NCBI GenBank assembly: GCA_047967505.1
Contig: CM106538.1
DNA length: 64,000 bases
Source of the DNA: Dipteris shenzhenensis
Lineage: Eukaryota
Strand: one strand, 5' to 3'
Shown: piece by piece, positions 1 through 64,000 of the stretch
Layout of the letters: every line of letters begins with the position of its first letter
Numbering within the stretch: position 1 is the first letter of the stretch
Notes under the pieces: generated by a model
Told to the model about the DNA's origin: nothing
The model's input: only the letters and a program-made list of their open reading frames with translations
Database searches by the model: none
Program-made: the position numbers and the translations under genes

Positions 1-199
1 ATAATAAGGTTCTAATGACTATTGATTAACTAAATAATCATTCCTCTTGTCATGACATGGACTTCACGAGCGATATAGCCTTCACCAAAACACTACATTA
101 CCAAAACAACCGAAATTACCACCCCAGCCACAATTTCACTGCAGACCTAAGACAAATAACATATTCTCCATGGGCAGGCCCCATGAAGTCACTTCACCT

Positions 200-535
200 T
201 GTTACTTCATGGAAACAATTCGAAGGAGCCAATAATGACTCATCTGAAGTCCGAGGATTGAACACACGAGGATCGAACACACGACAAACACAACGACAAG
301 ATGACAAAACAAACCGACAAGTCTACTTGCAGTGAGCAGTAGGAATGTTGGTCGTCGGGTGATTATACACAGTGGGAGAGGAGGGGCTTTTTACTTTGTG
401 GAAACAATTCCAAGGAGCCAATAATGCATCATCTAAAGTTGATCCAAGGATCGAACACACAACACACACAACGACAAGATCACAACACAAACGAACAAGT
501 CTGCTTGCAGTGAGCAGCAGAAATGTTGGTCGTGA
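200..535. repeat. Diverged direct duplication in a WASHC4 intron (about 200-355 vs about 390-533)
   Basis: Shared blocks TGGAAACAATTC.AAGGAGCCAATAATG, GGATCGAACACAC and AAGTCT.CTTGCAGTGAGCAG.AG.AATGTTGGTCGT. Confidence 0.85.
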
Positions 536-986
536 AAGAGAGAGGGGGGGAGACACACAGAAACAGAGAGAGAATGTCAAGTTACTTACTATAACAACGA
601 TGCTAAGACTAAAAAACAAAAGAAGAATCAACGGAAGCACAAGAAAACAAATGAAACCCCAATGCTGCAAGGAAACGAGGTGTAAATATTACAATAGAAT
701 GTCAAACATCATCGTGGTTGATTGTAGTCTCTGAAAGGGACATAAACCTTGCTGAAATGGTGAAACCAATTGCTACTAATAAAATTCTGTCCGAGGTGAA
801 TGAAAGTTTTCACCTTCAGAAACTCTAGGTTTCTCATGATTCAGCTAAAGGGACTACTACTGCAGCCAGAAGGCCCTCACACGCATGGCACAGATGTGAA
901 AAAACAATACAAAAATGGTGGGTGCATACACCTCTGCTCAACTGTGCCAAATCCCAGAATTAAAAAATATATAATGTCAATATCAC

Positions 987-1104
987 CTGAAATATGCCAA
1001 CTTGCAAGACTTCTTCCATATCTGTTACCGTTCGATCCAGAGATTCCACCTGTTCAGGTTCTACTGCAAACTTTGAAGGCTCGCTTCTTACTGTGTGAAG
1101 CATT
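987..1104 (-). CDS. WASHC4: WASHC4-like coding exon 4 (gene presumably continues beyond the window start)
   Basis: TTGTAG acceptor, phase 2 join giving RMLHTVRSEPSKFAVEPEQVESLDRTVTDMEEVLQVGIFQ; CAG|GT donor at 986. Confidence 0.8.
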
Positions 1105-1194
1105 CTACAATAACCACAATCCTTGCATTAAATGTGCTTATCTACCGAATGGTCGTATCGAAATTGAGTTTGCCAGGAATTTCCCATTTCAAAC

Positions 1195-1541
1195 CTTATA
1201 AAAAGAGAGATAGCTTGCCCAATTGCCGGATTTTTGGTCACGATCTCATCCACCGTGATGAGTATGCAAAATCCATCTGCCAAGTTTAAAATCACGGTTT
1301 GCAAGTGCACATTTGCAAACGATGCATATCCCTTGTTTTTGCTGTCGCCTGGGTAGATAGCCTCTATTTGTCGCACGAGATTTCCCAAAACAGCTCGTAA
1401 CCTTCCTAAAAACTCAGTAAGATCGTAAAAGAAGAGAAAAGAACGACCAAACATCTTCTGTGGCTCTCCTTCTAAGACCAACTCCTCCGGACCCGTCGAA
1501 AGACCGAATGCGAACAGCTGGGGATAAAAACGCTTGTGGGC
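1195..1541 (-). CDS. WASHC4: WASHC4-like coding exon 3
   Basis: CAG acceptor at 1544-1542; AHKRFYPQLFAFG...LVLEGEPQKMFGRS...LITVDEIVTKNPAIGQAISLFI; GT donor at 1194. Confidence 0.85.
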
Positions 1542-1690
1542 CTGACGCAGGTAATCAAAAAAACAACCGTTGGAGAAGAAAAGTAGATGAGAACGATAGA
1601 GAGGCCTACAATTGACTTTGGCCTGTAAGCTGCTAGCTTAGCAAAATGAGCGTTTCTTTTAGAAAAATCAAAGGAGTCATATAAAAATAC

Positions 1691-1962
1691 CTGGCGACGG
1701 AGGCGGTCTATCTCAAGGCAATCGTAAGACAACACAGTAATCAACTTGTTGAAAAGAACGTTGTTGGTGTTAACAAGGCTGAGGATGGTTGATGACTCCC
1801 TGGGCTCAGTAGAGATGTGTACAGGATCAGAATTTATGTTGCCCACATCACTACAAACTGCTTCCAACACGTCCCCCTGGATGTCCGTGAATTTCAAGGA
1901 GACCTGGCTCCGCCATTCATCGACAAATCTGCGCAGCTTCTCCTGCTGTTCTTCTACCGTAA
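1691..1962 (-). CDS. WASHC4: WASHC4-like coding exon 2
   Basis: Pyrimidine-rich acceptor TTGCTTCCAG and GT donor at 1690. Translation VTVEEQQEKLRRFVDEWRSQ...DPVHISTEPRES...FNKLITVLSYDCLEIDRLRRQ resembles the N-terminus of plant SWIP/WASHC4 as I recall it. Confidence 0.82.
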
Positions 1963-2100
1963 CTGGAAGCAACAAAAACAAGACGATTGGAGCAGAAACT
2001 AAAGCTGCGAAGCAAAAAAATTGGGAAGCTGGTGCGTGTTGACACTGTACGCGATGCCCAAAACAAACCCAAAAAGCCAGAAAATGGTAAGCTGATTGAC

Positions 2101-2125
2101 CTGAAGCAGAGAAGGCCGATTCCAT
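2101..2125 (-). CDS. WASHC4: WASH complex subunit 4 (SWIP)-like gene, coding exon 1 (MESAFSAS + 1 nt)
   Basis: ATG at 2125; GT donor at 2100-2099; phase 1 joins exon 2 in frame (G+TT = Val). Confidence 0.7.
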
Positions 2126-3229
2126 GACTCTGTGTTCTCTGAGGAAAGAGGATGAATGGTGAGTTCACACATCTGTGGGAAAAGAGTGTATCAACGAAAT
2201 AGAATTGCCAGATGGCCGCCAATTGACGCAGGGGTTACACCCATTACCGGCCAGAGGTTGGCAGCCGGTTGCCCCAGTTTCCGACCAAGCATCGGCGGAC
2301 AACCAAGGCATGGGGAGGCGGCTGGACTAATCGCGCACATCCGACGGCTTGGAGAACTATCTACGGCCACACGAAGTGCATCGGTTACCCATCATAGGAC
2401 CTCGCTTTTCATCCAATCGAGCAGATGAGTATCGATCTTGGGCCATCAAATTCGAATGTGATCTCATGGCCTGCATTTGTTGCCACCGCCAAGCCCTACC
2501 AGAATGGCCATATATGTACTACGTTCCAGACATGGTGTTTGATTAGTCGGTCAAAGGTCTCTCCTCTTGTAGAGCAGCCAGTTATCTTATGGATCACTAG
2601 GGAGATTTTTTTTATCTAAGGATCGACTCTCCATCGACCCCCCGCCTTTGGTGGTACACAGCAGCGAACCACGAGTCAACAAGTTGCTAATTTATGTCAC
2701 CAAAGTGATTGGCGTAGTGGTTGGAGGAGATGGAATGAGGAGTTGGTGGCCATGGAGTGGGCGGCCATCATGGGCACACACAAATCTTTTGTGTCACCTA
2801 TCCAAGCCCGTGGATGGCCAGTGGGGGATAGCGTGAACCCAGCCTTAAATAACACTTTTTAACAACTCAGAAGGCAAGCACACTTGCTACATTGGCATTG
2901 TTCTACATTTGTTAAGGGAAGCTCCCACAATGTGCCCACCACGAGGCAAAACCAAGCTCACACCTAAAGGCTTCCTCGCATAGGCTAGTAGCGCTCAATT
3001 TGGCGTAGCATCGTCGTTTTGCAATGTCCCCACGAAATGCAATGTGGTACTTGTCTAGCGTTGCACCGCAAACCAAGAGTTTCCATATTCCACAATTCTA
3101 GCCCAGCAATCAACTACCGCTGGAGCATTTTGTCAAGATTTTGGCCAATGAAGATGGATTACATCATGTAGATCACAAAAAGGTTGGTAACAGTGTTTAA
3201 AATAAAGCTTCGTGTATATCAAAATGAGC

Positions 3230-5020
3230 CTATCACAATGGTGCTTAAAGTGTTATCTAGCATTAAGAATAGGTAGTCAACAATAACACTGGCATTGCTG
3301 ATTCTAGTTATCACGCACTACAAAATCTCAAGTGCAAGTTAGAACTCACTAGTATCCAACCCGTGGCAAGCCACGAGCAACATCTATCTCAGAACATTAT
3401 TCTTTCCAATAGTTTTGCTAATTCTTTTGTACTCTTATAAGTGGTATCTTTCTGAGATTGGAATTTGAGCAGGTATGAGAATTACCATAATATACGATAG
3501 AATTGAATTGACCTTTTTCAAAAAATCCATCCTCTCCTCTTCTTGAGATTCAATTATTTCCTCTGCCCTTGCTCTTTGCTTCAGCATTGAGTGCCTTATT
3601 AGTGTTCATGCCACCATACATCTTTATATATTGCTTTTGCTTAAAAATCATGGCAACCTCCTAGCTCATGTAATGGAGCGGCTCTCTAACTTGTTGTCAA
3701 TGCCATGATGAAGCCCTATTAGCTTAGAGGTAGCTTGCTCAATACAAGCCTTGCTCACCTTCTGAGGCTAATTGATCCAGCATGGGCACTACGTGCTAGA
3801 TGGATCAAGGGAATCACATTGTCCTTCGCGGTTTCTATGAGCATCACGCATGTTTGCATCTTGTTGTTCCCTAACAACGACGCTACCCATGTCCTCAAAT
3901 TAGATTTCTCTCATCATCAAAGCCATTGGCCTCTTTCCCGTTACCATCTCTGGTAGCATGATTCCAAAACTATATATGTCTACTTTATCGCTCACCTTCT
4001 GCGAGTATTGACATTACCATTTTGAAGTTACAAGTGCTATTTAGCAGTCACAATGGTGCTTCAAGTGCCATTTAGTAGTAAAACAAACTTGTAACTAGTA
4101 TTTAGCACTCTAAGTCGAGCAAACAACTAGTAGAGTCAGTAATAATAATAGTGTTGATAGTGCTAGTTATTAGTACTCACATTGGAGCATCTAGTGCTAC
4201 TTAGCACCCACAATATGAATGAAAGTCATAGTTAGCACTTGTAATAGACTTTCAAGTGCTATTTCTAGTGGTGTTTCAAGTGCTATTTAGCAGTAAAAGC
4301 AGACATGTAATTGGTAGTTAGCACTCTCAATCTAGGAAGCAAATGTAAGTCTGTAATAGCAGTGGTTTTAGTAGTGCTAGTTATCACCTAGAGTGGAGTC
4401 TCAACTACAACTTAGCACACACAATAGAGTGCGAAGTACTATTTTAGCACCCCAAAACACAATGGTAAGTACTATTTAGCACTCTGAGTTAAGAACTTTA
4501 AGTGTTAATTAAAACTCACTGCATAGCCGTTAATGCTAGTTAGCACTCATAGTGGAGTCACAACTAGTACTTAGAACTCACAATAGAATTGAAAGTCCTA
4601 CTAAGCACTCATAATGGTAATGAAAGAGCTAGTTCACACTCACAAAGGAGTTGCAATTGCTATTTATCAAAAGCAGTTGGATCTTCTAGTGCTACTTAGC
4701 ACTCACAGTAGGAATGAAAGTGCTAGTTGGCACTCACAATAGAGTTTCAAGTGCTATTTAGCAGTACGGTGGTGCTAGTAGTGCTTATTAGTAGTAGAAA
4801 AGACTTGTAACTAGTTGTCAACACTCTAAATTAAAGAAGCCACTAGTAGTCAACCATAGCAATTGTGTTGCTAGTGCTAGTTATATCTCATATTCGAGCT
4901 TCTAGTGCTACTTAGAACTCACAATAGGAATGAAAGTGCTAGTTGGCACTCACAATAGTATTTAAAGTAGTATTTAGCACTCACAATAGTTCTTCAAGTG
5001 CTATTTAGCAGTGAGAGTTA
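3230..5020. repeat. Degenerate tandem array with palindromic core AGTGCTA-nn-TAGCACT, interrupted at about 3349-4020
   Basis: Dozens of variants of AAGTGCTATTTAGCACTCACAATAG at about 25-35 bp spacing; longer block at 4684-4760 recurs at 4900-4975. Confidence 0.85.
3349..4015 (-). mobile_element. Helitron-like fragment (3' terminus at 3349) carrying a receptor-like kinase fragment
   Basis: Minus strand ends in hairpin CTCGTGGC-TT-GCCACGGG, 7 nt, then CTAG|T. 3925-4010 translates QYSQKVSDKVDIYSFGIMLPEMVTGKRP (RLK subdomain IX). The 5' TC end was not located. Confidence 0.65.
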
Positions 5021-7900
5021 TCATGCACCCATATATCCTCACATGCACTTGTTGTAAGTGCCCTATATTCTACTTCTATTGAAGACAAAGAAACAGTTGG
5101 TTGCTTGTTTGACAACCATGATATAGCACCTTGACCAAGGAAAAATGCATATCCTTGTGTGGATCTGCTGGTCTCATGATCTCTTGCATAGTCATTGTCA
5201 CAATATCCATGCAACCTTGGATGACTTTCTCTGTATTCTACTCCAAATTGTCTTGTACCTCTGATGTATCTCAAGACTCTCTTCGCTACATTCCAATGAG
5301 ACTGTTTTGGATTTGCAATAAAATGTGCAAATGATAGTCAGATATATAAGAGATCCAATGAGCTGCTAATAGTACTTGTCATTAATTGTAGGCCTTTCTA
5401 ATCTTTGATAAGTTTCAAACTCACTTCCATGGGAGTGGCAGCAGCAATCTTGCAATCTGCCATATGAAACTTCTTCAGGATAATGTCCACATATTTCTGT
5501 TGGCTCATGAAGGTGCTATCTGAGCCTTTCCAGAACTGAATTCCAAGACAATAGGGCATAAGTCCAAGATCTTTCATGTCGAACTCTGCAGATAAGTCTT
5601 GTTTGAGCTTGTTGATGAGGATGTCATTGCTTCATGTCACAATCATATCATCCACATACAAAAGTGCAATAGTGATGTCTTCCCCTTAAACTTTGTAGTA
5701 GAGCGTATGATCTGCATTGGACTTCATGTATCCCAGATTAGCAAAACACTTGTTAATCCTATTGTACCAACTTCTGGATGCTTCCTTTAAGCTGTAGAGA
5801 CTTTTCAGAAAACCCGATGCTCTTTCCATGGTTCGACATAACCTGTGGTTGTTGCATGTAGACTTCTTCATCTAAATAACCATTGAGAAAAGCACTTTTG
5901 ACATCTAGCTAGTATACATAATGCCATTTGCTGAGTGTTGCTGGTGATTCAAAAATCTTATGGAATCCATCTTTGCTACTTGGAGCATAAGTCTCATCAT
6001 AGTCTTGACCATATTGTTGTGCAAAACCTTTTGCAACTAATCTAGCTTTGTATCTTTCAATACTTTCATTTGGATTGTACTTCACTTTGTAAACCCATTT
6101 GTATGATATGGCCTTCTTTCTTGGTGGAAGGTCGCATAATTCAGAAGTATTGTTTTTGTACAAAGCTTATATTTCTTCATTCACAGCAGTTTGCCATTCT
6201 AGCTTGTCAACTATGTCTTTGAGATACACTGCCTCTTTTCTAGCCATGATGTGAGTCATAAGAGCATAGTTGGTGGTTTCAATCTAAATTACTTTGCCTT
6301 TGTGAGCATATGTCAATCTAGCTGGTGGTCTGCTTTCTTTGGTAGACCATCTGAGTTGCTGCTCTTCTCGAGGTGTCTTTGGCAATTCTTGCTCTTCTTC
6401 CAACCTTTTCTGTCAGTGATTGAGTAATCATTGTGTCTATCTCCTATGTATTTGATGTTTTCCAATCTGATTCTTCATTAAAGATTACATCTCTAGAGAT
6501 TATGGCTTTTCGATTGTTGGGATCATACAACTTGCATGCTTTGCTCTCTTCACTATAGCCAACCATGATGCATTTACATGACTTAACATCCAACTTTCAA
6601 CGATGATCGTCGTGTATGTGGGCATATGTTATGCAACCAAATATGCTGAGATCGGTTTGGTCGAAAGTTGATTAAGCAAGAAATTTGCAATGGCAATTGC
6701 TTTTGCCCAATACTGATTTGGGAAGATGCTTCTCACCAAGCATTGCTCCAGCACTATCTTTCTGCCTGTCTGGTTCTCAACCATGGCTTTGAATTCTTGA
6801 AATATGGAAAAGACTTCAGATTTCTCTTTAAAAAAGTAGACCCAACAATATCTGTTGTAGTCGTCAATGAAAGGCAAGTAGTAAAGTGAACCATTTATGC
6901 TGTGGGTTCGTGCATAACCCCATACATCTATATGAATCAAATCAAGAAATTCTCTTGCTCGAGAGGTGCTTCTTCCAAAATTGATTCGCTTTTGTTTACC
7001 GAAGCAACATGCTTTCGCAAACTTTTCTAAGAAACTAAAGTTTTGGAATTCCAATTGCCATATTCTGATTTCTTAGTTGCATTAGACTTTTGAAATTGAC
7101 ATGTCCATATCTCTTGTGCCATACTGTGGAAAGTGGCATCGGTTGCTTTGCTGAGCAGACATGGCATGCAAATTTGGTACTGAAGCTAGCATTATGAACT
7201 GTAATTGCGTTCTATCATTTGCCCAACTGATAAGAGGTTCTTGTTGAGCTTTGGAACATATAGTACATCTTTCACCAATCCTTTTGTACTAATGAAATTG
7301 TTCATAAGGACAATGCCTTTCCCTTGAACTGGATTTGTTGTGTTATCTGTAGTGTAGATAACATTCTTATGTTCTTATAATGGTTTCACCTCTATGAACC
7401 ATTCTTGATGCTTTATCATGTGAGATCATGCACTGCTGTTGATGTACCAACGATCATGATCACCTTAACAACTTGATGTTACATATTGCAATCAATGTCA
7501 AAGATACATTGTATCTGTTTTTTGCATATCGTCACTTGCAAGAAACATATTATGAGGTTCATTGGCATAATGACTATGAATTAAATGTCCATTGTGATGA
7601 TTTCCTCTTACTCTGAAATTCCCTCGTTTGCACCTTGGTCGTATTGCTTCTTGTGACAATCTCTTTCATAGTGTCCAAACTTATGACAATAGTTCCACTG
7701 AATGTTTGACATATTGGTGGATGCATTTCCTCATCCTTGAAATCTTCCTCTGTTGGAATGATTTCCTCTTAGATGCCGATGTTGATGCTACTAAATGATG
7801 ATGGTGATGCTGGTGCTGACTTTGATGTTGATGATGACTTCTCTAAGTTGCTCTATCTCTGCCTCTACTTCTATCTAAAGCTGTGATCATTAGAATGACC
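5020..7900 (-). mobile_element. Decayed Ty1/Copia internal region (gag zinc knuckle, PR, IN, RT, RNase H)
   Basis: DLIHIDVWG/FIDDYNRYCWVYF (IN), KWVYKVK..ERYKARLVAKGFAQQYGQDYDETYAP (RT), GYCDNDYA..RSTQGY..ISWLSNKQPTVSLSSIEVEY (RH); many stops and frameshifts; IN precedes RT; no LTR pair found. Confidence 0.92.
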
Positions 7901-8864
7901 TTTGCATGCTTGAATGGCTTGAGTCCTGAGTTCTTCACCAAAAGAATGGCCCACCACTACTTGGATTCCAAAGGCACTCGTGGTAGTCCCGCAAGAACCT
8001 ACTTTCCTTAAAGAAGTAACCCCACAAGAACCTACTACAAGAATGGCCCCAACCTCATCATTGACAACCTCTTAGTTCCCTAATCACCCCAATTTCTACG
8101 GAAGAACTTCAAGTGAGGGGAATCATATCAAGATCCCTCCCACTTTAGACTTAGTAGTCCCATAAGAACCTATTCCCATAATGGTGGTATCTCATAAGAA
8201 CCTACTGCGGTTAAGGAGTTCTAGCAATTGGATATAATGTTGCTACCTCTAGGGCAACACAAAGTGACAAAATTCACCATCGACACACTCGAGGCATTTG
8301 TGACAAGACCTTCCCTACCAATGATAGCGGCTCAATTGACCAATCCATTTTTTCTTGGTTGGCAACAAGGTATGCTGCCCTATTATTTTCTCAAGGGTAT
8401 GCATTCATCACTATGTAGCTTTAGGTGAGTGTCTAGGTTAGGCAACTTGCTGCATACTCACAAATCATAGGGACTTGTCCTTCAACATGAACTAGGTGAA
8501 TATGGATCAAGGCAGTTCTAGGGTCCCTAGGTTCACACATGCAGGGTAGCATACATGGATTTTCTTCACACACTCGTAAATGGGAGCTAGGTCAAATCTA
8601 GTAGTGAGTGTCAAGGTTTGGATAAGAGAATCTTCAAGGTGTCACGATGATATGAAGGTTTGAATTCAAAACTAGGCTAGGTCAAGAGTAAAATTTGTCC
8701 AAAAAATATCAAGAAATATCAAGGTAATCCAAAAATCCAAAAAATCGTAACTATCCAAACTGAGAAAAAAATGATGAATTAGAGTTAATTTAGTGATGTT
8801 GAATTAACCCACTGTGCATTGAATTAAGTCTAATTTAGCACCACTAAATTATAGCTAATTCAAT

Positions 8865-10925
8865 ACATAAGACTCCCAACCATTGATGCATAAGGAACCT
8901 TGGCCATCATGGCCCTCTCCTCATCTCATTTGGGACTATTTTCCTAACTCAATTTCACATATGGAGGCAATGGAGTACTTATAGCCTTGCCCCCCTCCAT
9001 ATTGAAACACTCCAATACTTTTGTAACATACTCCTGTGAAAGCCAAAGGAGTTTCCTACTCCGGTCACACGTGATGCACATACCAACAATATGACTTGTG
9101 GGTCCCAAATCCTTCATGTCAAAGGCCTCATGCAACTTGGCCTTTAATGCATCTAGTTCATAAGTGTTCTTGCTACCCAATAGTATATCATCTACATAAA
9201 GTTCCAGGAGTATCAGGCTACTATCCTTAGCCCTTGTAGTGTAGAGGCAGTGATCAATCTCAATTCTTTTGAAACCCTGGGACTGAATGAAAGCATCAAA
9301 CTTCTGATACCATTCTCTAGGCATTTGCTTAAGACCATAGAGGTTCTTTTTCAGCTTGCAAACCAAATGCTCTTTGCCCTTTTCTTCAAATCCTTCTGGC
9401 GGTACCATGTAGATTTCCTCATGTAGATCCCCATGCAAGAATGCTGTCTTGACATCCATCTGCATAAGCTCCATATCCTCTGCTGCCACAAGTCCAAGAA
9501 CACATCTAACTGTGTTCATCTTCACAACCGGAGAGAAGATCTCATCAAAGTCCACACTCTTCTCTTGCTTTAACCCTTTAGCAACCAAATGGGCCTTGTA
9601 CTTAGGCACCTCATAATTTGTGACTTTCATCTTGTAGACTCATTTACATGGCAATGCTTTCTTTCCATGTGGCAAAGAAACTAACTCCCAAGTCCTATTT
9701 TTCATGAGGGAATTCATCTCTGATTGCATACTCTGATTGCATAGCATACTCCCACTTGCATGGATCATGGCACATCATAGCCTTTCTATAGTAAGAAGGC
9801 TCCTCACAATCAGTAAGCATCACATAGTCTACCCTTGGAACAATCTCTCAGGTGGTCTAGACACTCTAGCTAATCTTCTCAAGGGAATTTCAGCTTGCTG
9901 TCATGCCTCCATATTAGCCTCATTGGGCTCATTATTTCCACCAATAGATGATCCATCATTTGCCCTTGATTGTGTACCTATGGGAGCACCATTTTTTGCA
10001 CATTTGGTGCATGGATAACTTGCTGTCTATCAACATATTTGGCTGGATTCACATCTTGGAAAGTGATTCTCCTCATTTCCACATTCTTCATGACATCATG
10101 GCTTTGTATGATCTTCTTTGCTTTTTGATCCCAGAGATGATAGCCCATCTCTCCACTTTCACCATAACCCAGAAAGATGCATTTCCTAGACATAGGATCT
10201 AGCTTCTTCTGAAGCTCTTTTGACACATGTGCATATTCCTCACACCCAAATATACGCAAATTATGAGAGTAAGAGGGATTCTTACCACACCATGCCTCTT
10301 CAAGAATACCACCATCCAAACAAACTCTTACTAGGTGATCAGTGGATCACATGCACTGCAGTCTTCATTACCTCAGCCCAAAAACCACCAAAAAGGCTTG
10401 CATTGGAAAGCATACATTGCAAGCTTTCCTGAATGGTGTGGTTCATCTTTTATGCAATAAGATTTTCCTCTAGAGTATGAGGGGATGTGAGCTTGCTCTT
10501 GATCCCACACGTATCACAGAAAATGCTAAAAGTCATGAGAGAGATACTCTCCACCATTGTCTGTCTATAGGCATTTAAGCGTTCCACATGATTGATTTTC
10601 AATCAAAGCCAGCCGTTTTTATAATACCTGGAACACATCATTCTTCTGAGCCATAGCATAAGCCCACACTTTCCTAGTTGCATCATCAATGAATGCCACA
10701 TAGTATTCAGCCCCGTGTAGGCATGGGACCACATACTCAAGCTTTTTAAGCTCTTTCTTTCCCCTTCTTCTATGGGTTGATTTAGACTGCTTCCCATAGA
10801 GTCAATGCTCACAAAATTCAAAGTTAGAAAAATTCAAATGCGGTACATAACCCAAACGGCATAAGAGTTTCATTCCATTTTGGCTCATATGGCCCAAGTG
10901 ACATTGCCACAAAGAAGTACTTGGC
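8865..10925 (-). mobile_element. Second decayed Ty1/Copia fragment (IN and RT)
   Basis: YKAHLVAKG..DFDEIFSPVVK..QMDVKTAFLHGDL..LYGLKQ..LYVDDIL (RT); LRIFGCEEYAHV..KLDPMSRKCIFLGY (post-IN). Confidence 0.92.
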
Positions 10926-12139
10926 TACTCGATTATTGCAACAACATGATCAGACACCCTTGATGTCACAATCTCAGAGGGATTTGCTATCCAATTACCA
11001 CCCAGCCAACGGATTTCCCTTTTATGAGTTCGCCTCCTGCTATCCTTTTCTTTTTTGTGAGAACCATCTTTCTTGATCTCCTTTCCACTTAGAGCTCCTC
11101 TTTTGGAATCCTCCCACCTAGCCCAGTGTTTGCCATGTTGATTCCTCATGTTCTGCCATGTGTCCATATTGGACCCTTTAATAGACCCCTTTAAAGGGCA
11201 TTCCCAAATTTAGTGATTCTCACTTCGTCTAACAAAAACCAGTGATTTAGGGAGTCATTAAATGCTTGCGTAACCTCAATAAACACGTCCTTCAAAAAGA
11301 CAAAAATTTAATAGTTCTCATTTTGTCCAACAAAGACCAGAGATTAATGGAGTCATTAATGCTTGCTTATCACACCTCAATGAACAAGGCCATAGAGCCT
11401 CTAAGGCCTCAAGAAATTGAGTTTCTAAACTACCATGAAGCATTATAGAAGCTGATACCTTTAAACCACAAGACAGACAATGCGTATGCTAGAAAAAATT
11501 TAGCCTGTAGGTGATAGCAGAAAGAGGCATCAAGGATACTTGTTAGGTTTTCCTTACTTCAGAGTTTGAATCATCACCATTGATTTTGTTTCAATCTAAG
11601 GACATGTAACACCTACTCAAATACTGACCAAAATTGATCCTCTCCTGTAGACTCTACCATGGCTATTCAGAAGCTCCTACTCCATTAGACATAGGCATTG
11701 CAAGGGCTTGCTCAAGAAGAGAGTTTTTATCACCCTGCATTCAAAAAAGAGAACACCAGCATATAAGCAAGATGCATATAGCCATATTATGGAGACTTAA
11801 AATCTTCAAGTTGTGAACAAAGTGCCATATAGCTAGGTTAGGTTTATTATGCTTTTTGCCAAGTTAGATAGATATAAGACTTTTGTATTATAAAAATAAC
11901 TAAATAAAATATTGAGGATATCGAATTACCATCAAATTTGGTGCTCTCCTTGCACTTGTAGTAATGCAACATTTCTAGCTTGTATAACTCTTTTTATAGC
12001 TGCCTCTTGTCTAGATTGCTCTTCTTCCATGGAAACATGCAGCGAAAGGGCAAGTTCTATATCCTAATTTGGATCCACACCAAACTCAAACTCGCCTGCA
12101 CTACCAACAACAGCTACTATTGCAATAGAGGCAGTAGTA

Positions 12140-12290
12140 CCAATTCCCCCTTCCCCATTGGGCCATCACCTGTGAAAATAGCTACAGAACCTTGTGAGCT
12201 GATTGCATATGACATAACGGGACCTTTTCCTACATTATCAAGACAAAATGCAACAAGCTATTGTCCAAGCTGAAATGGATGCTGCAAATC
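12140..12290 (+). mobile_element. Short LTR-retrotransposon integrase-like fragment
   Basis: PVKIATEPCELIAYDITGPFP resembles the start of a Gypsy rve domain (PFxxxxxDxxGPFP). Confidence 0.5.
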
Positions 12291-14519
12291 AAAATGTATA
12301 ATTAGCAAGCAAGTTGATCGAGTTCAGCAATGACTGGGTTGTCAATGTAAACTAGTGTACAAACCAGGGCCAGCCATGGGCTACAATTATTGCAATAGTA
12401 TAGCCAATTATAATATGTACTTGTAGTTAGTAGAGTCTTTTCCCTCCATGGAAGGTATTTGTTGTCAATAGACAGACTTTAGAACATTCGTAGTATTACA
12501 TATCTCCTTCCAATTTTCTATGCAATAGTTGTGTTTTCTATTGTAATGAATATTATAAGCTACAGATTCTTATCTATTTATCATGGTTCCTTGTTACTTC
12601 TAGTGGTATGCTTCTGAAACTTTGAAGGCAAGTAGAGATCCTTGGAATTTGTGTGCCCTTCGAGAAGCATGAAATCTAGGTGCACAACATTCAAAACAAT
12701 TGTGTAGTCTACGACTGATTGGATGATTATGCCATCCACGATTCCAACCTACATTCACCCTACACGCAACTCGCTATCCACAGAGCAAATTCATGCCCAA
12801 CCTTCTAATGTAGGAAGAGCTAAAAAATATTCTTTGTAGTATTTAAAGAACGTGCACTTATTCTAGTATGCACATTTCAATCTGAGCAATCATGATTATT
12901 GCATGTAGGGGACATGTTTATCCAACGTGCATCCTCCCACCATAACATATTGGTCGGTTCTTGACATTTTATGACAAAAAGTAAGTTGGAAATTTATTTT
13001 TGTTGCATAGGGAAAACTCGGTATGGCTATCGGTATGCTCATCGAAAAAAGCACATTTGTATAGATGTCGATCCTCGATAATATCTAATAGCATTGGTAT
13101 GAGCATCGGGCCCCAACACTCTGGTTTTTTAATAAAATATTTGTGGAGCAAAATGGGGCTTGTTTTAGCTCCACTATATATATTTTATTACAAAGTTTTT
13201 CTTCAAAGTAGGGTAATACCAAAACTAGGTTAGGTAGGCTGCCTTTAGACCAGAGTAAAAGACTAGACACAAAGAAGAAGAAGAAATTATGGTTTTCAAA
13301 ATGTCTTTTTGACTCTATTTTTTTAATGGACACCTAACTACTAACTTGAAATTGAAGTTGAACCTTACTATTTTTGTGATTTTTAAAAAAAAAGGAGAAA
13401 AGCAATGAGTAAAAACATGGCCATGAGACATTATGTCCATTAGGATCCGATCCTCCCTGCAAATGTTAGAGGTGGTGTCTTATTACTCACTTGGTGATGT
13501 CCAAAGATTTGTGCCTTTTAGGAATTAAAGCCCAAAAAATACATAAATAAGGCTATGCATGCTCACAAGAGCTCATAATTCATCCTTGGGTATGCCTTAT
13601 GCAATATCATGACATGGACTACAACCATATGAATTGCCATCCTTTGACCTTGCATCCAACTTGGTTCTCTCTTTGTTTACTCCAAATGTTCTGTTGACTC
13701 CAATTGTTCCCTCACATCATGAACATGCATCAAAAGAGAGAAATGTTATAAGAATTTAGAGTGAAGTTGGGCTGAAAAATCAAATAAAAATATTTATATA
13801 ATATAATATATAGTATATCATATAATACATAATATATGGTATAATTTTTATAATATAATAATATATAGTATAATTTTTATAACCACATGTTGTGATGGTG
13901 GGGAGGCAGTACTCTTCCTTCCCCAAAGAACTATAATTGGAGGGAACGAGAGAAACTTTAGAGAAAGGAAGGGAAAGTGAAAGTAGAGGAAGGGAAACAA
14001 GAGGAGAGGTAGAAAGAAAGACAAAGAAACCAAACAAAAGGGGAAGAGAGGAATTCTTACCTTGACATGGAGAGGGAGTTGCAGCAAGTCTTGTAGGTGC
14101 AGAGGGACAATGTAGGAGAGGATGGAGAGGTGGGAGGGGGAGGGAGGAGGCAGGAAAGAGGAGGTAAGGGTTGCGGTCGATCGTAAGCTGAAAGCAGAAG
14201 CGAGGGAGAACACACGAAAAAATGAAAAGCGGTGCAGGACAAACAGTGTGCAATTTTGGATTCCCAAAAAATGTCAGTATGAGCATTGATATTACTATGG
14301 GTATATAAAAGCAGAGCGTCGGTATAGATGACGGTATGGTCGTCAGTATATACCAACGTCCATACCGACGAAACATGGGTTTTTTGGGGGTTTAGGGTTT
14401 TAAGGGGGCAATTTTAGGGGTGAGTGGGTGTTTGAAGGAATTTAGGCCCTGTTGTATTTGGTGAAAGAGAGGGGATATGAGGGTTTGAGGGAATTTGGGG
14501 GATTTGGGTGTTTAACTTG

Positions 14520-15411
14520 ACTTGGGGGCATGGTTGTGGATGTGTGCAGGTGGAGAGGATTAGTGACAACTCATCGGATAGAAGGCCACCTCCCGGGAGT
14601 TTGGAGTGGCTTTGTGAGAGATTGCCTTGTCCTTGCACGCATTGTAGGCGAGGAGTTTGTCATTAGCATTGTATTGTCATGCGCCACTTGCAAATGTATG
14701 GAGAGGCACCATCAAAAGATGATGTTGGTCGACATGCTAGTGCATCATCAGTAAACCAATGATGTTAGAATGATTCATGGATATTTATATTGCTTGTCCT
14801 TGTTGCACACACTAACCTTGAATCATTATATTAGAAAGGATGAGGAGAGTAGCAAGGGAGCACATGCACCACCACACAGTTTTATCAAGATGATCTTGAG
14901 GATGATCCTCTAGAGGAGGATGAGGGTATGGCGAACATGATGGATTATTTTTTTGGAGGCCCACCATAGGAGATGGGGTTGAGATGTATGAGCATGAGAC
15001 TGTGATGCAAGATTTGGCATCAACACTATCGTATGATGGTGCGAGCATGTCAAAACTACGAGCTTGCCTCTCGATCTTGAATTTGCAAGTAAAGTATGGA
15101 TGGTCAGACACAAGTATCTCAGCCTTGATCTTAGTATCTCATTCCAAATTGTTTTAATTAGTTAGTATCTTATTCACGAGTTTCTTGGATATGCAAATTG
15201 TAATAGGTTGCTCCAGAAGATGTTGCCAGTCTCAAATATCCTTCCCAATTCCAGAGACAAAGCAAAGAAGATGTTAACAATGGTTGGGATGGATTATGAC
15301 ACCATCCACGCTTGCCCTAATGATTGTATTTTGTTTCGTCGCGAGTATGACGATTTGGTTAATTGCCCGGAGTGTGGAGCATAGTGCTACAGATAGGACT
15401 TGTTGGGGGAG
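14520..15411 (+). mobile_element. CACTA/En-Spm transposase pseudogene, 5' part
   Basis: YDGASMSKLRACLSILNLQVKYGWSDTS..LPNSRDKAKKMLTMVGMDYDTIHACPNDCILFRREYDDLVNCPECG: the hallmark Tnp2 N-terminal motif. CGGTAT-rich repeats upstream (13010-13110, 14270-14375) may be subterminal repeats. Confidence 0.9.
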
Positions 15412-16844
15412 GGGTCATTTTTTGCTTGGGTGTAGCCATTTTTGGTGAGGTTCAGAGACTTTTCTACCTATAGGTATCTTGCATGACCCATAACTTATGC
15501 ATTGCTCAATGGAATTCGGCAAACTTTGTCTTCAAGTTGTAGTACACATTCCAAACTTGAATATGAGAGCAAAAAATTATGGAATAAGGATTTGAAATGA
15601 GACCATTAAAGCATTATAAGTGCTATGTTGCATGTGAAGCATGCATTCTTAACACTATAGCATATAGCAATTTATTCAAAAACATCAAAATGTTGTTCTA
15701 TACATACATGCAACCAAGTAATCATTCTAAAGTACACTACGTGAGCTTCTCCTCAACCCAAGGACACACCTAAATGAGATCATTATGCATGGGTTAATGG
15801 GCCTCCAATGTTGTGCTAAAGTGATGCATACCCATTTGAGGGCACCCTCCATAACTTTTTTTTGATTTGTTGAAAACCAAAATGGATAGAAAATTTGGAA
15901 TCCAAACTATTAGAACTAGTGCATGGTGGTTTGAAAACATTGATAGTTGTTGGTATTCGTATCTAGATTCACCCTAAAATGGAAGGAGTTGGAAAAGTGC
16001 AATTTGTGCATGTGAAAAGATATTTTAATAAATCCAACACTATTTACAAATTTGAATTGTTTCTTTTTCCATGCGCTTGCTTTCTATATGGCTCATAAGC
16101 ATGCTAGGTCATTGCATTTAATAATACACAGCACCAAACATGCCCTTTGGCATATTTATGTTTTCAAGCATTTTAGGCCACATTGCACTTGTTTGGGACT
16201 CTCCAATTCTACTGACGTGTATCGTCGAAGGGGGGAAAAACCGGCAGTTGAAATTTCACTATTCCCATGAATTTTGAATTTTCATACCTCATGCCCATCA
16301 AATCTTGGAAGATTTAAGTACCTACAACCTGCCCCTGCCTTGTAAATGCCCTGCAACCTATACGCACCTTGATGTGACCTTGCACAGACTTTGGTTTGCC
16401 ATTATCTTCTTTTGAGTAAGTTGTCTCCTATTCTTTGCTTGCCTCACTAGCGAGCTTCTCTCTATTTTGGTTTGGCATTATCGTCTTTCATTGATCATCA
16501 CCATGGCAACATGCAGCTCGCCATGGCTTACAAGAGAAGCAAATGATAGAAAAGCTAAAAAGCTTGGTCAGGCCACAAGGAACAAAAGACTCCTTGCAGA
16601 GTCGCAACAAGAAACAGTTGTTGTAGATGCATGCATTCGATCATTGCCATCAGAGTGAAGAAAACAACTTGTGATGTCATGATTAGTGGTAGCATTCAAG
16701 GAAGCAACATCAGGCCATTCAGGTAAATACCATTCTCGAGCCTTCACAAGCTTTAGCCTGCACTCTAAAGTTCATAGAGTGACAACCCTACCAACACCTT
16801 GTATTTTTGTGCCAAAACATCACCACTATTGCAATGACTTCTGC

Positions 16845-17775
16845 ACTTAGGCTATCTCTCATTTTCGTGCGTTCTATTGAAGCCCACAGACTACTCAGAT
16901 CAGGACGATCGGGCATTGCTTAGGCTATCTCTCCTTTTCTTGTGTTCTATTGAAGCCCACAGACTACTTGGATCGGGATGATCAGGCATTGTTTCCACTC
17001 TTCGTGCATCTCTTGAGAGTTTCTACAAATAACAAGGACATCTGTAGAAAGCAGACAGGATACAAGATGTTTGACGAGCACATCATACATGCTTGATACA
17101 ATGCAGGTTAGTGGTTGCCTAAACCATCCCGGTGGTTGCTTGTGATTGAGCTTTGGGATAGTTTACTTGCTTCATTTCTTGATACAATACAGGTCAGTGG
17201 TTGCCTAAACTAGCCCGGTGGTTGTTTGTGATTGAGCTTTGGGATAGTTTACTAGGATAGCCTAGACTTAACGTGATTGTCCTAAACTAGCCTGGTGATT
17301 GGAATATCATGCAACTGTGTGGCTGGTTCAGCTTAAACATTAGAACCAGGCTAGCTTAGACTTAATGTGATTGTCCTAAACCAGCTCAATGATTGGAACA
17401 TCATGCAATCGTGGTTGGATCAGCTCAAATGCCAGTTCTATGATTGTCCTAAACCAGCCCAGTGGTTGGAATATCATGCAACCGTGTGGCTAGTTCAGCT
17501 CAAACACCATAACCAGGCTGGATTGGACTTAATGTGATTGTTCTAAACCAACTCGGTGGTTGGAACATCATGTAATCGTGGTTGGGTCAGCTCAAATACC
17601 AGTTATGTGATTGTCCTAAACTAGCCCGATGGTTGGAATATCATGCAACCATGTGGCTGGTTTAGCTCAAACACCAGAGCCAGGTCGCTGGCTTGGACTT
17701 AATGTGATTGTCCTAAACTAGCTCGGTGGTTGGAACATCATGCAATCATGATTAGGTCAGCTCAAACACCAGTTA
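16845..17775. repeat. Tandem repeat cluster inside the 7 kb TIR element
   Basis: Two about 74 bp copies (16847-16990), then repeated units of TGATTGTCCTAAAC.AGC.CGGTGGTTGGAA.ATCATGCAA..GTG with alternating long and short periods. Confidence 0.9.
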
Positions 17776-19645
17776 AGGCTAGAGGAGGTAGGCACTAGCA
17801 ATGAAATGCATTTTTGTTGATTTAGGATTACCTGCAACCCCCACAAAATATAACCTTTAGTAAATCCCAAACAACCACCGTGCTTATTTTAGTAAATCCC
17901 AATCAATAAATCCCAAACAAGGGAAAATGTAAATCCCAAACAACCATCGAGCTTATTTTAGTGACAATGACTGTGCATGAGGGACCATCTAATTCATAGG
18001 TTCATATTATCATTCAGTCGGAATCATACTGTAATAACAATGATTATGCACGAGGGACCATCTAATTCATAGGCTCAGATTAGCATTGAGTCGGAATCAG
18101 TCGGAATCAGACTGTAATAATAATGACTTTGCATCTAGTTCACAAGCTTAGATTAGCATTTAGTGGAATTATTAGGGTGTAATAATAATAGTTTAGAACG
18201 AGAACTAGCGTTAAACTGAGAAGACTGCAAGAACACATCACACAGTTAGAATTACCATCTAATTGCATGTCATGAGTGAAGCAGTCATGAGAAAATAGAA
18301 CCTTCAAATCCAACTAAATGCAACATTTGCAAATTATAAGGTCCAGCTGAGTGAAGCAATTGTATCCAAGGATGTATAAATGGTGAATTATTGCTTTAAA
18401 ACTCAAGTTATATAGAAAAGCCAAATGTATAGTCAGCCCCTAAAGTTATCTACCCAGGTAGTATACAACCAAGTTTTACTCTTCTACATTTTGAAAAGAG
18501 ACCACCATCGTATCTAAGTATGGATAAATATAAAGACAATTTACTTTTTTTTTTTTCAAAGAAGACAGTTTACTACTTAAGCTCTATTGAAAAGCAGATT
18601 GTATTAGAGGGGTGGTCACCCCCTAAAAAAGTCCCGGGTAATATATATCCAAGGTTACAAGAGATAAAGTCTAAGATCTTTGAAGGACACTATATTTATG
18701 CAAGGATTCCAAGACGCAGGCTCGACACTTTGCACAATGGGAGCCTTCAGCAATATACTTTGTAAACTGTGGGTTCTTATAGTATTGAAGGCCTTCCCAC
18801 AGTTCCTCATGCAATATGACCATCTTGTGTGAATGACACTCTTGGGAACTCTATGTTCTTCCTCCAAGCAATCAATCTCATCTACGACAGTCTTGGGTTA
18901 TCGAGGGACCCCTTGTGAAATGGCTTCATCAAGCTCAGGACAAGAGGCAGGACTATGGCTTTCCATCTCTGTTTCTCCATTGTCCTTCACTCAAGACCTG
19001 TCGAGTTATTAAACTAGTTTGCTCTCCTACTATCCAAGATGTAATTGTTCACATATTCTAGAATCTATCAAATCAAGCTATCTTGACATGCTCAATGATG
19101 TAATCTGGTGAGATCTTTGCCATCTTTGAAGACCCGTGTACCGATAGATTCCCCACACATTACATTGATGAATATGATAGGTTAGTTGTATGATAGTTAA
19201 GGCTAGAGGAGGTAGGCACTGGCAACGAAATGCATTTTTGCTGGTTTAGGATTAACTGCAACCCCCACAAAATATAATCTTTAGTAAATCCCAAACAACC
19301 ATCGCGCTTGTTTCAATAAATCCCAATCAATAAATCCCAAACAAGGGAAAATATAAAATACTAATCCTAAACAGCCACCGAGCTTGTTTTAGTGACAATG
19401 ATCATGCATGAGGGACCGCCGACTAATTCATAGGTTTAGATTCGCTTTCAATGAGAATCAGAGTGTAATAACAATGATTGTGAAAGAGGGACCATCTAAT
19501 TCACTGGCTCATATTAGCATTGAGCTGGAATCAGGCTGGAATCAGACTGTAATAACAATGACTTTGCATGGGGGACCATTGAGCTGACAAGCTTAGATTA
19601 GCATTCAATTGATGTATCAGGCTGTAATAACAATAGTTTAGAATG
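17771..19645. repeat. Direct repeats of about 430 bp (17771-18200 and 19195-19640)
   Basis: Both start AGTTAAGGCTAGAGGAGGTAGGCACT and are colinear through GTAATAA.AATAGTTTAGAA. Confidence 0.9.
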
Positions 19646-19804
19646 TAATAACCAAGAACTATGTTGTTATTATAGCCTGATGAACCAACTCAATGCTAAT
19701 TTGATGTCCTATTTTGATCTTTCCTTTCTTCAGTTGACTATAAATAACAATGACTTTGCATGCGGGGCCATCTAGTTCACAGGCTGCTCAGATTAGCATT
19801 TTTT

Positions 19805-20432
19805 GATGATCAAGAAATTCTCCCATGGCAACCATCTAATTGCACATCATGGCTAGATGATGATGTATATGACTGCCTATGCTAGGTTGGGCTACCAGCA
19901 AAGCTAGGTGTATGTGCCACCGCTCCTCCCCCCTCATCCCATTGAATTATTATGATCTTGGCTCCGATGATCAAGAAATTCTCCCATGCCAACCATCTAA
20001 TTGCACGTCATGGCTAGTCAATGATGTATATGACCACCTATGCTAGGCTGGGCTACCAGCAAAGCTGGGTCATGGGTGTATGTGCCACCGCTCCTCCCCC
20101 CTCATCCTATTGAATTACATGATCTTGGCTCCAATGACTAAGAAATTCTAGCTGATGTAGATGACTGCTTACGCTAGGCTGGGCTACCAGCAAAATCCAA
20201 GTGGTGGATTGTGTGCTCTTAGCAGTGATAGGCACCTAGAGTCGCACAACTGACACAAGATCTTGGCTCCTATGACCAAGAAATTCTAGCATGGCAACCA
20301 TCGAATCGCATGTCATGGCTAGACGACGATGATGTAGATGACTACCTAGGCTGGGCTACCCGCAAAATCTAGCTGGTGGATTGTGTGCTCTTAGCAGTGA
20401 TAGGCACCTAGAGTCGTACAACTGACACAAGA
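19805..20432. repeat. Tandem repeats of about 160-180 bp units
   Basis: Recurring ATGA.CAAGAAATTCT..CATGGCAACCATC, GCTAGGCTGGGCTACCAGCAAA and GATCTTGGCTCC. Confidence 0.88.
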
Positions 20433-22400
20433 AACGAAGAGGGAAAGAGTGGGAGGGTGGCAAGTCTAGCTATATAAAGGCCTTAAGGGCAGAGAAATAA
20501 TCCACCGCACCTAGGAAAATTTCTCTCATGCCCACTTCCATGCTCTCTCCAGGCCCCCTTCCACCCCTATGATGAATCTTCTACTGCAACCTCGATGCCT
20601 CTTCATAATGCTACCCAAGTAATGGGATCCATTGTTTGCCTTGACTCTCCATCTTGCAATACTCCACCAACCATAACCATGACCAAGGGAGTTGCAGGAT
20701 GGGAAGCCAAGGAAAATGGGTCTTCGTTGAGTTCTCTCTGCCAGTGGGGCCTTGAAAGAAGCAATTCTTTGATAACCCCACTAGTGCCTCAAGAAAGAAG
20801 TTGCTATGACCAACCATCTTGCAGGTGGGGAGCTAATGGAAACGAGTCGTCGTTGTTCTGTGAGGCACTGGGAGCGAACTCAAATGGTGTTGAGCCTCTC
20901 GTAATTGTGCACAACCTTCCACACTAGTGAAGGAACTCAGCTTGGTGATAAGCTCTAACGCATTGAGAGCATGCGTCAGTGTGCTGGAGCTCACCACATA
21001 TTGAGTTCCCTGTCCATTGTCAAATGTTGTGCTTGATTGAGCTCACCTCCAAGTTGAGTTCCCTTTTCCAATGCCTTGATTTTTGAAGTTGCTATGAAAA
21101 AGGTTATTTCAATCACGAGGTGCTCGTATTGTCCCCTGCATATGAGGAGTTCCAGGTCAAAATTGTAAGAAAGTCCTACCTACGATAGCACTATGAGGTG
21201 CTCGTATTGTCCCCTGCATACAAGGCACCAGGTCCTACTCCTACCACAGTGGTGGTGTTGACAAGTGCTTAAAGAAGTGTCACAAAAACAAAGTGCTAGC
21301 ATCTTTGTATGTAATCTATTTTGTTAAATGTTTGCTTCGGATGTAATTTATTTTGTTTCAATTTCAACGTAATACTATTATCGCAAAAACTCTCATAATG
21401 TAATTTCTTTTGTTTCAATTTCAATGTAGTACCATTATCACCAAAACTATTGTTGGCTGTTACTTCGGTAGTGAAAGTGGCTCTAAAAAGAACAAATGGC
21501 ATATTTTTGACCTCGTTTACATTTTATTACAACCATAGGGATTGTTGCACAAGAAATTGTTGAAAAATTTATTCTTACTGTAGTGAAAATGGTTCCAATA
21601 ACCAACACGGTGCTTTAGAACTATGATAACTCCAATAACCAGTGCGGTGGTTGCAAGGAAACTATACTAAATTGTAAATGCTACATTTTCCTTACCTTGG
21701 AATTAAAATAGCTCCAAGAACATGTGCGATGGTTGAGAAATTATTGCACAAGGAGTAATACGACTAAAGTATCTCTAAAATAGAACTAAAATAGCTTCGA
21801 CATCCAGCACAGTGACTGCAAATATGGACCTTGAGGGGTCCCATTAGAGATTGACATGCCATGGTGGTCGTCATGCCAACTTGGTAGTCTCTTCATGCCA
21901 ACATCATTGCTTGAACTAGCACAGTGGTCAGCGCAGCAAAAGATTATGTTGCACAGCGATAGATGGCGAAGTTGCATAATGACATGTGGCAAGGCAAAAG
22001 TTTTGTGCTATTGTCAGGCCAATGTGCTTGTGCTCAAACCAACACAGTGGTCAATGCAGCAAAAGATTGTGTTGCACAGTGACATATGGCGAAGCTGCAC
22101 AAGCAAACATGGCAAGGCAAAGGCTACGTGATGTAGTCAGGCCAGAGGCAACAGAGCAACAATCTCTGTGCTCATAAGTAAATGCTTATAATGCCATGTG
22201 TCGAGCTCTGCACTATTGACCATGATAAGATTGCATCTCATTATTACGCCAGTGCGTGTTCATGATGTCAGGAAAGTTTTTGATGAGAGCACAGGTTCGT
22301 GCAAAATTCAAATATTCACCCAAAAGTGCATCGCATTGTGGCCCCAAAATGGCCCCAAAAATAGTTCTGCGATTGGCTACACCCAAGCAAACATTGACCT

Positions 22401-24035
22401 GAAGACGATCCCAGTGAAGGTCTTGAGACATTTTCCCATCATTCCCAAAATACATCACATGTTCAGATGTAACTCCATTGCGCAACTGATGATGTGGCAT
22501 GCTACACACCGGTCCACTGATGACACTTTGAGGATCCCAGTAGATTGTGCTGCTTGGAAGCACATAGACAACATGTGGCCTGACTTTGCGAGGGAGCCAC
22601 ATAATTTACATCTCAGCCTTGCAATGGATGGGGTGAACCATTTCGGGTTATGTTCCACATCTTGGTCGACATGGCCCATAGTCTTGGTGAACTACAATAT
22701 CCTGCCATGGCTAACAAAAAAGAAGGGACACCTCATGCTTGCCCTACTTCTGTCGGGGAAGTACAAGGCTAAAAATATGGATGTGTACATGGCACCTAGG
22801 TGCTGCAGACCCTTTGGAGGGGCATACATGTCTTTGATATTTCTAGAGCCCCGAGGCAAGCCGCAAACATGTGCATCAGGGGAATTTTGATGTGGACCAT
22901 GATGACTATCCTATCCAGGATTTGGGGAGTGCACAAGTATGTGCTTTTGCATGCCTATTGATACCTTTATGTTTCTATTATGGTGTGATCTATGCATGTC
23001 TAATGACCTATGTGTCCATGCATATATGTAGGACTTAAAACACAAGGGTACCATAGGCTTGTCCTATTTGTGGCCCTAGTTTGAATGTGTGACACTCCAA
23101 ACATATGAGGAAGATGGTTTATGAAGGTCATGCTCAATATCTTTTGCTTGATCATCCTGCACGTGAAGGTCAACTTGATCCACCACCGGTCTGTAGGAAG
23201 GCAAGTGACTGGATTCAAGATTGGAGAGCTAATAGTGAGGAGCCTCCTTCAAGTATGGACTGGCTGTCTATCTTTCATGAGCTTCCATATTGGGGCAAGT
23301 TACAAATCAATCACCTCTTGGATCCCATGCATATCTTGGTCCCAAGAGCATGTGCATAGAACTCAAGAGCATGGTTCTACAACTCAAGACGGTGGTTCAG
23401 GAACCCAAGTGCGTCCACCATGAATTGCTCTCCCAAAGGCACCGTGAATCATTTCCAAGGTAGAGGAGGCAAGGGTCAAGGCAAATATTGTATCTTTGTG
23501 GACACCCATGGGAGATGCATTGCCTGAGGGGAGAAACATTGCCTAAGGGGATCATTTACAAGGGACAATATTGTTAGTGGCATCAAGTCCCATGATTAGC
23601 ACAAGGTCTTACATGTATTCTACATGTTAGCTTAAAAGAAGAGTGTATGGAACTAGGATATTGATGCTTTTGTGTAATTAACTTATATGATTATGACACG
23701 TTGTTGGCCCTCCTTTGTTGCTTAGGTAGTTTATCCTCCCAATTATAGTGAGAGGATGCTTATCAAAAGACATTAGAACCACTATCTACAAGATTAGTGG
23801 AATTATCAGGTATGCTTACTATCATATCACCTTCGTTATATTTCATATAATTTTAAATGATGGATATAAAATATTGATTCTTACAAGTGCATTTGGAATA
23901 GGTGGATCTCACAAAAAGAGATCTCTGTATCGAGCATTGAGAGGGCTAAGGTGGACTCCATTGAAGTTGTGTCTGCTTGAGAATCACTTTCCCTCAAGCA
24001 TTATGATGAATCAGGTGCACTTGCAATCCACTTGA
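22401..24035 (+). mobile_element. CACTA/En-Spm transposase pseudogene, 3' part (Transposase_21-type core)
   Basis: KVLRHFPIIP..LMMWHA..PVDCAAWKHIDNMWPDFAREPHNLHLSLAMDGVN..STWPIVLVNYNILPWL; SIFHELPYW..HLLDPMHI; LENHFPSS. Confidence 0.92.
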
Positions 24036-24539
24036 GTGTTTTGAATGCTTGTTTACATTCGTAACTTATAAAGCAATCTTGCAATCATGGTATACCTAAG
24101 TACGAACCTGCTATAGTATCCAGCATGGTCCATGAATTCTTGGTCACCCTTAGCATTGTGTGTGTGTTGGGCGGGGGGGGGAGCTGTTTTATCCAGTGGT
24201 TGTTGCTATATCTAATACATTCTTGGATGTGGATGGAAATCAAGTACAAGAACAACCGCATGTAGCTCGAATGCATATGGGTTAGGAAGTGGAGTCACTA
24301 CCATAGAAATAGTGAATCCATGGTCAGGCCGATTAAGGGAAAATGCAAGAAGCAAAAGCATGCTTTGAAACGATAGAAGTATGGCTAATATTACAACATC
24401 AAATCAGTCAAATTCATGGATTCAATAGCTCCAAATCAGCACCAACTAGTCTGGATTCCCATGCCCAAGGTAGCACCAATGTTTAGCCACATGATGATGA
24501 GTTTCACAGCCCAAATGTGACATCAGGGGCTGCTTCTTT

Positions 24540-26835
24540 TGCATAGCAAATTGGTCTAAAACCTTAGATTAGAGGTACATTGGAAGGCACTTTACGCAGG
24601 TCTACTCGGGTGAGATACCCTATTTTTGAGTAGCAAATTGTTCTAAAACCTCAAGTTAAAGGTACATTGGAAAGCACTTTACCTCACAGGTACTTGAGTG
24701 AGATACCCTATTTTTGAGCAGCAAATTGGTCTAAAACCTCAGGTTGGAGGTACATTGGAAAGCACTTTACCTCACAAGTCTACTCGAGTGAGATACCCTA
24801 TTCAAAGACTTACCTATGAAGGATTTGCAGCAGTGCACCATGGATATATGACAAATGCTTTACAAGATAAGGAGCTAGAAAAGTTTGAGGATGCAGTAGA
24901 ACATCCATTATGGATACAAGCCATGGATGAAGAGATTGAAGAAGCTGACAAGCAGGGATTATTGCATACAACTATGGTGGATATTGTAGAGAGAGAGAGA
25001 TCGGATCAAGAGATACAAGAAGATATTGCAAGAACTAGATGCAGATATTGATTGATTGATGCTTCACCAAGTACATGCTTTTGTAGGCTAAAGCCTTATC
25101 TTTTGACACCATCGGTAAGGTCACTAGACCTCCACCTCACACACCTAGCTCACCTAACTCTAGGATTCTAGAACACCTTCACACCCACACAACTGTAGGA
25201 CAGCTACTCTTGCACACTCCCAGCATAGGACTCCTCATACATCAATTTGACTCTACATACCCCCCACAAATTGATGACCTCATCCCTCGGCAATAGTACA
25301 TGGGATGCTCCATGATGGCCCCTACCAATATCTCACTCCTCTCTCGGTAGTAGTACCTGGGATGCTCCAAGTCATGGCCCCAACCAGTACTCACTCCTAG
25401 GACTCTTGGTTTCTTATGTATCTTGGGGTTTTCTTAGTAAATTGACTAAGGGTATAGACCTGAGACCTAGACATCATTAAAAAAACACTCCAAACCCAAT
25501 ACAATCATTTTAGGAGGACTATCCATGGTAGAGTACCATTATTTGACTCAAGGACACAACACTCATTATTACAAGCATTTTTGGGGGGACTACCCAGGGC
25601 AGAGCACCCACTAACTCTCAAACATATAAATGAATACATAATGAATGTAAATCTCTCGAGATGAGAGATGTTCCCTAAGTAGCTGCCTGCACATAAGTGT
25701 GCACATCCTCCCTGTCGGTGATATGTTGATGAAGCTCATGGCAAAAATGCCCCTAAAGATGTCAGTGAAGTCCATGAGAGCAGCTACCAAGGGCAATCAG
25801 CCCATGACTCTCAAGGTGGCAAAGTGAGAGTCACCAATTGTAGGATAGAGGTCCAAATTTGAGTGAATGTTGCTTAATGTAGAAAAATTCCCAAATACAT
25901 GTGCACCAAATAGTGATGAAATTACACGAGGACCGAAAAGTTTTACATGAACATTGAATGAGATCTGAGTCTTCTCAATCCAAGATTACGGGGAAAAGAT
26001 GTTGTAGGTGGATTTCCTCTCTAGCTACCACTCATGCTGTTTGGCTTAGTTTCGTCACCTCAAAACTAGTTGCGTAGATTATCATGTCCACTTCCTTCTG
26101 ACACTCCTCCTTCTCGTTGCAACACATGATGCTCTTCTGGTGATGAAATAATCTAAAAACATCGAGGTTGGTGCAGGCAGCTAGTAGAGAAGAAGCTCTC
26201 AAAATTGTGGTGATAGAAATTTTCCAAAAGATGGCAGTAGTTCTCTCAGAAATAGGGCATCACAAGATTCTTAGAAAATAAGAAGAAGGTGGCGCAGGTC
26301 TCTTAGGAATATGCTCTGATACCAATTGAAGAAGGTGACAAGCAGGGATTGTTGCATACAACTATGGTGGATTGAAGGTGACTCCCATATGGTAGAGAAA
26401 GAGAGCTCAGATCAAGAGATATAAGAAGATATTGCAAGAACTCGGTCGATCGATTGATGCTTCACCAAGTACATGCTTTTGTAGGCTAAAGCCTTATCTT
26501 TTGACATCATAGGTGAGGTCACTAGATCTCCACCTCACAGACCTAGCTCACCTAACTCTAGGATTCTAGAACACCTTCACACCCACACAACTGTAGGACA
26601 CCCTAGGACTTTAAAACACCTACTCTCACACACTCCTAGCATAGGACTCCTAGCCCTTAGGCATACCCATAAATCAATTTGACTCTACAGAGATGATTGC
26701 TTTGGAGCAGCAAGGTACTTGGTCACTTGCAGATTTTCCTAAGGGCAAGGATGTCATAGGCTGCAAATAGGTTTACAATATAAAGCATAATGCAAATCAC
26801 AATGTGACCAGGTAGAAGGCCCACTTGGTTTGAAG
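24540..26835 (+). mobile_element. Copia remnant (pre-RT and RT start), interrupted by a nested LTR element
   Basis: RYPIQRLTY..EKFEDAVEHPLWIQAMDEE|MIALEQQGTWSLADFPKGKDVIGCK*VYNIKHNA reads in frame after removing 24937-26694; three about 88 bp tandem copies at 24540-24800. Confidence 0.85.
24937..26689 (-). mobile_element. Non-autonomous LTR retroelement (TRIM-like), 1753 bp
   Basis: LTRs 24937-25257 and 26327-26689 (TG...CA); perfect TSD GAGAT (24932-24936, 26690-26694); tRNA-iMet PBS TGGTATCAGAGC (minus strand, 26324-26313); G-rich PPT next to 25258; no gag or pol recognised inside. Confidence 0.93.
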
Positions 26836-26859
26836 AGTATGTCGGTTGCAGAAGGCAAT

Positions 26860-27275
26860 ATATGGAGAGTTGTGTGATGTAGTCTTTTTATTATTATTAA
26901 TGTTTGTTTTGTTTTATGTTTGAGACTGGCACTCATCTCTCCTGCGAGAGTTGTGTGTTGCACTTTCAGTTTCTATATAAAGGTATGTTTTTTATCCGAG
27001 GTTGGCACTTATCTCTCTTGAGAGAGTTGTGTGTTGCAGTCTCAGTTTTGATAGACATGTTTATTTGTAGGATCTCTTAGTCTGGCACTCATCTCTTTTA
27101 TGAGAGATATGTGATGAAGTCTAAGCTTAGCGATGTTTTCATAGATGCTTATTCTAGCACTCATCTCTCTCTTGAGAGTTGTGTGATGCAGTCTAAGTTT
27201 GATATCATGTGATGTGCTCATAGACACTTAGTCTGGCACTCAACTGTCCCTTGATAGTTGTGTGTTGTAGTTGAA
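26860..27275. repeat. Tandem repeats of about 75 bp (possibly within a Copia LTR)
   Basis: About five copies of CTGGCACTCATCTCTCTTGAGAGAGTTGTGTG.TGCAGTCT. Confidence 0.8.
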
Positions 27276-28439
27276 GCCTAGTGTTAGATGTGAAGAAATG
27301 GTTAGTCAGTGTTACACACTCAGTGTCACACAATATCTAGATTTTTTGTGATTTGATTTATAGTAGTCTATTACATGAGTTGAGTTTAAGTTGAGAGGTT
27401 ATACCTAGGCCGTTTTTGGAATTTCTTGCATTGTTAATTGGCATTTCTTGCTCAGTTTTTTATCATATATCATAGATGTTTTTATCGAAGGTATATATAT
27501 ATATTAATAAAAAAACATGGCAAAAGTTTATCAAGCTAGTTTTTTTAGTTTTATAATATTGATAGAATGTAGTACACTTTTCTATATTTTCTTTTGAATT
27601 CTGGCATAAAATATGTGAATCCTGGTGAAACTTCAAAAATTTTCACACAAAAGTTTCAAATCCTGGTGAATGTTTCAAACATTTATTTTTATTAGGGCAT
27701 AAAACTTTCAATACCAATATAAAATTTCCTTCCTTAACGAAACTAACATGAAAAAATCATCCCTGTCATACATGGCATTGAATTCTTTTTTGAATTTTGT
27801 GTTGCAGCTTGTTGCATATTAGATGGATCATGTGAGTGAGAAGAGAAAGTCTTAGCATCCTCAGTCAAAAGCTCATAAGAAGGTGCTGAAAAATGAGAAT
27901 GTGCACTTCGTAATGAATGTGATCATGATAGCATTGAGATGACTTTCATCAATGGTGAAAGCAATGTACAAAATCTAGCTAGGACCATGGTAGAGCATGG
28001 AGTAAGGACCCTACGTTAATGATTTCCAAATGTTTTTCCAATAGAATGTGTAGATCAATTCATGCACCACTTCACCTTGGACACTCGACGATGTCTTGGT
28101 CAACTAGATCGAGAGATCACCTCTTGTGATACAAAGTGGGAGGGTCCCGCTTTAGAAGCCAAGGTCGCATACATTAAGAATGACTAGAGAGTTTCAAAGG
28201 CAAAGGAGTTGCCTTGTCCTCCCTTCCACCAATACACCCACTCCCCCAAGTACCACCACATCCACAAGCATCATTGCATCCACTATAGCCACAAGCATCA
28301 CTGTAGCCACATTGTCCACATGCACTAATGCATACACCAAAACCCATCTTCTCTAGTATCCCTTTCCCTGAACTTCTTCTTGTACATGGTCTTCCCTATC
28401 TGACCCCCTCATATCCATACCCACAAGCAATTCCTCCAC

Positions 28440-29392
28440 TTGTTCCACGTCTCATCACATTCACATCCAAATTTTGCAACTTGTTTTGCACGTCCGTTTG
28501 TGCTTCCTACCACACGTGCTGACCAGTTTCCCTCTCCTTCATACTCGCCTACACCAGGAATGAACAATCCTACTGCATGTGTTAATAGGCTTCCGTCTCG
28601 ATCAATCTCGCCTTCATACTCACCTACACAAGCACCACCAACAACACTTACACCACATGGCCTGCATGGAGATGCACAAGTGACAACACCTGTGCAGCCC
28701 ACACTACTTCAATGACATGATGTTTGATTAACACCTAATGTAGCTGTGGGCATAGGTACACGTGGAACTGTCAGCATGTGCAATATTCTTATCTCACCAT
28801 TTGGTCCCCGTACAATTTATGCATGCAAGGTGCTGAAGCACTCTGTGTCTATTAATGAGTTGAAGGCAAAAGCCTTGGAGGAATCCTCATGCCTGGCTGA
28901 TGTTGTACATCTAGGCATCATCTGAGCTATAGGTCTAGTACATGATGATAATCCAATGATAATATTTCCATTTTGGAATGGAAATCATTTGGAAATATGG
29001 CTGACCTACCTTGAACATGATGTGGAAAGCAACCATTTTCGATGGGACATAGAGATGATGCAGAAATGCCTGCTAGAGCTCCACGAGTCCCCTCACATGT
29101 TTTTGATATTTTAAGTGCACTTGTATGCACTATTCATTACATGCACCAACACAATGACCTACATAATGATTTGCATTCACAAAACATTATGCTACATTTT
29201 TGTGAGTCATCCAAGGAAGCGTATTTGGGCATTTGTGATTGGGGAATGATGACATGGATAAGCACTAGCGAGCATTATCTAGAATTACTTAGTAATATCC
29301 CACCACTGTGCAAACTTCCCATCAAATATTTTTCCATGTCACTACGGAGTGCCTGTGCACCAACCCCCCACCTTTCAACATTGCACAAGATG
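28440..29392 (+). pseudogene. Protein kinase pseudogene, 5' part (Pro/Ser/Thr-rich region plus kinase subdomains I-VII)
   Basis: AVGIGTRGTV (G-loop), YACKVL, HLGII*AIG, FPFWNG, then after a frameshift HYMHQHNDLHNDLHSQNIMLHF and GICDWG; TGA stops consistent with CGA deamination; no introns seen. Confidence 0.85.
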
Positions 29393-30419
29393 TGTATTAA
29401 TAGCCGAATCAGAAATCAGGACTAGAGGCTAGAGGCTAAGCATGGCGACACTTGAGGGCCATAGAGAAAAGGAGAACGTGAGGGCGAAACGTTATCATGG
29501 GAGGGAAAAAGGAATTAGAAGGGGAGGGAATGAAGAGGGAGACTATGACACAAGGGAAAAGGGAGAGGGGGAAGAGAAGCATGTACATGATGGGAGGAGG
29601 AATGTAAAGACGCAGACATCAAGGGAAGAGGACCATGCTTTATTTTGAAAGGAAGGGGAAGGGAGAAATCAAAGTACTGGCTAGGTGGCTTTACAAGAAT
29701 GAGCATGTCCCATCAAGGAATAGCCCCCTCCTTTTATAGCCAAGAGAGGGGGTCTCTCCCAATAATGCATCCTCCCACATGCATGGTGTGTGTGGAAAAG
29801 TCTCCCATGTGGGCTAGGCGGTTACACACTCTCAATTGTGTGCGACAACATTTTGCCTCATTTTTCCACATAAATCAAGCCCCATATCTCAAGTCTATGA
29901 TACTCCCTTGGTCTCTTCCCAATTTTATAATACATTCAAACCTCTAGGAGGACAAGTGGAGGGTTGGCACAAGGAATCTTGCCACTTCATCCTACTTTCC
30001 CCATTATTTAACTTGCTCTCTTGGACCTTCTATACCTCCCCCACATGGGCCTATCCTATATGGAGGGAATAACCCAATATAATATCCATCTCCACCTATT
30101 TTATATTACTTCTCCCATGGACTTTGAGTACTTCTTCCATGGACTTTGAGCCATATCTCACTAAATGTAGCCTAGGTGGAGGGGTGGCACATGGAGGAGC
30201 CATGCCATCTTACATTTTATAAAATTACTACCATGGATCACACCTTATGGGTCCTCTTACGTGGAAGGGTGGCACATGGTCATGCTCTACCACCTCAACC
30301 CTGGGCCCTATGCATACCATATTTTATTATACTATTGCCACACATACAAACACACACACATATTAATGCCTTTTTCCTTATACAAATTTATCCATAACAG
30401 TTCCCTCCCAGGCATGGAA

Positions 30420-33400
30420 TGCACATCATTTCCATGCCTGGGTCCATCACACACAAAGAAGGGCTTGAGGTAACGCTTGTTGATCACCTTCTTGCCATAT
30501 GGTTCATGCAGCTCCTGAACTTGTACAGACCCATGGCTACGTTCCTTGATGACTTTGTATGGACCGATCCACAGTGGCAAAAACTTCTTATCCATTTGGT
30601 GGTCCAATCTGTTATCAAAGCATAGCATAACATCCCCCTCAGCAAAATATCTTTCCCATCCCTTGCGAATCTTAGCATCCAAGTGGGCCTTTTGTTGATT
30701 CTTTTGGATCCCTGTTTGGTGTAGTGCAAGGCATCGAGTTTCATCTAGCTTCTCAAGTTGTACCAATCTGGCCTCTACATGTTCATCTTCTGTCATCCTC
30801 TGTTCTTGTGCCAATCTCAAGGCCGGAATCTCTATCTCTAGTGGTAAAACTGCCTCAGTACCATACACCAACTCAAAAGGAGTGTGACCTGTAGACGTTT
30901 TATGAGTGATGTTGTAAGCCCACACGCTTCAATGACCTTTTGATCCCACTGGCTCCTGTTCCCTGCGGCCATTTTTCCCATGGTTTTACAAAGGAGGCCA
31001 TTGGTCCACTCCGTTTGACCCATGGATGCTGGATAATAGATGCTAGAAGTGCGATGATCAATACCCATGCGATCCATAAGTAACTCCATTGCTTCATTTA
31101 AGAATGGACTCCCATGGTCAGAGACTATTTCCATGGGTGTCCCAAACCTTGTGTAGATACGTTCAAATATGAAATTTGAAACTGCCTTACCATTTGCAAC
31201 AGGGAGGGCGATAGATTTAGCCCACTTAGTGACATACTGAGTGGCTACCAAAAGATACTTCTTTTTGTGGGCAGTCATGGGCAAGGGCCTGACAAAATCT
31301 ATTCCCCACTTCTGAAATGGATGGATGGACATCACTGGGTGATTGCCCAAAACGCAAATCCTTCCTACCAAAGAATTGACATGGTTTATAGGTTTTGCAA
31401 TACAAAGTGACATCCTTGAACAAGGTCGGCCAATAGTATCCAGCATGTAAAATCTTCTTAGCTGTATAGTCACTGGCATAGTGGCCTCCACAAAATCCAT
31501 CATGATAATGCTTCAATACCTTAGGCACTTCATCTGCATCAATGGCCCGTCTTAGTATCCCATCCATGCCTTAACGGTACAACACCCCATCAAGGAGGGT
31601 GTAGTGCCTACTATCTCTGCGGATCTTCTTTCTCTCATAGCTAGTACTTTCTGGAGGAAAGGAGAAAGCAGTCAGAAACCTATAGATACCACCATACCAT
31701 GGATCCCCAACTTCTATGGTCGCTACAAGGGTTACATCAAGACACTCCTCTATATCAATCAAAGCATTCTTCAAGTTGGAACAACCCCCTTTTACAATTT
31801 TGAAAGAAAAATCATATTCTTGTAAAAGTGCCAACCATTTGGCCAACCGGCCCATGGCGTTTGATGATTGAAGAACCTGCTTTGCAAGACCAGTGCTAGT
31901 GAGTATAATGAAGGACTTTCCAGCCACATAATGCCTAAATTTCTCAATGCAGAACACCAAAGACAAGGCATGCTTGTCAGCCTCTGAATAGCATCGCTCA
32001 GTGTCGAGCAATTGTCGAGAAGCAAATCGAATGGGATACATGAACCGATTCTCCCCTTGCTGGAGAAGAATACCTGCCAGAGTGTGCTCACCAAACCCAG
32101 GATTGATATAGAAAGTTTTTGACCAATCTGGATTGCGTAGAATGGGTTCTGAAGCCAGAGCATTCTTGATTTGTGCAAACCCATGATCACAATCCTCATC
32201 CCAAGAGAAATCAACCCCATCTTTTAATAGCATAGTCATGGGTCGTGTCAAAGCAGCATATTGATCAATGAAGCAGCGATAGTATCCTACTAGATTGACA
32301 AATGAGCGTATTTGACGTTTGGTTGTTGGTGGGGAGAGCTTGAGGATGGCTTCTACCTTCTCGGGGTCAGGCTTGACGCCCTCAGATGAGACAATATGTC
32401 CCAGTAACCTCCCTTGAGTAGCTCCAATGGTGCATTTCTCAGGGTTGAGACTGCCATTCGCATCATTGACCCTTTGGAAGGCCAACCTAACCTTCATGAC
32501 GTGCTCTTTACGTGACGAGAATATACAAAAATCATCTAAAAACACCTCCAAGAAATCCCCCAAATAAGGAGCAAACACCATCTGCATAAATCTCTGAAAT
32601 GTAGCAGGAGCATTGGTGAGGCCAAATGGCATTACTTTGAATGCAAATGTCCCCCAAGGTGTGGCAAATGTGGTTTTAAGCACATCCTCCTCAACAATCC
32701 CGATTTGATAAAACCTGGAGTAACCATCACAGAAAGTATACATCTCATGACCACTTACCTTCTCAAGAATGAGGTCTTGGAAGGGAAGAGGGTGATGGTC
32801 CCTCTTGATGGCTGCATTGAGTTTCTTATAGTCGATGCAGACCCGCCACTTGTTTTTCTTTGGGGTGACTACCAGTGGTGAAACCCATTCCGTATTGTGA
32901 ACCGGAACAATAAACCCAGCTTCTACAAGTTTCTGCAACTCTAAGCGCGAAGCATCGATATGTAGGGGCCCTAATCTCCGATACTTCTGAGCCACAGGCT
33001 TCGCATCAGGCTTCAGCTCTATCTTGTGTTCTATGGCAGTCACATGGTGAAGGTGGCAGTAGCTAGTTGCGAAAAGGTCAAGGAAATCTTTGAACATATC
33101 TAGGAACTCATATTTCTCACTTGGAGTGAGGTCTGGGGAAAGCATAGATTCAAGCTGTTGAGGACTAGCTGTTACCTTTTCTGCAGGTGGTGGGGTTGGA
33201 GACACCCCCTTCATGTAAACTTCCTCCTCTGAGAACTCCTCCCCCCCTCTGATTCTTCCATTGATTTAGACAGCGAGGATGAGAGAGTATCACTATCTTG
33301 CTCCTCTTCTTGTTTTGGTTCCGTGGCACCTGGTTGCACCAGGATCTTCTCCTTAGAAGCACCAAAAGATGTGTCCTGTCTTCCAATAGCTGACTACATC

Positions 33401-33802
33401 ACTCTTTCTCAACCATGGTCTCCCGAGTATGGCTGGGTAACTCCTACTTGTATCTTCAATGTCCACTACACAGAAATTGACGATGGTGGTCAACCCATTA
33501 ACCGTGATGGGAAAATCCTCAATGACTCCTAGGGTGGTGAGTCGTCGACCATCTGCTACCTTGATTCGAGTGGAGGAATGCCTTGTACATTTCAAATTCA
33601 ATTTCTTTATGATTCGGGGCACCATGATATTGCATGCAGATCCCCCATCAACACACACATTTTTGACACGGCAATTATTTATGATGACATCTATTGTATG
33701 TGGATGCCGATCGATTTCTATAGAGATGGAAGATATCTCTCCTACCTTTCCCTTTTTCTTGCTTCTCCTTGTTGAGAGCCCTTGGTGCAGCTCACGTCTC
33801 AC
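30420..33802 (-). pseudogene. Gypsy pol: protease, RT, RNase H, integrase (disrupted)
   Basis: VCVDGGSACNIM..AILGRPWL (PR); WRVCIDYKKLN, MPFGLTNAPATFQR, VFLDDF (RT); YPIRFASRQL (RH); HDGFCGGH, KWGIDF, IVSDHG, GQTE, WIGPYKV (IN with GPY). Confidence 0.95.
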
Positions 33803-33899
33803 CTAAGGGCTTAATGCTATTAGTTGAGGGAGCATGATGCTCAAAGAACGATGAGCAAGGTCCTGAATGACCGAATAGTAGATCTTCTTGCCCCGAGCT

Positions 33900-35072
33900 G
33901 ATGGAAAAATCTGAGGGTGACCACTTACTCTTGTGAGATCTTTTAGTCTTCTCTATTGGTGGGTCTGCCATCTCAGCATCTGAGGGCACTGAGAAGGACA
34001 CCTTCTTCCTGGGGCGGCCTGGTCCACAGTTTGCAGAGGGGTCTGAGGTGGTACGACTTCTTTTCCCGAGGTCGAGGATCTCTATATCAGAATTCTCAGT
34101 GCCAGATTCACTTAGAAGATTCACCCTTGGAATATTGGGACATTCCATGTGATAATGACCTTTCTGGTGGCACTCGTAGCATACAACATTAGCTCGGTCT
34201 CTTAGAGGGTGGTTGGCTTGATTTCTGATGCCCACCATCTCAAGCCGAAGATCATTCAGGGCCTTGGCTAGGTCATTAACTCCGGGTTCTTTTGCAGGAG
34301 GGGCCTCTTTAGTTGGAGGGGCCGAGGGAGTAGAAAGGAGGGGGGCTCGTGGGCGAGGCTAGGGAAATGTTCGAGGCAGAGGGTGAAAATATACACCTTG
34401 TTGAGGGTAAGCATCTAAGGGAGGACCATACATTTGAGGTGGAGGTAGTGGATACATCCCTGATGAGGGGTGGGGGTATGCCCCTGAGTTAGACCCCCCA
34501 GGTTGTCATTGCAAGAATTGAGGGGGTTGCAGAGGGACAATTGTTTTCTTTGAAGCGGGATCAGATTGAACTTTATCAAACTTTTGAGCAATCTCATTTG
34601 CTAGCACCATAGTTTCTGGATTCTCCCATTTAAGCTTGAGGCGGAATTCGTCACTTGCTCCTGCTACAAGGTAGCCCAGCACATGCTGAGTCATTCCAGC
34701 TTGAAATCCGGCATTGTCCTCCTGTGTGGCAATTAAACGGTCTAAGAGCATGGCTGCTCGATCCACATATCGACGCATCATCTCACCTTCTGACTGCTTC
34801 AAGTTTGCCACCTGCAGGTACACATTCTCCGGCTCCTCTTCTTTGCCAAAATACTCAATCATCGCTGCTGTCAACCTTGGCCAGCTTTGGCGAACGTCTT
34901 TGGCCTACTTCGCATACCACACTTGAGCCAAACCCTCTAGAAATGTGGGAAGAACCAACAGCCATCTGTCTTCAGTAAGAAAGTTGAGAGAAACACAACG
35001 GCGCTTGAAGGCCACAAGATACTCATTTGGATTTTCTTCAACCCGTCCACGAAACACGGGAATGTCAGCCAT
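33900..35072 (-). pseudogene. Gypsy gag with CCHC zinc knuckle (disrupted)
   Basis: ATG at 35072 gives MADIPVFRGRVEENPNEYL; LKQSEGEMMRRYVDR; CYECHQKGHYHMEC. Confidence 0.88.
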
Positions 35073-35304
35073 GCTTGGAAAACGAAAAAGAGAGAGATGA
35101 AATGAGCCTTATCTATGGGCAAATAATGGAAAGAGGTAGCTTGAACTAAAAATCAGGTGAAGGTACATCCACAAAGCACACATAGGCAGGGTAGGGTGTG
35201 ACTGGTGTATTGTGAAATACTACACGGGAAGAATTTTCAGCATAGAATAGCTCATAGACAATCTTAAAAGGACCAACCCTCATGATATCATAGCCATCTT
35301 TACA

Positions 35305-36030
35305 AGTGAGGGTTAGAGACACGGCGCTGCATGAGGTTGTTCATCAAGGCAAACAAGAATGCCATGACAAATGTCAATAATTGGAGAGCTTGCACATCAC
35401 CTTCAGCTTCTTCCACTTCTTGTAGTTGCCATGCTATTTCTTCAAGGGGTGTGCAGTCTGGCATGCTTCTTTTGAGAAATGTCCTTGAGGACCTTTGTGA
35501 TGACCTTCTGAAGTTGGTAAACTCGTATCAAGTATGCCCAACACTTAGTTTCATGATGACCACAACGTTTGCATTCCTTACAAATGATCACCCTCCTTTG
35601 TGGCTTGCAGCTTTGTTGGGGTGGTGCTTCCACTCGCGTCATGTGTGATTGAAGTACAAGCTTCACATGCCAAGAAATCAGCAACTATATTTTGAGCTCG
35701 AGGGATATGCTGAATTTTTACCTCTTCAAATTGTTGGCACGTCGTGGAACTAAGCCTTTGCTCCGCACCTTCCACCTTCCACTAACTTGTTCACACACTA
35801 GTTGAGAATCTCCTTGCACCTTAAGTTGCTTGATGCGATGCTCTTGTGCCTTTTGTAGCCCAAAAATGAGTGCTGAGTACTCAGGTTGGTTACATGTACT
35901 TGCAGGTGCAGACTTGCTATAACAATACTCCTCACCACCCGGTGAACTGAGCTTCATACCCACGCCAGTAGCCTTGGTCATAGGTTTGTAAGCTCCATCA
36001 AATTGAAGGATCCAAGATGTCATCACACCA
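35305..36030 (-). pseudogene. Extra RNase HI (aRH-type) plus zinc-knuckle-like ORF upstream of gag
   Basis: WILQFDGA..TCNQPEYSALIFGL..LKVQGDSQLVCEQVSGRWKV..IQHIPRAQNIVADFLA, then CKRCGHHETKCW; frameshifted. Confidence 0.88.
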
Positions 36031-37466
36031 AGACTAAAATCCGGACATCCCAAGTTTCTCGGTAGTCCAAGATAGGTAGAAGGAGAGGGTGGGGAGAATT
36101 CAATACTTGAGCCAAACATTCAGCACCAAATAAATTGGCAATCCTTTGTTGATAGTTTATCTTTAGACAAAAAAGAATTACAACTTGCAGCTCAAAATGA
36201 GGCACAAAGGGTTGATTAGGTACAAATGGATTCCTTGGTCGAAACATTACCAACCATAGCCAAGGCCTAGAAACCTTTGTAGTGAGATTGAGAATAAGCC
36301 ATTCAAGACGAGTTTATCCACAGGAATTAACAAGCAGATGCGCCAAATCTCCCCCCAAGCTTGGGGAGCATCCCACCCTTCGATGAAGGACACCCTTTTA
36401 ATTACCTCCGAAGTAGCAAGTAGCTCAATCACCGCACAATGAGTAGAATTAAAATCAAAGTTCTCCCAGCGTATCAATAGTTCTTCACCTTGAATCAACC
36501 ACGGTGTATCATCCCACTGTCTCCTTGAACAATGCACTAGACAATCAGCCATTGAAGGTTGACATGAATATCAAGAAAGAGATCTCGCCAATTGGTAGCC
36601 GTAATGAGCGGAGGACCAGGCACCAAATCCTTAAACTTGTCGAGAAGTGACATAAATATCCACCCTCCTCGTGTGGCGTGCATCCGTGAAGTGGACTTGG
36701 AAAAGTTCTGAATTGGCAATCTAGTAGGAGATCTGAATAGAGCACATGAAATGAAGTACTTTCGCCTTTTACAGCAAGAGTAAACTCCCCACGGTTAGAG
36801 AGTTAAAGTTCCCGAGATTTCAATATATAAGCAAAAATCATTACATTTTCGTCACTTCCAACTTGTTGGCCCAATGATAAGTCTAACTTTTATGAAGGGG
36901 GAGGTCTTGGGTTCAAATCCTATCCTTTAATTCTTTAATAAAAAGAGAGGAGAGGAGAGGAGAGGAGAGGAGAGGAGAAAGAGAAAGAGGAGAGAGAGGG
37001 GGGGCGCGGGATCTGTTACAGTTTTGCAGAAACTCAGAAAACTGTCCGCGACCAGAAGACACAACAGCCCAAAAACTATCGCGCGGGTGAACACAGTAAA
37101 CACGTGGACCCAGAAAAACTATCCGCAACCAGAAGACACGGGAGCTCAAAAAACTATCGTGCGGGTGAACACAATAGATGCGTGAAGCGAATGCATGCGC
37201 AGGAACTCAGAAGGAGCACAGATGTTACAGTTTTGCAGATGCGACTGGTATGAGCAGAAGATTCACCAGCCAGAATACACGTAGGAACCGTGAGCACAAA
37301 GCAGGCAGACTAAAAGTGCAGAAGTAGGGAGGTTTTGTAGCCGTAGAGATAGGGAAGGCACACAGTTTGGAGGTGCAAAAGTAGAGAATTGCGCATGGAA
37401 GAGGCTGCAGAGCCACACCCAGTCGTAGGAGTAATAGGTTTTACACCACTAGCCGTGAAGATTTCG

Positions 37467-37484
37467 ATCCCAGCAGCCATACCA
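37467..37484 (-). promoter_or_regulatory. Primer binding site, tRNA-His-like
   Basis: Minus strand TGGTATGGCTGCTGGGAT, 2 nt from the 5' LTR. The plant cytosolic tRNA-His 3' end as I recall it is ...ATCCCAGCAGCCACACCA (one mismatch). Confidence 0.7.
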
Positions 37485-38469
37485 TTTCTATTAGCCAGAT
37501 AAGAAATCAGGACCAGAGGCTAGAGGCTAAGCATGGCAACACTCGAGGGCCATAGAGGAAAGGAGAACGTGAGGGAAAAACGTTATCATGGGAGGGAAAA
37601 AGGAATTAGAAGGGGAGGGAATGAAGAGGGAGACTATGACACAAGGGAAAAGGGAGAGGGGGAAGAGAAGCATGTACATGATGGGAGGAGGAATGTAAAG
37701 ATGGAGACATCAAGGGAAGAGGACCATGCTTTATTTTAAAAGGAAGGGGAAGGGAGAAATCAAAGTACTAGCTAGGTGGCTTTACAAGAATGAGCATGTC
37801 CCATCAAGGAATAGCCCTCTCCTTTTATAGCTAAGAGAGGGGGTCTCTCCCAATAAGTGCATCCTCCCACATGCATGGTGTGTGTGGAAAAGTCTCCCAT
37901 GTGGGCTAGGCGGTTACGCACTCTCAATTATGTGCGATAATATTTTGCCTCATTTTTCCACATAAATCAAGCCCCATATCTCAAGTCTATGATACTCCCT
38001 TGGTCTCTTCCCAATTTTATAATACGTTCAAACCTCTAGGAGGACAAGTGGAGGGTTGGCACAAGGAATCTTGCCACCTCATCCTACTTTCCCCATTATT
38101 TAACTTGCTCTCTTGGATCTTCTATACCTCCCCCACATGGGCCTATCCTATATGGAGGGAATAACCCAATATAATATCCATCTCCACCTATTTTATATTA
38201 CTTCTCCCATGGACTTTGAGCCATATCTCACTAAATGCAGCCTAGGTGGAGGGGTGGCACATGGAGGAGCCATGCCATCTTACATTTTATAAAATTACTA
38301 CCATGGATCACACCTTATGGGTCCTCTTACGTGGAAGGGTGGCACATGGTCATGCCCTGCCACCTCAACCCTGGGCCCTATGCACACCATATTTTATTAT
38401 ACTATTGCCACACATACAAACACACACATGTATTAATGCCTTTTTCCTTAGACAAATTTATCCATAACA

Positions 38470-38678
38470 ATATGCAATGTCCCACCACATTTTGAGATCA
38501 TGGACATTTAGTATTGGACCCACATAAGCTATAATAGGGCATCTACGATGACTTATGGTTCAAGGAAAGTTTGCACAGTCGTCCAAGCGCTGCTAAATTT
38601 TGTGGTGTTTTTGATATTGCTGCCAGATGCGGCATAGGACTCAGTGCCCACGAAGGACTTAGACCAACAAATGATTGA
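38470..38678 (+). pseudogene. Probable 3' remnant of the kinase pseudogene
   Basis: Same frame as STLHKM across the TSD; contains ESLHSRPSAAKF, resembling subdomain XI (RPSA); stops present. Confidence 0.5.
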
Positions 38679-39236
38679 CTCTCTCTTGAACAATTTGTAA
38701 TAGCTATTTTGAAACATGAATTTTTGTTACATTACTATTTTTGTATCTCATTGAGTCGGACTTTAATCAATGTAGATGGAATTATCTCGGCTTGGCTTTT
38801 AGCCATCAAGACGATGGCTTCTAGTGTATACAGCCAAAGATAGGAGCAGCAGCATGCCACTACTCAGATTACAAAATTAGAAGGACTATGTGCTGCTCCA
38901 CGCTTTAGCCTTTTGCAAGGCTTATGTGAGCGATGACGGTACATTTGTTTCGAGGAAAGGGAAGGCAAAGTGTCGTGTTGGTTGCGGAGAGTGTGCAAGA
39001 AATCACCCACAATTGTACAGAGCAAAAAGAAAGAGAAATAGGTGGAGAAGCTGGAAATTGGGATACTACAGAGCAAAAAGAAAGAGAAATAGGTGGAGAA
39101 GCTGGAAATTGGGATACTGGAAGCGAAAAGGCAACTTTCCCAAGCTCTTTTCTAAGTAGCTGAGTGAAAATCAGATCTTAGCAGGCATATGATGAGAGGT
39201 GGAGATTCTGAGTAACGCAATCATCAAAGGCTATTC

Positions 39237-39237
<1 letters not shown>

Positions 39238-39290
<53 letters not shown>
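39238..39290. repeat. (TG)n(AG)n microsatellite; further (GA/CT)n runs at 42942-42980, 43747-43783 and 53300-53391
   Basis: Direct inspection. Confidence 0.95.
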
Positions 39291-39293
<3 letters not shown>

Positions 39294-39545
39294 TTCTTAG
39301 AACGCCTAAGCTCCTTTGGGAGAACGTTCATGAGCTATTGAATCAGATTTCATTAAAAACCTAGTCACTAGACAGACAAAGGTTTTGTGTGGATGAATAA
39401 TGATAGGAGAAAGAGAACACGAATAATCTCGAAGGCTTATGCCATTTGCGATGTTCCCAGCTCACCTCCGAGCTTAACAGCCCAAGACCAGAGCTGAGAA
39501 ATAGGGAGAAAGAATAGACGTTAGTGAAGGCTTTCATCTAAAAGC

Positions 39546-40647
39546 TTAGAGCTTGTCAGCCATGGGATCAGAGTCCATGAAGTAGCGATTGAGGGGACTG
39601 TCTGGCAGCATTTCCATGTGATCAAATACTGAAGAGGAGGCAGGAACCTCGTCCACCTTTGTTGCGGAATCAGGTCTTTGCGAGGATCCTTCTACCTCCA
39701 TGGTGGGTTCAGCTGCGCATGTTCTCGTTCCTGTTGTTGCCACCGTCGTCGCTACTACTGGCGGGGAGCATTGCGCAGATGACACGATTTGTTGATTCGA
39801 GACGGCGAGAGACTGCAACAGGTGTTGGATTGCTGAAGGTTGCGACTGATCTTGTGTCGTCAACATCGACCAATCCAATGGCGAAACTGGCAGCTGACCT
39901 CGCCGGAGAGCAACTTGTACGGAGCTGAAATCCTTCGCATCGCGCTTGTGATCCGCCTCTGCTTGTTCTGCTGCTCCCAATCTCGTCGATGTGTCTTCCG
40001 AAAATTCGTGAGCTCTCTCAGCAAAACTGAGGTTGATGCCAGCGAGGGATGGCGATTGTGATTGCGATTTCGCTTGAAGCAGGCACTGCGAGACTAGATC
40101 TATGGTCCTGGGCCGAACGTTGAAGTAATCGCTGCTGTTGTTGCTAGTACAGCTAAAACCTGCGTCTGCATTGCTGCAGCTATCGCTAATTAGAGCTGCA
40201 GCGTGAAGCTGGCAAAAGTCTGATTTGATGTCGGGAGAGGTGACGGGAGGGCCAAATCTGGGAGTGAAGGCGGAGCTATGGATGGTGGGGGAGGAGGGAG
40301 GGAGGAGGGTGAAGGCAACGGTGGAGGAATTGGAAAGCGACAGGGGAAATGGAAGCAAATTGGGATGTTGCTGGGGAAGCAAATTAGCAAATGGGACATG
40401 GAGCGTGTTGGAGGTAGTGGAGATGGGTGGTTGCTGTGAAAATCCTTGGAGACATTGCATGGAGATTTGAGGCATCAAAGGCTGTTGGAATGCAAAAGGC
40501 CATGTCTGATTGTCTAATTGAGAGGATCTGCAACTGTGGTCGCCTCTGTATGTGACATCACACATCGTTGCATCCTCGTCACACCTCTGCACGTGCTTGA
40601 CTGCTTGGCATCCAAGATCGGATTTGTGCGTGCATCTGTAGTAGCTC
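39546..40647 (-). CDS. WRKY: Group III WRKY transcription factor, exon 3
   Basis: GCAG acceptor; SYYRCTHKSDLGCQAVKHVQRCDEDATMCDVTYRGDHSC (C-X7-C-X23-H-X-C); open to TAA at 39548-39546. Confidence 0.95.
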
Positions 40648-40829
40648 CTGCATCACACAATACATCAGATTGATTCCAAGCATTGCACAATTGCTTTCTT
40701 GTAATCTTTCAGTTTAGAATCTCCTTTGAGATTCTTGCAATAGTTTCGGTTTGGAATCTCCTTTTAAATTGATAACACAGGAGATCCCAGGTAGTCCTTT
40801 CCTCAAAGCATGAAATATTTGTTCTAAGA

Positions 40830-41225
40830 ATGCATACCAATTGTTCTTTAGATCCATTCCAAGAATCATACATGTTCAAACGTCAAACAATGTGTGAGCT
40901 CTATCCCAAATATTTGTTAGGGATATTTGTTGTAACAATGCATACCAATTGTTCTTTAGATCCACTCCAAGCATCATTCAAACGTCAAACAATTGTATGG
41001 AGTTTTGTCCAAGCATCATACAATTTCGAACTTTAAACAACGCATCATATATCTTTTCCAAAATTTGTTTCACACAATGCATCATATCCATTGCACTACA
41101 CACTTTAAACAATTGTATGGAGTTCTATGCAAGCATCATACAATTGTTCAAAATTTAAACAATGCATCATATCTCTTTTCCAAAACTTGTTTCACATAAT
41201 GCATCATATCCATTGCACTCACACT
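40830..41225. repeat. Tandem duplications in WRKY intron 2
   Basis: 40828-40890 similar to 40937-40992; 40988-41106 similar to 41108-41227. Confidence 0.85.
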
Positions 41226-41368
41226 TTACCGCAATGAGTTCAAACAATTTGAGCACAAACATTTTACACCCTTAAGCTTCCAAATCATTACACGGCAACA
41301 ACCAAGCATTCACGACATTTCTAACAAATTTTCATGCTAAAAGACTTGGATTGCAAGTAATAGAGCAC

Positions 41369-41503
41369 CTCGGATATTTGGCACCTAGAATGTCTTTTTG
41401 GCCATACTTTCTCCAAGTGTGACCATCATTCGGAGGGATTTCCACGCCCTGATCCAAATTGCTAGCAGGCATCTTGAGCATCACTTTGGGCAACAATTTC
41501 CTC
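41369..41503 (-). CDS. WRKY: Group III WRKY, exon 2
   Basis: [30 protein letters not shown]; the conserved phase-2 R-type intron follows (AG|GT at 41369). Confidence 0.96.
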
Positions 41504-41800
41504 CTAGCAAAGTTCAATCGCATCAGATTCTACCTTAAAATTTGGATCTAAACCCATCACTGATCTAGATAAACAGAATGCACTGGTGATCTAGATCAAC
41601 TATGCAACAGAATGCACTCCTCAACATTTTGAATTGAACCAGATCAACAGAATACACTAATGATCAACTATTCAACAGGATACACTGCTCAATATTTTGA
41701 ATTGAATCAGAATACAGTGCTCAACATTTTGAGTTGATCAGATCAACAGAATTCCACAGAATTGATCTAGATCAACAGAATACACTACTGCTCCACGCAC

Positions 41801-42441
41801 CTCTTTCTCGGATTTTCTCGACCATCCTTGCTCCTGCCGTTGCCTCCGGCAGCCCCGTCGTTCTCGGCTGTCTGATCTCCTGCCTCCTGAACACCGGTCC
41901 CTACCTCCTTTTCCAGCTCCAGACTCAGATTTACTGTTGGAGACCCTTCCGACATCTCGCTCGTCGGACTATTGTTGCTGTGCGGCGGGCTTCGTGTAAC
42001 CCTCTTTGCCATTGGAGTTGCCGTCGTTGCCGCCATGCCGCGCGGTGACATTGGTGGCGTCTCCTCACTCCGAGTCGTGGACAGAGGGCTCCCCACCGCC
42101 CAGAATGGCCTCTTCTGCGCTCGCGGTGACATAGTGCAGCGATCCACCAGCTGCTGCGATGGCGAGGCCGAGCTACTGGGAACTGAACCTCTGCTACCGC
42201 TACCGGAAATGAGGAGCTTAATTGTATCGTTGAAGGTAGCAATCACCTCTACTGCACCAATTACGAAGCTGGAGCGAAGCTCGGAGCTGTCGGCTTCGCA
42301 GAGCTTGCCTGGGGGAGTGGTGTGCAGCTTCTGCTCGAGCTCCTTCACAAGCTCGCATCCTTGAAACAGCTGCTCTCGCACTCTGTGATCGAATTTCAGC
42401 ATTTCGTCATCTTCCTGGTGATCTCGAAGATCCTGTGCCAT
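41801..42441 (-). CDS. WRKY: Group III WRKY, exon 1
   Basis: ATG 42441 (MAQDLRD); REQLFQGCELVKELEQKL is typical of the group III N-terminus; ends ENPRKR with GT donor at 41800. Confidence 0.88.
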
Positions 42442-42938
42442 CCAATTCTTCGTCAACTTGCAGACAGCGCGATCGACCTTGCTCAGCTAGTGGGCAACCT
42501 GAATTCGCAATTCTCTCTCTTTCTCTCTGTCTCTCACTCTATAACAGGACCCGAGAGTTCTAAAGGAGTTGCGTCACTTGCGTGCTCTCTCGGGTTAATT
42601 TCTCGCGCAGCTGAACTTGGAGCAGTGGCTGGTTGAGGCGAAAGTAAAGTTCCTTCCCTACTTCTGAACTCAATTTGGACTGATTCTATCGATGGCTTGC
42701 ACTGGACAACCTGAATTCGCAGCCGCCTCCACTCGGTAACAGGACAGGACGTGAGAATCCTAAAGTTGCATACTCTGTCGCGCTAATTTTTCGCGCAGCT
42801 GAACGTCGTGGGGCAGTGCCATGCTGAGGCGAAAGAAAAGTTCAATGGGGGGCAGGACAATTGTCCCCTTTGCCTAGCTCTTTTGCTTTGGTCTGAGCTC
42901 ACTGATCTCTTTGTCTTTACAGTTGTTCCTTCTACCTC

Positions 42939-42983
<45 letters not shown>

Positions 42984-43109
42984 CTTTCTTTCTATTCTTC
43001 TGATACCGTATTGTTTTATCGATCAGGAAGAGGCGAAGGCAGACGGGCGAAGGATGAACGAGGGGCAGCGGCTGACTGAGTATAAACTTGAGGCCAGACA
43101 GGGGCACTC

Positions 43110-43710
43110 GCCCACGTGGCATCTCCACGTCGAAAAACGCCACGTAGATTTCCACCGAACAACGCTTCTTATAGCTTCCATTTAAGGCTTCTGCACTTTA
43201 CAAAGACTGAGTCAAACTATCCACACACGTGTTCAACGGTCAACCTTTAAATATTGACTACGACTCTTTTTCCCCTCACGCCGTTCAAATTTCCTTGAGC
43301 AGGCCGTCCCCCTCCCTCTCTCTCTCCTGTGCTCCTTTTGCTTGCCCTCCGATATCGTCAAGTCCCCTGCTCCACACCCCCTCTCCTCTGTCCGCAAGCC
43401 TCCAACCGGTTTGTGCCTTGCCTTCATCTGTTTTTGTCAATGTCCCTCCATCATGAAATCATTTCCTTGCTCACTCTCCCACAATTCCACAATTCAAAGT
43501 TTGTCCCCCCTAAACAAGCTCATGACCTTCAATTTGTTATCATGGAACCGAAATAACATCATGTTGGAATTCAAAGGGGAAGAGTTGGTTAATTCACATC
43601 AATACAAAGGCTTTTCAATACTACTTGCTGATGTTGATGAGAATGATAAGACACGGTCTGTAATGTTTCACAAAGGAGCGAAATGGTCAAATAATAACTT
43701 TTGACTGAGT
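43110..43710. promoter_or_regulatory. W-box and G-box/ABRE cluster upstream of WRKY
   Basis: TTGACY (either strand) at 43210, 43238, 43254, 43685, 43701; CCACGTGGC at 43112, GCCACGTA at 43139, CACGTG at 43226. Confidence 0.65.
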
Positions 43711-43742
43711 CTCCTCGCTACTTGCCTCAAGTTGGAATGTTG

Positions 43743-43787
<45 letters not shown>

Positions 43788-43814
43788 TTATGGCATTCTT
43801 ATTCTCGAGGGGTG

Positions 43815-44070
43815 CACTAATAAGAAACCCTATGTATCACGTGCGTTCAAAGGGTATTAAAAAAAAAACCTCAACTAAAATTTGCCTCCCAATGAAAACA
43901 TCCCTCTTTGCTTATGGACTAGGTGATTTTTTTATAAAATTGAATTAAAAAACCCCTCTTGTAATCGTAATCCTGTTAAATTTTATAGAAAAGTCAAATT
44001 AAAATACCCCTCCTTTTGAATGCACATGGTACATTAAAATTTTATAAGGTGAACCCTGAGTTCTTATTAT
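43815..44070. mobile_element. MITE-like inverted repeat
   Basis: 43831-43851 TATGTATCACGTGCGTTCAAA vs rc of 44015-44035 AATGTACCATGTGCATTCAAA; AT-rich interior; exact ends and TSD unclear. Confidence 0.5.
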
Positions 44071-44952
44071 TTACTTGCATTAGTGTTCATATCAAGGACT
44101 TTGAGTCATCTTGTAACTTTGATCTATTCTAAAAATTTCATGGAGAAGATTTGAAAATATAGCACATTTTGCTATAACTTTTCGAGCATGTCACAATATT
44201 CAGAGATTTCCTAACCTAGTGAAGTTATACGATTATGTGATTTTATGATTTACATCTTATAACGCCATCACTAAAAGGTAGACTTGATTAAAGAACACTT
44301 TCTAATATTCTCTTAAAAAATGACCAATCATTACCATAACATGACAACAAACCTCTTTTTCCTTTGGCCACAAAACAAACTAAAAAACAACGTGTACTCA
44401 TTTAAATACTAGTAATTTAAGGGGAAAATCTTTCCATGAGCTTCTTGTCGTGAGCTTTTGTGGCACTCCAAGTTATTTGGTGAGCTTTATCCACCACTAG
44501 AATCAGTCGCGTGTACGCCAGCAAAAAGGTGGTGGTTGTCATTGCCACCCAAAAATGCATATTACGAAGCCTCTGGATCTTGCCGTCAGTATGTCCTCAT
44601 CAACGCAAGAGGCAAGTGATGATGAGGATGACTGGCGGTAGAAATACGAATGTCTTAGGGGAGGTAATAAGTGATGATGAGGACTGGCGCTTGAAATGTG
44701 AATCCCTTTCTCCAGTTTTTGCAGCGAATACCAATATACGGCGAATGCTGGCACCTCCAGATGCGAAAACATTGCATGAGAAATGCGAATCCAAGGCCCC
44801 GAATTTGGCATCAAATGCTAGTACAAGCACCTCCGCATGCGAAAACATTGTGAAACTGAAACTATGGCAAATATCAACACCTCCACATGTGGAAACATTG
44901 CACGAGAAATGTGAATCCAAGGCCCTAGATTTTGAGCCACCCGCATTGTGTA

Positions 44953-45015
44953 TGTGAGAAAGCTGCAAGTGAGACTCCTTACTTCCCTCCCACTCTCTTC
45001 ACATGGTATCAGAGC
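44953..45015 (+). mobile_element. Very short LTR-like segment followed by a tRNA-iMet PBS
   Basis: TGTGA...TCACA (44953-45003) immediately followed by TGGTATCAGAGC; no partner LTR seen. Confidence 0.6.
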
Positions 45016-46039
45016 TTGGTCAGTGGTAGCTCCTTAAAAATGCACCCCCGAAGGAATGATATCCCCCGGCCTACAGATTGCTCGATTGCGGCCAATTCTT
45101 CCCTTTAAACATCATTCATGAGTATCAACTTGTGTCCTCAGCTAGCAGACTGTCCATAGGAACAAAATTCCCCGGCATGAAGATTGCTCGACAGCCTGCG
45201 GCGGCAAGCTTCTCCCTGTAGCTCAGTTCACCATCTGTACCTGTGTGTCTTTCTATTCCCTTTGACTCATCTCGCCGGATCTACATGAAGTAGATCCTCT
45301 GTGCGAGCCATTGCATATTTGCTGCACGAATGATATTCCCCGGCCTGCAAATTGCTTGACTACATCCAACTCCTCCCTTCAGCTCTTCCATTGTACCCCT
45401 TGCATTGAATAATTCCTCACCTGTCAGGCTGTCCATCTGGCTACTTCCTCTGCCACCTTCGACAAGAGAAGGCATTGTTCGAGTGGTATATCTGTGTATG
45501 GTGACCAAAGTGTTGGCTCTTGGAAGTTCCTTTTCGGGCGAGACATCATTTCACCAGATCTACCTAAGTAGATCCTCAGGAGGCCTACCAATTGGCTGTT
45601 GCTTCAGTTGCAGTAAAGGCTTCAAACGATTCATTGCATTCTTTGCTAAAGGCATCGTTCCAGTTATTTGGGGTCTCAACCCTGACTTCATGCCCAAAAT
45701 TGATGTAATTTCAAATAGCTCCCTCTTTTCAGACTTCTTCCAGGCCCATTGTTCACTAGCAATGAGGACACGAATATTGCGTGAAAAAAAAGACTGTGCA
45801 TGATAGCTAGCAAACCTAAGCAGTGCGGACATGAATATCGCCTTTCTTTCAAGGTGGGAAGAAAAAGTGTCCTTGAATAGCGCCTACCCTGGTGTAGGCA
45901 ATGCAAACACATTGCGGGTTTTTATAAAAATATAAGTAGTGCGGAAACATTGTGGAAACAAACTTTTGATTGAAACATGTTCAATTACATTCCAAGGGCC
46001 AGCCCTCCATCCCAACTGTAGATAATGTTAGAGGCCAAC

Positions 46040-46962
46040 TAACTCTTATGCACACTAAGCAGTGATGCTATTTGTGTGGACGAAAAGGTTGGCTGGTGAA
46101 TGAACATGTCTTCACTCTTACGTAGCCCTATAACATGAAGGAACATGTAGTACACTTGTGCTTGCAAGCCAAGTATGGTTTTTTGGCCACCTCTCTTTTT
46201 TGGAAATTAGGATAGCTACAGCAGGGCTCTGTCTTGACTTGCACTTCGTAGGTGCTTCCACTGTTGCTGGAAACATGAAACACACAATGTCGCAGGGGCT
46301 GTATTGTCATCTTTGCGGATACCACTACATTCATCTCCTCTGCACTTGCAATTCTCTTGGAGGCCTCCTTTGAAATTCCATGTCTCCATTTGGACGATCT
46401 TGTAGCTATAGCACTGTCACTTTTCCCGGTCGAGTCCCTATTGTTGGTAGGATTAGAGGTAGGCTCTGTTGGTATGCCCGAGGACACCGCTTTAACCCAT
46501 GCTGACTTCACATTTATTAGCTTGGAACCCAGCTCATTGTTGTAGATGACATAGCTCTGCTAATGTTATATTTATTCCTACATCAACCTGGCTCTAGGAT
46601 ATCTACTTCTAAGAGAAGGATCTTTCAGTAGCAGTCGTGCAAAATATGGGATTCCAACTTGCAGGATGATTTGAGCTCTCCGAAAGTGTTGGTTTGTACA
46701 ATATATTACTATCCACATGCTATGTGTGCTCCCAATCATCTGTACAGAACCACATCCACTGCGGTTTCAGTCCACCGGGGCCAGGATGGCATCTTTCAGA
46801 GAAGAAACAAGGAGTCACGACTCCTTGAGAGATTTATTCTATATGGCAACCACACTTCCTCTTATCAACTGTGCCAAAACACTTCACCCTTGAAAGTTCT
46901 GCGTATTGCCCACATAGAACGGTTCACCGCCTCCTCCATGAGACTAAGGACCTCCTCTCTAT
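46040..46962 (-). pseudogene. SWIM zinc-finger protein pseudogene fragment (probably TE-derived)
   Basis: GSTYEVQVKTEPCCSYPNF..YLACKH then YYMFLHV..FIHQPTFS (YxV..CxC..CKH pattern); upstream WAIRRT and WFCTDD; frame abruptly replaced at about 46963. Confidence 0.7.
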
Positions 46963-47169
46963 TGGGTCACATTAGGGGAGAATTGGGGTCTCAAAAGGGC
47001 CAGGAATGGATCAGGGAATGCTTAATGGGCTAATGCAAGGGGCTTGGAGGGTCCCAAAGAGGCCTAACCAGCCCAACCTAGGTGGGTTAAGCCCACATTT
47101 GAGCCCACCTCCCCCCCCATCAATGAGGGGAGGGGGCCACTTTTTGAATTTTAAATTTCAAAATTTGAA

Positions 47170-47700
47170 TCTCCCTCCCTCCCTCCCTCTCTCTCTCTCT
47201 CTCCCTTCCTCCCTCTCTCTCCCTCCCCCTCCTCCCTCCCTCCTCCCTCCCTCTCTCTCTCTCTCTCCCTCCCTCCCTCTCCCTCCCTCCCCCTCCTCCC
47301 TCCCTCCCTCCCTCCCTTCTCCTTCCTCTCCCTCCCTCCCCCTCCCTCCTCCTCTCCCCTCCCTCCTCCTCTCCCCTCCTTCGTCTTGCGCCTCCTCCTC
47401 CCTCTCCCCTCCTCCTCCTCCTCCTTCTGGCTCCTCCTGCCTCCTTCCTCTCCCCTCCTTCTCCAGCCGCCCTACTCCCTCTCCTCTGCTCCTCCCTCCT
47501 GCAGAATCTCTCCCCTCCTCCCTCCTGTAGCATCTCTCCCCTCCTCCTCCCTTCTACAGCAGCTCCTTCCCTCCCTTCTACACCAGTCGCCCTACTCTCC
47601 TCTCCTCTTCCTCTTGCCCGATTTGCTTCTCCTCCTCCCTCTTCCTTGCTACTCTCTCCCTCTCACTGCTCAATCTTTGCCAGCTCTCTCCTACATTTTA
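47170..47700. repeat. Polypyrimidine low-complexity tract (CCT/CCCT/CT)
   Basis: About 500 bp, almost all C/T on the plus strand, just upstream of the transposase ATG. Confidence 0.95.
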
Positions 47701-47946
47701 GCCTGCATCACTGATACCTCTCTTTGAGTACTTATGGCACCATTCGAGGACATATCCAACAAGTACCATGTGAACCTACAACTAGAGGTAGAATATACAA
47801 GCACACGCCTTTTGGAATATAGTGGAACTCCTCAAAGTGTGCTCCACAGTCTTTGATTGCAAGGGAAGAAGCATCTTGACCTTTGGGTGGATGGAAACTT
47901 GTATCCTTTAGAACCTGCCACCCAAAAGAGTCCTCCTTTTCATATA

Positions 47947-49390
47947 GTGCATGATGTTTGGTTTGTTGGCAATAGACATGCTGGATTGCTCAGTTATTGC
48001 AATCTATTGTGGCAATGCATAGTAGTATGCAAGATCTCCAATTGCAAAACAAAGAACTCAGTGACAAAGCACGTGCACTAGACTTGGAGCGACAGGAATT
48101 GGAAGAATCAATCTAGAAGCTTGCTAAAAGCAAACAAGATTTGGAAAGGTCTATCTATGGCCAAGTTCAACGTGCTATGGAGAAGGAACGAGAGAAGTTG
48201 ATAGAACAAGTACAAAAGTTGAAGGAAACACCTTTGGGACTGAAGGAGAGGAAAAGAAAATTGCAATCTATGGATGCATTGTCAACCAATAGTGGTTCCC
48301 GAAAGAGGAGAGTACGGGCTGCAAGGTTAGTTCCCCAAAATTTCAATGAAATTTCTTACTCCAAAATATTCATGGTGTTGCATTGTTTCCACTAAGACTC
48401 ATTTGTACTCAACTTTAGGAATTTCATGGAGGATGCAATGGGAGCATTGGAAATGGATGATAGTGATCCTTCATATGTCCTAAGAAGTTTAATAAAGCCA
48501 AGTGATGTCATTGAAGTGTTGAAGGACCCCAGACAAAAAGGGCTACGTGAACAAGTTGCTAGAGAGGTAATGAAGGACTTTAAGGGCCTCGTGCAAGCAA
48601 AGGAGATGCTTGGAACTTGTGCCGGTGCATGATGTTCAGTTTGTTGGCAATGGACATGCTGGATTGCTCGGTTATTGCAATCGATTGAACCATTCTTAGA
48701 CATTGGCTATGCAAGCAAGCGAGGTGTAGAGAGCCCAAGCAGAAGAACTTGCACATTTGGGAAATATTATTATTGTGCCAATGCATAGTAGTATGCAAGA
48801 TCTCCAATTGCAAAACAAAGAACTAAGTGACAAAGCACGTGCACTAGACTTGGAGCGACAGGAATTGGAAGAATCAATCTAGAAGCCTGTTGAAAGCAAA
48901 CAAGATTTGGAAAGGTCTATCTATGGCCAAGTTCAACGTGCTATGGAGAAGGAATGAGAGAAGTCGATAGAACAAGTACAAAAGTTGAAGGGAACACCTT
49001 TGGGACTGAAGGAGAGAAAAGGAAATTGCAATCTATGGATGCATTGTCAACCAATAGAGGTTCTCGAGAGAGGAGAGTACGAGCTGCAAGGTTAGTTCCC
49101 CAAAATTTCAATGAAATTTCTGACTCCAAAATATTCATGGTGTTGCATTGTTTCACTAAGACTCATTTGTACTCAACTTTAGGAATTTCATGGAGGATGT
49201 GATGGGAGCAATGGAAATGGATGATAGTGATCCTTCATATGTTCTAAGAAGTTTAATAAAGCCAAGTGATGTCATTGAAATGTTGAAGGACCGTAGACAA
49301 AAAGGGCTACGTGAACAAGTTGCTAGAGAGGGAATGAAGGACTTTAAGGGCCTCATGCAAGAAAAGGAGGTGCTTGGAGCTTGTGTTGCT
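47947..49390 (+). repeat. Tandem duplication of about 680/760 bp within the transposase gene
   Basis: 47947-48624 and 48625-49388 are colinear, including the intron; the first copy lacks about 85 bp. Confidence 0.95.
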
Positions 49391-50090
49391 GTTGGTGTAA
49401 GTCGTGAAGCTTACAACTCTGTTTTTAAAATTTTCAAGTCTGCTACGAAGGAAAAGTATGAGATATCTACAATGCCATTGCCAACACCGTGGTCTGTAAG
49501 GCTTGCACATCAAGAAACAAACCAATGTACTAGAGAAAAGCTTGGAGGATACCATTGTTTAAGTGGCACAATGACTTGGAAGAGCAAAAAGAAATCTGGC
49601 ATCTAAACGTTTGAGATTAATGCTTTCAATAATGTTTACGTGGATGTAGAGAATTTGCAGAGAGCCATGGTCAAATTCTAAGGGATGAGAGAAGAAGATA
49701 AGAGAAATTCCCTCTTTGCATTTAACGTTATTTCTTCCCATTTCTATATCCTTAATGTATTTCTCTTTCATTGTACAGATGGCAAGCTAGTATTTGTTAT
49801 AAAAATGGATGAAGCTCAGTTGGTAAAAGACCACAAGCTAGAGAGGGTGAGCATTTGTATTATGAACGATGCCTTACATTTTTCTCAAGGGGATGAGGAA
49901 GTTGAGCAGGGTTTCTTAGTCTAATTTGAGGACATATCGTGGCTTGCAGCCTTTGAGACCCCAAAGGAGTGGCACGAGACATTGAAGTGGGTTTTGGAGA
50001 GAACCGACATCCTGTCGATTATTCAAAGATAAGAGGCAAGGCAAACATTAATAGTGGATGGGCATGGAATGTTTCAAGTTGAATGACATC

Positions 50091-50350
50091 CAGCCAAGAA
50101 AAAAATTAGGGGCGAATTTTAGCCCAAGGGCTAATTTAGCAGCTTTCCCAAGTTGGTTGGGCTAATATTTAGAGCTTTAAATTTGATAAATTAGCCCAAA
50201 AATAAAGGTGGGCTAATTTTTAGAGCCTCCAATTTGATAAATTTGCCCTAAAAGTGGTAGAAGGACTAATATTTATAACTCTATATGGGGGAAGGTTTGC
50301 CCATTGACCTACACTGTCATAATCTTGTTCCCTCATAATTTTTTACCCTG
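50091..50350. mobile_element. 260 bp MITE-like insertion with 4 bp TSD
   Basis: CATC|CAGCCAAGAAAAAAATTAGGGG ... CCTCATAATTTTTTACCCTG|CATC; removal restores VE*HLVGDLK; internal GGGCTAA repeats. Confidence 0.85.
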
Positions 50351-51739
50351 CATCTAGTTGGTGATTTGAAGACCCACAAGTGCTTGTATGGCTTTGATAT
50401 AGGTGTAGATGCAAAATGGACGTGCTTGTATTGCACCCACTCTCAGAAGATGCAAAAGGGAAGCCTACAGTGGGAAAATGTCATCCTTTCTTGCAACCAA
50501 AGTGCAGCCCCTGATCATCATAAAAAGGATCCTAAGTGGGACCCCATTCTACTAATTCCATTGGAGCGGGTACACGTGTGTACTTTGCATGTTGAACTGC
50601 GTATACTTGATAAGTTACTCTATCTCCATCTAGTTTATGCTTGGAATTTGAGGCTGCATCAAGTATCGACACAATGCATTGCAAAAGCTGAAGAACTACT
50701 CTCACTAATGGGACTTCACGGAGGCAATGTGAAGCATAAGCAGGACAAGAAACAATCAGGAAAGACACAAAATCTTCCTGTAAAGTGTCCATGGGTGGAG
50801 GAAAGGCAAGGAGGTTCTTGTCCAACCACAATGGTGATATAGAAAAACATACATTGGCTCAAAGGACCCTAGGTTGGGAGTACTGGAAAGCTTTGTGTGA
50901 GTGCACTACAAATCAAGCTTCACATCTGCGAATTGCTACTTTGAGAGCAAAACTATGGACAAAGCTTGATGCATTTATAAAGTTGCTTAGACAAGGTTAA
51001 ATAGATGAGCTTTATTATGAGAGATTCAGGACAACATTGGGAGAATTCATATCATTGATGGTAGAAGCATGGGGGGAGTCACATCTTACACATTACATGG
51101 TTATCCTCCTTAGGCTGAAATTTTGTGCTTGAAACTTGATTTAGTTTATGTTTCTAATATGATGTTTTTCTTTACAGCATATTCTTTACGCACATGCACC
51201 ATGGTTTGTGGAGCAATGGGGCCCTCTGTCCATTTGGAATACTCAAGGAATGGAGAAATTGCACCACACAACAAAGGCAACATACTTCAAGAACACAAGG
51301 CATGGGGGTGGTATCACACAAAGCAATGCACTACACGAAATGTTCGACTGGTTTTATAGATGTCTAGAGGCCAGGACTCTCAAGCACGATAAGGTAGAGG
51401 TCTCAAGTCTCGCAAAAGTGGTTCAACATGTCAAGAAGACAAGGAGATGTGCTGCTTGGAAGTCCTCAATAGGGAGCGAAGGGGTTGTGCTTTGGTTGCA
51501 ACGTAGTCAGACAGGGGAGGCATTGGGTCCTAAGAGAACCCCAAATGTAAAATGTTTGATGAATAAAGTTAACACTATTTTGAGTTAATTATAGATTCCA
51601 AAATTCATAAATTTGTTTGGAAATTGCAAAATTGCATGTGCGACATGGCAAGGCGGAGGGGTGGGTGGTTTGGGAGGGAGGGTGGTGAAGATTAAGCATT
51701 ACCGAATTGGTGACAAAAGACTGGGGGGGAGGGGGTGCA

Positions 51740-51830
51740 CTCAAAAACCCTAATTTAAAAGGGCCTATAAATAAAAACCCTAAAGTTCTTTAAAAAAGAC
51801 TATATAAAGCACTTCAAAGCCCTAAAATCC
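51740..51830 (+). promoter_or_regulatory. Putative promoter of the H3-like gene
   Basis: Two telo-boxes AAACCCTAA (about 51745 and 51775), TATAAATA (51766) and TATATAAA (51801), about 100-150 bp before ATG 51912. Confidence 0.5.
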
Positions 51831-51911
51831 CTCATTTCTGTGGCACGAGTTAAACAAACTACTAGACTCATTGGACGTCGCTTAGATGCTACCCGCTCTC
51901 CTCACAATTCC

Positions 51912-53090
51912 ATGGCCTTCGAACACACTACAAGAACCAGTGGCCAAGAGGGCAATGATTAGCAAGGATCTAAATGCGGTTCTCATCATCATGAGTCCTA
52001 GCAACACGAGTCCTCACCATCTGATTCTCATTGGGGATCCCAGGGATCTTAGCACCATGAGGAATCCCAGCATGATGAAGGATCCAAGCACGATCAGGGG
52101 TCCTCTCAGTCCTTCCACACAACTAACCGTGGAAGTAGAGAGGTCTCCCAGGAGGGACAAAATAGTCCAATCAATCGTGATCAACTACCCTTCCCTCCTC
52201 TGTGGGGTCCTGCCATGGAGCATTTAGACCAACAAGGGGAGCAAGAAAGGCAAAGCGAGGAGATGGAGAGATTAAAAGGGCCACAACAAGAGGAAGTATT
52301 TGGTGAGCTCACAGATATAATGAACCTTGGCCCCAATCATCCAACCAAGCAGACCGCACGAAAGAGGACCCCCTTTGTGCCTTAGGATGGTCACATATGA
52401 GGAGCCTCTAGTACGAGCTGAGCAAGAGCCTCAACCTACTGTCTCACAGCCTCATCAAAAGGAAAAGGGAACAAGGACAAAGCAGACCCCTAGGCGCGAT
52501 AGGCCACCTCGAAGGACCCACCAGATATAGGAAGAGGAGTCTAAAGAGGAGGTTGCAAGGGAGGAGAGGCAAAAGAAGTTCAAAGTGGACAAGCAGCCAT
52601 GGATCCATGTCCAGGGGCTGGCCCCCAAAGATTAAGAGGTGCAAAAAATCAGGCGTGAAGGCACTTCAAGAGATCCGACACAGGAAGAGGAGTCTAAAGA
52701 GGAGGTTGCAAGGGAGGAGAGGTGAAAGAAGTTCAAAGTGGACAAGCAGCCATGGATCCATGTCCAGGGGCTGGCCCCCAAAGATTAAGAGGTGCAAAAA
52801 ATCAGGCGTGAAGGCACTTCAAGAGATACAAGTTCCAAACCACTGTGGACAATCTCATTCACCGTGCACCCTTCTAGTGTGTTGTACGTGAAATAGCACA
52901 TCATCACAAGGATGATATGTGTTTCACTTCAGGTGCTATGGGAGCAATTCAGGAGGCAATGGAGCAGATGATAGTAGGTCTTTTTGAAGACGTGAACTTA
53001 TGTGCTATCCATGCCAAAAGAGTAACAATGATGGACAAGGACCTTGCACTCGCCAAGCACATCTGCTCTAATCCCTTCCTTAGGCCCTAG
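51912..53090 (+). pseudogene. Divergent histone H3-like pseudogene with long N-terminal extension
   Basis: [86 protein letters not shown] is an H3 histone fold. TKQTARKRT at 52344 and RTKQTPRR at 52474; 153 bp tandem duplication at about 52527-52830; intronless. Confidence 0.92.
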
Positions 53091-53334
53091 ATGTTGTTTA
53101 GCTCATTTGGTGTAATCTGAATCATTTTGTAATCTCAATACAACATAGTGTACATGTAGCTATATCGTGTGCACTCCTCTCTCCCTCTCTCTCTCACACA
53201 AGGAGTGATGATATGGAGTGTTACAACTATTCCAAAACACATTTATGGAGCTTTATGTTCAATACAACATAGTGTACATGTAGCTATATCGTGTCCACTC
53301 CTCTCTCTCTTTCTCTCTCTCCCTCCCTCCCTCC

Positions 53335-53394
<60 letters not shown>

Positions 53395-53744
53395 ATTAGC
53401 GACCTTATCCTTGTAAATTTTCATCGTTATACTTTCCCTTTATAATGTATTTGATCTTTTTTCATTCCAAAAATGAAAAAATGTTTCCTTTCTTTATTTA
53501 AGAAGATTTATTTTTCTTTCTTACCAAATCAATAGAAATGTTGCCTTTGAGAGTATAGGGTTCCTATCTAGATTAGTTGGAAAAAGCATAAGAACTATTC
53601 TCATGAGATAAAGTAAATTCATAATCTATGTTGATTTGTTCTTGTTGTATTATTGTTGTTGCTTATTAGTGTTTACCCAAAGATAATTTTAAAAGAAGCC
53701 TTTTGTCTCGAATTGTGTGTGGATGTGCACTTGGGTCACATGAT

Positions 53745-56700
53745 GTTGTCATTTTGCCTAAATATATGCTTGGCCAAAAGGATTTTTTATATTTTAACTT
53801 TTTGATGTGCCTTATTCTATTAGTTATTACCTCTAATCATCCCCTTCATAATGATTATAAATATTTTCTTTAATAAACACCAATACACCCCATTATCCAA
53901 ACATCTATACCAAACATTAGTTTTGCCAAGAAGAACAAGTACTATATAAACAAAGAAAAGCAACCATGTCAACTAGGTTTGAACAAAATTGAGAAATCAT
54001 TTCAAAAAGTTTTCATTATATGGGTACATGTATGGGTGTGTGAATAGGTTCTTTGTATGCGTATGTGTATGGGTTTTTTAATTAAAAATATTTTGATAAA
54101 AATTTATTTTATTGGATTCTAGTTAATATAAAATTAATGTGTGTGTCTGTGTGTGTGTGTACATGTCTAGGGGTTGTGGATGCATGAGAGAATTGGTGGT
54201 AAAGCTAAAGGAAAAAACAAAATCTAATGCTGTTAATAGATTGGTTAACAATACGCCACCGCTGGTTAAGTGATGTGATTTGATGGTGGACAATGGCGAG
54301 TCCGCAGAGCTTGGATTGTGTCTTGGAGCTACATGGGCCCAAGAGGATGGTAAAAGAATGAGAAGGGAGAGTGGTATAAACAAATTAGGTTGGCCCTCCC
54401 TTCAAAAGGTGACTTATATAAAAGGCCAAATGGTTGACTTTGGTCTTCATTGTTGTTTGCACAAGTTTGAATACAAGCTCCCTCTTCTCTTCCAAGAGAG
54501 TGTTTTGGGTGTTCTCTTGTTTCCATTGTAGTGCCCTTATGTTGCCACTCCATCCCCCTTCACTCTGCTCTTCCCTTCTCCTTCTCCCTCCCTTCTCCCC
54601 TCTCTTCTCCCCTCTTCCCTTCCCTCTTTCTCGCATGGAAACACATTGCAACAATCCGGAGGCCACTTGAGTGACACTTGCGGATGACTCATGCCTTTCA
54701 TTGCTCTCACAAGGAGTAGCTTGGAGTAGAAGCTCCATCGGCATCTCTTCAACATTCCCATGTCACACGAGTCACACCACTTAGACCACACATTTTTTGT
54801 GGTTGCTGCTGGGGAATAAAGGTATGCTTTTGCATTGCACTTGTCTTCCTTCGTTATCTACCCATTGCACAAGGCTTCAAGCTTAACTTGGAGATTTGTT
54901 AGTGGAGTTGTAGGAGAAGAGAGAGGGAGGAAGTGAGAGGTTTGGATGGAAAAGTAGGAAAACTTTTTTTTTTTGTTGGAAAGTCATTTTGGAGCATTTG
55001 AAGCTTGTTTTTTATGCTTTTTAGTGTTTTGAGTTGATAGGATTTTAGTGTGTGATACCATCTTGTCAACCTCCATACCTACCTTGGCATCCTCAGGGTC
55101 ATCAAGCTCAAAGTTCAATTCTCACTCATTGCAAGATCCACCACCAGCTGAATTATCCAGCTCGGAAGAGTCCATGAGTCAAGATAGAGACATGGGTGAA
55201 CCCTCTAATGTTGGAGCGTCAGTGGCTCTGAACTCCATCCCCATTAATCTCCACTCTCCTACTCCATCTACCACAGCAACTACATTAAGGGAAACCTTTT
55301 CCAATATCATGGGAAGGATTGGATTGACAGACCCAATAGAGTGGCTAAACCCATTTGCTGGTCGGGACTAGGGCAATGTCAAAGGCTCAAAAGCTAGCCC
55401 AACCACCGATGTCAGAAGCAATACTCAGGGAGCCAAGTCCCACAATACCTAATGGCAATCAACCCCCGTCGTACCAATTCTTTGATGATACACAATCCTA
55501 TGGGGATGGATTTGGACCCACATTCTCACAAGGGTCCCAAATGCTAGAGCAAAGGGGGCAGAGGAGTAACCTTGAAGGCTCACAATTAAGACCCTCCACC
55601 TTAGAATCCCCTATGATGCCTCCTTGGCAACAAAACATGGGAGATATTCTCTACCCAACAAGTGTCCCTTATAGTCCTATTCCTACAAGGAACATACCAC
55701 TCACTAGAGGACCTCTAGTCCAACTTGTTAGGCCCAACCTGACCCAAGTCACAATGCCAATGCCTAGTGGGCTTGGATCCTCCCATCCCAACCTCATGCC
55801 ATCAAATCCATGGAACCCTTCATTAGGATCACCAATGTATGGGACATTGCCCACCATTCCACAACCTCCTCTTGTATCGCCAATGGTCCTTATAGATGAA
55901 GCTATGAGAATCATAGTGCAAGCACCACCGCTCCACCACCAATGTTTCTAGGATGGGATACCAATCCCTCAAGGAGCAAGCCTATCACAATCTCCAAGTT
56001 AATCACCAAGTTTGTAGGAGAAGGAGACCCAGTCTCCCATGTTGAGAGGTTTGAACAAATATGTGACACCTTTGGTGATATTGGGGATCTAGACAAGGTC
56101 AATGCTTTTAGCTTGAGTCTTGATGGCAAGGCTGGACAATGGTTTAGAGCCTTAAACCCTAAGGAGAAAATAAATTGGGACACATTGTGTAGATCTTTCA
56201 TTCTGGGGTTTGCCCCCAGTGGTCCCAAGTGGAGCCCGCTTAACCAGCTTTATGATGAGAGGATGATGTGCAGCTTCTGCCACGCTTCCTCATAGGGCTA
56301 TGAGATGCTAAGCTGCATGATCATCTGTTTGCTATGAATCTCACATCATTTGAGCTATGCAGCAAGACCACGTTACACCTAGGGGATAACATGAGGGAGA
56401 TGCCCCAAAAGGATAGATCCTTAGCTTCCTCTAATATGTCTCGAATAGCACAAGCTTCAACCTTAGAAGCAACTAGGGGTGCAAGCATGATGCCCAAAGT
56501 GCTCAACATGAAAGAGTTGGCCACAGATCTATTAAACAAGTTGAGCCAACAATGGAATATAGAAGCACCAAAAGATGCTCCTAGCAACCCCCATCTCTTT
56601 CCACAAAGAGATAACATATGGTGTGGGGTATGCACTGGAAGTCATCTGACCAAGGAATGCCCTCGTCTTTTAGAACTAGGCTAACACTCTACTGTGCCCA

Positions 56701-59550
56701 TTGTGATTGTTGGGGAAATCATGACACATCCCAATGTCACTATTCTAGGGTGATTCCTCAACCAATGTATCAACAAAGGCCGCATCTACCATTTCGTACA
56801 CCACCCAATCCACCGAATCAGGAACAATTAGCAATACAAGGAGCCACATCAGCCAATCAAGCTCAATATAGGACTCAAAATATTCCATTACCCTTGCCAG
56901 TACTGGGATTGAACCACCACCACCACCACGAATTACTCCCTTGAATCAAGTATTGGTGGAAGAACTACCTAGTGATTGGGGAGACCCCCAACCTACCTTT
57001 AGTGGAAACAAATATCCCCAAAATGGTGACAGTGCAAATCGGTCCAACATTATAAGTCACCACATTATACAAGGTGAACAATACATTCCGATCTCCTAGA
57101 CGGATTTGATTCCTCAAAAAATGGGATATATGAACTTGACCAAGACACAATCCATTCAATGCCATATGTGTCAGGGGTCAGACCCTGCCAATGAGTGTCC
57201 ATATAAGGGGCAATCTAAGCAACCAATCACATGTGCACTGGCATCTAATACACCCCCGCCATCGTGCACTAGGTGTGGTGTGGACCATCTCTTTAAGGAT
57301 TGCTCTATGAGAAGGCCATCTAAGTCCACAAGCCTTAACTTGTTAAGCATTGAGAGAGGCCAAGTGTCATTAGTATCCTTGAATGTAATCACGAGGCTGC
57401 AAGCTAAATCTCTTAATAAAGAGATTTGCAAACAAGCCAAAAGGGATAAAGCTAGTACGTCACATCCTAGAGGGGCAACTAAATCAGCACGAGTAAGCAC
57501 CAAGGGTGCAATGAAGATTGGGAAGGGACAAAACAAGGTCATCATCCAAGATCGGATGAAGATACAACGTCCCTACCGACATCATCTTCCTCTGATGATA
57601 CTCTCTCAAATGGTACCAACAATAACCACTCGCATGGAGACAAATGAGGCACCGATAACGGCTTCAACCCATGGCCAAGCCACAACACCGAAGGGTCACA
57701 GTGGATATTCCAACCCATGGGTGGGGAAACAAGGTCTCACTGAGGTGCATAAATTGGTACACAAGTGCCAAGAGGAATTTCAGTAGAGTCTCAAGGCAAG
57801 CAAGAGTACAGATACAATTCATCCTAGATATGAGATAAATGCTCGAGCCTCAAAAGCCTTGCAAATACCTAAAAGGGTAGAGGAAGAAGGTGTGTCATGC
57901 CCTTCAACAGAGGGATCCACCCTAAGGCAACGGATGTTTGAAGAAGACCCTGCCTTGCAACAACTAAAGGAGGATGATAACATGTCCTTATATGGCTTAG
58001 AAGAGTCTAAATCAATAGGCACACAATCTACAGGATTAGCTTCATTCTGTCCACTAAGATCAAGATACCCATCACAAGACTATTACGGGGTAATCCTACT
58101 CTATGGAGGGACCTCTTGGATTAGATGAATGGGCAAATGGTGACACTCCAACCCACAAATCCTGATACTGTTGAATCTCCCAATCATCCTCAAGACCTTC
58201 CAAGGGTGCTAGTCAACAAATTGGGCCAATATTTTGAGAGCGATGACACGAATGCAGTGATACCCATCTCCTTCTGTGATAAGAAAGCTATGGCAATCTT
58301 AGATGGAGGAGCAGGTAGTAGCATCATCCACGAAACAATGCTGGGAAAAGTGGGGAAGTCCTGACTAAGAAAGTACTTCCTTGATAGTTGAGTTAGTTGA
58401 TGAAGGCATGACTCATCCCATAGGAGTACTCAAGGACATTAAAATCAAAACCTGCGGTCTCACATATTGGGTGTGCCTTGTTGTAATGGATTTCCAAAAC
58501 AACCCTGGATATGAGTATATTCTAGTGAGACCTTTCTTGCATATGGCAGGATTGATCCATGATTGCACTCCTCCAACATTTATCTAAGGAAATATCAGCT
58601 AGTCGTGAGGGTTGATCTATGGATATGGAGGGCTCACACTATGTCTGCAAATCTATTTGTGGTTGATTCAGATACCACCGATAGGTCTGTGCCAGTAAAG
58701 CTAGTTAAAAATATGAGAAAGAGGATAGTGACAAGAGTCTTGATGAACCGTGGTGTGCCCCCTTACCAGAACTAGAAGATGCACATGATTGGATGCATAC
58801 ATTGGCGGCAATAGATCCACCAATTACTAAGGGCGCTCAGACAATGTACCTTGATGATGAACAATTCAGCTCCATTACACCTTTTTACACCATAAGAGCG
58901 GTACTACTAGTCAAAATGAATTAGGAATTGACAATGCCCTTGATCCTAACAAGATAGATAGGACTCCATCTCAACTTTGTGTAGAGCTAACATCAGTAGA
59001 TGCAACATGCTGAATACAGGCTAGGGTAGATGGGTGAGCAAGCCACAACCTCATCTTCTGGGAGACATTAAAGCATCTTGGCTAGGTACGCCTTCAAGCA
59101 TGTGATTCTAAAATTCAATCCATAGAGGGTACCTATATTAAGGTTATTGGTTCTTCAATGTTAAATGTTTCCTTCGACAATTAAATTGTGCCTTGCAAGT
59201 TTTTTGTAGCTCCTACAAGTACCTTAACTAAAGCTGCCATTCTTGGTAAAAGCTGGATCCAAGACACGCACACAGGGTTAGTCGGTGATGAATCATCCCA
59301 TGATGCACCAATTGCTAGCCAAGGATCAATATCAACAACTACTTCCACCTCCCCACCTCGATGAGGATGCCACCAAGGAAGAAGATGAAGACAAAAGGCA
59401 ACCACGCAAATATGGGTTTGAAAGGATCTATTGAAGGATCAAGGATACTTTGAGGGTGAATCATATTTTTGGATTCCAAAGAGACCTCAACAAATGAAGC
59501 CACCCCCTCCTTAGTCTGCAAGAAGCTCAAGAGGGGTCAATTGGTGTTAG
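53745..59550 (+). mobile_element. Decayed Gypsy remnant: LTR-like region, gag, zinc knuckles, two protease-like domains; no RT
   Basis: Putative LTR end at 54792 (start uncertain), PBS-like TGGTTGCTGCTGGGGAAT (54800); KFVGEGDPVSHVERFEQIC..SLDGKAGQWF (gag); CGVCTGSHLTKEC, CTRCGVDHLFKDC; AILDGGAGSSII. Confidence 0.85.
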
Positions 59551-59666
59551 AGTCCACCTGCTCAATCAGTTTCACCGCCAAGGCCATCTCTTCGGTCAAG
59601 GAAGGCCATTTGGAGGGGCACCAAACGTTGGAGGCGCTAGGATGGCTGTGGCAGCTGCTGTGATTA

Positions 59667-62512
59667 TGGCGGGTCAGATCAAGTATGCTAAGTTTTTGGG
59701 GCAAAAATCAAACGACCCCAATGCGCATGTCTGGCTATTTGAAAAGGCATATTAGATCAACAATCTGGGAGCTATGGTACCACTCCGACAAGAGGTGATT
59801 TTTGAGTCAAATTTATCGAGCAAGGCGGCACGCTGGTTGGCAGAGTACGCAGTGAACCATTTCACCACATATGATGTGGCCCGTGATGCATTCTTGAGAC
59901 GGTTTCGTCGAGAAAAAATGATTCCGCAAACTCTAGATAGATTGCACTGCTTAGAGCAAGGAGATCAGGATGTGGAAGGTTATGCATCCAAATTCAATTT
60001 ACACTTCCAACGTGTGCCTGCTGCTCAAAGCCCTGCTCAGGAGGTACTCAGTAACTACTTCATTTTGGGGCTATCATGGGATCTGCGGACGACATTGGCC
60101 ACAGTGGATCAGACACAGACAATGCTCGTAGTGATCATGGCACAAGCAATGCGAGCAGGGGAGTCACTCTACGGGAGGACATCCAAGAATCGCAAATCCG
60201 CGAAGAGTAACCAAGAAGAAAATGTCAAAATCTAAGGAGTCAGATGACAGTGATGAAGATTTGGATGTGACTAGTTCGGACGGAAGCTTCGAAGGTACCA
60301 GTTCGGAGGATTTCAACTTGGAAACAGAGATGAAGACCCAGAGAGCCTCTAAAGGGGGTAAGGGCATGCTAGTGGCTTTTGAAGAAGGATCCATACCTAA
60401 AGGCTTGAAGGGTATATTGTGCACTCACTACCGAAATCCTGGTCACTCCGCAATTGAGTGTGCTCTTAACGTGAATTGGTGCGTGATTTGCTTGACTAAT
60501 ACATACAACATGGTGGGATGCCACTACAATGGGCATGGCCAGAGAGTGCAGCAAGATGCAGCTACATCTTTTGTTCAAGAAGAGCTGCAGCAACAAGCAT
60601 TTTAGCCCCAGCAACAGACGTTCCAACGAGGCGGAGGCGACGGTGGCCGCCATGGATGCAGATGAGGAGGCAGGGGGTTGTGGTCAAAATCAATCGAAAA
60701 CCTGTCTGTTTTACTTGGGCGAAGGCCATTGGCGGAACGAATGCTTAGAGGCTCAGGAATGGGATCAGCAATGCATGGAGAGGCAAAAGATGTCCAGGAA
60801 AATGCCCAGCACTTCGATGGTACACATTATTGATGATGATCCGCTGGTGTGCCCAGAGAATAGCATAATCACCCGTGTTGGCACCAAATTGACTCCCAAG
60901 AACGATGACAAGCTGCTAGACTAGTCAACCCAAGAACACGTTCGATGCCAAGTCTACGAGTTGGTGACGAACGAGCCACCATTGATGTCCCTGGCAGAGT
61001 CTGCAACAACTAGTGAGGCACGTAAGGTGCAATTTGCAGAACTAACTGGTCAATCAGAGGCGGAGACTCAAGCCAAGTTTAAGCTGCACTTACTAGGAAA
61101 TGGTCCAAAGGCGGTCGAAGCAACTCCGCTGTTGGTCGCAAACCAAGCCAAGAGGCGGGCAAATTCTCCGCAAAGGGAGCCGGGGTTGGAGTGCATTTTG
61201 GAGGCTCCTATCCAGATTTCATTGGGCAGATTGCTTAATCTGGCTCCAGGATTCCACCGACAATATGCATTCCCTGCACACAGAGTCTGAACCAGAAGAG
61301 CTGGAGCTATGTAAAGCTGATTCATGCCCAGTTATGGTAGTTCCTTTGACTAACATGAGAATTTCGATGACTTCTACAAAGGCACAAGGTCAGAATTTTG
61401 CTCTGGTGCTAGTGGATGGCAGTTTGGGGGTCAATATCATCACTTTGAAGACCTGCCAAGAAATGGGATGGATGTCCTAGGAGCCGGCACCATTCTTAGT
61501 CTGCATGGCTGATCAACGTCGAGTTCCACCACTCGAAATCTTATGGACCATTGTTCTAGAGGTGGCGGGCATATCATTTGTGGTGTCCTTTGTGGTGCTC
61601 AACATGGAAGCCGCAACACCAGAGTATAATGTCCTCTTGGGTAGGCTTTGGTTGCCGCAAGCAAAAGTCAACCAAATTGGAAGCAGAACGTCATTTCAGT
61701 GCGGAGAGGAAAGAAGAAAGTGCGGGTCACAATGGGAGTGGCGGCACCTTTGGCAGATGTGATACGATCTATGTTGGTTGAGACGGTTAACATGGCATAC
61801 GGATTGGAGGATGATGAGGAGGAAGCCTTTCTCAAAGCAAATCTGGAGTTGTGGTTCCTATCTTCACCATCGATGTGGAAGGCATTATGAACAGTTACGT
61901 GCATCAAAGTTTTCTGGCGGATGTGGCCAGCATTGTTCCAAAGGAGGAGACTGAGCCCCAGCAAGTAGCAGTAAGGCTGAATTCCACAGTGAATTAATTG
62001 CCCTCTTGCGGGAATTTTTTGATGTGTTCACCTGGGACTATGCGGATATGAAGGGTCTGGATCCAAAATTTTACTAGCATCGAGTCAACCTCAAACCAGA
62101 TGTGACTCCGACAAAGATACAGAGGTATTGTATGAATCTGCACGTGGCCAAGCAAGTGCGTGAAGAACTGGAGCATTTGCTGTGGGTGGGATTCATCGCA
62201 TCGATTGAAAATCCAGAGTAGATTTCCCCGATTGTCATTGTGCCAAAGAAAAATAGAAATTGCGAATTTGTGTTGACTATCGCAAGCTGAATGTGGCCAT
62301 AGTACCTAATCCATTTCCCTTACCATACATGGATTCTATGCTCAACAAAATGGCACAGCAAGAGGTGTACTCCTTCTTGGATGGATATAGCGGGTACAAC
62401 CAAATCCGAATGGCTCTGGGGGACTAGCCCAAAACAGTGTTCATCAGTCTCTCTATGTCTGCACGGTCATGTGGTTCGGATTGCAGAATGCTCCTTTGAC
62501 TTTTGTCACGTG
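59667..62512 (+). mobile_element. Third decayed Gypsy: gag, protease, 5' half of RT; both ends missing
   Basis: LSSKAARWL..LEQGDQDVEGYASKF; LVDGSLGVNII..VLLGRLWL; CVDYRKLN..YSFLDGYSGYNQI..FGLQNAP, then truncated. Confidence 0.9.
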
Positions 62513-62739
62513 TGCTTGTAATTAAGAGAGCATTTCTGCTTCTTGTTGGTAGCATTCTGAAATGGAACCATGAGAGGATGTGCGAAACACAATGGAGTTA
62601 GAGTTAAAGCAACAAAAAAAATCAGATTATTATGATGAGCATGCACCATGTAGCTTGCATTCTATGCTTTGTTGCTACACTATCAACTATGAATCACCAC
62701 ATCGTAGGGGAATCTTGCAATGGATCCATGAGAGGGTTT

Positions 62740-63060
62740 GAAAATAGCTTTGCATATTATTTTGAGAAGAAGGACTCAAGGGTTGGAAAGTGAATATGGT
62801 GAGAAGAAGAAGGATTCGAGGGTTGAAAGTCATTATGGTGAGAAGAAGAAGGATTTAGTGTTGGAAAGTGATTTTGGCATGGTTTGGGGGAAGGTGTTGA
62901 ATATTGTGAGAAGAAGAAGGATTCAAGGGTTGGAAAGTGAATATGGTGAGAAGAAGAAAGATTCTAGGGTTGGAAACTAATTATGGTGAGAAGAAGAAGG
63001 ATTTAGTAGTTGGAAAGTGATTTGGGTGCCTAGGCATGGTTTGGGGGAAGGTTTGGAACG
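62740..63060. repeat. About 39 bp tandem repeats, candidate subterminal repeats
   Basis: Repeated GGGTTGGAAAGTGAATATGGTGAGAAGAAGAAGGATT and GGCATGGTTTGGGGGAAGGT. Confidence 0.85.
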
Positions 63061-63399
63061 GTGTCAAGTCATTTTTTGCACTTTTTGAAAAAATTGAACT
63101 TTTAGGGGGAGTGGTATCCGTTAGATACTTTTTGGGAATGGGGACCACATTAAGATATAAAGAGAGTGGACTTCTTACAAGTGGGAGAGGATAGTACACT
63201 TTTTAGGACCACCAAAGCCTAGGGCGATGTACCTTTTTAGACCCATATGGGGGAGATGGGACACTCTATAGGCCTTCTTAGTTCTTAATCCATTTTGCTA
63301 ATCCACTCATTATGAGGAGCTTTTCAAGTCTGAAATTACTCTAATGCAACGGCATTGATATTGACATCTTCTCTTTGACACTGACATCGATGCTGATAT

Positions 63400-64000
63400 C
63401 CATTTTTTTCAAAAGTTGGAAATTTTTTTCAAATGTAAATTCCATCAATAAGAGCATTGTAAAGAGGGGTCAATCTATTGTAGTCTAGTTCTGATATATC
63501 CCATCCTCAAATATATTTTAATATGCCTGGCTATCTCACCTTCTTCCTTGTGATGCCAATCCTTACAAGATAAGTGAGGTGGGCATGGTAGTCTATCATT
63601 CACACATCTGAGATCACGTTCCAATTTTGTGGGGCCTTGTTATAGGAGAGTCCCCAAGAAGGACAACCGAGTAGCTGAGGGGGAAGGGAGCAATGCGCTT
63701 GTGAAGAAGGTCCCATAATTCTTTGGAGAAAACACAGTTGAGGAACAAATGTGGAATGTCCTCCCGTTCTCTATTGCATTGTTTACACCATCCATCCCCA
63801 TGGCCAATCACCTCTATCCTAGAATTTGGCAAATCTTAGAGACCATCTATTTGCATCATCTCTCTGGAACCAAGTTTTCTTGAGTCTAGCTATCAAATCC
63901 TCCTATCCGTCATATAAAATTGTAACCGGCATTAAGTTCCATTGACCCACCCATCTAAATTCTCTTGTGGCAGGAAGTAGTCGTCCGCCTAGCCAAGGGA
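63400..64000 (-). mobile_element. LINE ORF2 C-terminal (zf-RVT) remnant
   Basis: WCKQCNREREDIPHLFLNCVFSKELW matches the CxxC..E...HLF..C......W motif. Confidence 0.8.

Follow-up and report, generated by a model that had tools for sequence, protein, structure and literature searches.

The window, that is, the whole 64,000-nucleotide stretch of Dipteris shenzhenensis DNA analysed here, probably holds one dead cut-and-paste DNA transposon of the CMCT clade, which carries its own histone H3 variant and has its left terminus at a CATTAGG motif at 46970. The transposase, judged from its sequence, would belong to the CMCT clade and is weakly RAG1-like. The CATTAGG motif opens a short bipartite module shared with four relatives; the asymmetric, RSS-like ends originally predicted around the same transposase-H3 unit fared less well.

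Transposase and histone H3 gene

The coding part of the locus comprises two genes:

47821..51588, plus strand: transposase gene remnant, apparently RAG1/Transib-like and of the CMCT clade (tblastx against 25 loci)
52412..53090, plus strand: histone H3-like gene (Pfam Histone, E 1.2e-18), with the histone fold at 52878-53090

As for the transposase, 25 metagenome loci encode relatives of it, and the ORF at 51163-51588 matched 91 relative proteins at E ≤ 0.001. An intron interrupts the gene at about 51109-51165. What marks the element as a dead copy is its frameshift (near 50755-50800), a stop codon in frame at 50998-51000 and internal duplications, one of them a 766-bp tandem duplication in the transposase (48005-48621 / 48771-49385). 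A C(2)C motif (CLYC) and an H(4)H motif (HVCTLH) lie between GDLK and QGMEK, in the ORFs 50339-50842 and 51163-51588, and the GDLK-QGMEK region is conserved in the relatives.

Regarding its likeness to RAG1, the protein comparisons suggest a weak one. The relative P0012 gave 15 matches in PDB, all of them RAG1, at the catalytic-E region (best E 0.0024), and Pfam RAG1 matches occurred in 4 of 17 relatives, all below the curated cut-off. The ORFs of the window itself had no match for a transposase in PDB or Pfam, a 38-sequence profile matched no RAG1 chain, and word-based protein searches returned no matches; in the Atlas listing, the Plavaka cluster ranked 2 and the RAG1 cluster 26, with low recognition.

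The tail of the H3 gene contains a 153-bp tandem duplication (52524-52827). The transposase has H3 downstream in 4 of the 25 loci, and in a Ceratopteris protein as well; the combination of the two appeared in no paper found in a search of open-access text, and no described CMCT lineage with a histone gene was found in the accessible literature.

The proposed left terminal module

The left end is described by two features:

46970..47011, plus strand: conserved 5' terminal module and proposed left terminus, formed by CATTAGG, 20 nt of spacer around a TTGG core, and GGGCC... (four-relative profile)
47160..47700, plus strand: low-complexity, CT-rich stretch separating the module from the first conserved exon

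Four of the relatives, the metagenome loci L004, L005, L006 and L007, have in common a module of ~40 nt, composed of CATTAGG, 19-20 nt and GGGCCTTGTAAG, and their mutual homology begins exactly at CATTAGG. The mean pairwise identity is 27% over the 30 nt upstream versus 70% over the first 19 nt, and BLASTN likewise has L004 and L007 matching from the module onward. The module is conserved among relatives with proteins only 40-50% identical, and it lies 493-762 bp 5' of the first conserved transposase exon in all four loci with more than 470 bp of upstream sequence; in the window, this distance is 890 bp, CT-rich tract included. Its 3' end is a splice-donor-like GTAAG in the four relatives, which the window copy lacks. 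The spacer from CATTAGG to the second block measures 19 nt in L004, L007 and the right candidate discussed below, and 20 nt in L005, L006 and the left end of the window; this 1-nt difference in length excludes a coding module.

A profile built from the four relatives alone, with the window sequence left out, had its best window match at 46970-47001 on the plus strand (E 0.02, from model position 1; next best 0.51). CATTAGGRGA has a single exact match in the window, at 46970, and is exact in 3 of the 25 loci, on the plus strand every time. In single-probe scans, 46970 ranked first or second with the probes of three of the four relatives, and was absent from the top 8 window matches of the L004 probe.

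On this comparison, the true left terminus is proposed to be the C of CATTAGG at 46970, and not 46963/46964 as originally predicted; a real element-specific boundary does occur close to the latter, with the module starting 6-7 bp inside it. The terminus would open a bipartite module of ~40 nt, where CATTAGG is separated from GGGCCTTGTAAG by 19-20 nt of spacer that has TTTGG at its core; the transposase would bind both blocks, which are spaced by about two turns of the helix, and would cleave at CA by analogy with other CMCT elements. If the module is the true terminus, it provides a concrete recognition site for H3-carrying plant RAG1/Transib-like transposases.

It should be noted that the relatives supplied 5' ends only, with no confirmed 3' end among them. 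An inverted copy of the module was absent from the 2-3 kb downstream of their transposase, where the best minus-strand matches (23-24/40) were at background level, and their 3'-side homology boundaries are uninformative on termini because they coincide with the ends of coding sequences. Hairpin or foldback ends were rejected, the DNA folding z-scores of the two window ends being 0.69 and 0.07; a second end candidate, at 22874 on the plus strand, had no transposase homology nearby and was set aside.

Paired blocks, right end and interior debris

The original prediction bounded the element by three pairs of blocks and a duplicated TCTAT, which are listed here with the alternative right end:

46964..47061, plus strand: three proposed left blocks (46964-46972, 46986-46998, 47041-47061), the first straddling the homology boundary and the second inside the conserved module
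63199..63264, minus strand: three proposed right blocks, present, matching the left blocks no better than chance would
46958..46962: left TCTAT, proposed target-site duplication, present, 7 bp short of the start of homology at 46970
63265..63269: right TCTAT, proposed target-site duplication, present, inside the span ending at the alternative terminus 63346
63307..63346, minus strand: candidate right terminal module, CATTAGAGTAATTTCAGACTTGAAAAGCTCC..., with marginal support

Every end motif of the original prediction is found at its given place. The first blocks are GGGTCACAT at 46964-46972 and, starting at 63264 of the minus strand, GTGTCCCAT (7/9 identical), followed by spacers of 13 nt on the left and 11 nt on the right; the second are GGGTCTCAAAAGG at 46986-46998 and GGGTCTAAAAAGG at 63244-63232 (12/13), and the third GGCTTGGAGGGTCCCAAAGAG at 47041-47061 and GGCTTTGGTGGTCCTAAAAAG at 63219-63199 (16/21). 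As matched ends, the three pairs are within chance. Strict local alignment of 46940-47140 with the reverse complement of 63120-63290 retained the 13-mer alone, with a score reached by 4 of 300 shuffles and by 63 of 600 random window pieces; at two mismatches or fewer, this 13-mer has 4 matches versus 1.86 expected, a count that 10 of 100 shuffles reach. The gap-tolerant score of the whole block chain is 35.6, against a mean of 30.8 (sd 6.9) for 155,520 pairings of inverted left and right 110-nt pieces (40-49 kb versus 53.1-64 kb); 35,506 of these pairings (22.8%) equal or beat it, and the proposed pair stands at the 77th percentile. A post-hoc core, GGTCYNWAA, gave 13 matches versus 8.3 expected. 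Around the transposase, neither self-BLAST nor a repeat finder detected a long inverted repeat, and the first right block (63264) finds a better partner in the third left block than in the first.

What survives of the predicted bipartite end is the left module, which is bipartite and includes the second left block, while the left/right pairing of blocks is at chance level. Across the six aligned ends, every spacer measures 19-20 nt, which is nothing like a 12/23 or 27/31 asymmetry. As for the duplication, CTAT occurs at 46959-46962 and 63266-63269 and both copies can be extended to TCTAT, although this choice puts the two first blocks one base out of register; with the left terminus at 46970, TCTAT is not adjacent to it and is therefore eliminated as a target-site duplication. 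TCTAT and the paired blocks alike resemble each other by chance, and since the RSS-like reading of the locus rests on them, the family is not yet citable as a case of plant asymmetric RSS-type ends.

Regarding the right end, no independent support was obtained for 63264. The strongest candidate, an inverted module that ends at 63346 and so lies 82 bp beyond that position, may well be the terminus, though this falls short of being probable. The 40-nt L007 probe matches it at 27/40 on the minus strand, the best among 127,922 window positions (binomial expectation 0.003), and the two best window matches of this probe are 46970 (+) and 63346 (-), inverted around the transposase-H3 unit; in addition, the alignment of the 46970 end with the 63346 end starts at both termini (p 0.015). 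The four-sequence profile reported no match at 63346 at E ≤ 100; by gapped sum score the site is tied 9th of 9,941, and it ranks third of the 31 CATTAG sites, with a plus-strand site at 53915 scoring higher. The two 180-bp ends have no excess of shared k-mers (p 0.07 at k=6 and 0.28 at k=7), the right terminal region of the window shows no similarity to the four relatives' upstream flanks (p 0.26-0.88), and the sole sequence shared by the flanks of 46970 and 63346 is CA (2 bp).

Three other leads were abandoned: TG-ended right termini, scanned against the window's own left end, reached only 9/12; 176 x 224 pairs of CAC/GTG termini with a 5-bp duplication contained no convincing pair; and CTTGTAAGRA, with 3 window matches versus 0.51 expected, was dropped because one copy is in LINE-adjacent sequence and the L017 copy is inside the H3 coding sequence.

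With the right end at 63346, the element would measure 16,377 bp and its last 10 kb would consist of Ty3/gypsy debris and a minisatellite. The features of this region and of the right flank are:

55033..58128, plus strand: first Ty3/gypsy fragment, a piece of gag carrying zinc knuckles of the CCHC type (Pfam Retrotrans_gag 55900-56295; knuckle motifs in ORFs)
59756..62424, plus strand: Ty3/gypsy fragment 2, truncated, with gag, a protease-like stretch and the start of RT (Pfam Retrotrans_gag / Ty3_capsid 59756-60235; RVT_1 62257-62424)
62750..63060: minisatellite, unit ~40 bp
63617..63835, minus strand: LINE zf-RVT remnant in the right flank (Pfam zf-RVT, E 5.4e-06)

The idea of a native element of ~7 kb inflated by Gypsy insertions is correct as to the interior Ty3/gypsy remnants; the conserved element sequence is only 46970-53072, ~6 kb, and self-BLAST and the repeat finder revealed for the gypsy fragments neither an LTR pair nor insertion scars indicating nesting. 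The SWIM frame said to break at the left end was not recovered: the 12 minus-strand ORFs of 45281-46966 contain no SWIM or MULE domain at Pfam E ≤ 5, the homology search with the ORF neighbouring the left end was empty, and the only SWIM sign in the left flank is a visual CxC...PC pattern. On the other side, the 730 bp of right flank hold the LINE zf-RVT remnant, and not the remainder of a MULE.

Alternative readings and known systems

An element running from 46963/46964 to 63264, with three paired blocks, RSS-like unequal spacers and a 5-bp TCTAT duplication, is very improbable. It has in its favour that every motif is there, as is TCTAT on either side, that its left end is at most 7 bp from the homology boundary, and that a 5-bp duplication is of the Transib/ProtoRAG type in the excerpts of PMC8355894; these points are outweighed by the chance-level score of the block chain, of which strict alignment keeps the 13-mer only, by the faulty register of the first blocks with TCTAT and the better fit of the first right block to the third left one, and by the position of GGGTCA and TCTAT, both outside the element because homology with the four relatives starts at 46970.

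Rather unlikely, too, is that the module represents a conserved core promoter, or an untranslated leader exon of the transposase gene, and that the real termini are elsewhere, unrecognised or lost. Its fixed distance 5' of the first conserved exon, its terminal GTAAG in the four relatives and the lack of an inverted copy downstream in them all agree with such a role, which is opposed by the abrupt onset of homology: in five elements, drawn from two sources or more, it begins at CATTAGG and the sequence upstream is random. Promoter conservation normally extends on both sides of the start site. Moreover, the window copy has no GTAAG, and the module starts with CA like the CMCT termini in the excerpts of PMC12730594. 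Finally, the left terminus may be real and the 63346 match due to chance or to another fragment, with the element truncated to the right of H3 (53.1 kb) and the retroelement debris merely adjacent. This is to be taken seriously, even if it is on balance doubtful: homology with the relatives stops at 53072, neither LTRs nor insertion scars accompany the gypsy fragments, and the support for 63346 is marginal, but one independent probe finds its two best window matches at 46970 (+) and 63346 (-), inverted around the unit, and the left-right alignment starts at both termini.

For the preferred reading, a dead CMCT-clade element with its left terminus at 46970, the closest terms of comparison include Transib and RAG1, whose relationship was reportedly treated by Kapitonov and Jurka in 2005. 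The conserved end is bipartite as in these systems (7-nt terminal block, spacer, second block), and the relative P0012 aligns to the catalytic-E region of RAG1. In contrast, the terminus is CATTAGG in the window and in 4/4 relatives, and not CAC; all ends seen have a spacer of 19-20 nt, without 12/23 asymmetry; a 5-bp duplication is unsupported here, the flanks of 46970/63346 sharing only CA; likeness to RAG1 is marginal in sequence and was not seen for the window's own ORFs in PDB or Pfam; and the window element carries an H3 gene. As for ProtoRAG, the excerpts of PMC8355894 describe a CAC start for ProtoRAG and RAG-like ends, a 27/31 asymmetry in amphioxus, and 5-bp target-site duplications for both Transib and ProtoRAG; compared with these excerpts, the window element has a similar terminal block and conserved subterminal region, whereas neither the CAC start, nor the 27/31 asymmetry, nor the 5-bp duplication was seen here.

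It is distinctly unlikely that the locus represents a plant lineage of RAG1-like transposons with its own H3 variant, whose transposase recognises a bipartite end in which a cleavage-proximal block of 7 nt and a distal block of 12 nt are set about two helical turns apart by a spacer. If this were true, the heptamer-spacer-nonamer logic of the RSS would be old and widespread among transposases of this clade instead of having been invented in animals, and a chromatin component of its own would come with the element.

The CMCT clade includes EnSpm/CACTA, Mirage, Chapaev, Transib, Plavaka, ESTA, as well as Lanisha, and it has 5'-CA..TG-3' termini, duplications of 2-5 bp and, throughout, C(2)C / H(3-4)H motifs (excerpts of PMC12730594). 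Lanisha, a cut-and-paste superfamily from the moss Ceratodon purpureus (excerpts of PMC8245031), is like the window family a land-plant CMCT lineage, and the sole such non-seed-plant lineage that the literature searches turned up in print; the window family may or may not be Lanisha, for which the main text of PMC8245031, as far as excerpted, gives neither termini nor protein. With respect to the clade as described in these excerpts, C(2)C / H(3-4)H motifs occur in the window ORFs, the CA of the left terminus fits 5'-CA..TG-3', the candidate right end would give ...TG-3', and the possible 2-bp duplication at the window element would be within the 2-5 bp range.

End blocks of the original prediction

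The original prediction enclosed the transposase and the H3-like gene in an element running from 46963/46964 to 63264, with RSS-like ends made of three paired blocks and a TCTAT target-site duplication. All of these motifs were found in the sequence at the places proposed:

First blocks: GGGTCACAT at 46964 versus GTGTCCCAT read from 63264 (-), 7/9 matching
Second blocks: GGGTCTCAAAAGG at 46986-46998 versus GGGTCTAAAAAGG at 63244-63232, 12/13 matching
Third blocks: 21-mers at 47041-47061 versus 63219-63199, 16/21 matching
CTAT/TCTAT: 46958-46962 and 63265-63269, the proposed duplication

Regarding their significance, the paired blocks did not rise above chance. Strict local alignment between the two proposed ends retained the 13-mer only, and the corresponding score against the left end was equalled by 63 of 600 random window pieces; with at most two mismatches, the 13-mer occurred four times versus 1.86 expected. 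A gap-tolerant score, under which blocks set apart by long and unequal gaps still count as one complete chain, gave 35.6 for the pair against a background mean of 30.8 ± 6.9, and 22.8% of the 155,520 inverted 110-nt pairings taken left and right of the transposase matched or beat it. Taking TCTAT to be the duplication leaves the first blocks out of register by one base. Neither a repeat finder nor self-BLAST detected an inverted repeat around the transposase unit; the strongest inverted match of the region joins two microsatellites, GA-rich at 43676-43850 and CT-rich at 53251-53460, and represents a low-complexity artefact, not a TIR. The blocks are, in short, a real observation, yet not significant as described.

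Conserved module at the left end

Relatives of the transposase are encoded by 25 metagenome contigs retrieved in a locus search, and eight of these contigs reach the first conserved exon (47860-47943 in the window). Four loci (L004, L005, L006, and L007) have upstream sequence longer than 470 bp before this exon, and in each of them a conserved module of ∼40 nt lies 493-762 bp before it; the module consists of CATTAGG, a spacer of 19 or 20 nt that has TTTGG as its core, and then GGGCCTTGTAAGRA. Its window counterpart is CATTAGGGGAGAATTGGGGTCTCAAAAGGGCC at 46970, 890 bp upstream of the first conserved exon and separated from it by a CT-rich tract. A profile derived only from these four loci, independent of the predicted motifs, was run on both strands of the whole window; its top match was 46970-47001 (+), starting from model position 1, with an E value of 0.02 (runner-up, 0.51). 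As for the exact string CATTAGGRGA, it occurs once in the window, at the 46970 site, and in 3/25 loci, each time on the + strand and upstream of the gene.

Homology begins sharply at the module: pairwise identity rises from 27% across the 30 nt before it to 70% over its first 19 nt, and the BLASTN homology of L004 with L007 starts there. From these alignments, the boundary at 46970 is real, and lies 6-7 bp inside the predicted left end. Given the profile match and the sharp onset, GGGTCA and TCTAT would belong to the flank and not to the element, while the second left block falls within the variable spacer of the module. A module ending in a donor-like GTAAG, as it does in the four relatives, could also be read as a leader exon or core promoter, a less probable alternative; the abruptness of the homology onset and the CA with which the module begins argue for the module being the terminus.

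Just inside the left end, at 46997-47095, there is a cluster of GCCCA/TGGGC motifs, similar to plant site-II promoter elements. Elsewhere in the window, CATCAGGGGAATTTTGATG at 22874-22892 (+) is identical at 16/19 positions to the start of the L006 module (nhmmer E 0.68); no transposase homology was found near it, and it is possibly a solo end or a chance match.

Interior and right end

Between the left boundary and the candidate right ends, the following features were located:

CT-rich tract: 47160-47700 (+)
Transposase exons: about 47.8 to 51.6 kb (+)
H3-like gene: 52.4-53.1 kb (+), Pfam Histone, E 1.2e-18
Two Ty3/gypsy fragments: 55.0 to 62.5 kb (+), no LTRs on either
40-bp minisatellite: after the Ty3/gypsy fragments

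Judged from its sequence, this copy of the transposase is dead, carrying a 766-bp tandem duplication and a frameshift near 50.78 kb, where the ORFs lie in different frames and the tblastn match is split, as well as an in-frame stop at 50998-51000, within homologous sequence and directly before an intron. At 50158-50253, within a presumed transposase intron, a 45-nt unit is present twice in tandem, with inverted ends TGGGCTAAT...ATTAGCCCA. The H3-like gene has a 153-bp tandem duplication in the region of its N-terminal tail (52524-52827, 98.6% identity) that repeats the KSGVKALQEI segment. The first Ty3/gypsy fragment has gag with CCHC knuckles; the second has gag, a protease-like stretch, and the initial part of RT.

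As for the right end, no inverted copy of the relatives' own module was found within 2-3 kb downstream, and no relative contig extends to the 3′ end. When L007's 40-nt module was run ungapped across 127,922 window positions, its two best matches were at 63346 (-) and 46970 (+), with 27/40 and 26/40 identities and binomial expectations in the window of 0.003 and 0.02, respectively; the next score was 23. The left end aligns with the reverse complement of 63216-63346 over ∼90 nt inward from both termini (p 0.015), which places the first right block of the prediction opposite its third left block. On the other side, the four-sequence profile did not report 63346, which is tied ninth of 9,941 by a gapped sum score and third among 31 CATTAG sites, with the + strand site at 53915 ranking above it; no k-mer excess is common to the two ends. 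Taken together, a right terminus at 63346 is tentative, somewhat short of an even chance; one at 63264 is very improbable, and the remaining probability goes to a right end that was lost or is unrecognised.

The spacer is 19-20 nt in 6/6 aligned ends (the four loci, the left end at 46970, and the candidate ending at 63346), at odds with the predicted asymmetry, and the terminal block is CATTAGG, whereas Transib/RSS-type ends start with CAC. No hairpin folding of the two ends was found. Nothing supports a 5-bp duplication: TCTAT is 7 bp outside the boundary at 46970, and the sequences bordering 46970 and 63346 (...GGGTCA and CAACGG..., respectively) have only CA in common. What stands of the original interpretation is a left boundary within a few bases, the bipartite end, which is its sound core, and the nested Gypsy debris; what falls is the pairing of the blocks, the TCTAT duplication, the spacer asymmetry, and, probably, the right end as placed, 63346 being the better-placed candidate.

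Transposase family and neighbouring sequence

A search with the ORF at 51163-51588 retrieved 91 relatives (E ≤ 0.001), of which most are short gene calls from small contigs. Against PDB, one of them, P0012, gave 15 matches, all RAG1 (15/15; best E 0.0024), over the catalytic-glutamate region, and Pfam RAG1 appeared below threshold in 4/17 relatives; the window's own transposase ORFs had no PDB or Pfam match, and a 38-sequence profile matched no RAG1 chain. In Atlas, a Plavaka cluster ranked above a RAG1 cluster, recognition being low. In the passage of PMC12730594 that describes them, lineages of the CMCT clade (EnSpm/CACTA, Mirage, Chapaev, Transib, Plavaka, ESTA, plus Lanisha) mostly have 5′-CA..TG-3′ termini and 2-5 bp duplications; on these grounds, the transposase was assigned to the CMCT clade and described as RAG1-like rather than as a proven Transib.

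In 4/25 metagenome loci, H3 sits downstream of the transposase. In the annotated Ceratopteris richardii protein P0035 (KAH7296203.1), the last ∼75 residues of the transposase family are joined to a full H3 domain, which suggests a gene model that reads through, or was mis-joined across, the same transposase-H3 unit in a fern. In two loci, a third ORF begins downstream of the H3 gene (L024 2713-2856, MVRVKKTP...; L025 3077-3238, MVRRKITP...); its start recalls a histone tail, and a (GA)n run precedes it in L024. The window yielded no counterpart of this ORF.

Regarding the flanks, 46720-46966 (-) resembles a MULE SWIM finger together with the stretch preceding it; Pfam found nothing in it, and a homology search with the adjoining ORF was empty. 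In the right flank, the 730 bp that follow 63264 contain a minus-strand LINE zf-RVT remnant, so that the two flanks provide no empty-site argument either way. Further upstream, direct repeats of ∼1 kb (29398-30399 and 37489-38469; 94.7% identity, 8 kb apart) are probably the LTR pair of a ∼9-kb LTR retrotransposon. Finally, a 368-aa open frame at 39546-40652 (-) has the C-terminal portion of a WRKY DNA-binding domain at its start (Pfam E 5e-11).

Follow-up and report, generated by a model that had tools for sequence, protein, structure and literature searches.

The locus described here raises the question of what a histone H3-type fold represents when it stands behind a long front part in which the first residues of the H3 tail recur. 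Within the window (the whole analysed stretch of 64 kb), one copy of an H3-like gene was found, a single H3-derived gene at 51840-53090 on the + strand in which a non-canonical front part of ~330 codons is followed by the histone fold. This copy is almost certainly a pseudogene. The reading preferred here, with a probability of roughly 0.65, takes the whole locus for one decayed pseudogene derived from a lineage-restricted and strongly diverged histone H3 paralogue that was once one long reading frame.

The window is plant-like nuclear DNA that is rich in mobile elements, and the following features were located around the H3-like locus.

8944-9639: copia-type reverse transcriptase
22192-22890: CACTA Transposase_21
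30.3-34.9 kb: gypsy-type element with RT, RNase H and integrase
39546-40652: WRKY-domain exon
49160..51585, + strand: broken ORFs of a DDE-transposase-like gene (language-model look-alikes), ending 255 bp before the H3-like start
55.9 kb: gag fragment

Additionally, a 765-bp tandem duplication was observed just upstream of the H3-like locus.

The locus itself comprises the following features, in which the recurring H3-start motifs and the frameshifts are numbered along the + strand.

51706: ATTGG, which is CCAAT on the opposite strand (pattern search)
51745..51807, + strand: promoter-like stretch (direct reading and pattern search)
51745 and 51775, + strand: AAACCCTAA boxes, or telo-boxes (pattern search)
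51766 and 51801, + strand: TATA-like boxes (pattern search)
51840, + strand: GTG at the expected start-codon position (frame common to ATG 51912)
51843-51866, + strand: motif 1, ARVKQTTR (same frame as ATG 51912)
51912..52343, + strand: Q/E/H/S-rich low-complexity extension of 144 codons (frame of ATG 51912)
52051-52098, + strand: 18-bp repeat in the extension (repeat search)
52344-52370, + strand: motif 2, TKQTARKRT (8 of 9 residues identical to canonical H3 residues 4-12)
52370..52372, + strand: frameshift 1, private to the window copy (organism A contig with 5 extra letters)
52471-52497, + strand: motif 3, TRTKQTPRR (one frame over from motif 2; R at the K9 place)
52528..52530, + strand: TAG in the frame of motif 3 (direct reading)
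52529-52681 and 52682-52834, + strand: in-frame tandem duplication of a 153-bp (51-codon) unit, the two units being 98.6% alike
52620..52630, + strand: frameshift 2, with a run of five C (52621-52625) in GGCCCCCAAAG as its likeliest site (inferred from the two frames)
52826..52830, + strand: frameshift 3 (~52827), private to the window copy (end of the second 153-bp unit)
52830..53090, + strand: H3-type fold with the end of alpha-N, alpha1, loop 1, alpha2, loop 2 and alpha3 (Pfam and alignments)
52875-52877, + strand: TAG replacing a conserved Q inside the fold (alignment to H3)

Motif 1, the 153-bp duplication, frameshift 3 and the TAG inside the fold had been missed by the initial annotation. 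It had also closed the gene at 52830, which is where the fold starts; the gene ends with the TAG at 53088-53090.

The original start was probably at GTG 51840, the ATG having since been lost, and not at ATG 51912. The start was placed there because ARVKQTTR follows right behind the GTG and because two TATA-like boxes and two AAACCCTAA boxes are present. Together with the ATTGG, these boxes (51706-51807) are what we take to be putative plant promoter elements. ATG 51912 does open 144 Q/E/H/S-rich codons interrupted by TAG stops (51960, 51999 and 52050), as had been described. No Pfam family was recovered for the extension or for the alternative-frame ORFs.

Three H3-start motifs, not two, lie upstream of the fold, all on the + strand. 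Motif 1 aligned to canonical H3 residues 1-7 and is identical at six of eight residues to the ARTKQTARKS-type N-terminus. The motifs already known were recovered with the coordinates and frames given for them: TKQTARKRT at 52344-52370 in the frame of ATG 51912, and, in the neighbouring frame, TRTKQTPRR at 52471-52497, whose K9 position is taken by R, followed by the acidic/basic stretch that had been described before the histone fold. When alignment to H3 was compared with shuffles, P was 0.002 for motif 2 and 0.026 for motif 3. When the 64 kb were translated in all six frames, the pattern KQT.R turned up three times, each time at the H3-like locus and on the + strand, versus a mean of 0.6 over 30 shuffles. 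The narrower [TV]KQT[TAP]R, which was composed after the motifs had been seen, also occurred three times, at the same three sites, versus a mean of 0.03. The three H3-start motifs exceed chance.

Motifs 2 and 3 agree at 11 of 12 bases and their flanks have no similarity, which suggests that the motif was kept as its surroundings drifted. Beyond the 5-8-residue motifs, the three sites share nothing in DNA or protein comparison; a duplication origin of the motifs is what we infer, with similarity confined to those residues. The earlier description of a tail motif that was duplicated and internalised therefore stands in part: the motif is reiterated inside the long front part, and the third copy at the true N-terminus makes internalisation an incomplete picture. 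A whole-tail tandem duplication was considered as the source of motifs 2 and 3 and rejected; their spacing of ~45 residues is near the 43 in H3, but similarity outside the motif is not significant. The K9 context (ARK) is retained in motif 2 alone. K27 and K36 contexts were undetectable, as the initial annotation had held; in alignment, the remainder of the tail did not exceed shuffles (P 0.31, 0.39 and 0.75).

The fold was identified by profile and by alignment. Pfam PF00125 matched an uninterrupted 70-aa ORF with E 1.2e-18 and, when the TAG was read as X over 52827-53087, profile positions 46-121 of 122 were matched with E 6.8e-23 and 81.7 bits. Using tblastn with canonical H3, 46 of 78 residues were identical (59%) with no gap and E 4.5e-27. 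An 18-residue block across alpha2 and loop 2 is identical to H3, and the residues C110, H113, D123, L126 and I130 (standard H3 numbering) are kept. The remaining 32 of 78 residues differ (41%), without an indel and with a single stop. A single C>T or G>A accounts for only 6 of these differences, whereas a transversion is required for 11 and two or three substitutions for 12. Neutral decay fits the fold poorly, given that so many residues changed and yet no indel, one stop and an unaltered 18-residue block are found.

In-frame stops in the inferred frames number five, and all are TAG (51960, 51999, 52050, 52528 and 52875). The GGCCCCCAAAG five-C run proposed as the site of frameshift 2 is present in both 153-bp units, the second at 52773-52783, and the duplication of that unit is recent. 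Given the lost start codon, the five stops and the three frameshifts, the H3-like copy cannot make its protein. No working protein comes from the H3-like locus in the Dipteris shenzhenensis genome, and the roles that the initial annotation had put forward, a putative decoy or a putative silencing-resistant nucleosome component, cannot apply to this copy on account of the same lesions.

Contigs of relatives were compared with this copy. Five public sequencing runs were matched, each with 0.06 of words and none of those listed an RNA run, and four of them were compared over 48000-55000 (run X1 from organism A; runs X2, X3 and X4 from organism B). The comparison rests on contig coordinates, counts and a few letters. 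Contigs of organism B (1.5-2.4 kb, word depth 8-15) match 52026-53101 with ~8-11% differences, and short contigs span 51788-52031. By counts only, divergence from organism B is 23/272 in the fold, 52/523 and 69/651 in the extension, and 36-38/244 in the 5' part. Fold and extension thus differ from organism B to a similar degree, which would fit an old death of the gene. The 10 differences listed for relatives did not separate the reading frames by codon position.

The organism B contigs carry a single 153-bp unit, with joints at 52676>52830 (X3) and 52548>52780 (X2 and X4). At the X3 joint, two extra letters are present and thereby bring ...ALQEI and KFQTT... of the fold into one frame; gap counts in the X2 and X4 contigs agree with these two letters. 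The organism A contig on 52043-52370 has 5 extra letters, followed by an 18-letter continuation that matches the next bases of the window, and these 5 letters link the TKQTARKRT frame to the TRTKQTPRR frame. Since they are absent in the relatives' contigs, two frameshifts and the duplication are private to the window copy. The motifs and the fold were thus formerly in one frame, relatives restoring two of the three frameshifts and lacking the duplication. The proposal of the initial annotation could have failed if the motifs had never been in frame with the fold; contigs of organisms A and B rejoin the frames at frameshifts 1 and 3, and the outcome went its way.

The copies of organism B are frame-broken too, given that their spans over 52026-53101 (927, 924 and 940 letters, versus 923 in the window minus the second unit) never differ from 923 by a multiple of three. 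Lengths in X2 and X4 fit a gene in which frameshifts 1 and 3 are repaired, the C-run frameshift 2 is shared and in-frame indels are added; the X3 length departs from these by 13-16 letters. Frameshift 2 thus seems, from these lengths, to be common to organism B, and gene death probably predates the split from organism B on the strength of this apparent sharing.

Searches of protein libraries returned nothing closer than canonical H3. A word search of longer proteins gave 43 hits among 49 candidates, with identities of up to 58% across the greater part of the query and a lone 64% match that covers 57% of it. For proteins of near lengths, all 140 of 140 candidates matched, at no more than 60% identity. 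Hits of the word searches whose source was named were almost all H3. An exhaustive search of 1.84 billion representatives gave 8997 hits, the best 150 of which were at most 60% identical, none of them closer than canonical H3; a relative ~56% identical to H3 could hide inside an H3 cluster in that search, a case that the word searches cover. No intact copy was present among the sequences examined (window, libraries and relatives' contigs). A literature search for plant H3 variants that carry tail copies internally or have an extended N-terminus found no description. Separately, a metagenome match to the 110-aa extension ORF (95 pattern matches, 1 passing tblastn) was discarded as chance, being a single 8-residue pattern on a high-GC contig with bacterial-looking ORFs.

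We consider it probable that the gene once worked and did so with the whole long reading frame. The extension has 3 stops in 176 codons versus 6.5 in shuffles (P 0.083), and a second stretch has 1 in 85 codons versus 3.7 (P 0.10); these stop-depletion tests are individually weak (P 0.07-0.10). Before its death, the ancestral gene would have been one ORF of roughly 360 codons, with motif 1 behind an H3-like promoter, then the Q/E/H/S insert, two further (A)RTKQT(A)R modules and the fold. That fold may have been able to pair like H3, as its unchanged 18-residue alpha2-loop 2 block and kept key residues suggest. The tail would have grown by local duplication and slippage, a habit still visible in the 18-bp repeat and the 153-bp duplication, and the fold would have diverged from H3 under selection for an open frame until the gene was silenced. 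Our best guess for the living protein is a specialised H3 variant, perhaps germline- or stage-restricted, that offered K4-type motifs without the K9, K27 and K36 silencing sites.

The history may instead have run the other way, an ordinary H3 having died first and its extension and extra motifs having been added by neutral duplication, slippage and insertion, so that a three-motif protein never existed. Segment duplication is demonstrable at the locus (the 153-bp unit, the 18-bp repeat and the 765-bp tandem upstream), but neutral copies would be expected to decay evenly, and motifs 2 and 3 still agree at 11 of 12 positions between flanks that share nothing. Openness of the extension is only moderately supported (P 0.083 and 0.10), yet TAA and TGA are absent from ~365 codons of the inferred frames. 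Organism B copies are frame-broken, with lengths that vary between samples; two of the frameshifts are nevertheless missing in relatives, which implies that the frames were continuous. The fold, 32 of 78 residues from H3 by mostly transversions or multiple changes and with no indel, is a misfit for a recently dead ordinary H3. This assembly after death is unlikely. A narrower point concerns the unchanged 18-residue block, for which gene conversion from canonical H3, in place of selection, could be responsible; seven contigs per organism B run align at that block.

Alternatively, the H3-like gene may be, or may have been, an accessory or captured gene of the upstream DNA transposon that spread with the element. 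We regard this as doubtful on our analysis of the neighbourhood. The two genes lie on the same strand 255 bp apart, but the H3-like gene has its own promoter-like region and is present as a single copy in 64 kb. The upstream ORFs (49160-51585) show a D...CxxC...HxxxxH pattern, and by language model they resemble transposase clusters (Plavaka on 12% of one, RAG1 domains on ~25% of another, DUF4218 with a score of 0.77). Against this, the transposase call is weak: nothing relevant was found in Pfam at E up to 10 for these ORFs, and an AlphaFold model of a 167-aa upstream ORF, made without an alignment, had a pLDDT of 35.9.

The borders and the copy numbers were weighed in the same way. In favour of cargo, similarity to the window ends in every relative's contig at ~53101, which is 11 nt beyond the stop codon, and those of organism B extend 550-1460 letters past that point; however, neither terminal inverted repeats nor a target duplication was found for a transposon ending near 53101-53150, and inverted repeats pairing 53085-53330 with 41000-51700 did not rise above shuffle level except for GA/CT simple repeats. 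Word depth in the small run X1 was similar for the transposase part and the H3-like part (3-17), whereas in organism B (X2-X4) the H3-like part had a depth of 3.5-18, like other long contigs, versus 300-2300 for parts of the transposase region, ~100-fold apart. TET/JBP genes are carried by fungal Plavaka/KDZ elements, which would be a parallel if a transposon uses the H3-like gene.

There is one printed precedent for such cargo, and it was the only case recovered by a literature search for histone-carrying DNA transposons. In Dothideomycete fungi, hAT DNA transposons are reported to have taken up histone H3 and multiplied it, with hundreds of RIP-inactivated copies in a defined hAT element and, by a figure legend, two H3-like domains per element (PMC6710886). 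The fungal and the present loci are alike in having H3-derived sequence beside a DNA-transposase gene and many stops of the C-to-T type; they differ in that one copy without element ends was found in this window, in a plant-like host and next to a transposase-like gene of another, unclassified type (PMC6710886).

Returning to the decayed H3 paralogue, two further readings were weighed. That the gene is still functional, with frameshifts that are introns and TAG codons that are spliced out or read through, is very improbable. Every in-frame stop is TAG and introns do occur in plant H3.3-type genes, but one TAG takes the place of a conserved residue mid-fold, beyond rescue by any intron, the shifts lie within purine-rich coding-like sequence without a plausible intron length, and the start codon reads GTG. 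Reading of TAG as a residue was rejected separately, retrotransposon ORFs of the window being bounded by a mix of TAA, TAG and TGA.

The fold is of the H3 type and not CENH3-like, as judged from its sequence. A relic of centromeric histone CENH3 would account for the extension as a long, fast-evolving N-terminal tail, and a fold identity to H3 of ~59% is in the range expected of CENH3; yet CENH3 has a longer loop 1 than H3 and a divergent alpha-N/alpha1, whereas here the alignment to H3 is gapless through loop 1, alpha-N/alpha1 residues are H3-like, three canonical H3-start motifs are no CENH3 trait, and among 176 solved-structure matches the 60 best were all named H3, with no CENP-A in that group, so that this origin is scarcely credible. 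The loop 1 length had been used as an argument against CENH3 before, and both the gapless alignment and these structure matches uphold it. Mouse H3mm variants were present among the PDB matches. CENH3/CENP-A resembles the locus in that an H3-derived fold follows an N-terminal part that is long and unconserved; the locus differs in the missing loop 1 insertion, the H3-like alpha-N/alpha1 and the canonical start motifs.

Canonical H3 (H3.1/H3.3) provides the closest frame of comparison, with an H3-type fold of equal loop 1 length, the intact 18-residue block and a start motif behind a TATA box. Unlike canonical H3, the locus has a fold that is 59% identical, a front part of ~330 codons versus ~40 and a start motif present three times, lacks K27/K36 context and is broken. 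Arabidopsis H3.10 and H3.15 are likewise diverged H3 variants. Histone-tail mimics in non-histone proteins, such as influenza NS1 and G9a, likewise contain, within their sequence, brief stretches that match the H3 start or tail and putatively engage K4 or K9 enzymes; here, in contrast, it is an H3-derived protein itself that holds such stretches, and its gene is dead. Internal copies would not serve readers that grip the free A1 amino terminus.

As it stands, this is a dead gene in transposon-rich plant DNA on which nothing depends, and only the discovery of living relatives would raise its modest interest. Among H3 derivatives it is unusual in combining a tail with a tripled first motif and a fold that has drifted by 41% from a highly conserved protein with zero indels, a shape suggesting that a fast-evolving H3 variant once existed which has no record in the libraries searched. 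Any surviving relatives would offer a natural experiment on what additional K4-type motifs do in chromatin when K9, K27 and K36 are missing, and would bear on whether mobile elements borrow histones. It is a long shot that the locus is the fossil of an undescribed H3 variant class (the K4 module three times, a tail of ~280 residues and no K9/K27/K36 sites), with intact members maybe present in relatives, given that the organism A contig already repairs one frameshift, and maybe a transposon-owned or -recruited chromatin tool.

The stops also carry information on how the gene decayed. C-to-T deamination at methylated CAG (CHG context) is a mechanism of decay, and it fits the observation that five of five stops are TAG; under this mechanism the stops would have arisen after silencing. 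Codon counts in the inferred frames were 18 for CAA, 5 for CGA and 13 for CAG plus the 5 TAG, with zero TAA and TGA in ~365 codons. If C>T had struck CAA, CGA and CAG equally, the probability that all stops are TAG would be ~0.016, TAG having been singled out post hoc. The all-TAG stops are a small, clean case of context-biased decay that fits CHG methylation.

All five in-frame stops of the H3-like gene, the decayed histone H3-derived pseudogene at 51840-53090 (+), were TAG (51960, 51999, 52050, 52528, and 52875). CAA and CGA codons were as frequent as CAG in this locus, yet the stops were TAG only, a sequence pattern that would be compatible with C-to-T change in a CHG context. The CpG observed/expected ratio was 0.32 in the locus versus 0.38 in the window. 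The following features overlap or flank the pseudogene:

47947-49535, tandem duplication of ~765 bp in three blocks, 94-96% alike
49160-51585 (+), DDE-transposase-like gene in broken ORFs, pattern D...CxxC...HxxxxH
51886-52227 (+), 113-codon ORF, open from its ATG
53135-53195 and 53259-53319, direct repeat of 61 nt, copies 95% alike
53301-53391, (CT)n run

The 113-codon ORF lies in the frame adjacent to the TAG-interrupted, Q/E/H/S-rich extension; it matched no family and probably arose as a side effect of the repetitive composition. Upstream, a Pfam search of the transposase-like ORFs returned no match, and their look-alikes by a language model were clusters bearing Plavaka, RAG1, and DUF4218. 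The tandem duplication doubles the first ORF of this gene (48396-48629 and 49160-49603), and parts of 49160-51585 reached a word depth of 300-2300 in organism B, a related organism. Downstream, similarity between the window and all aligned contigs (from sequencing runs of two related organisms) ended at ~53101, with the direct repeat and the (CT)n run lying shortly past this point.

Mobile elements and other ORFs were also found elsewhere in the window:

1472-2164 (-), ORF resembling the N-terminus of WASH complex subunit 4 (E 1.7e-9)
8944-9639 (-), copia-type RT fragment
22192-22890 (+), CACTA-type Transposase_21 fragment (PF02992, E 1.4e-28)
29021-29425 (+), protein-kinase fragment (E 4.6e-7)
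30332-34904 (-), gypsy-type retrotransposon carrying ORFs for RT, RNase H, and integrase
39546-40652 (-), WRKY-domain exon (PF03106, E 5.1e-11)
41785-42486 (-), second ORF near the WRKY exon

The CACTA-type fragment is an element distinct from the transposase-like gene adjoining the pseudogene, and the gypsy-type retrotransposon includes one clean ORF of 564 codons. Used as a word-search query, the WRKY exon returned no scored relative; it is followed by a long low-complexity ORF, and the second ORF may be an upstream exon.
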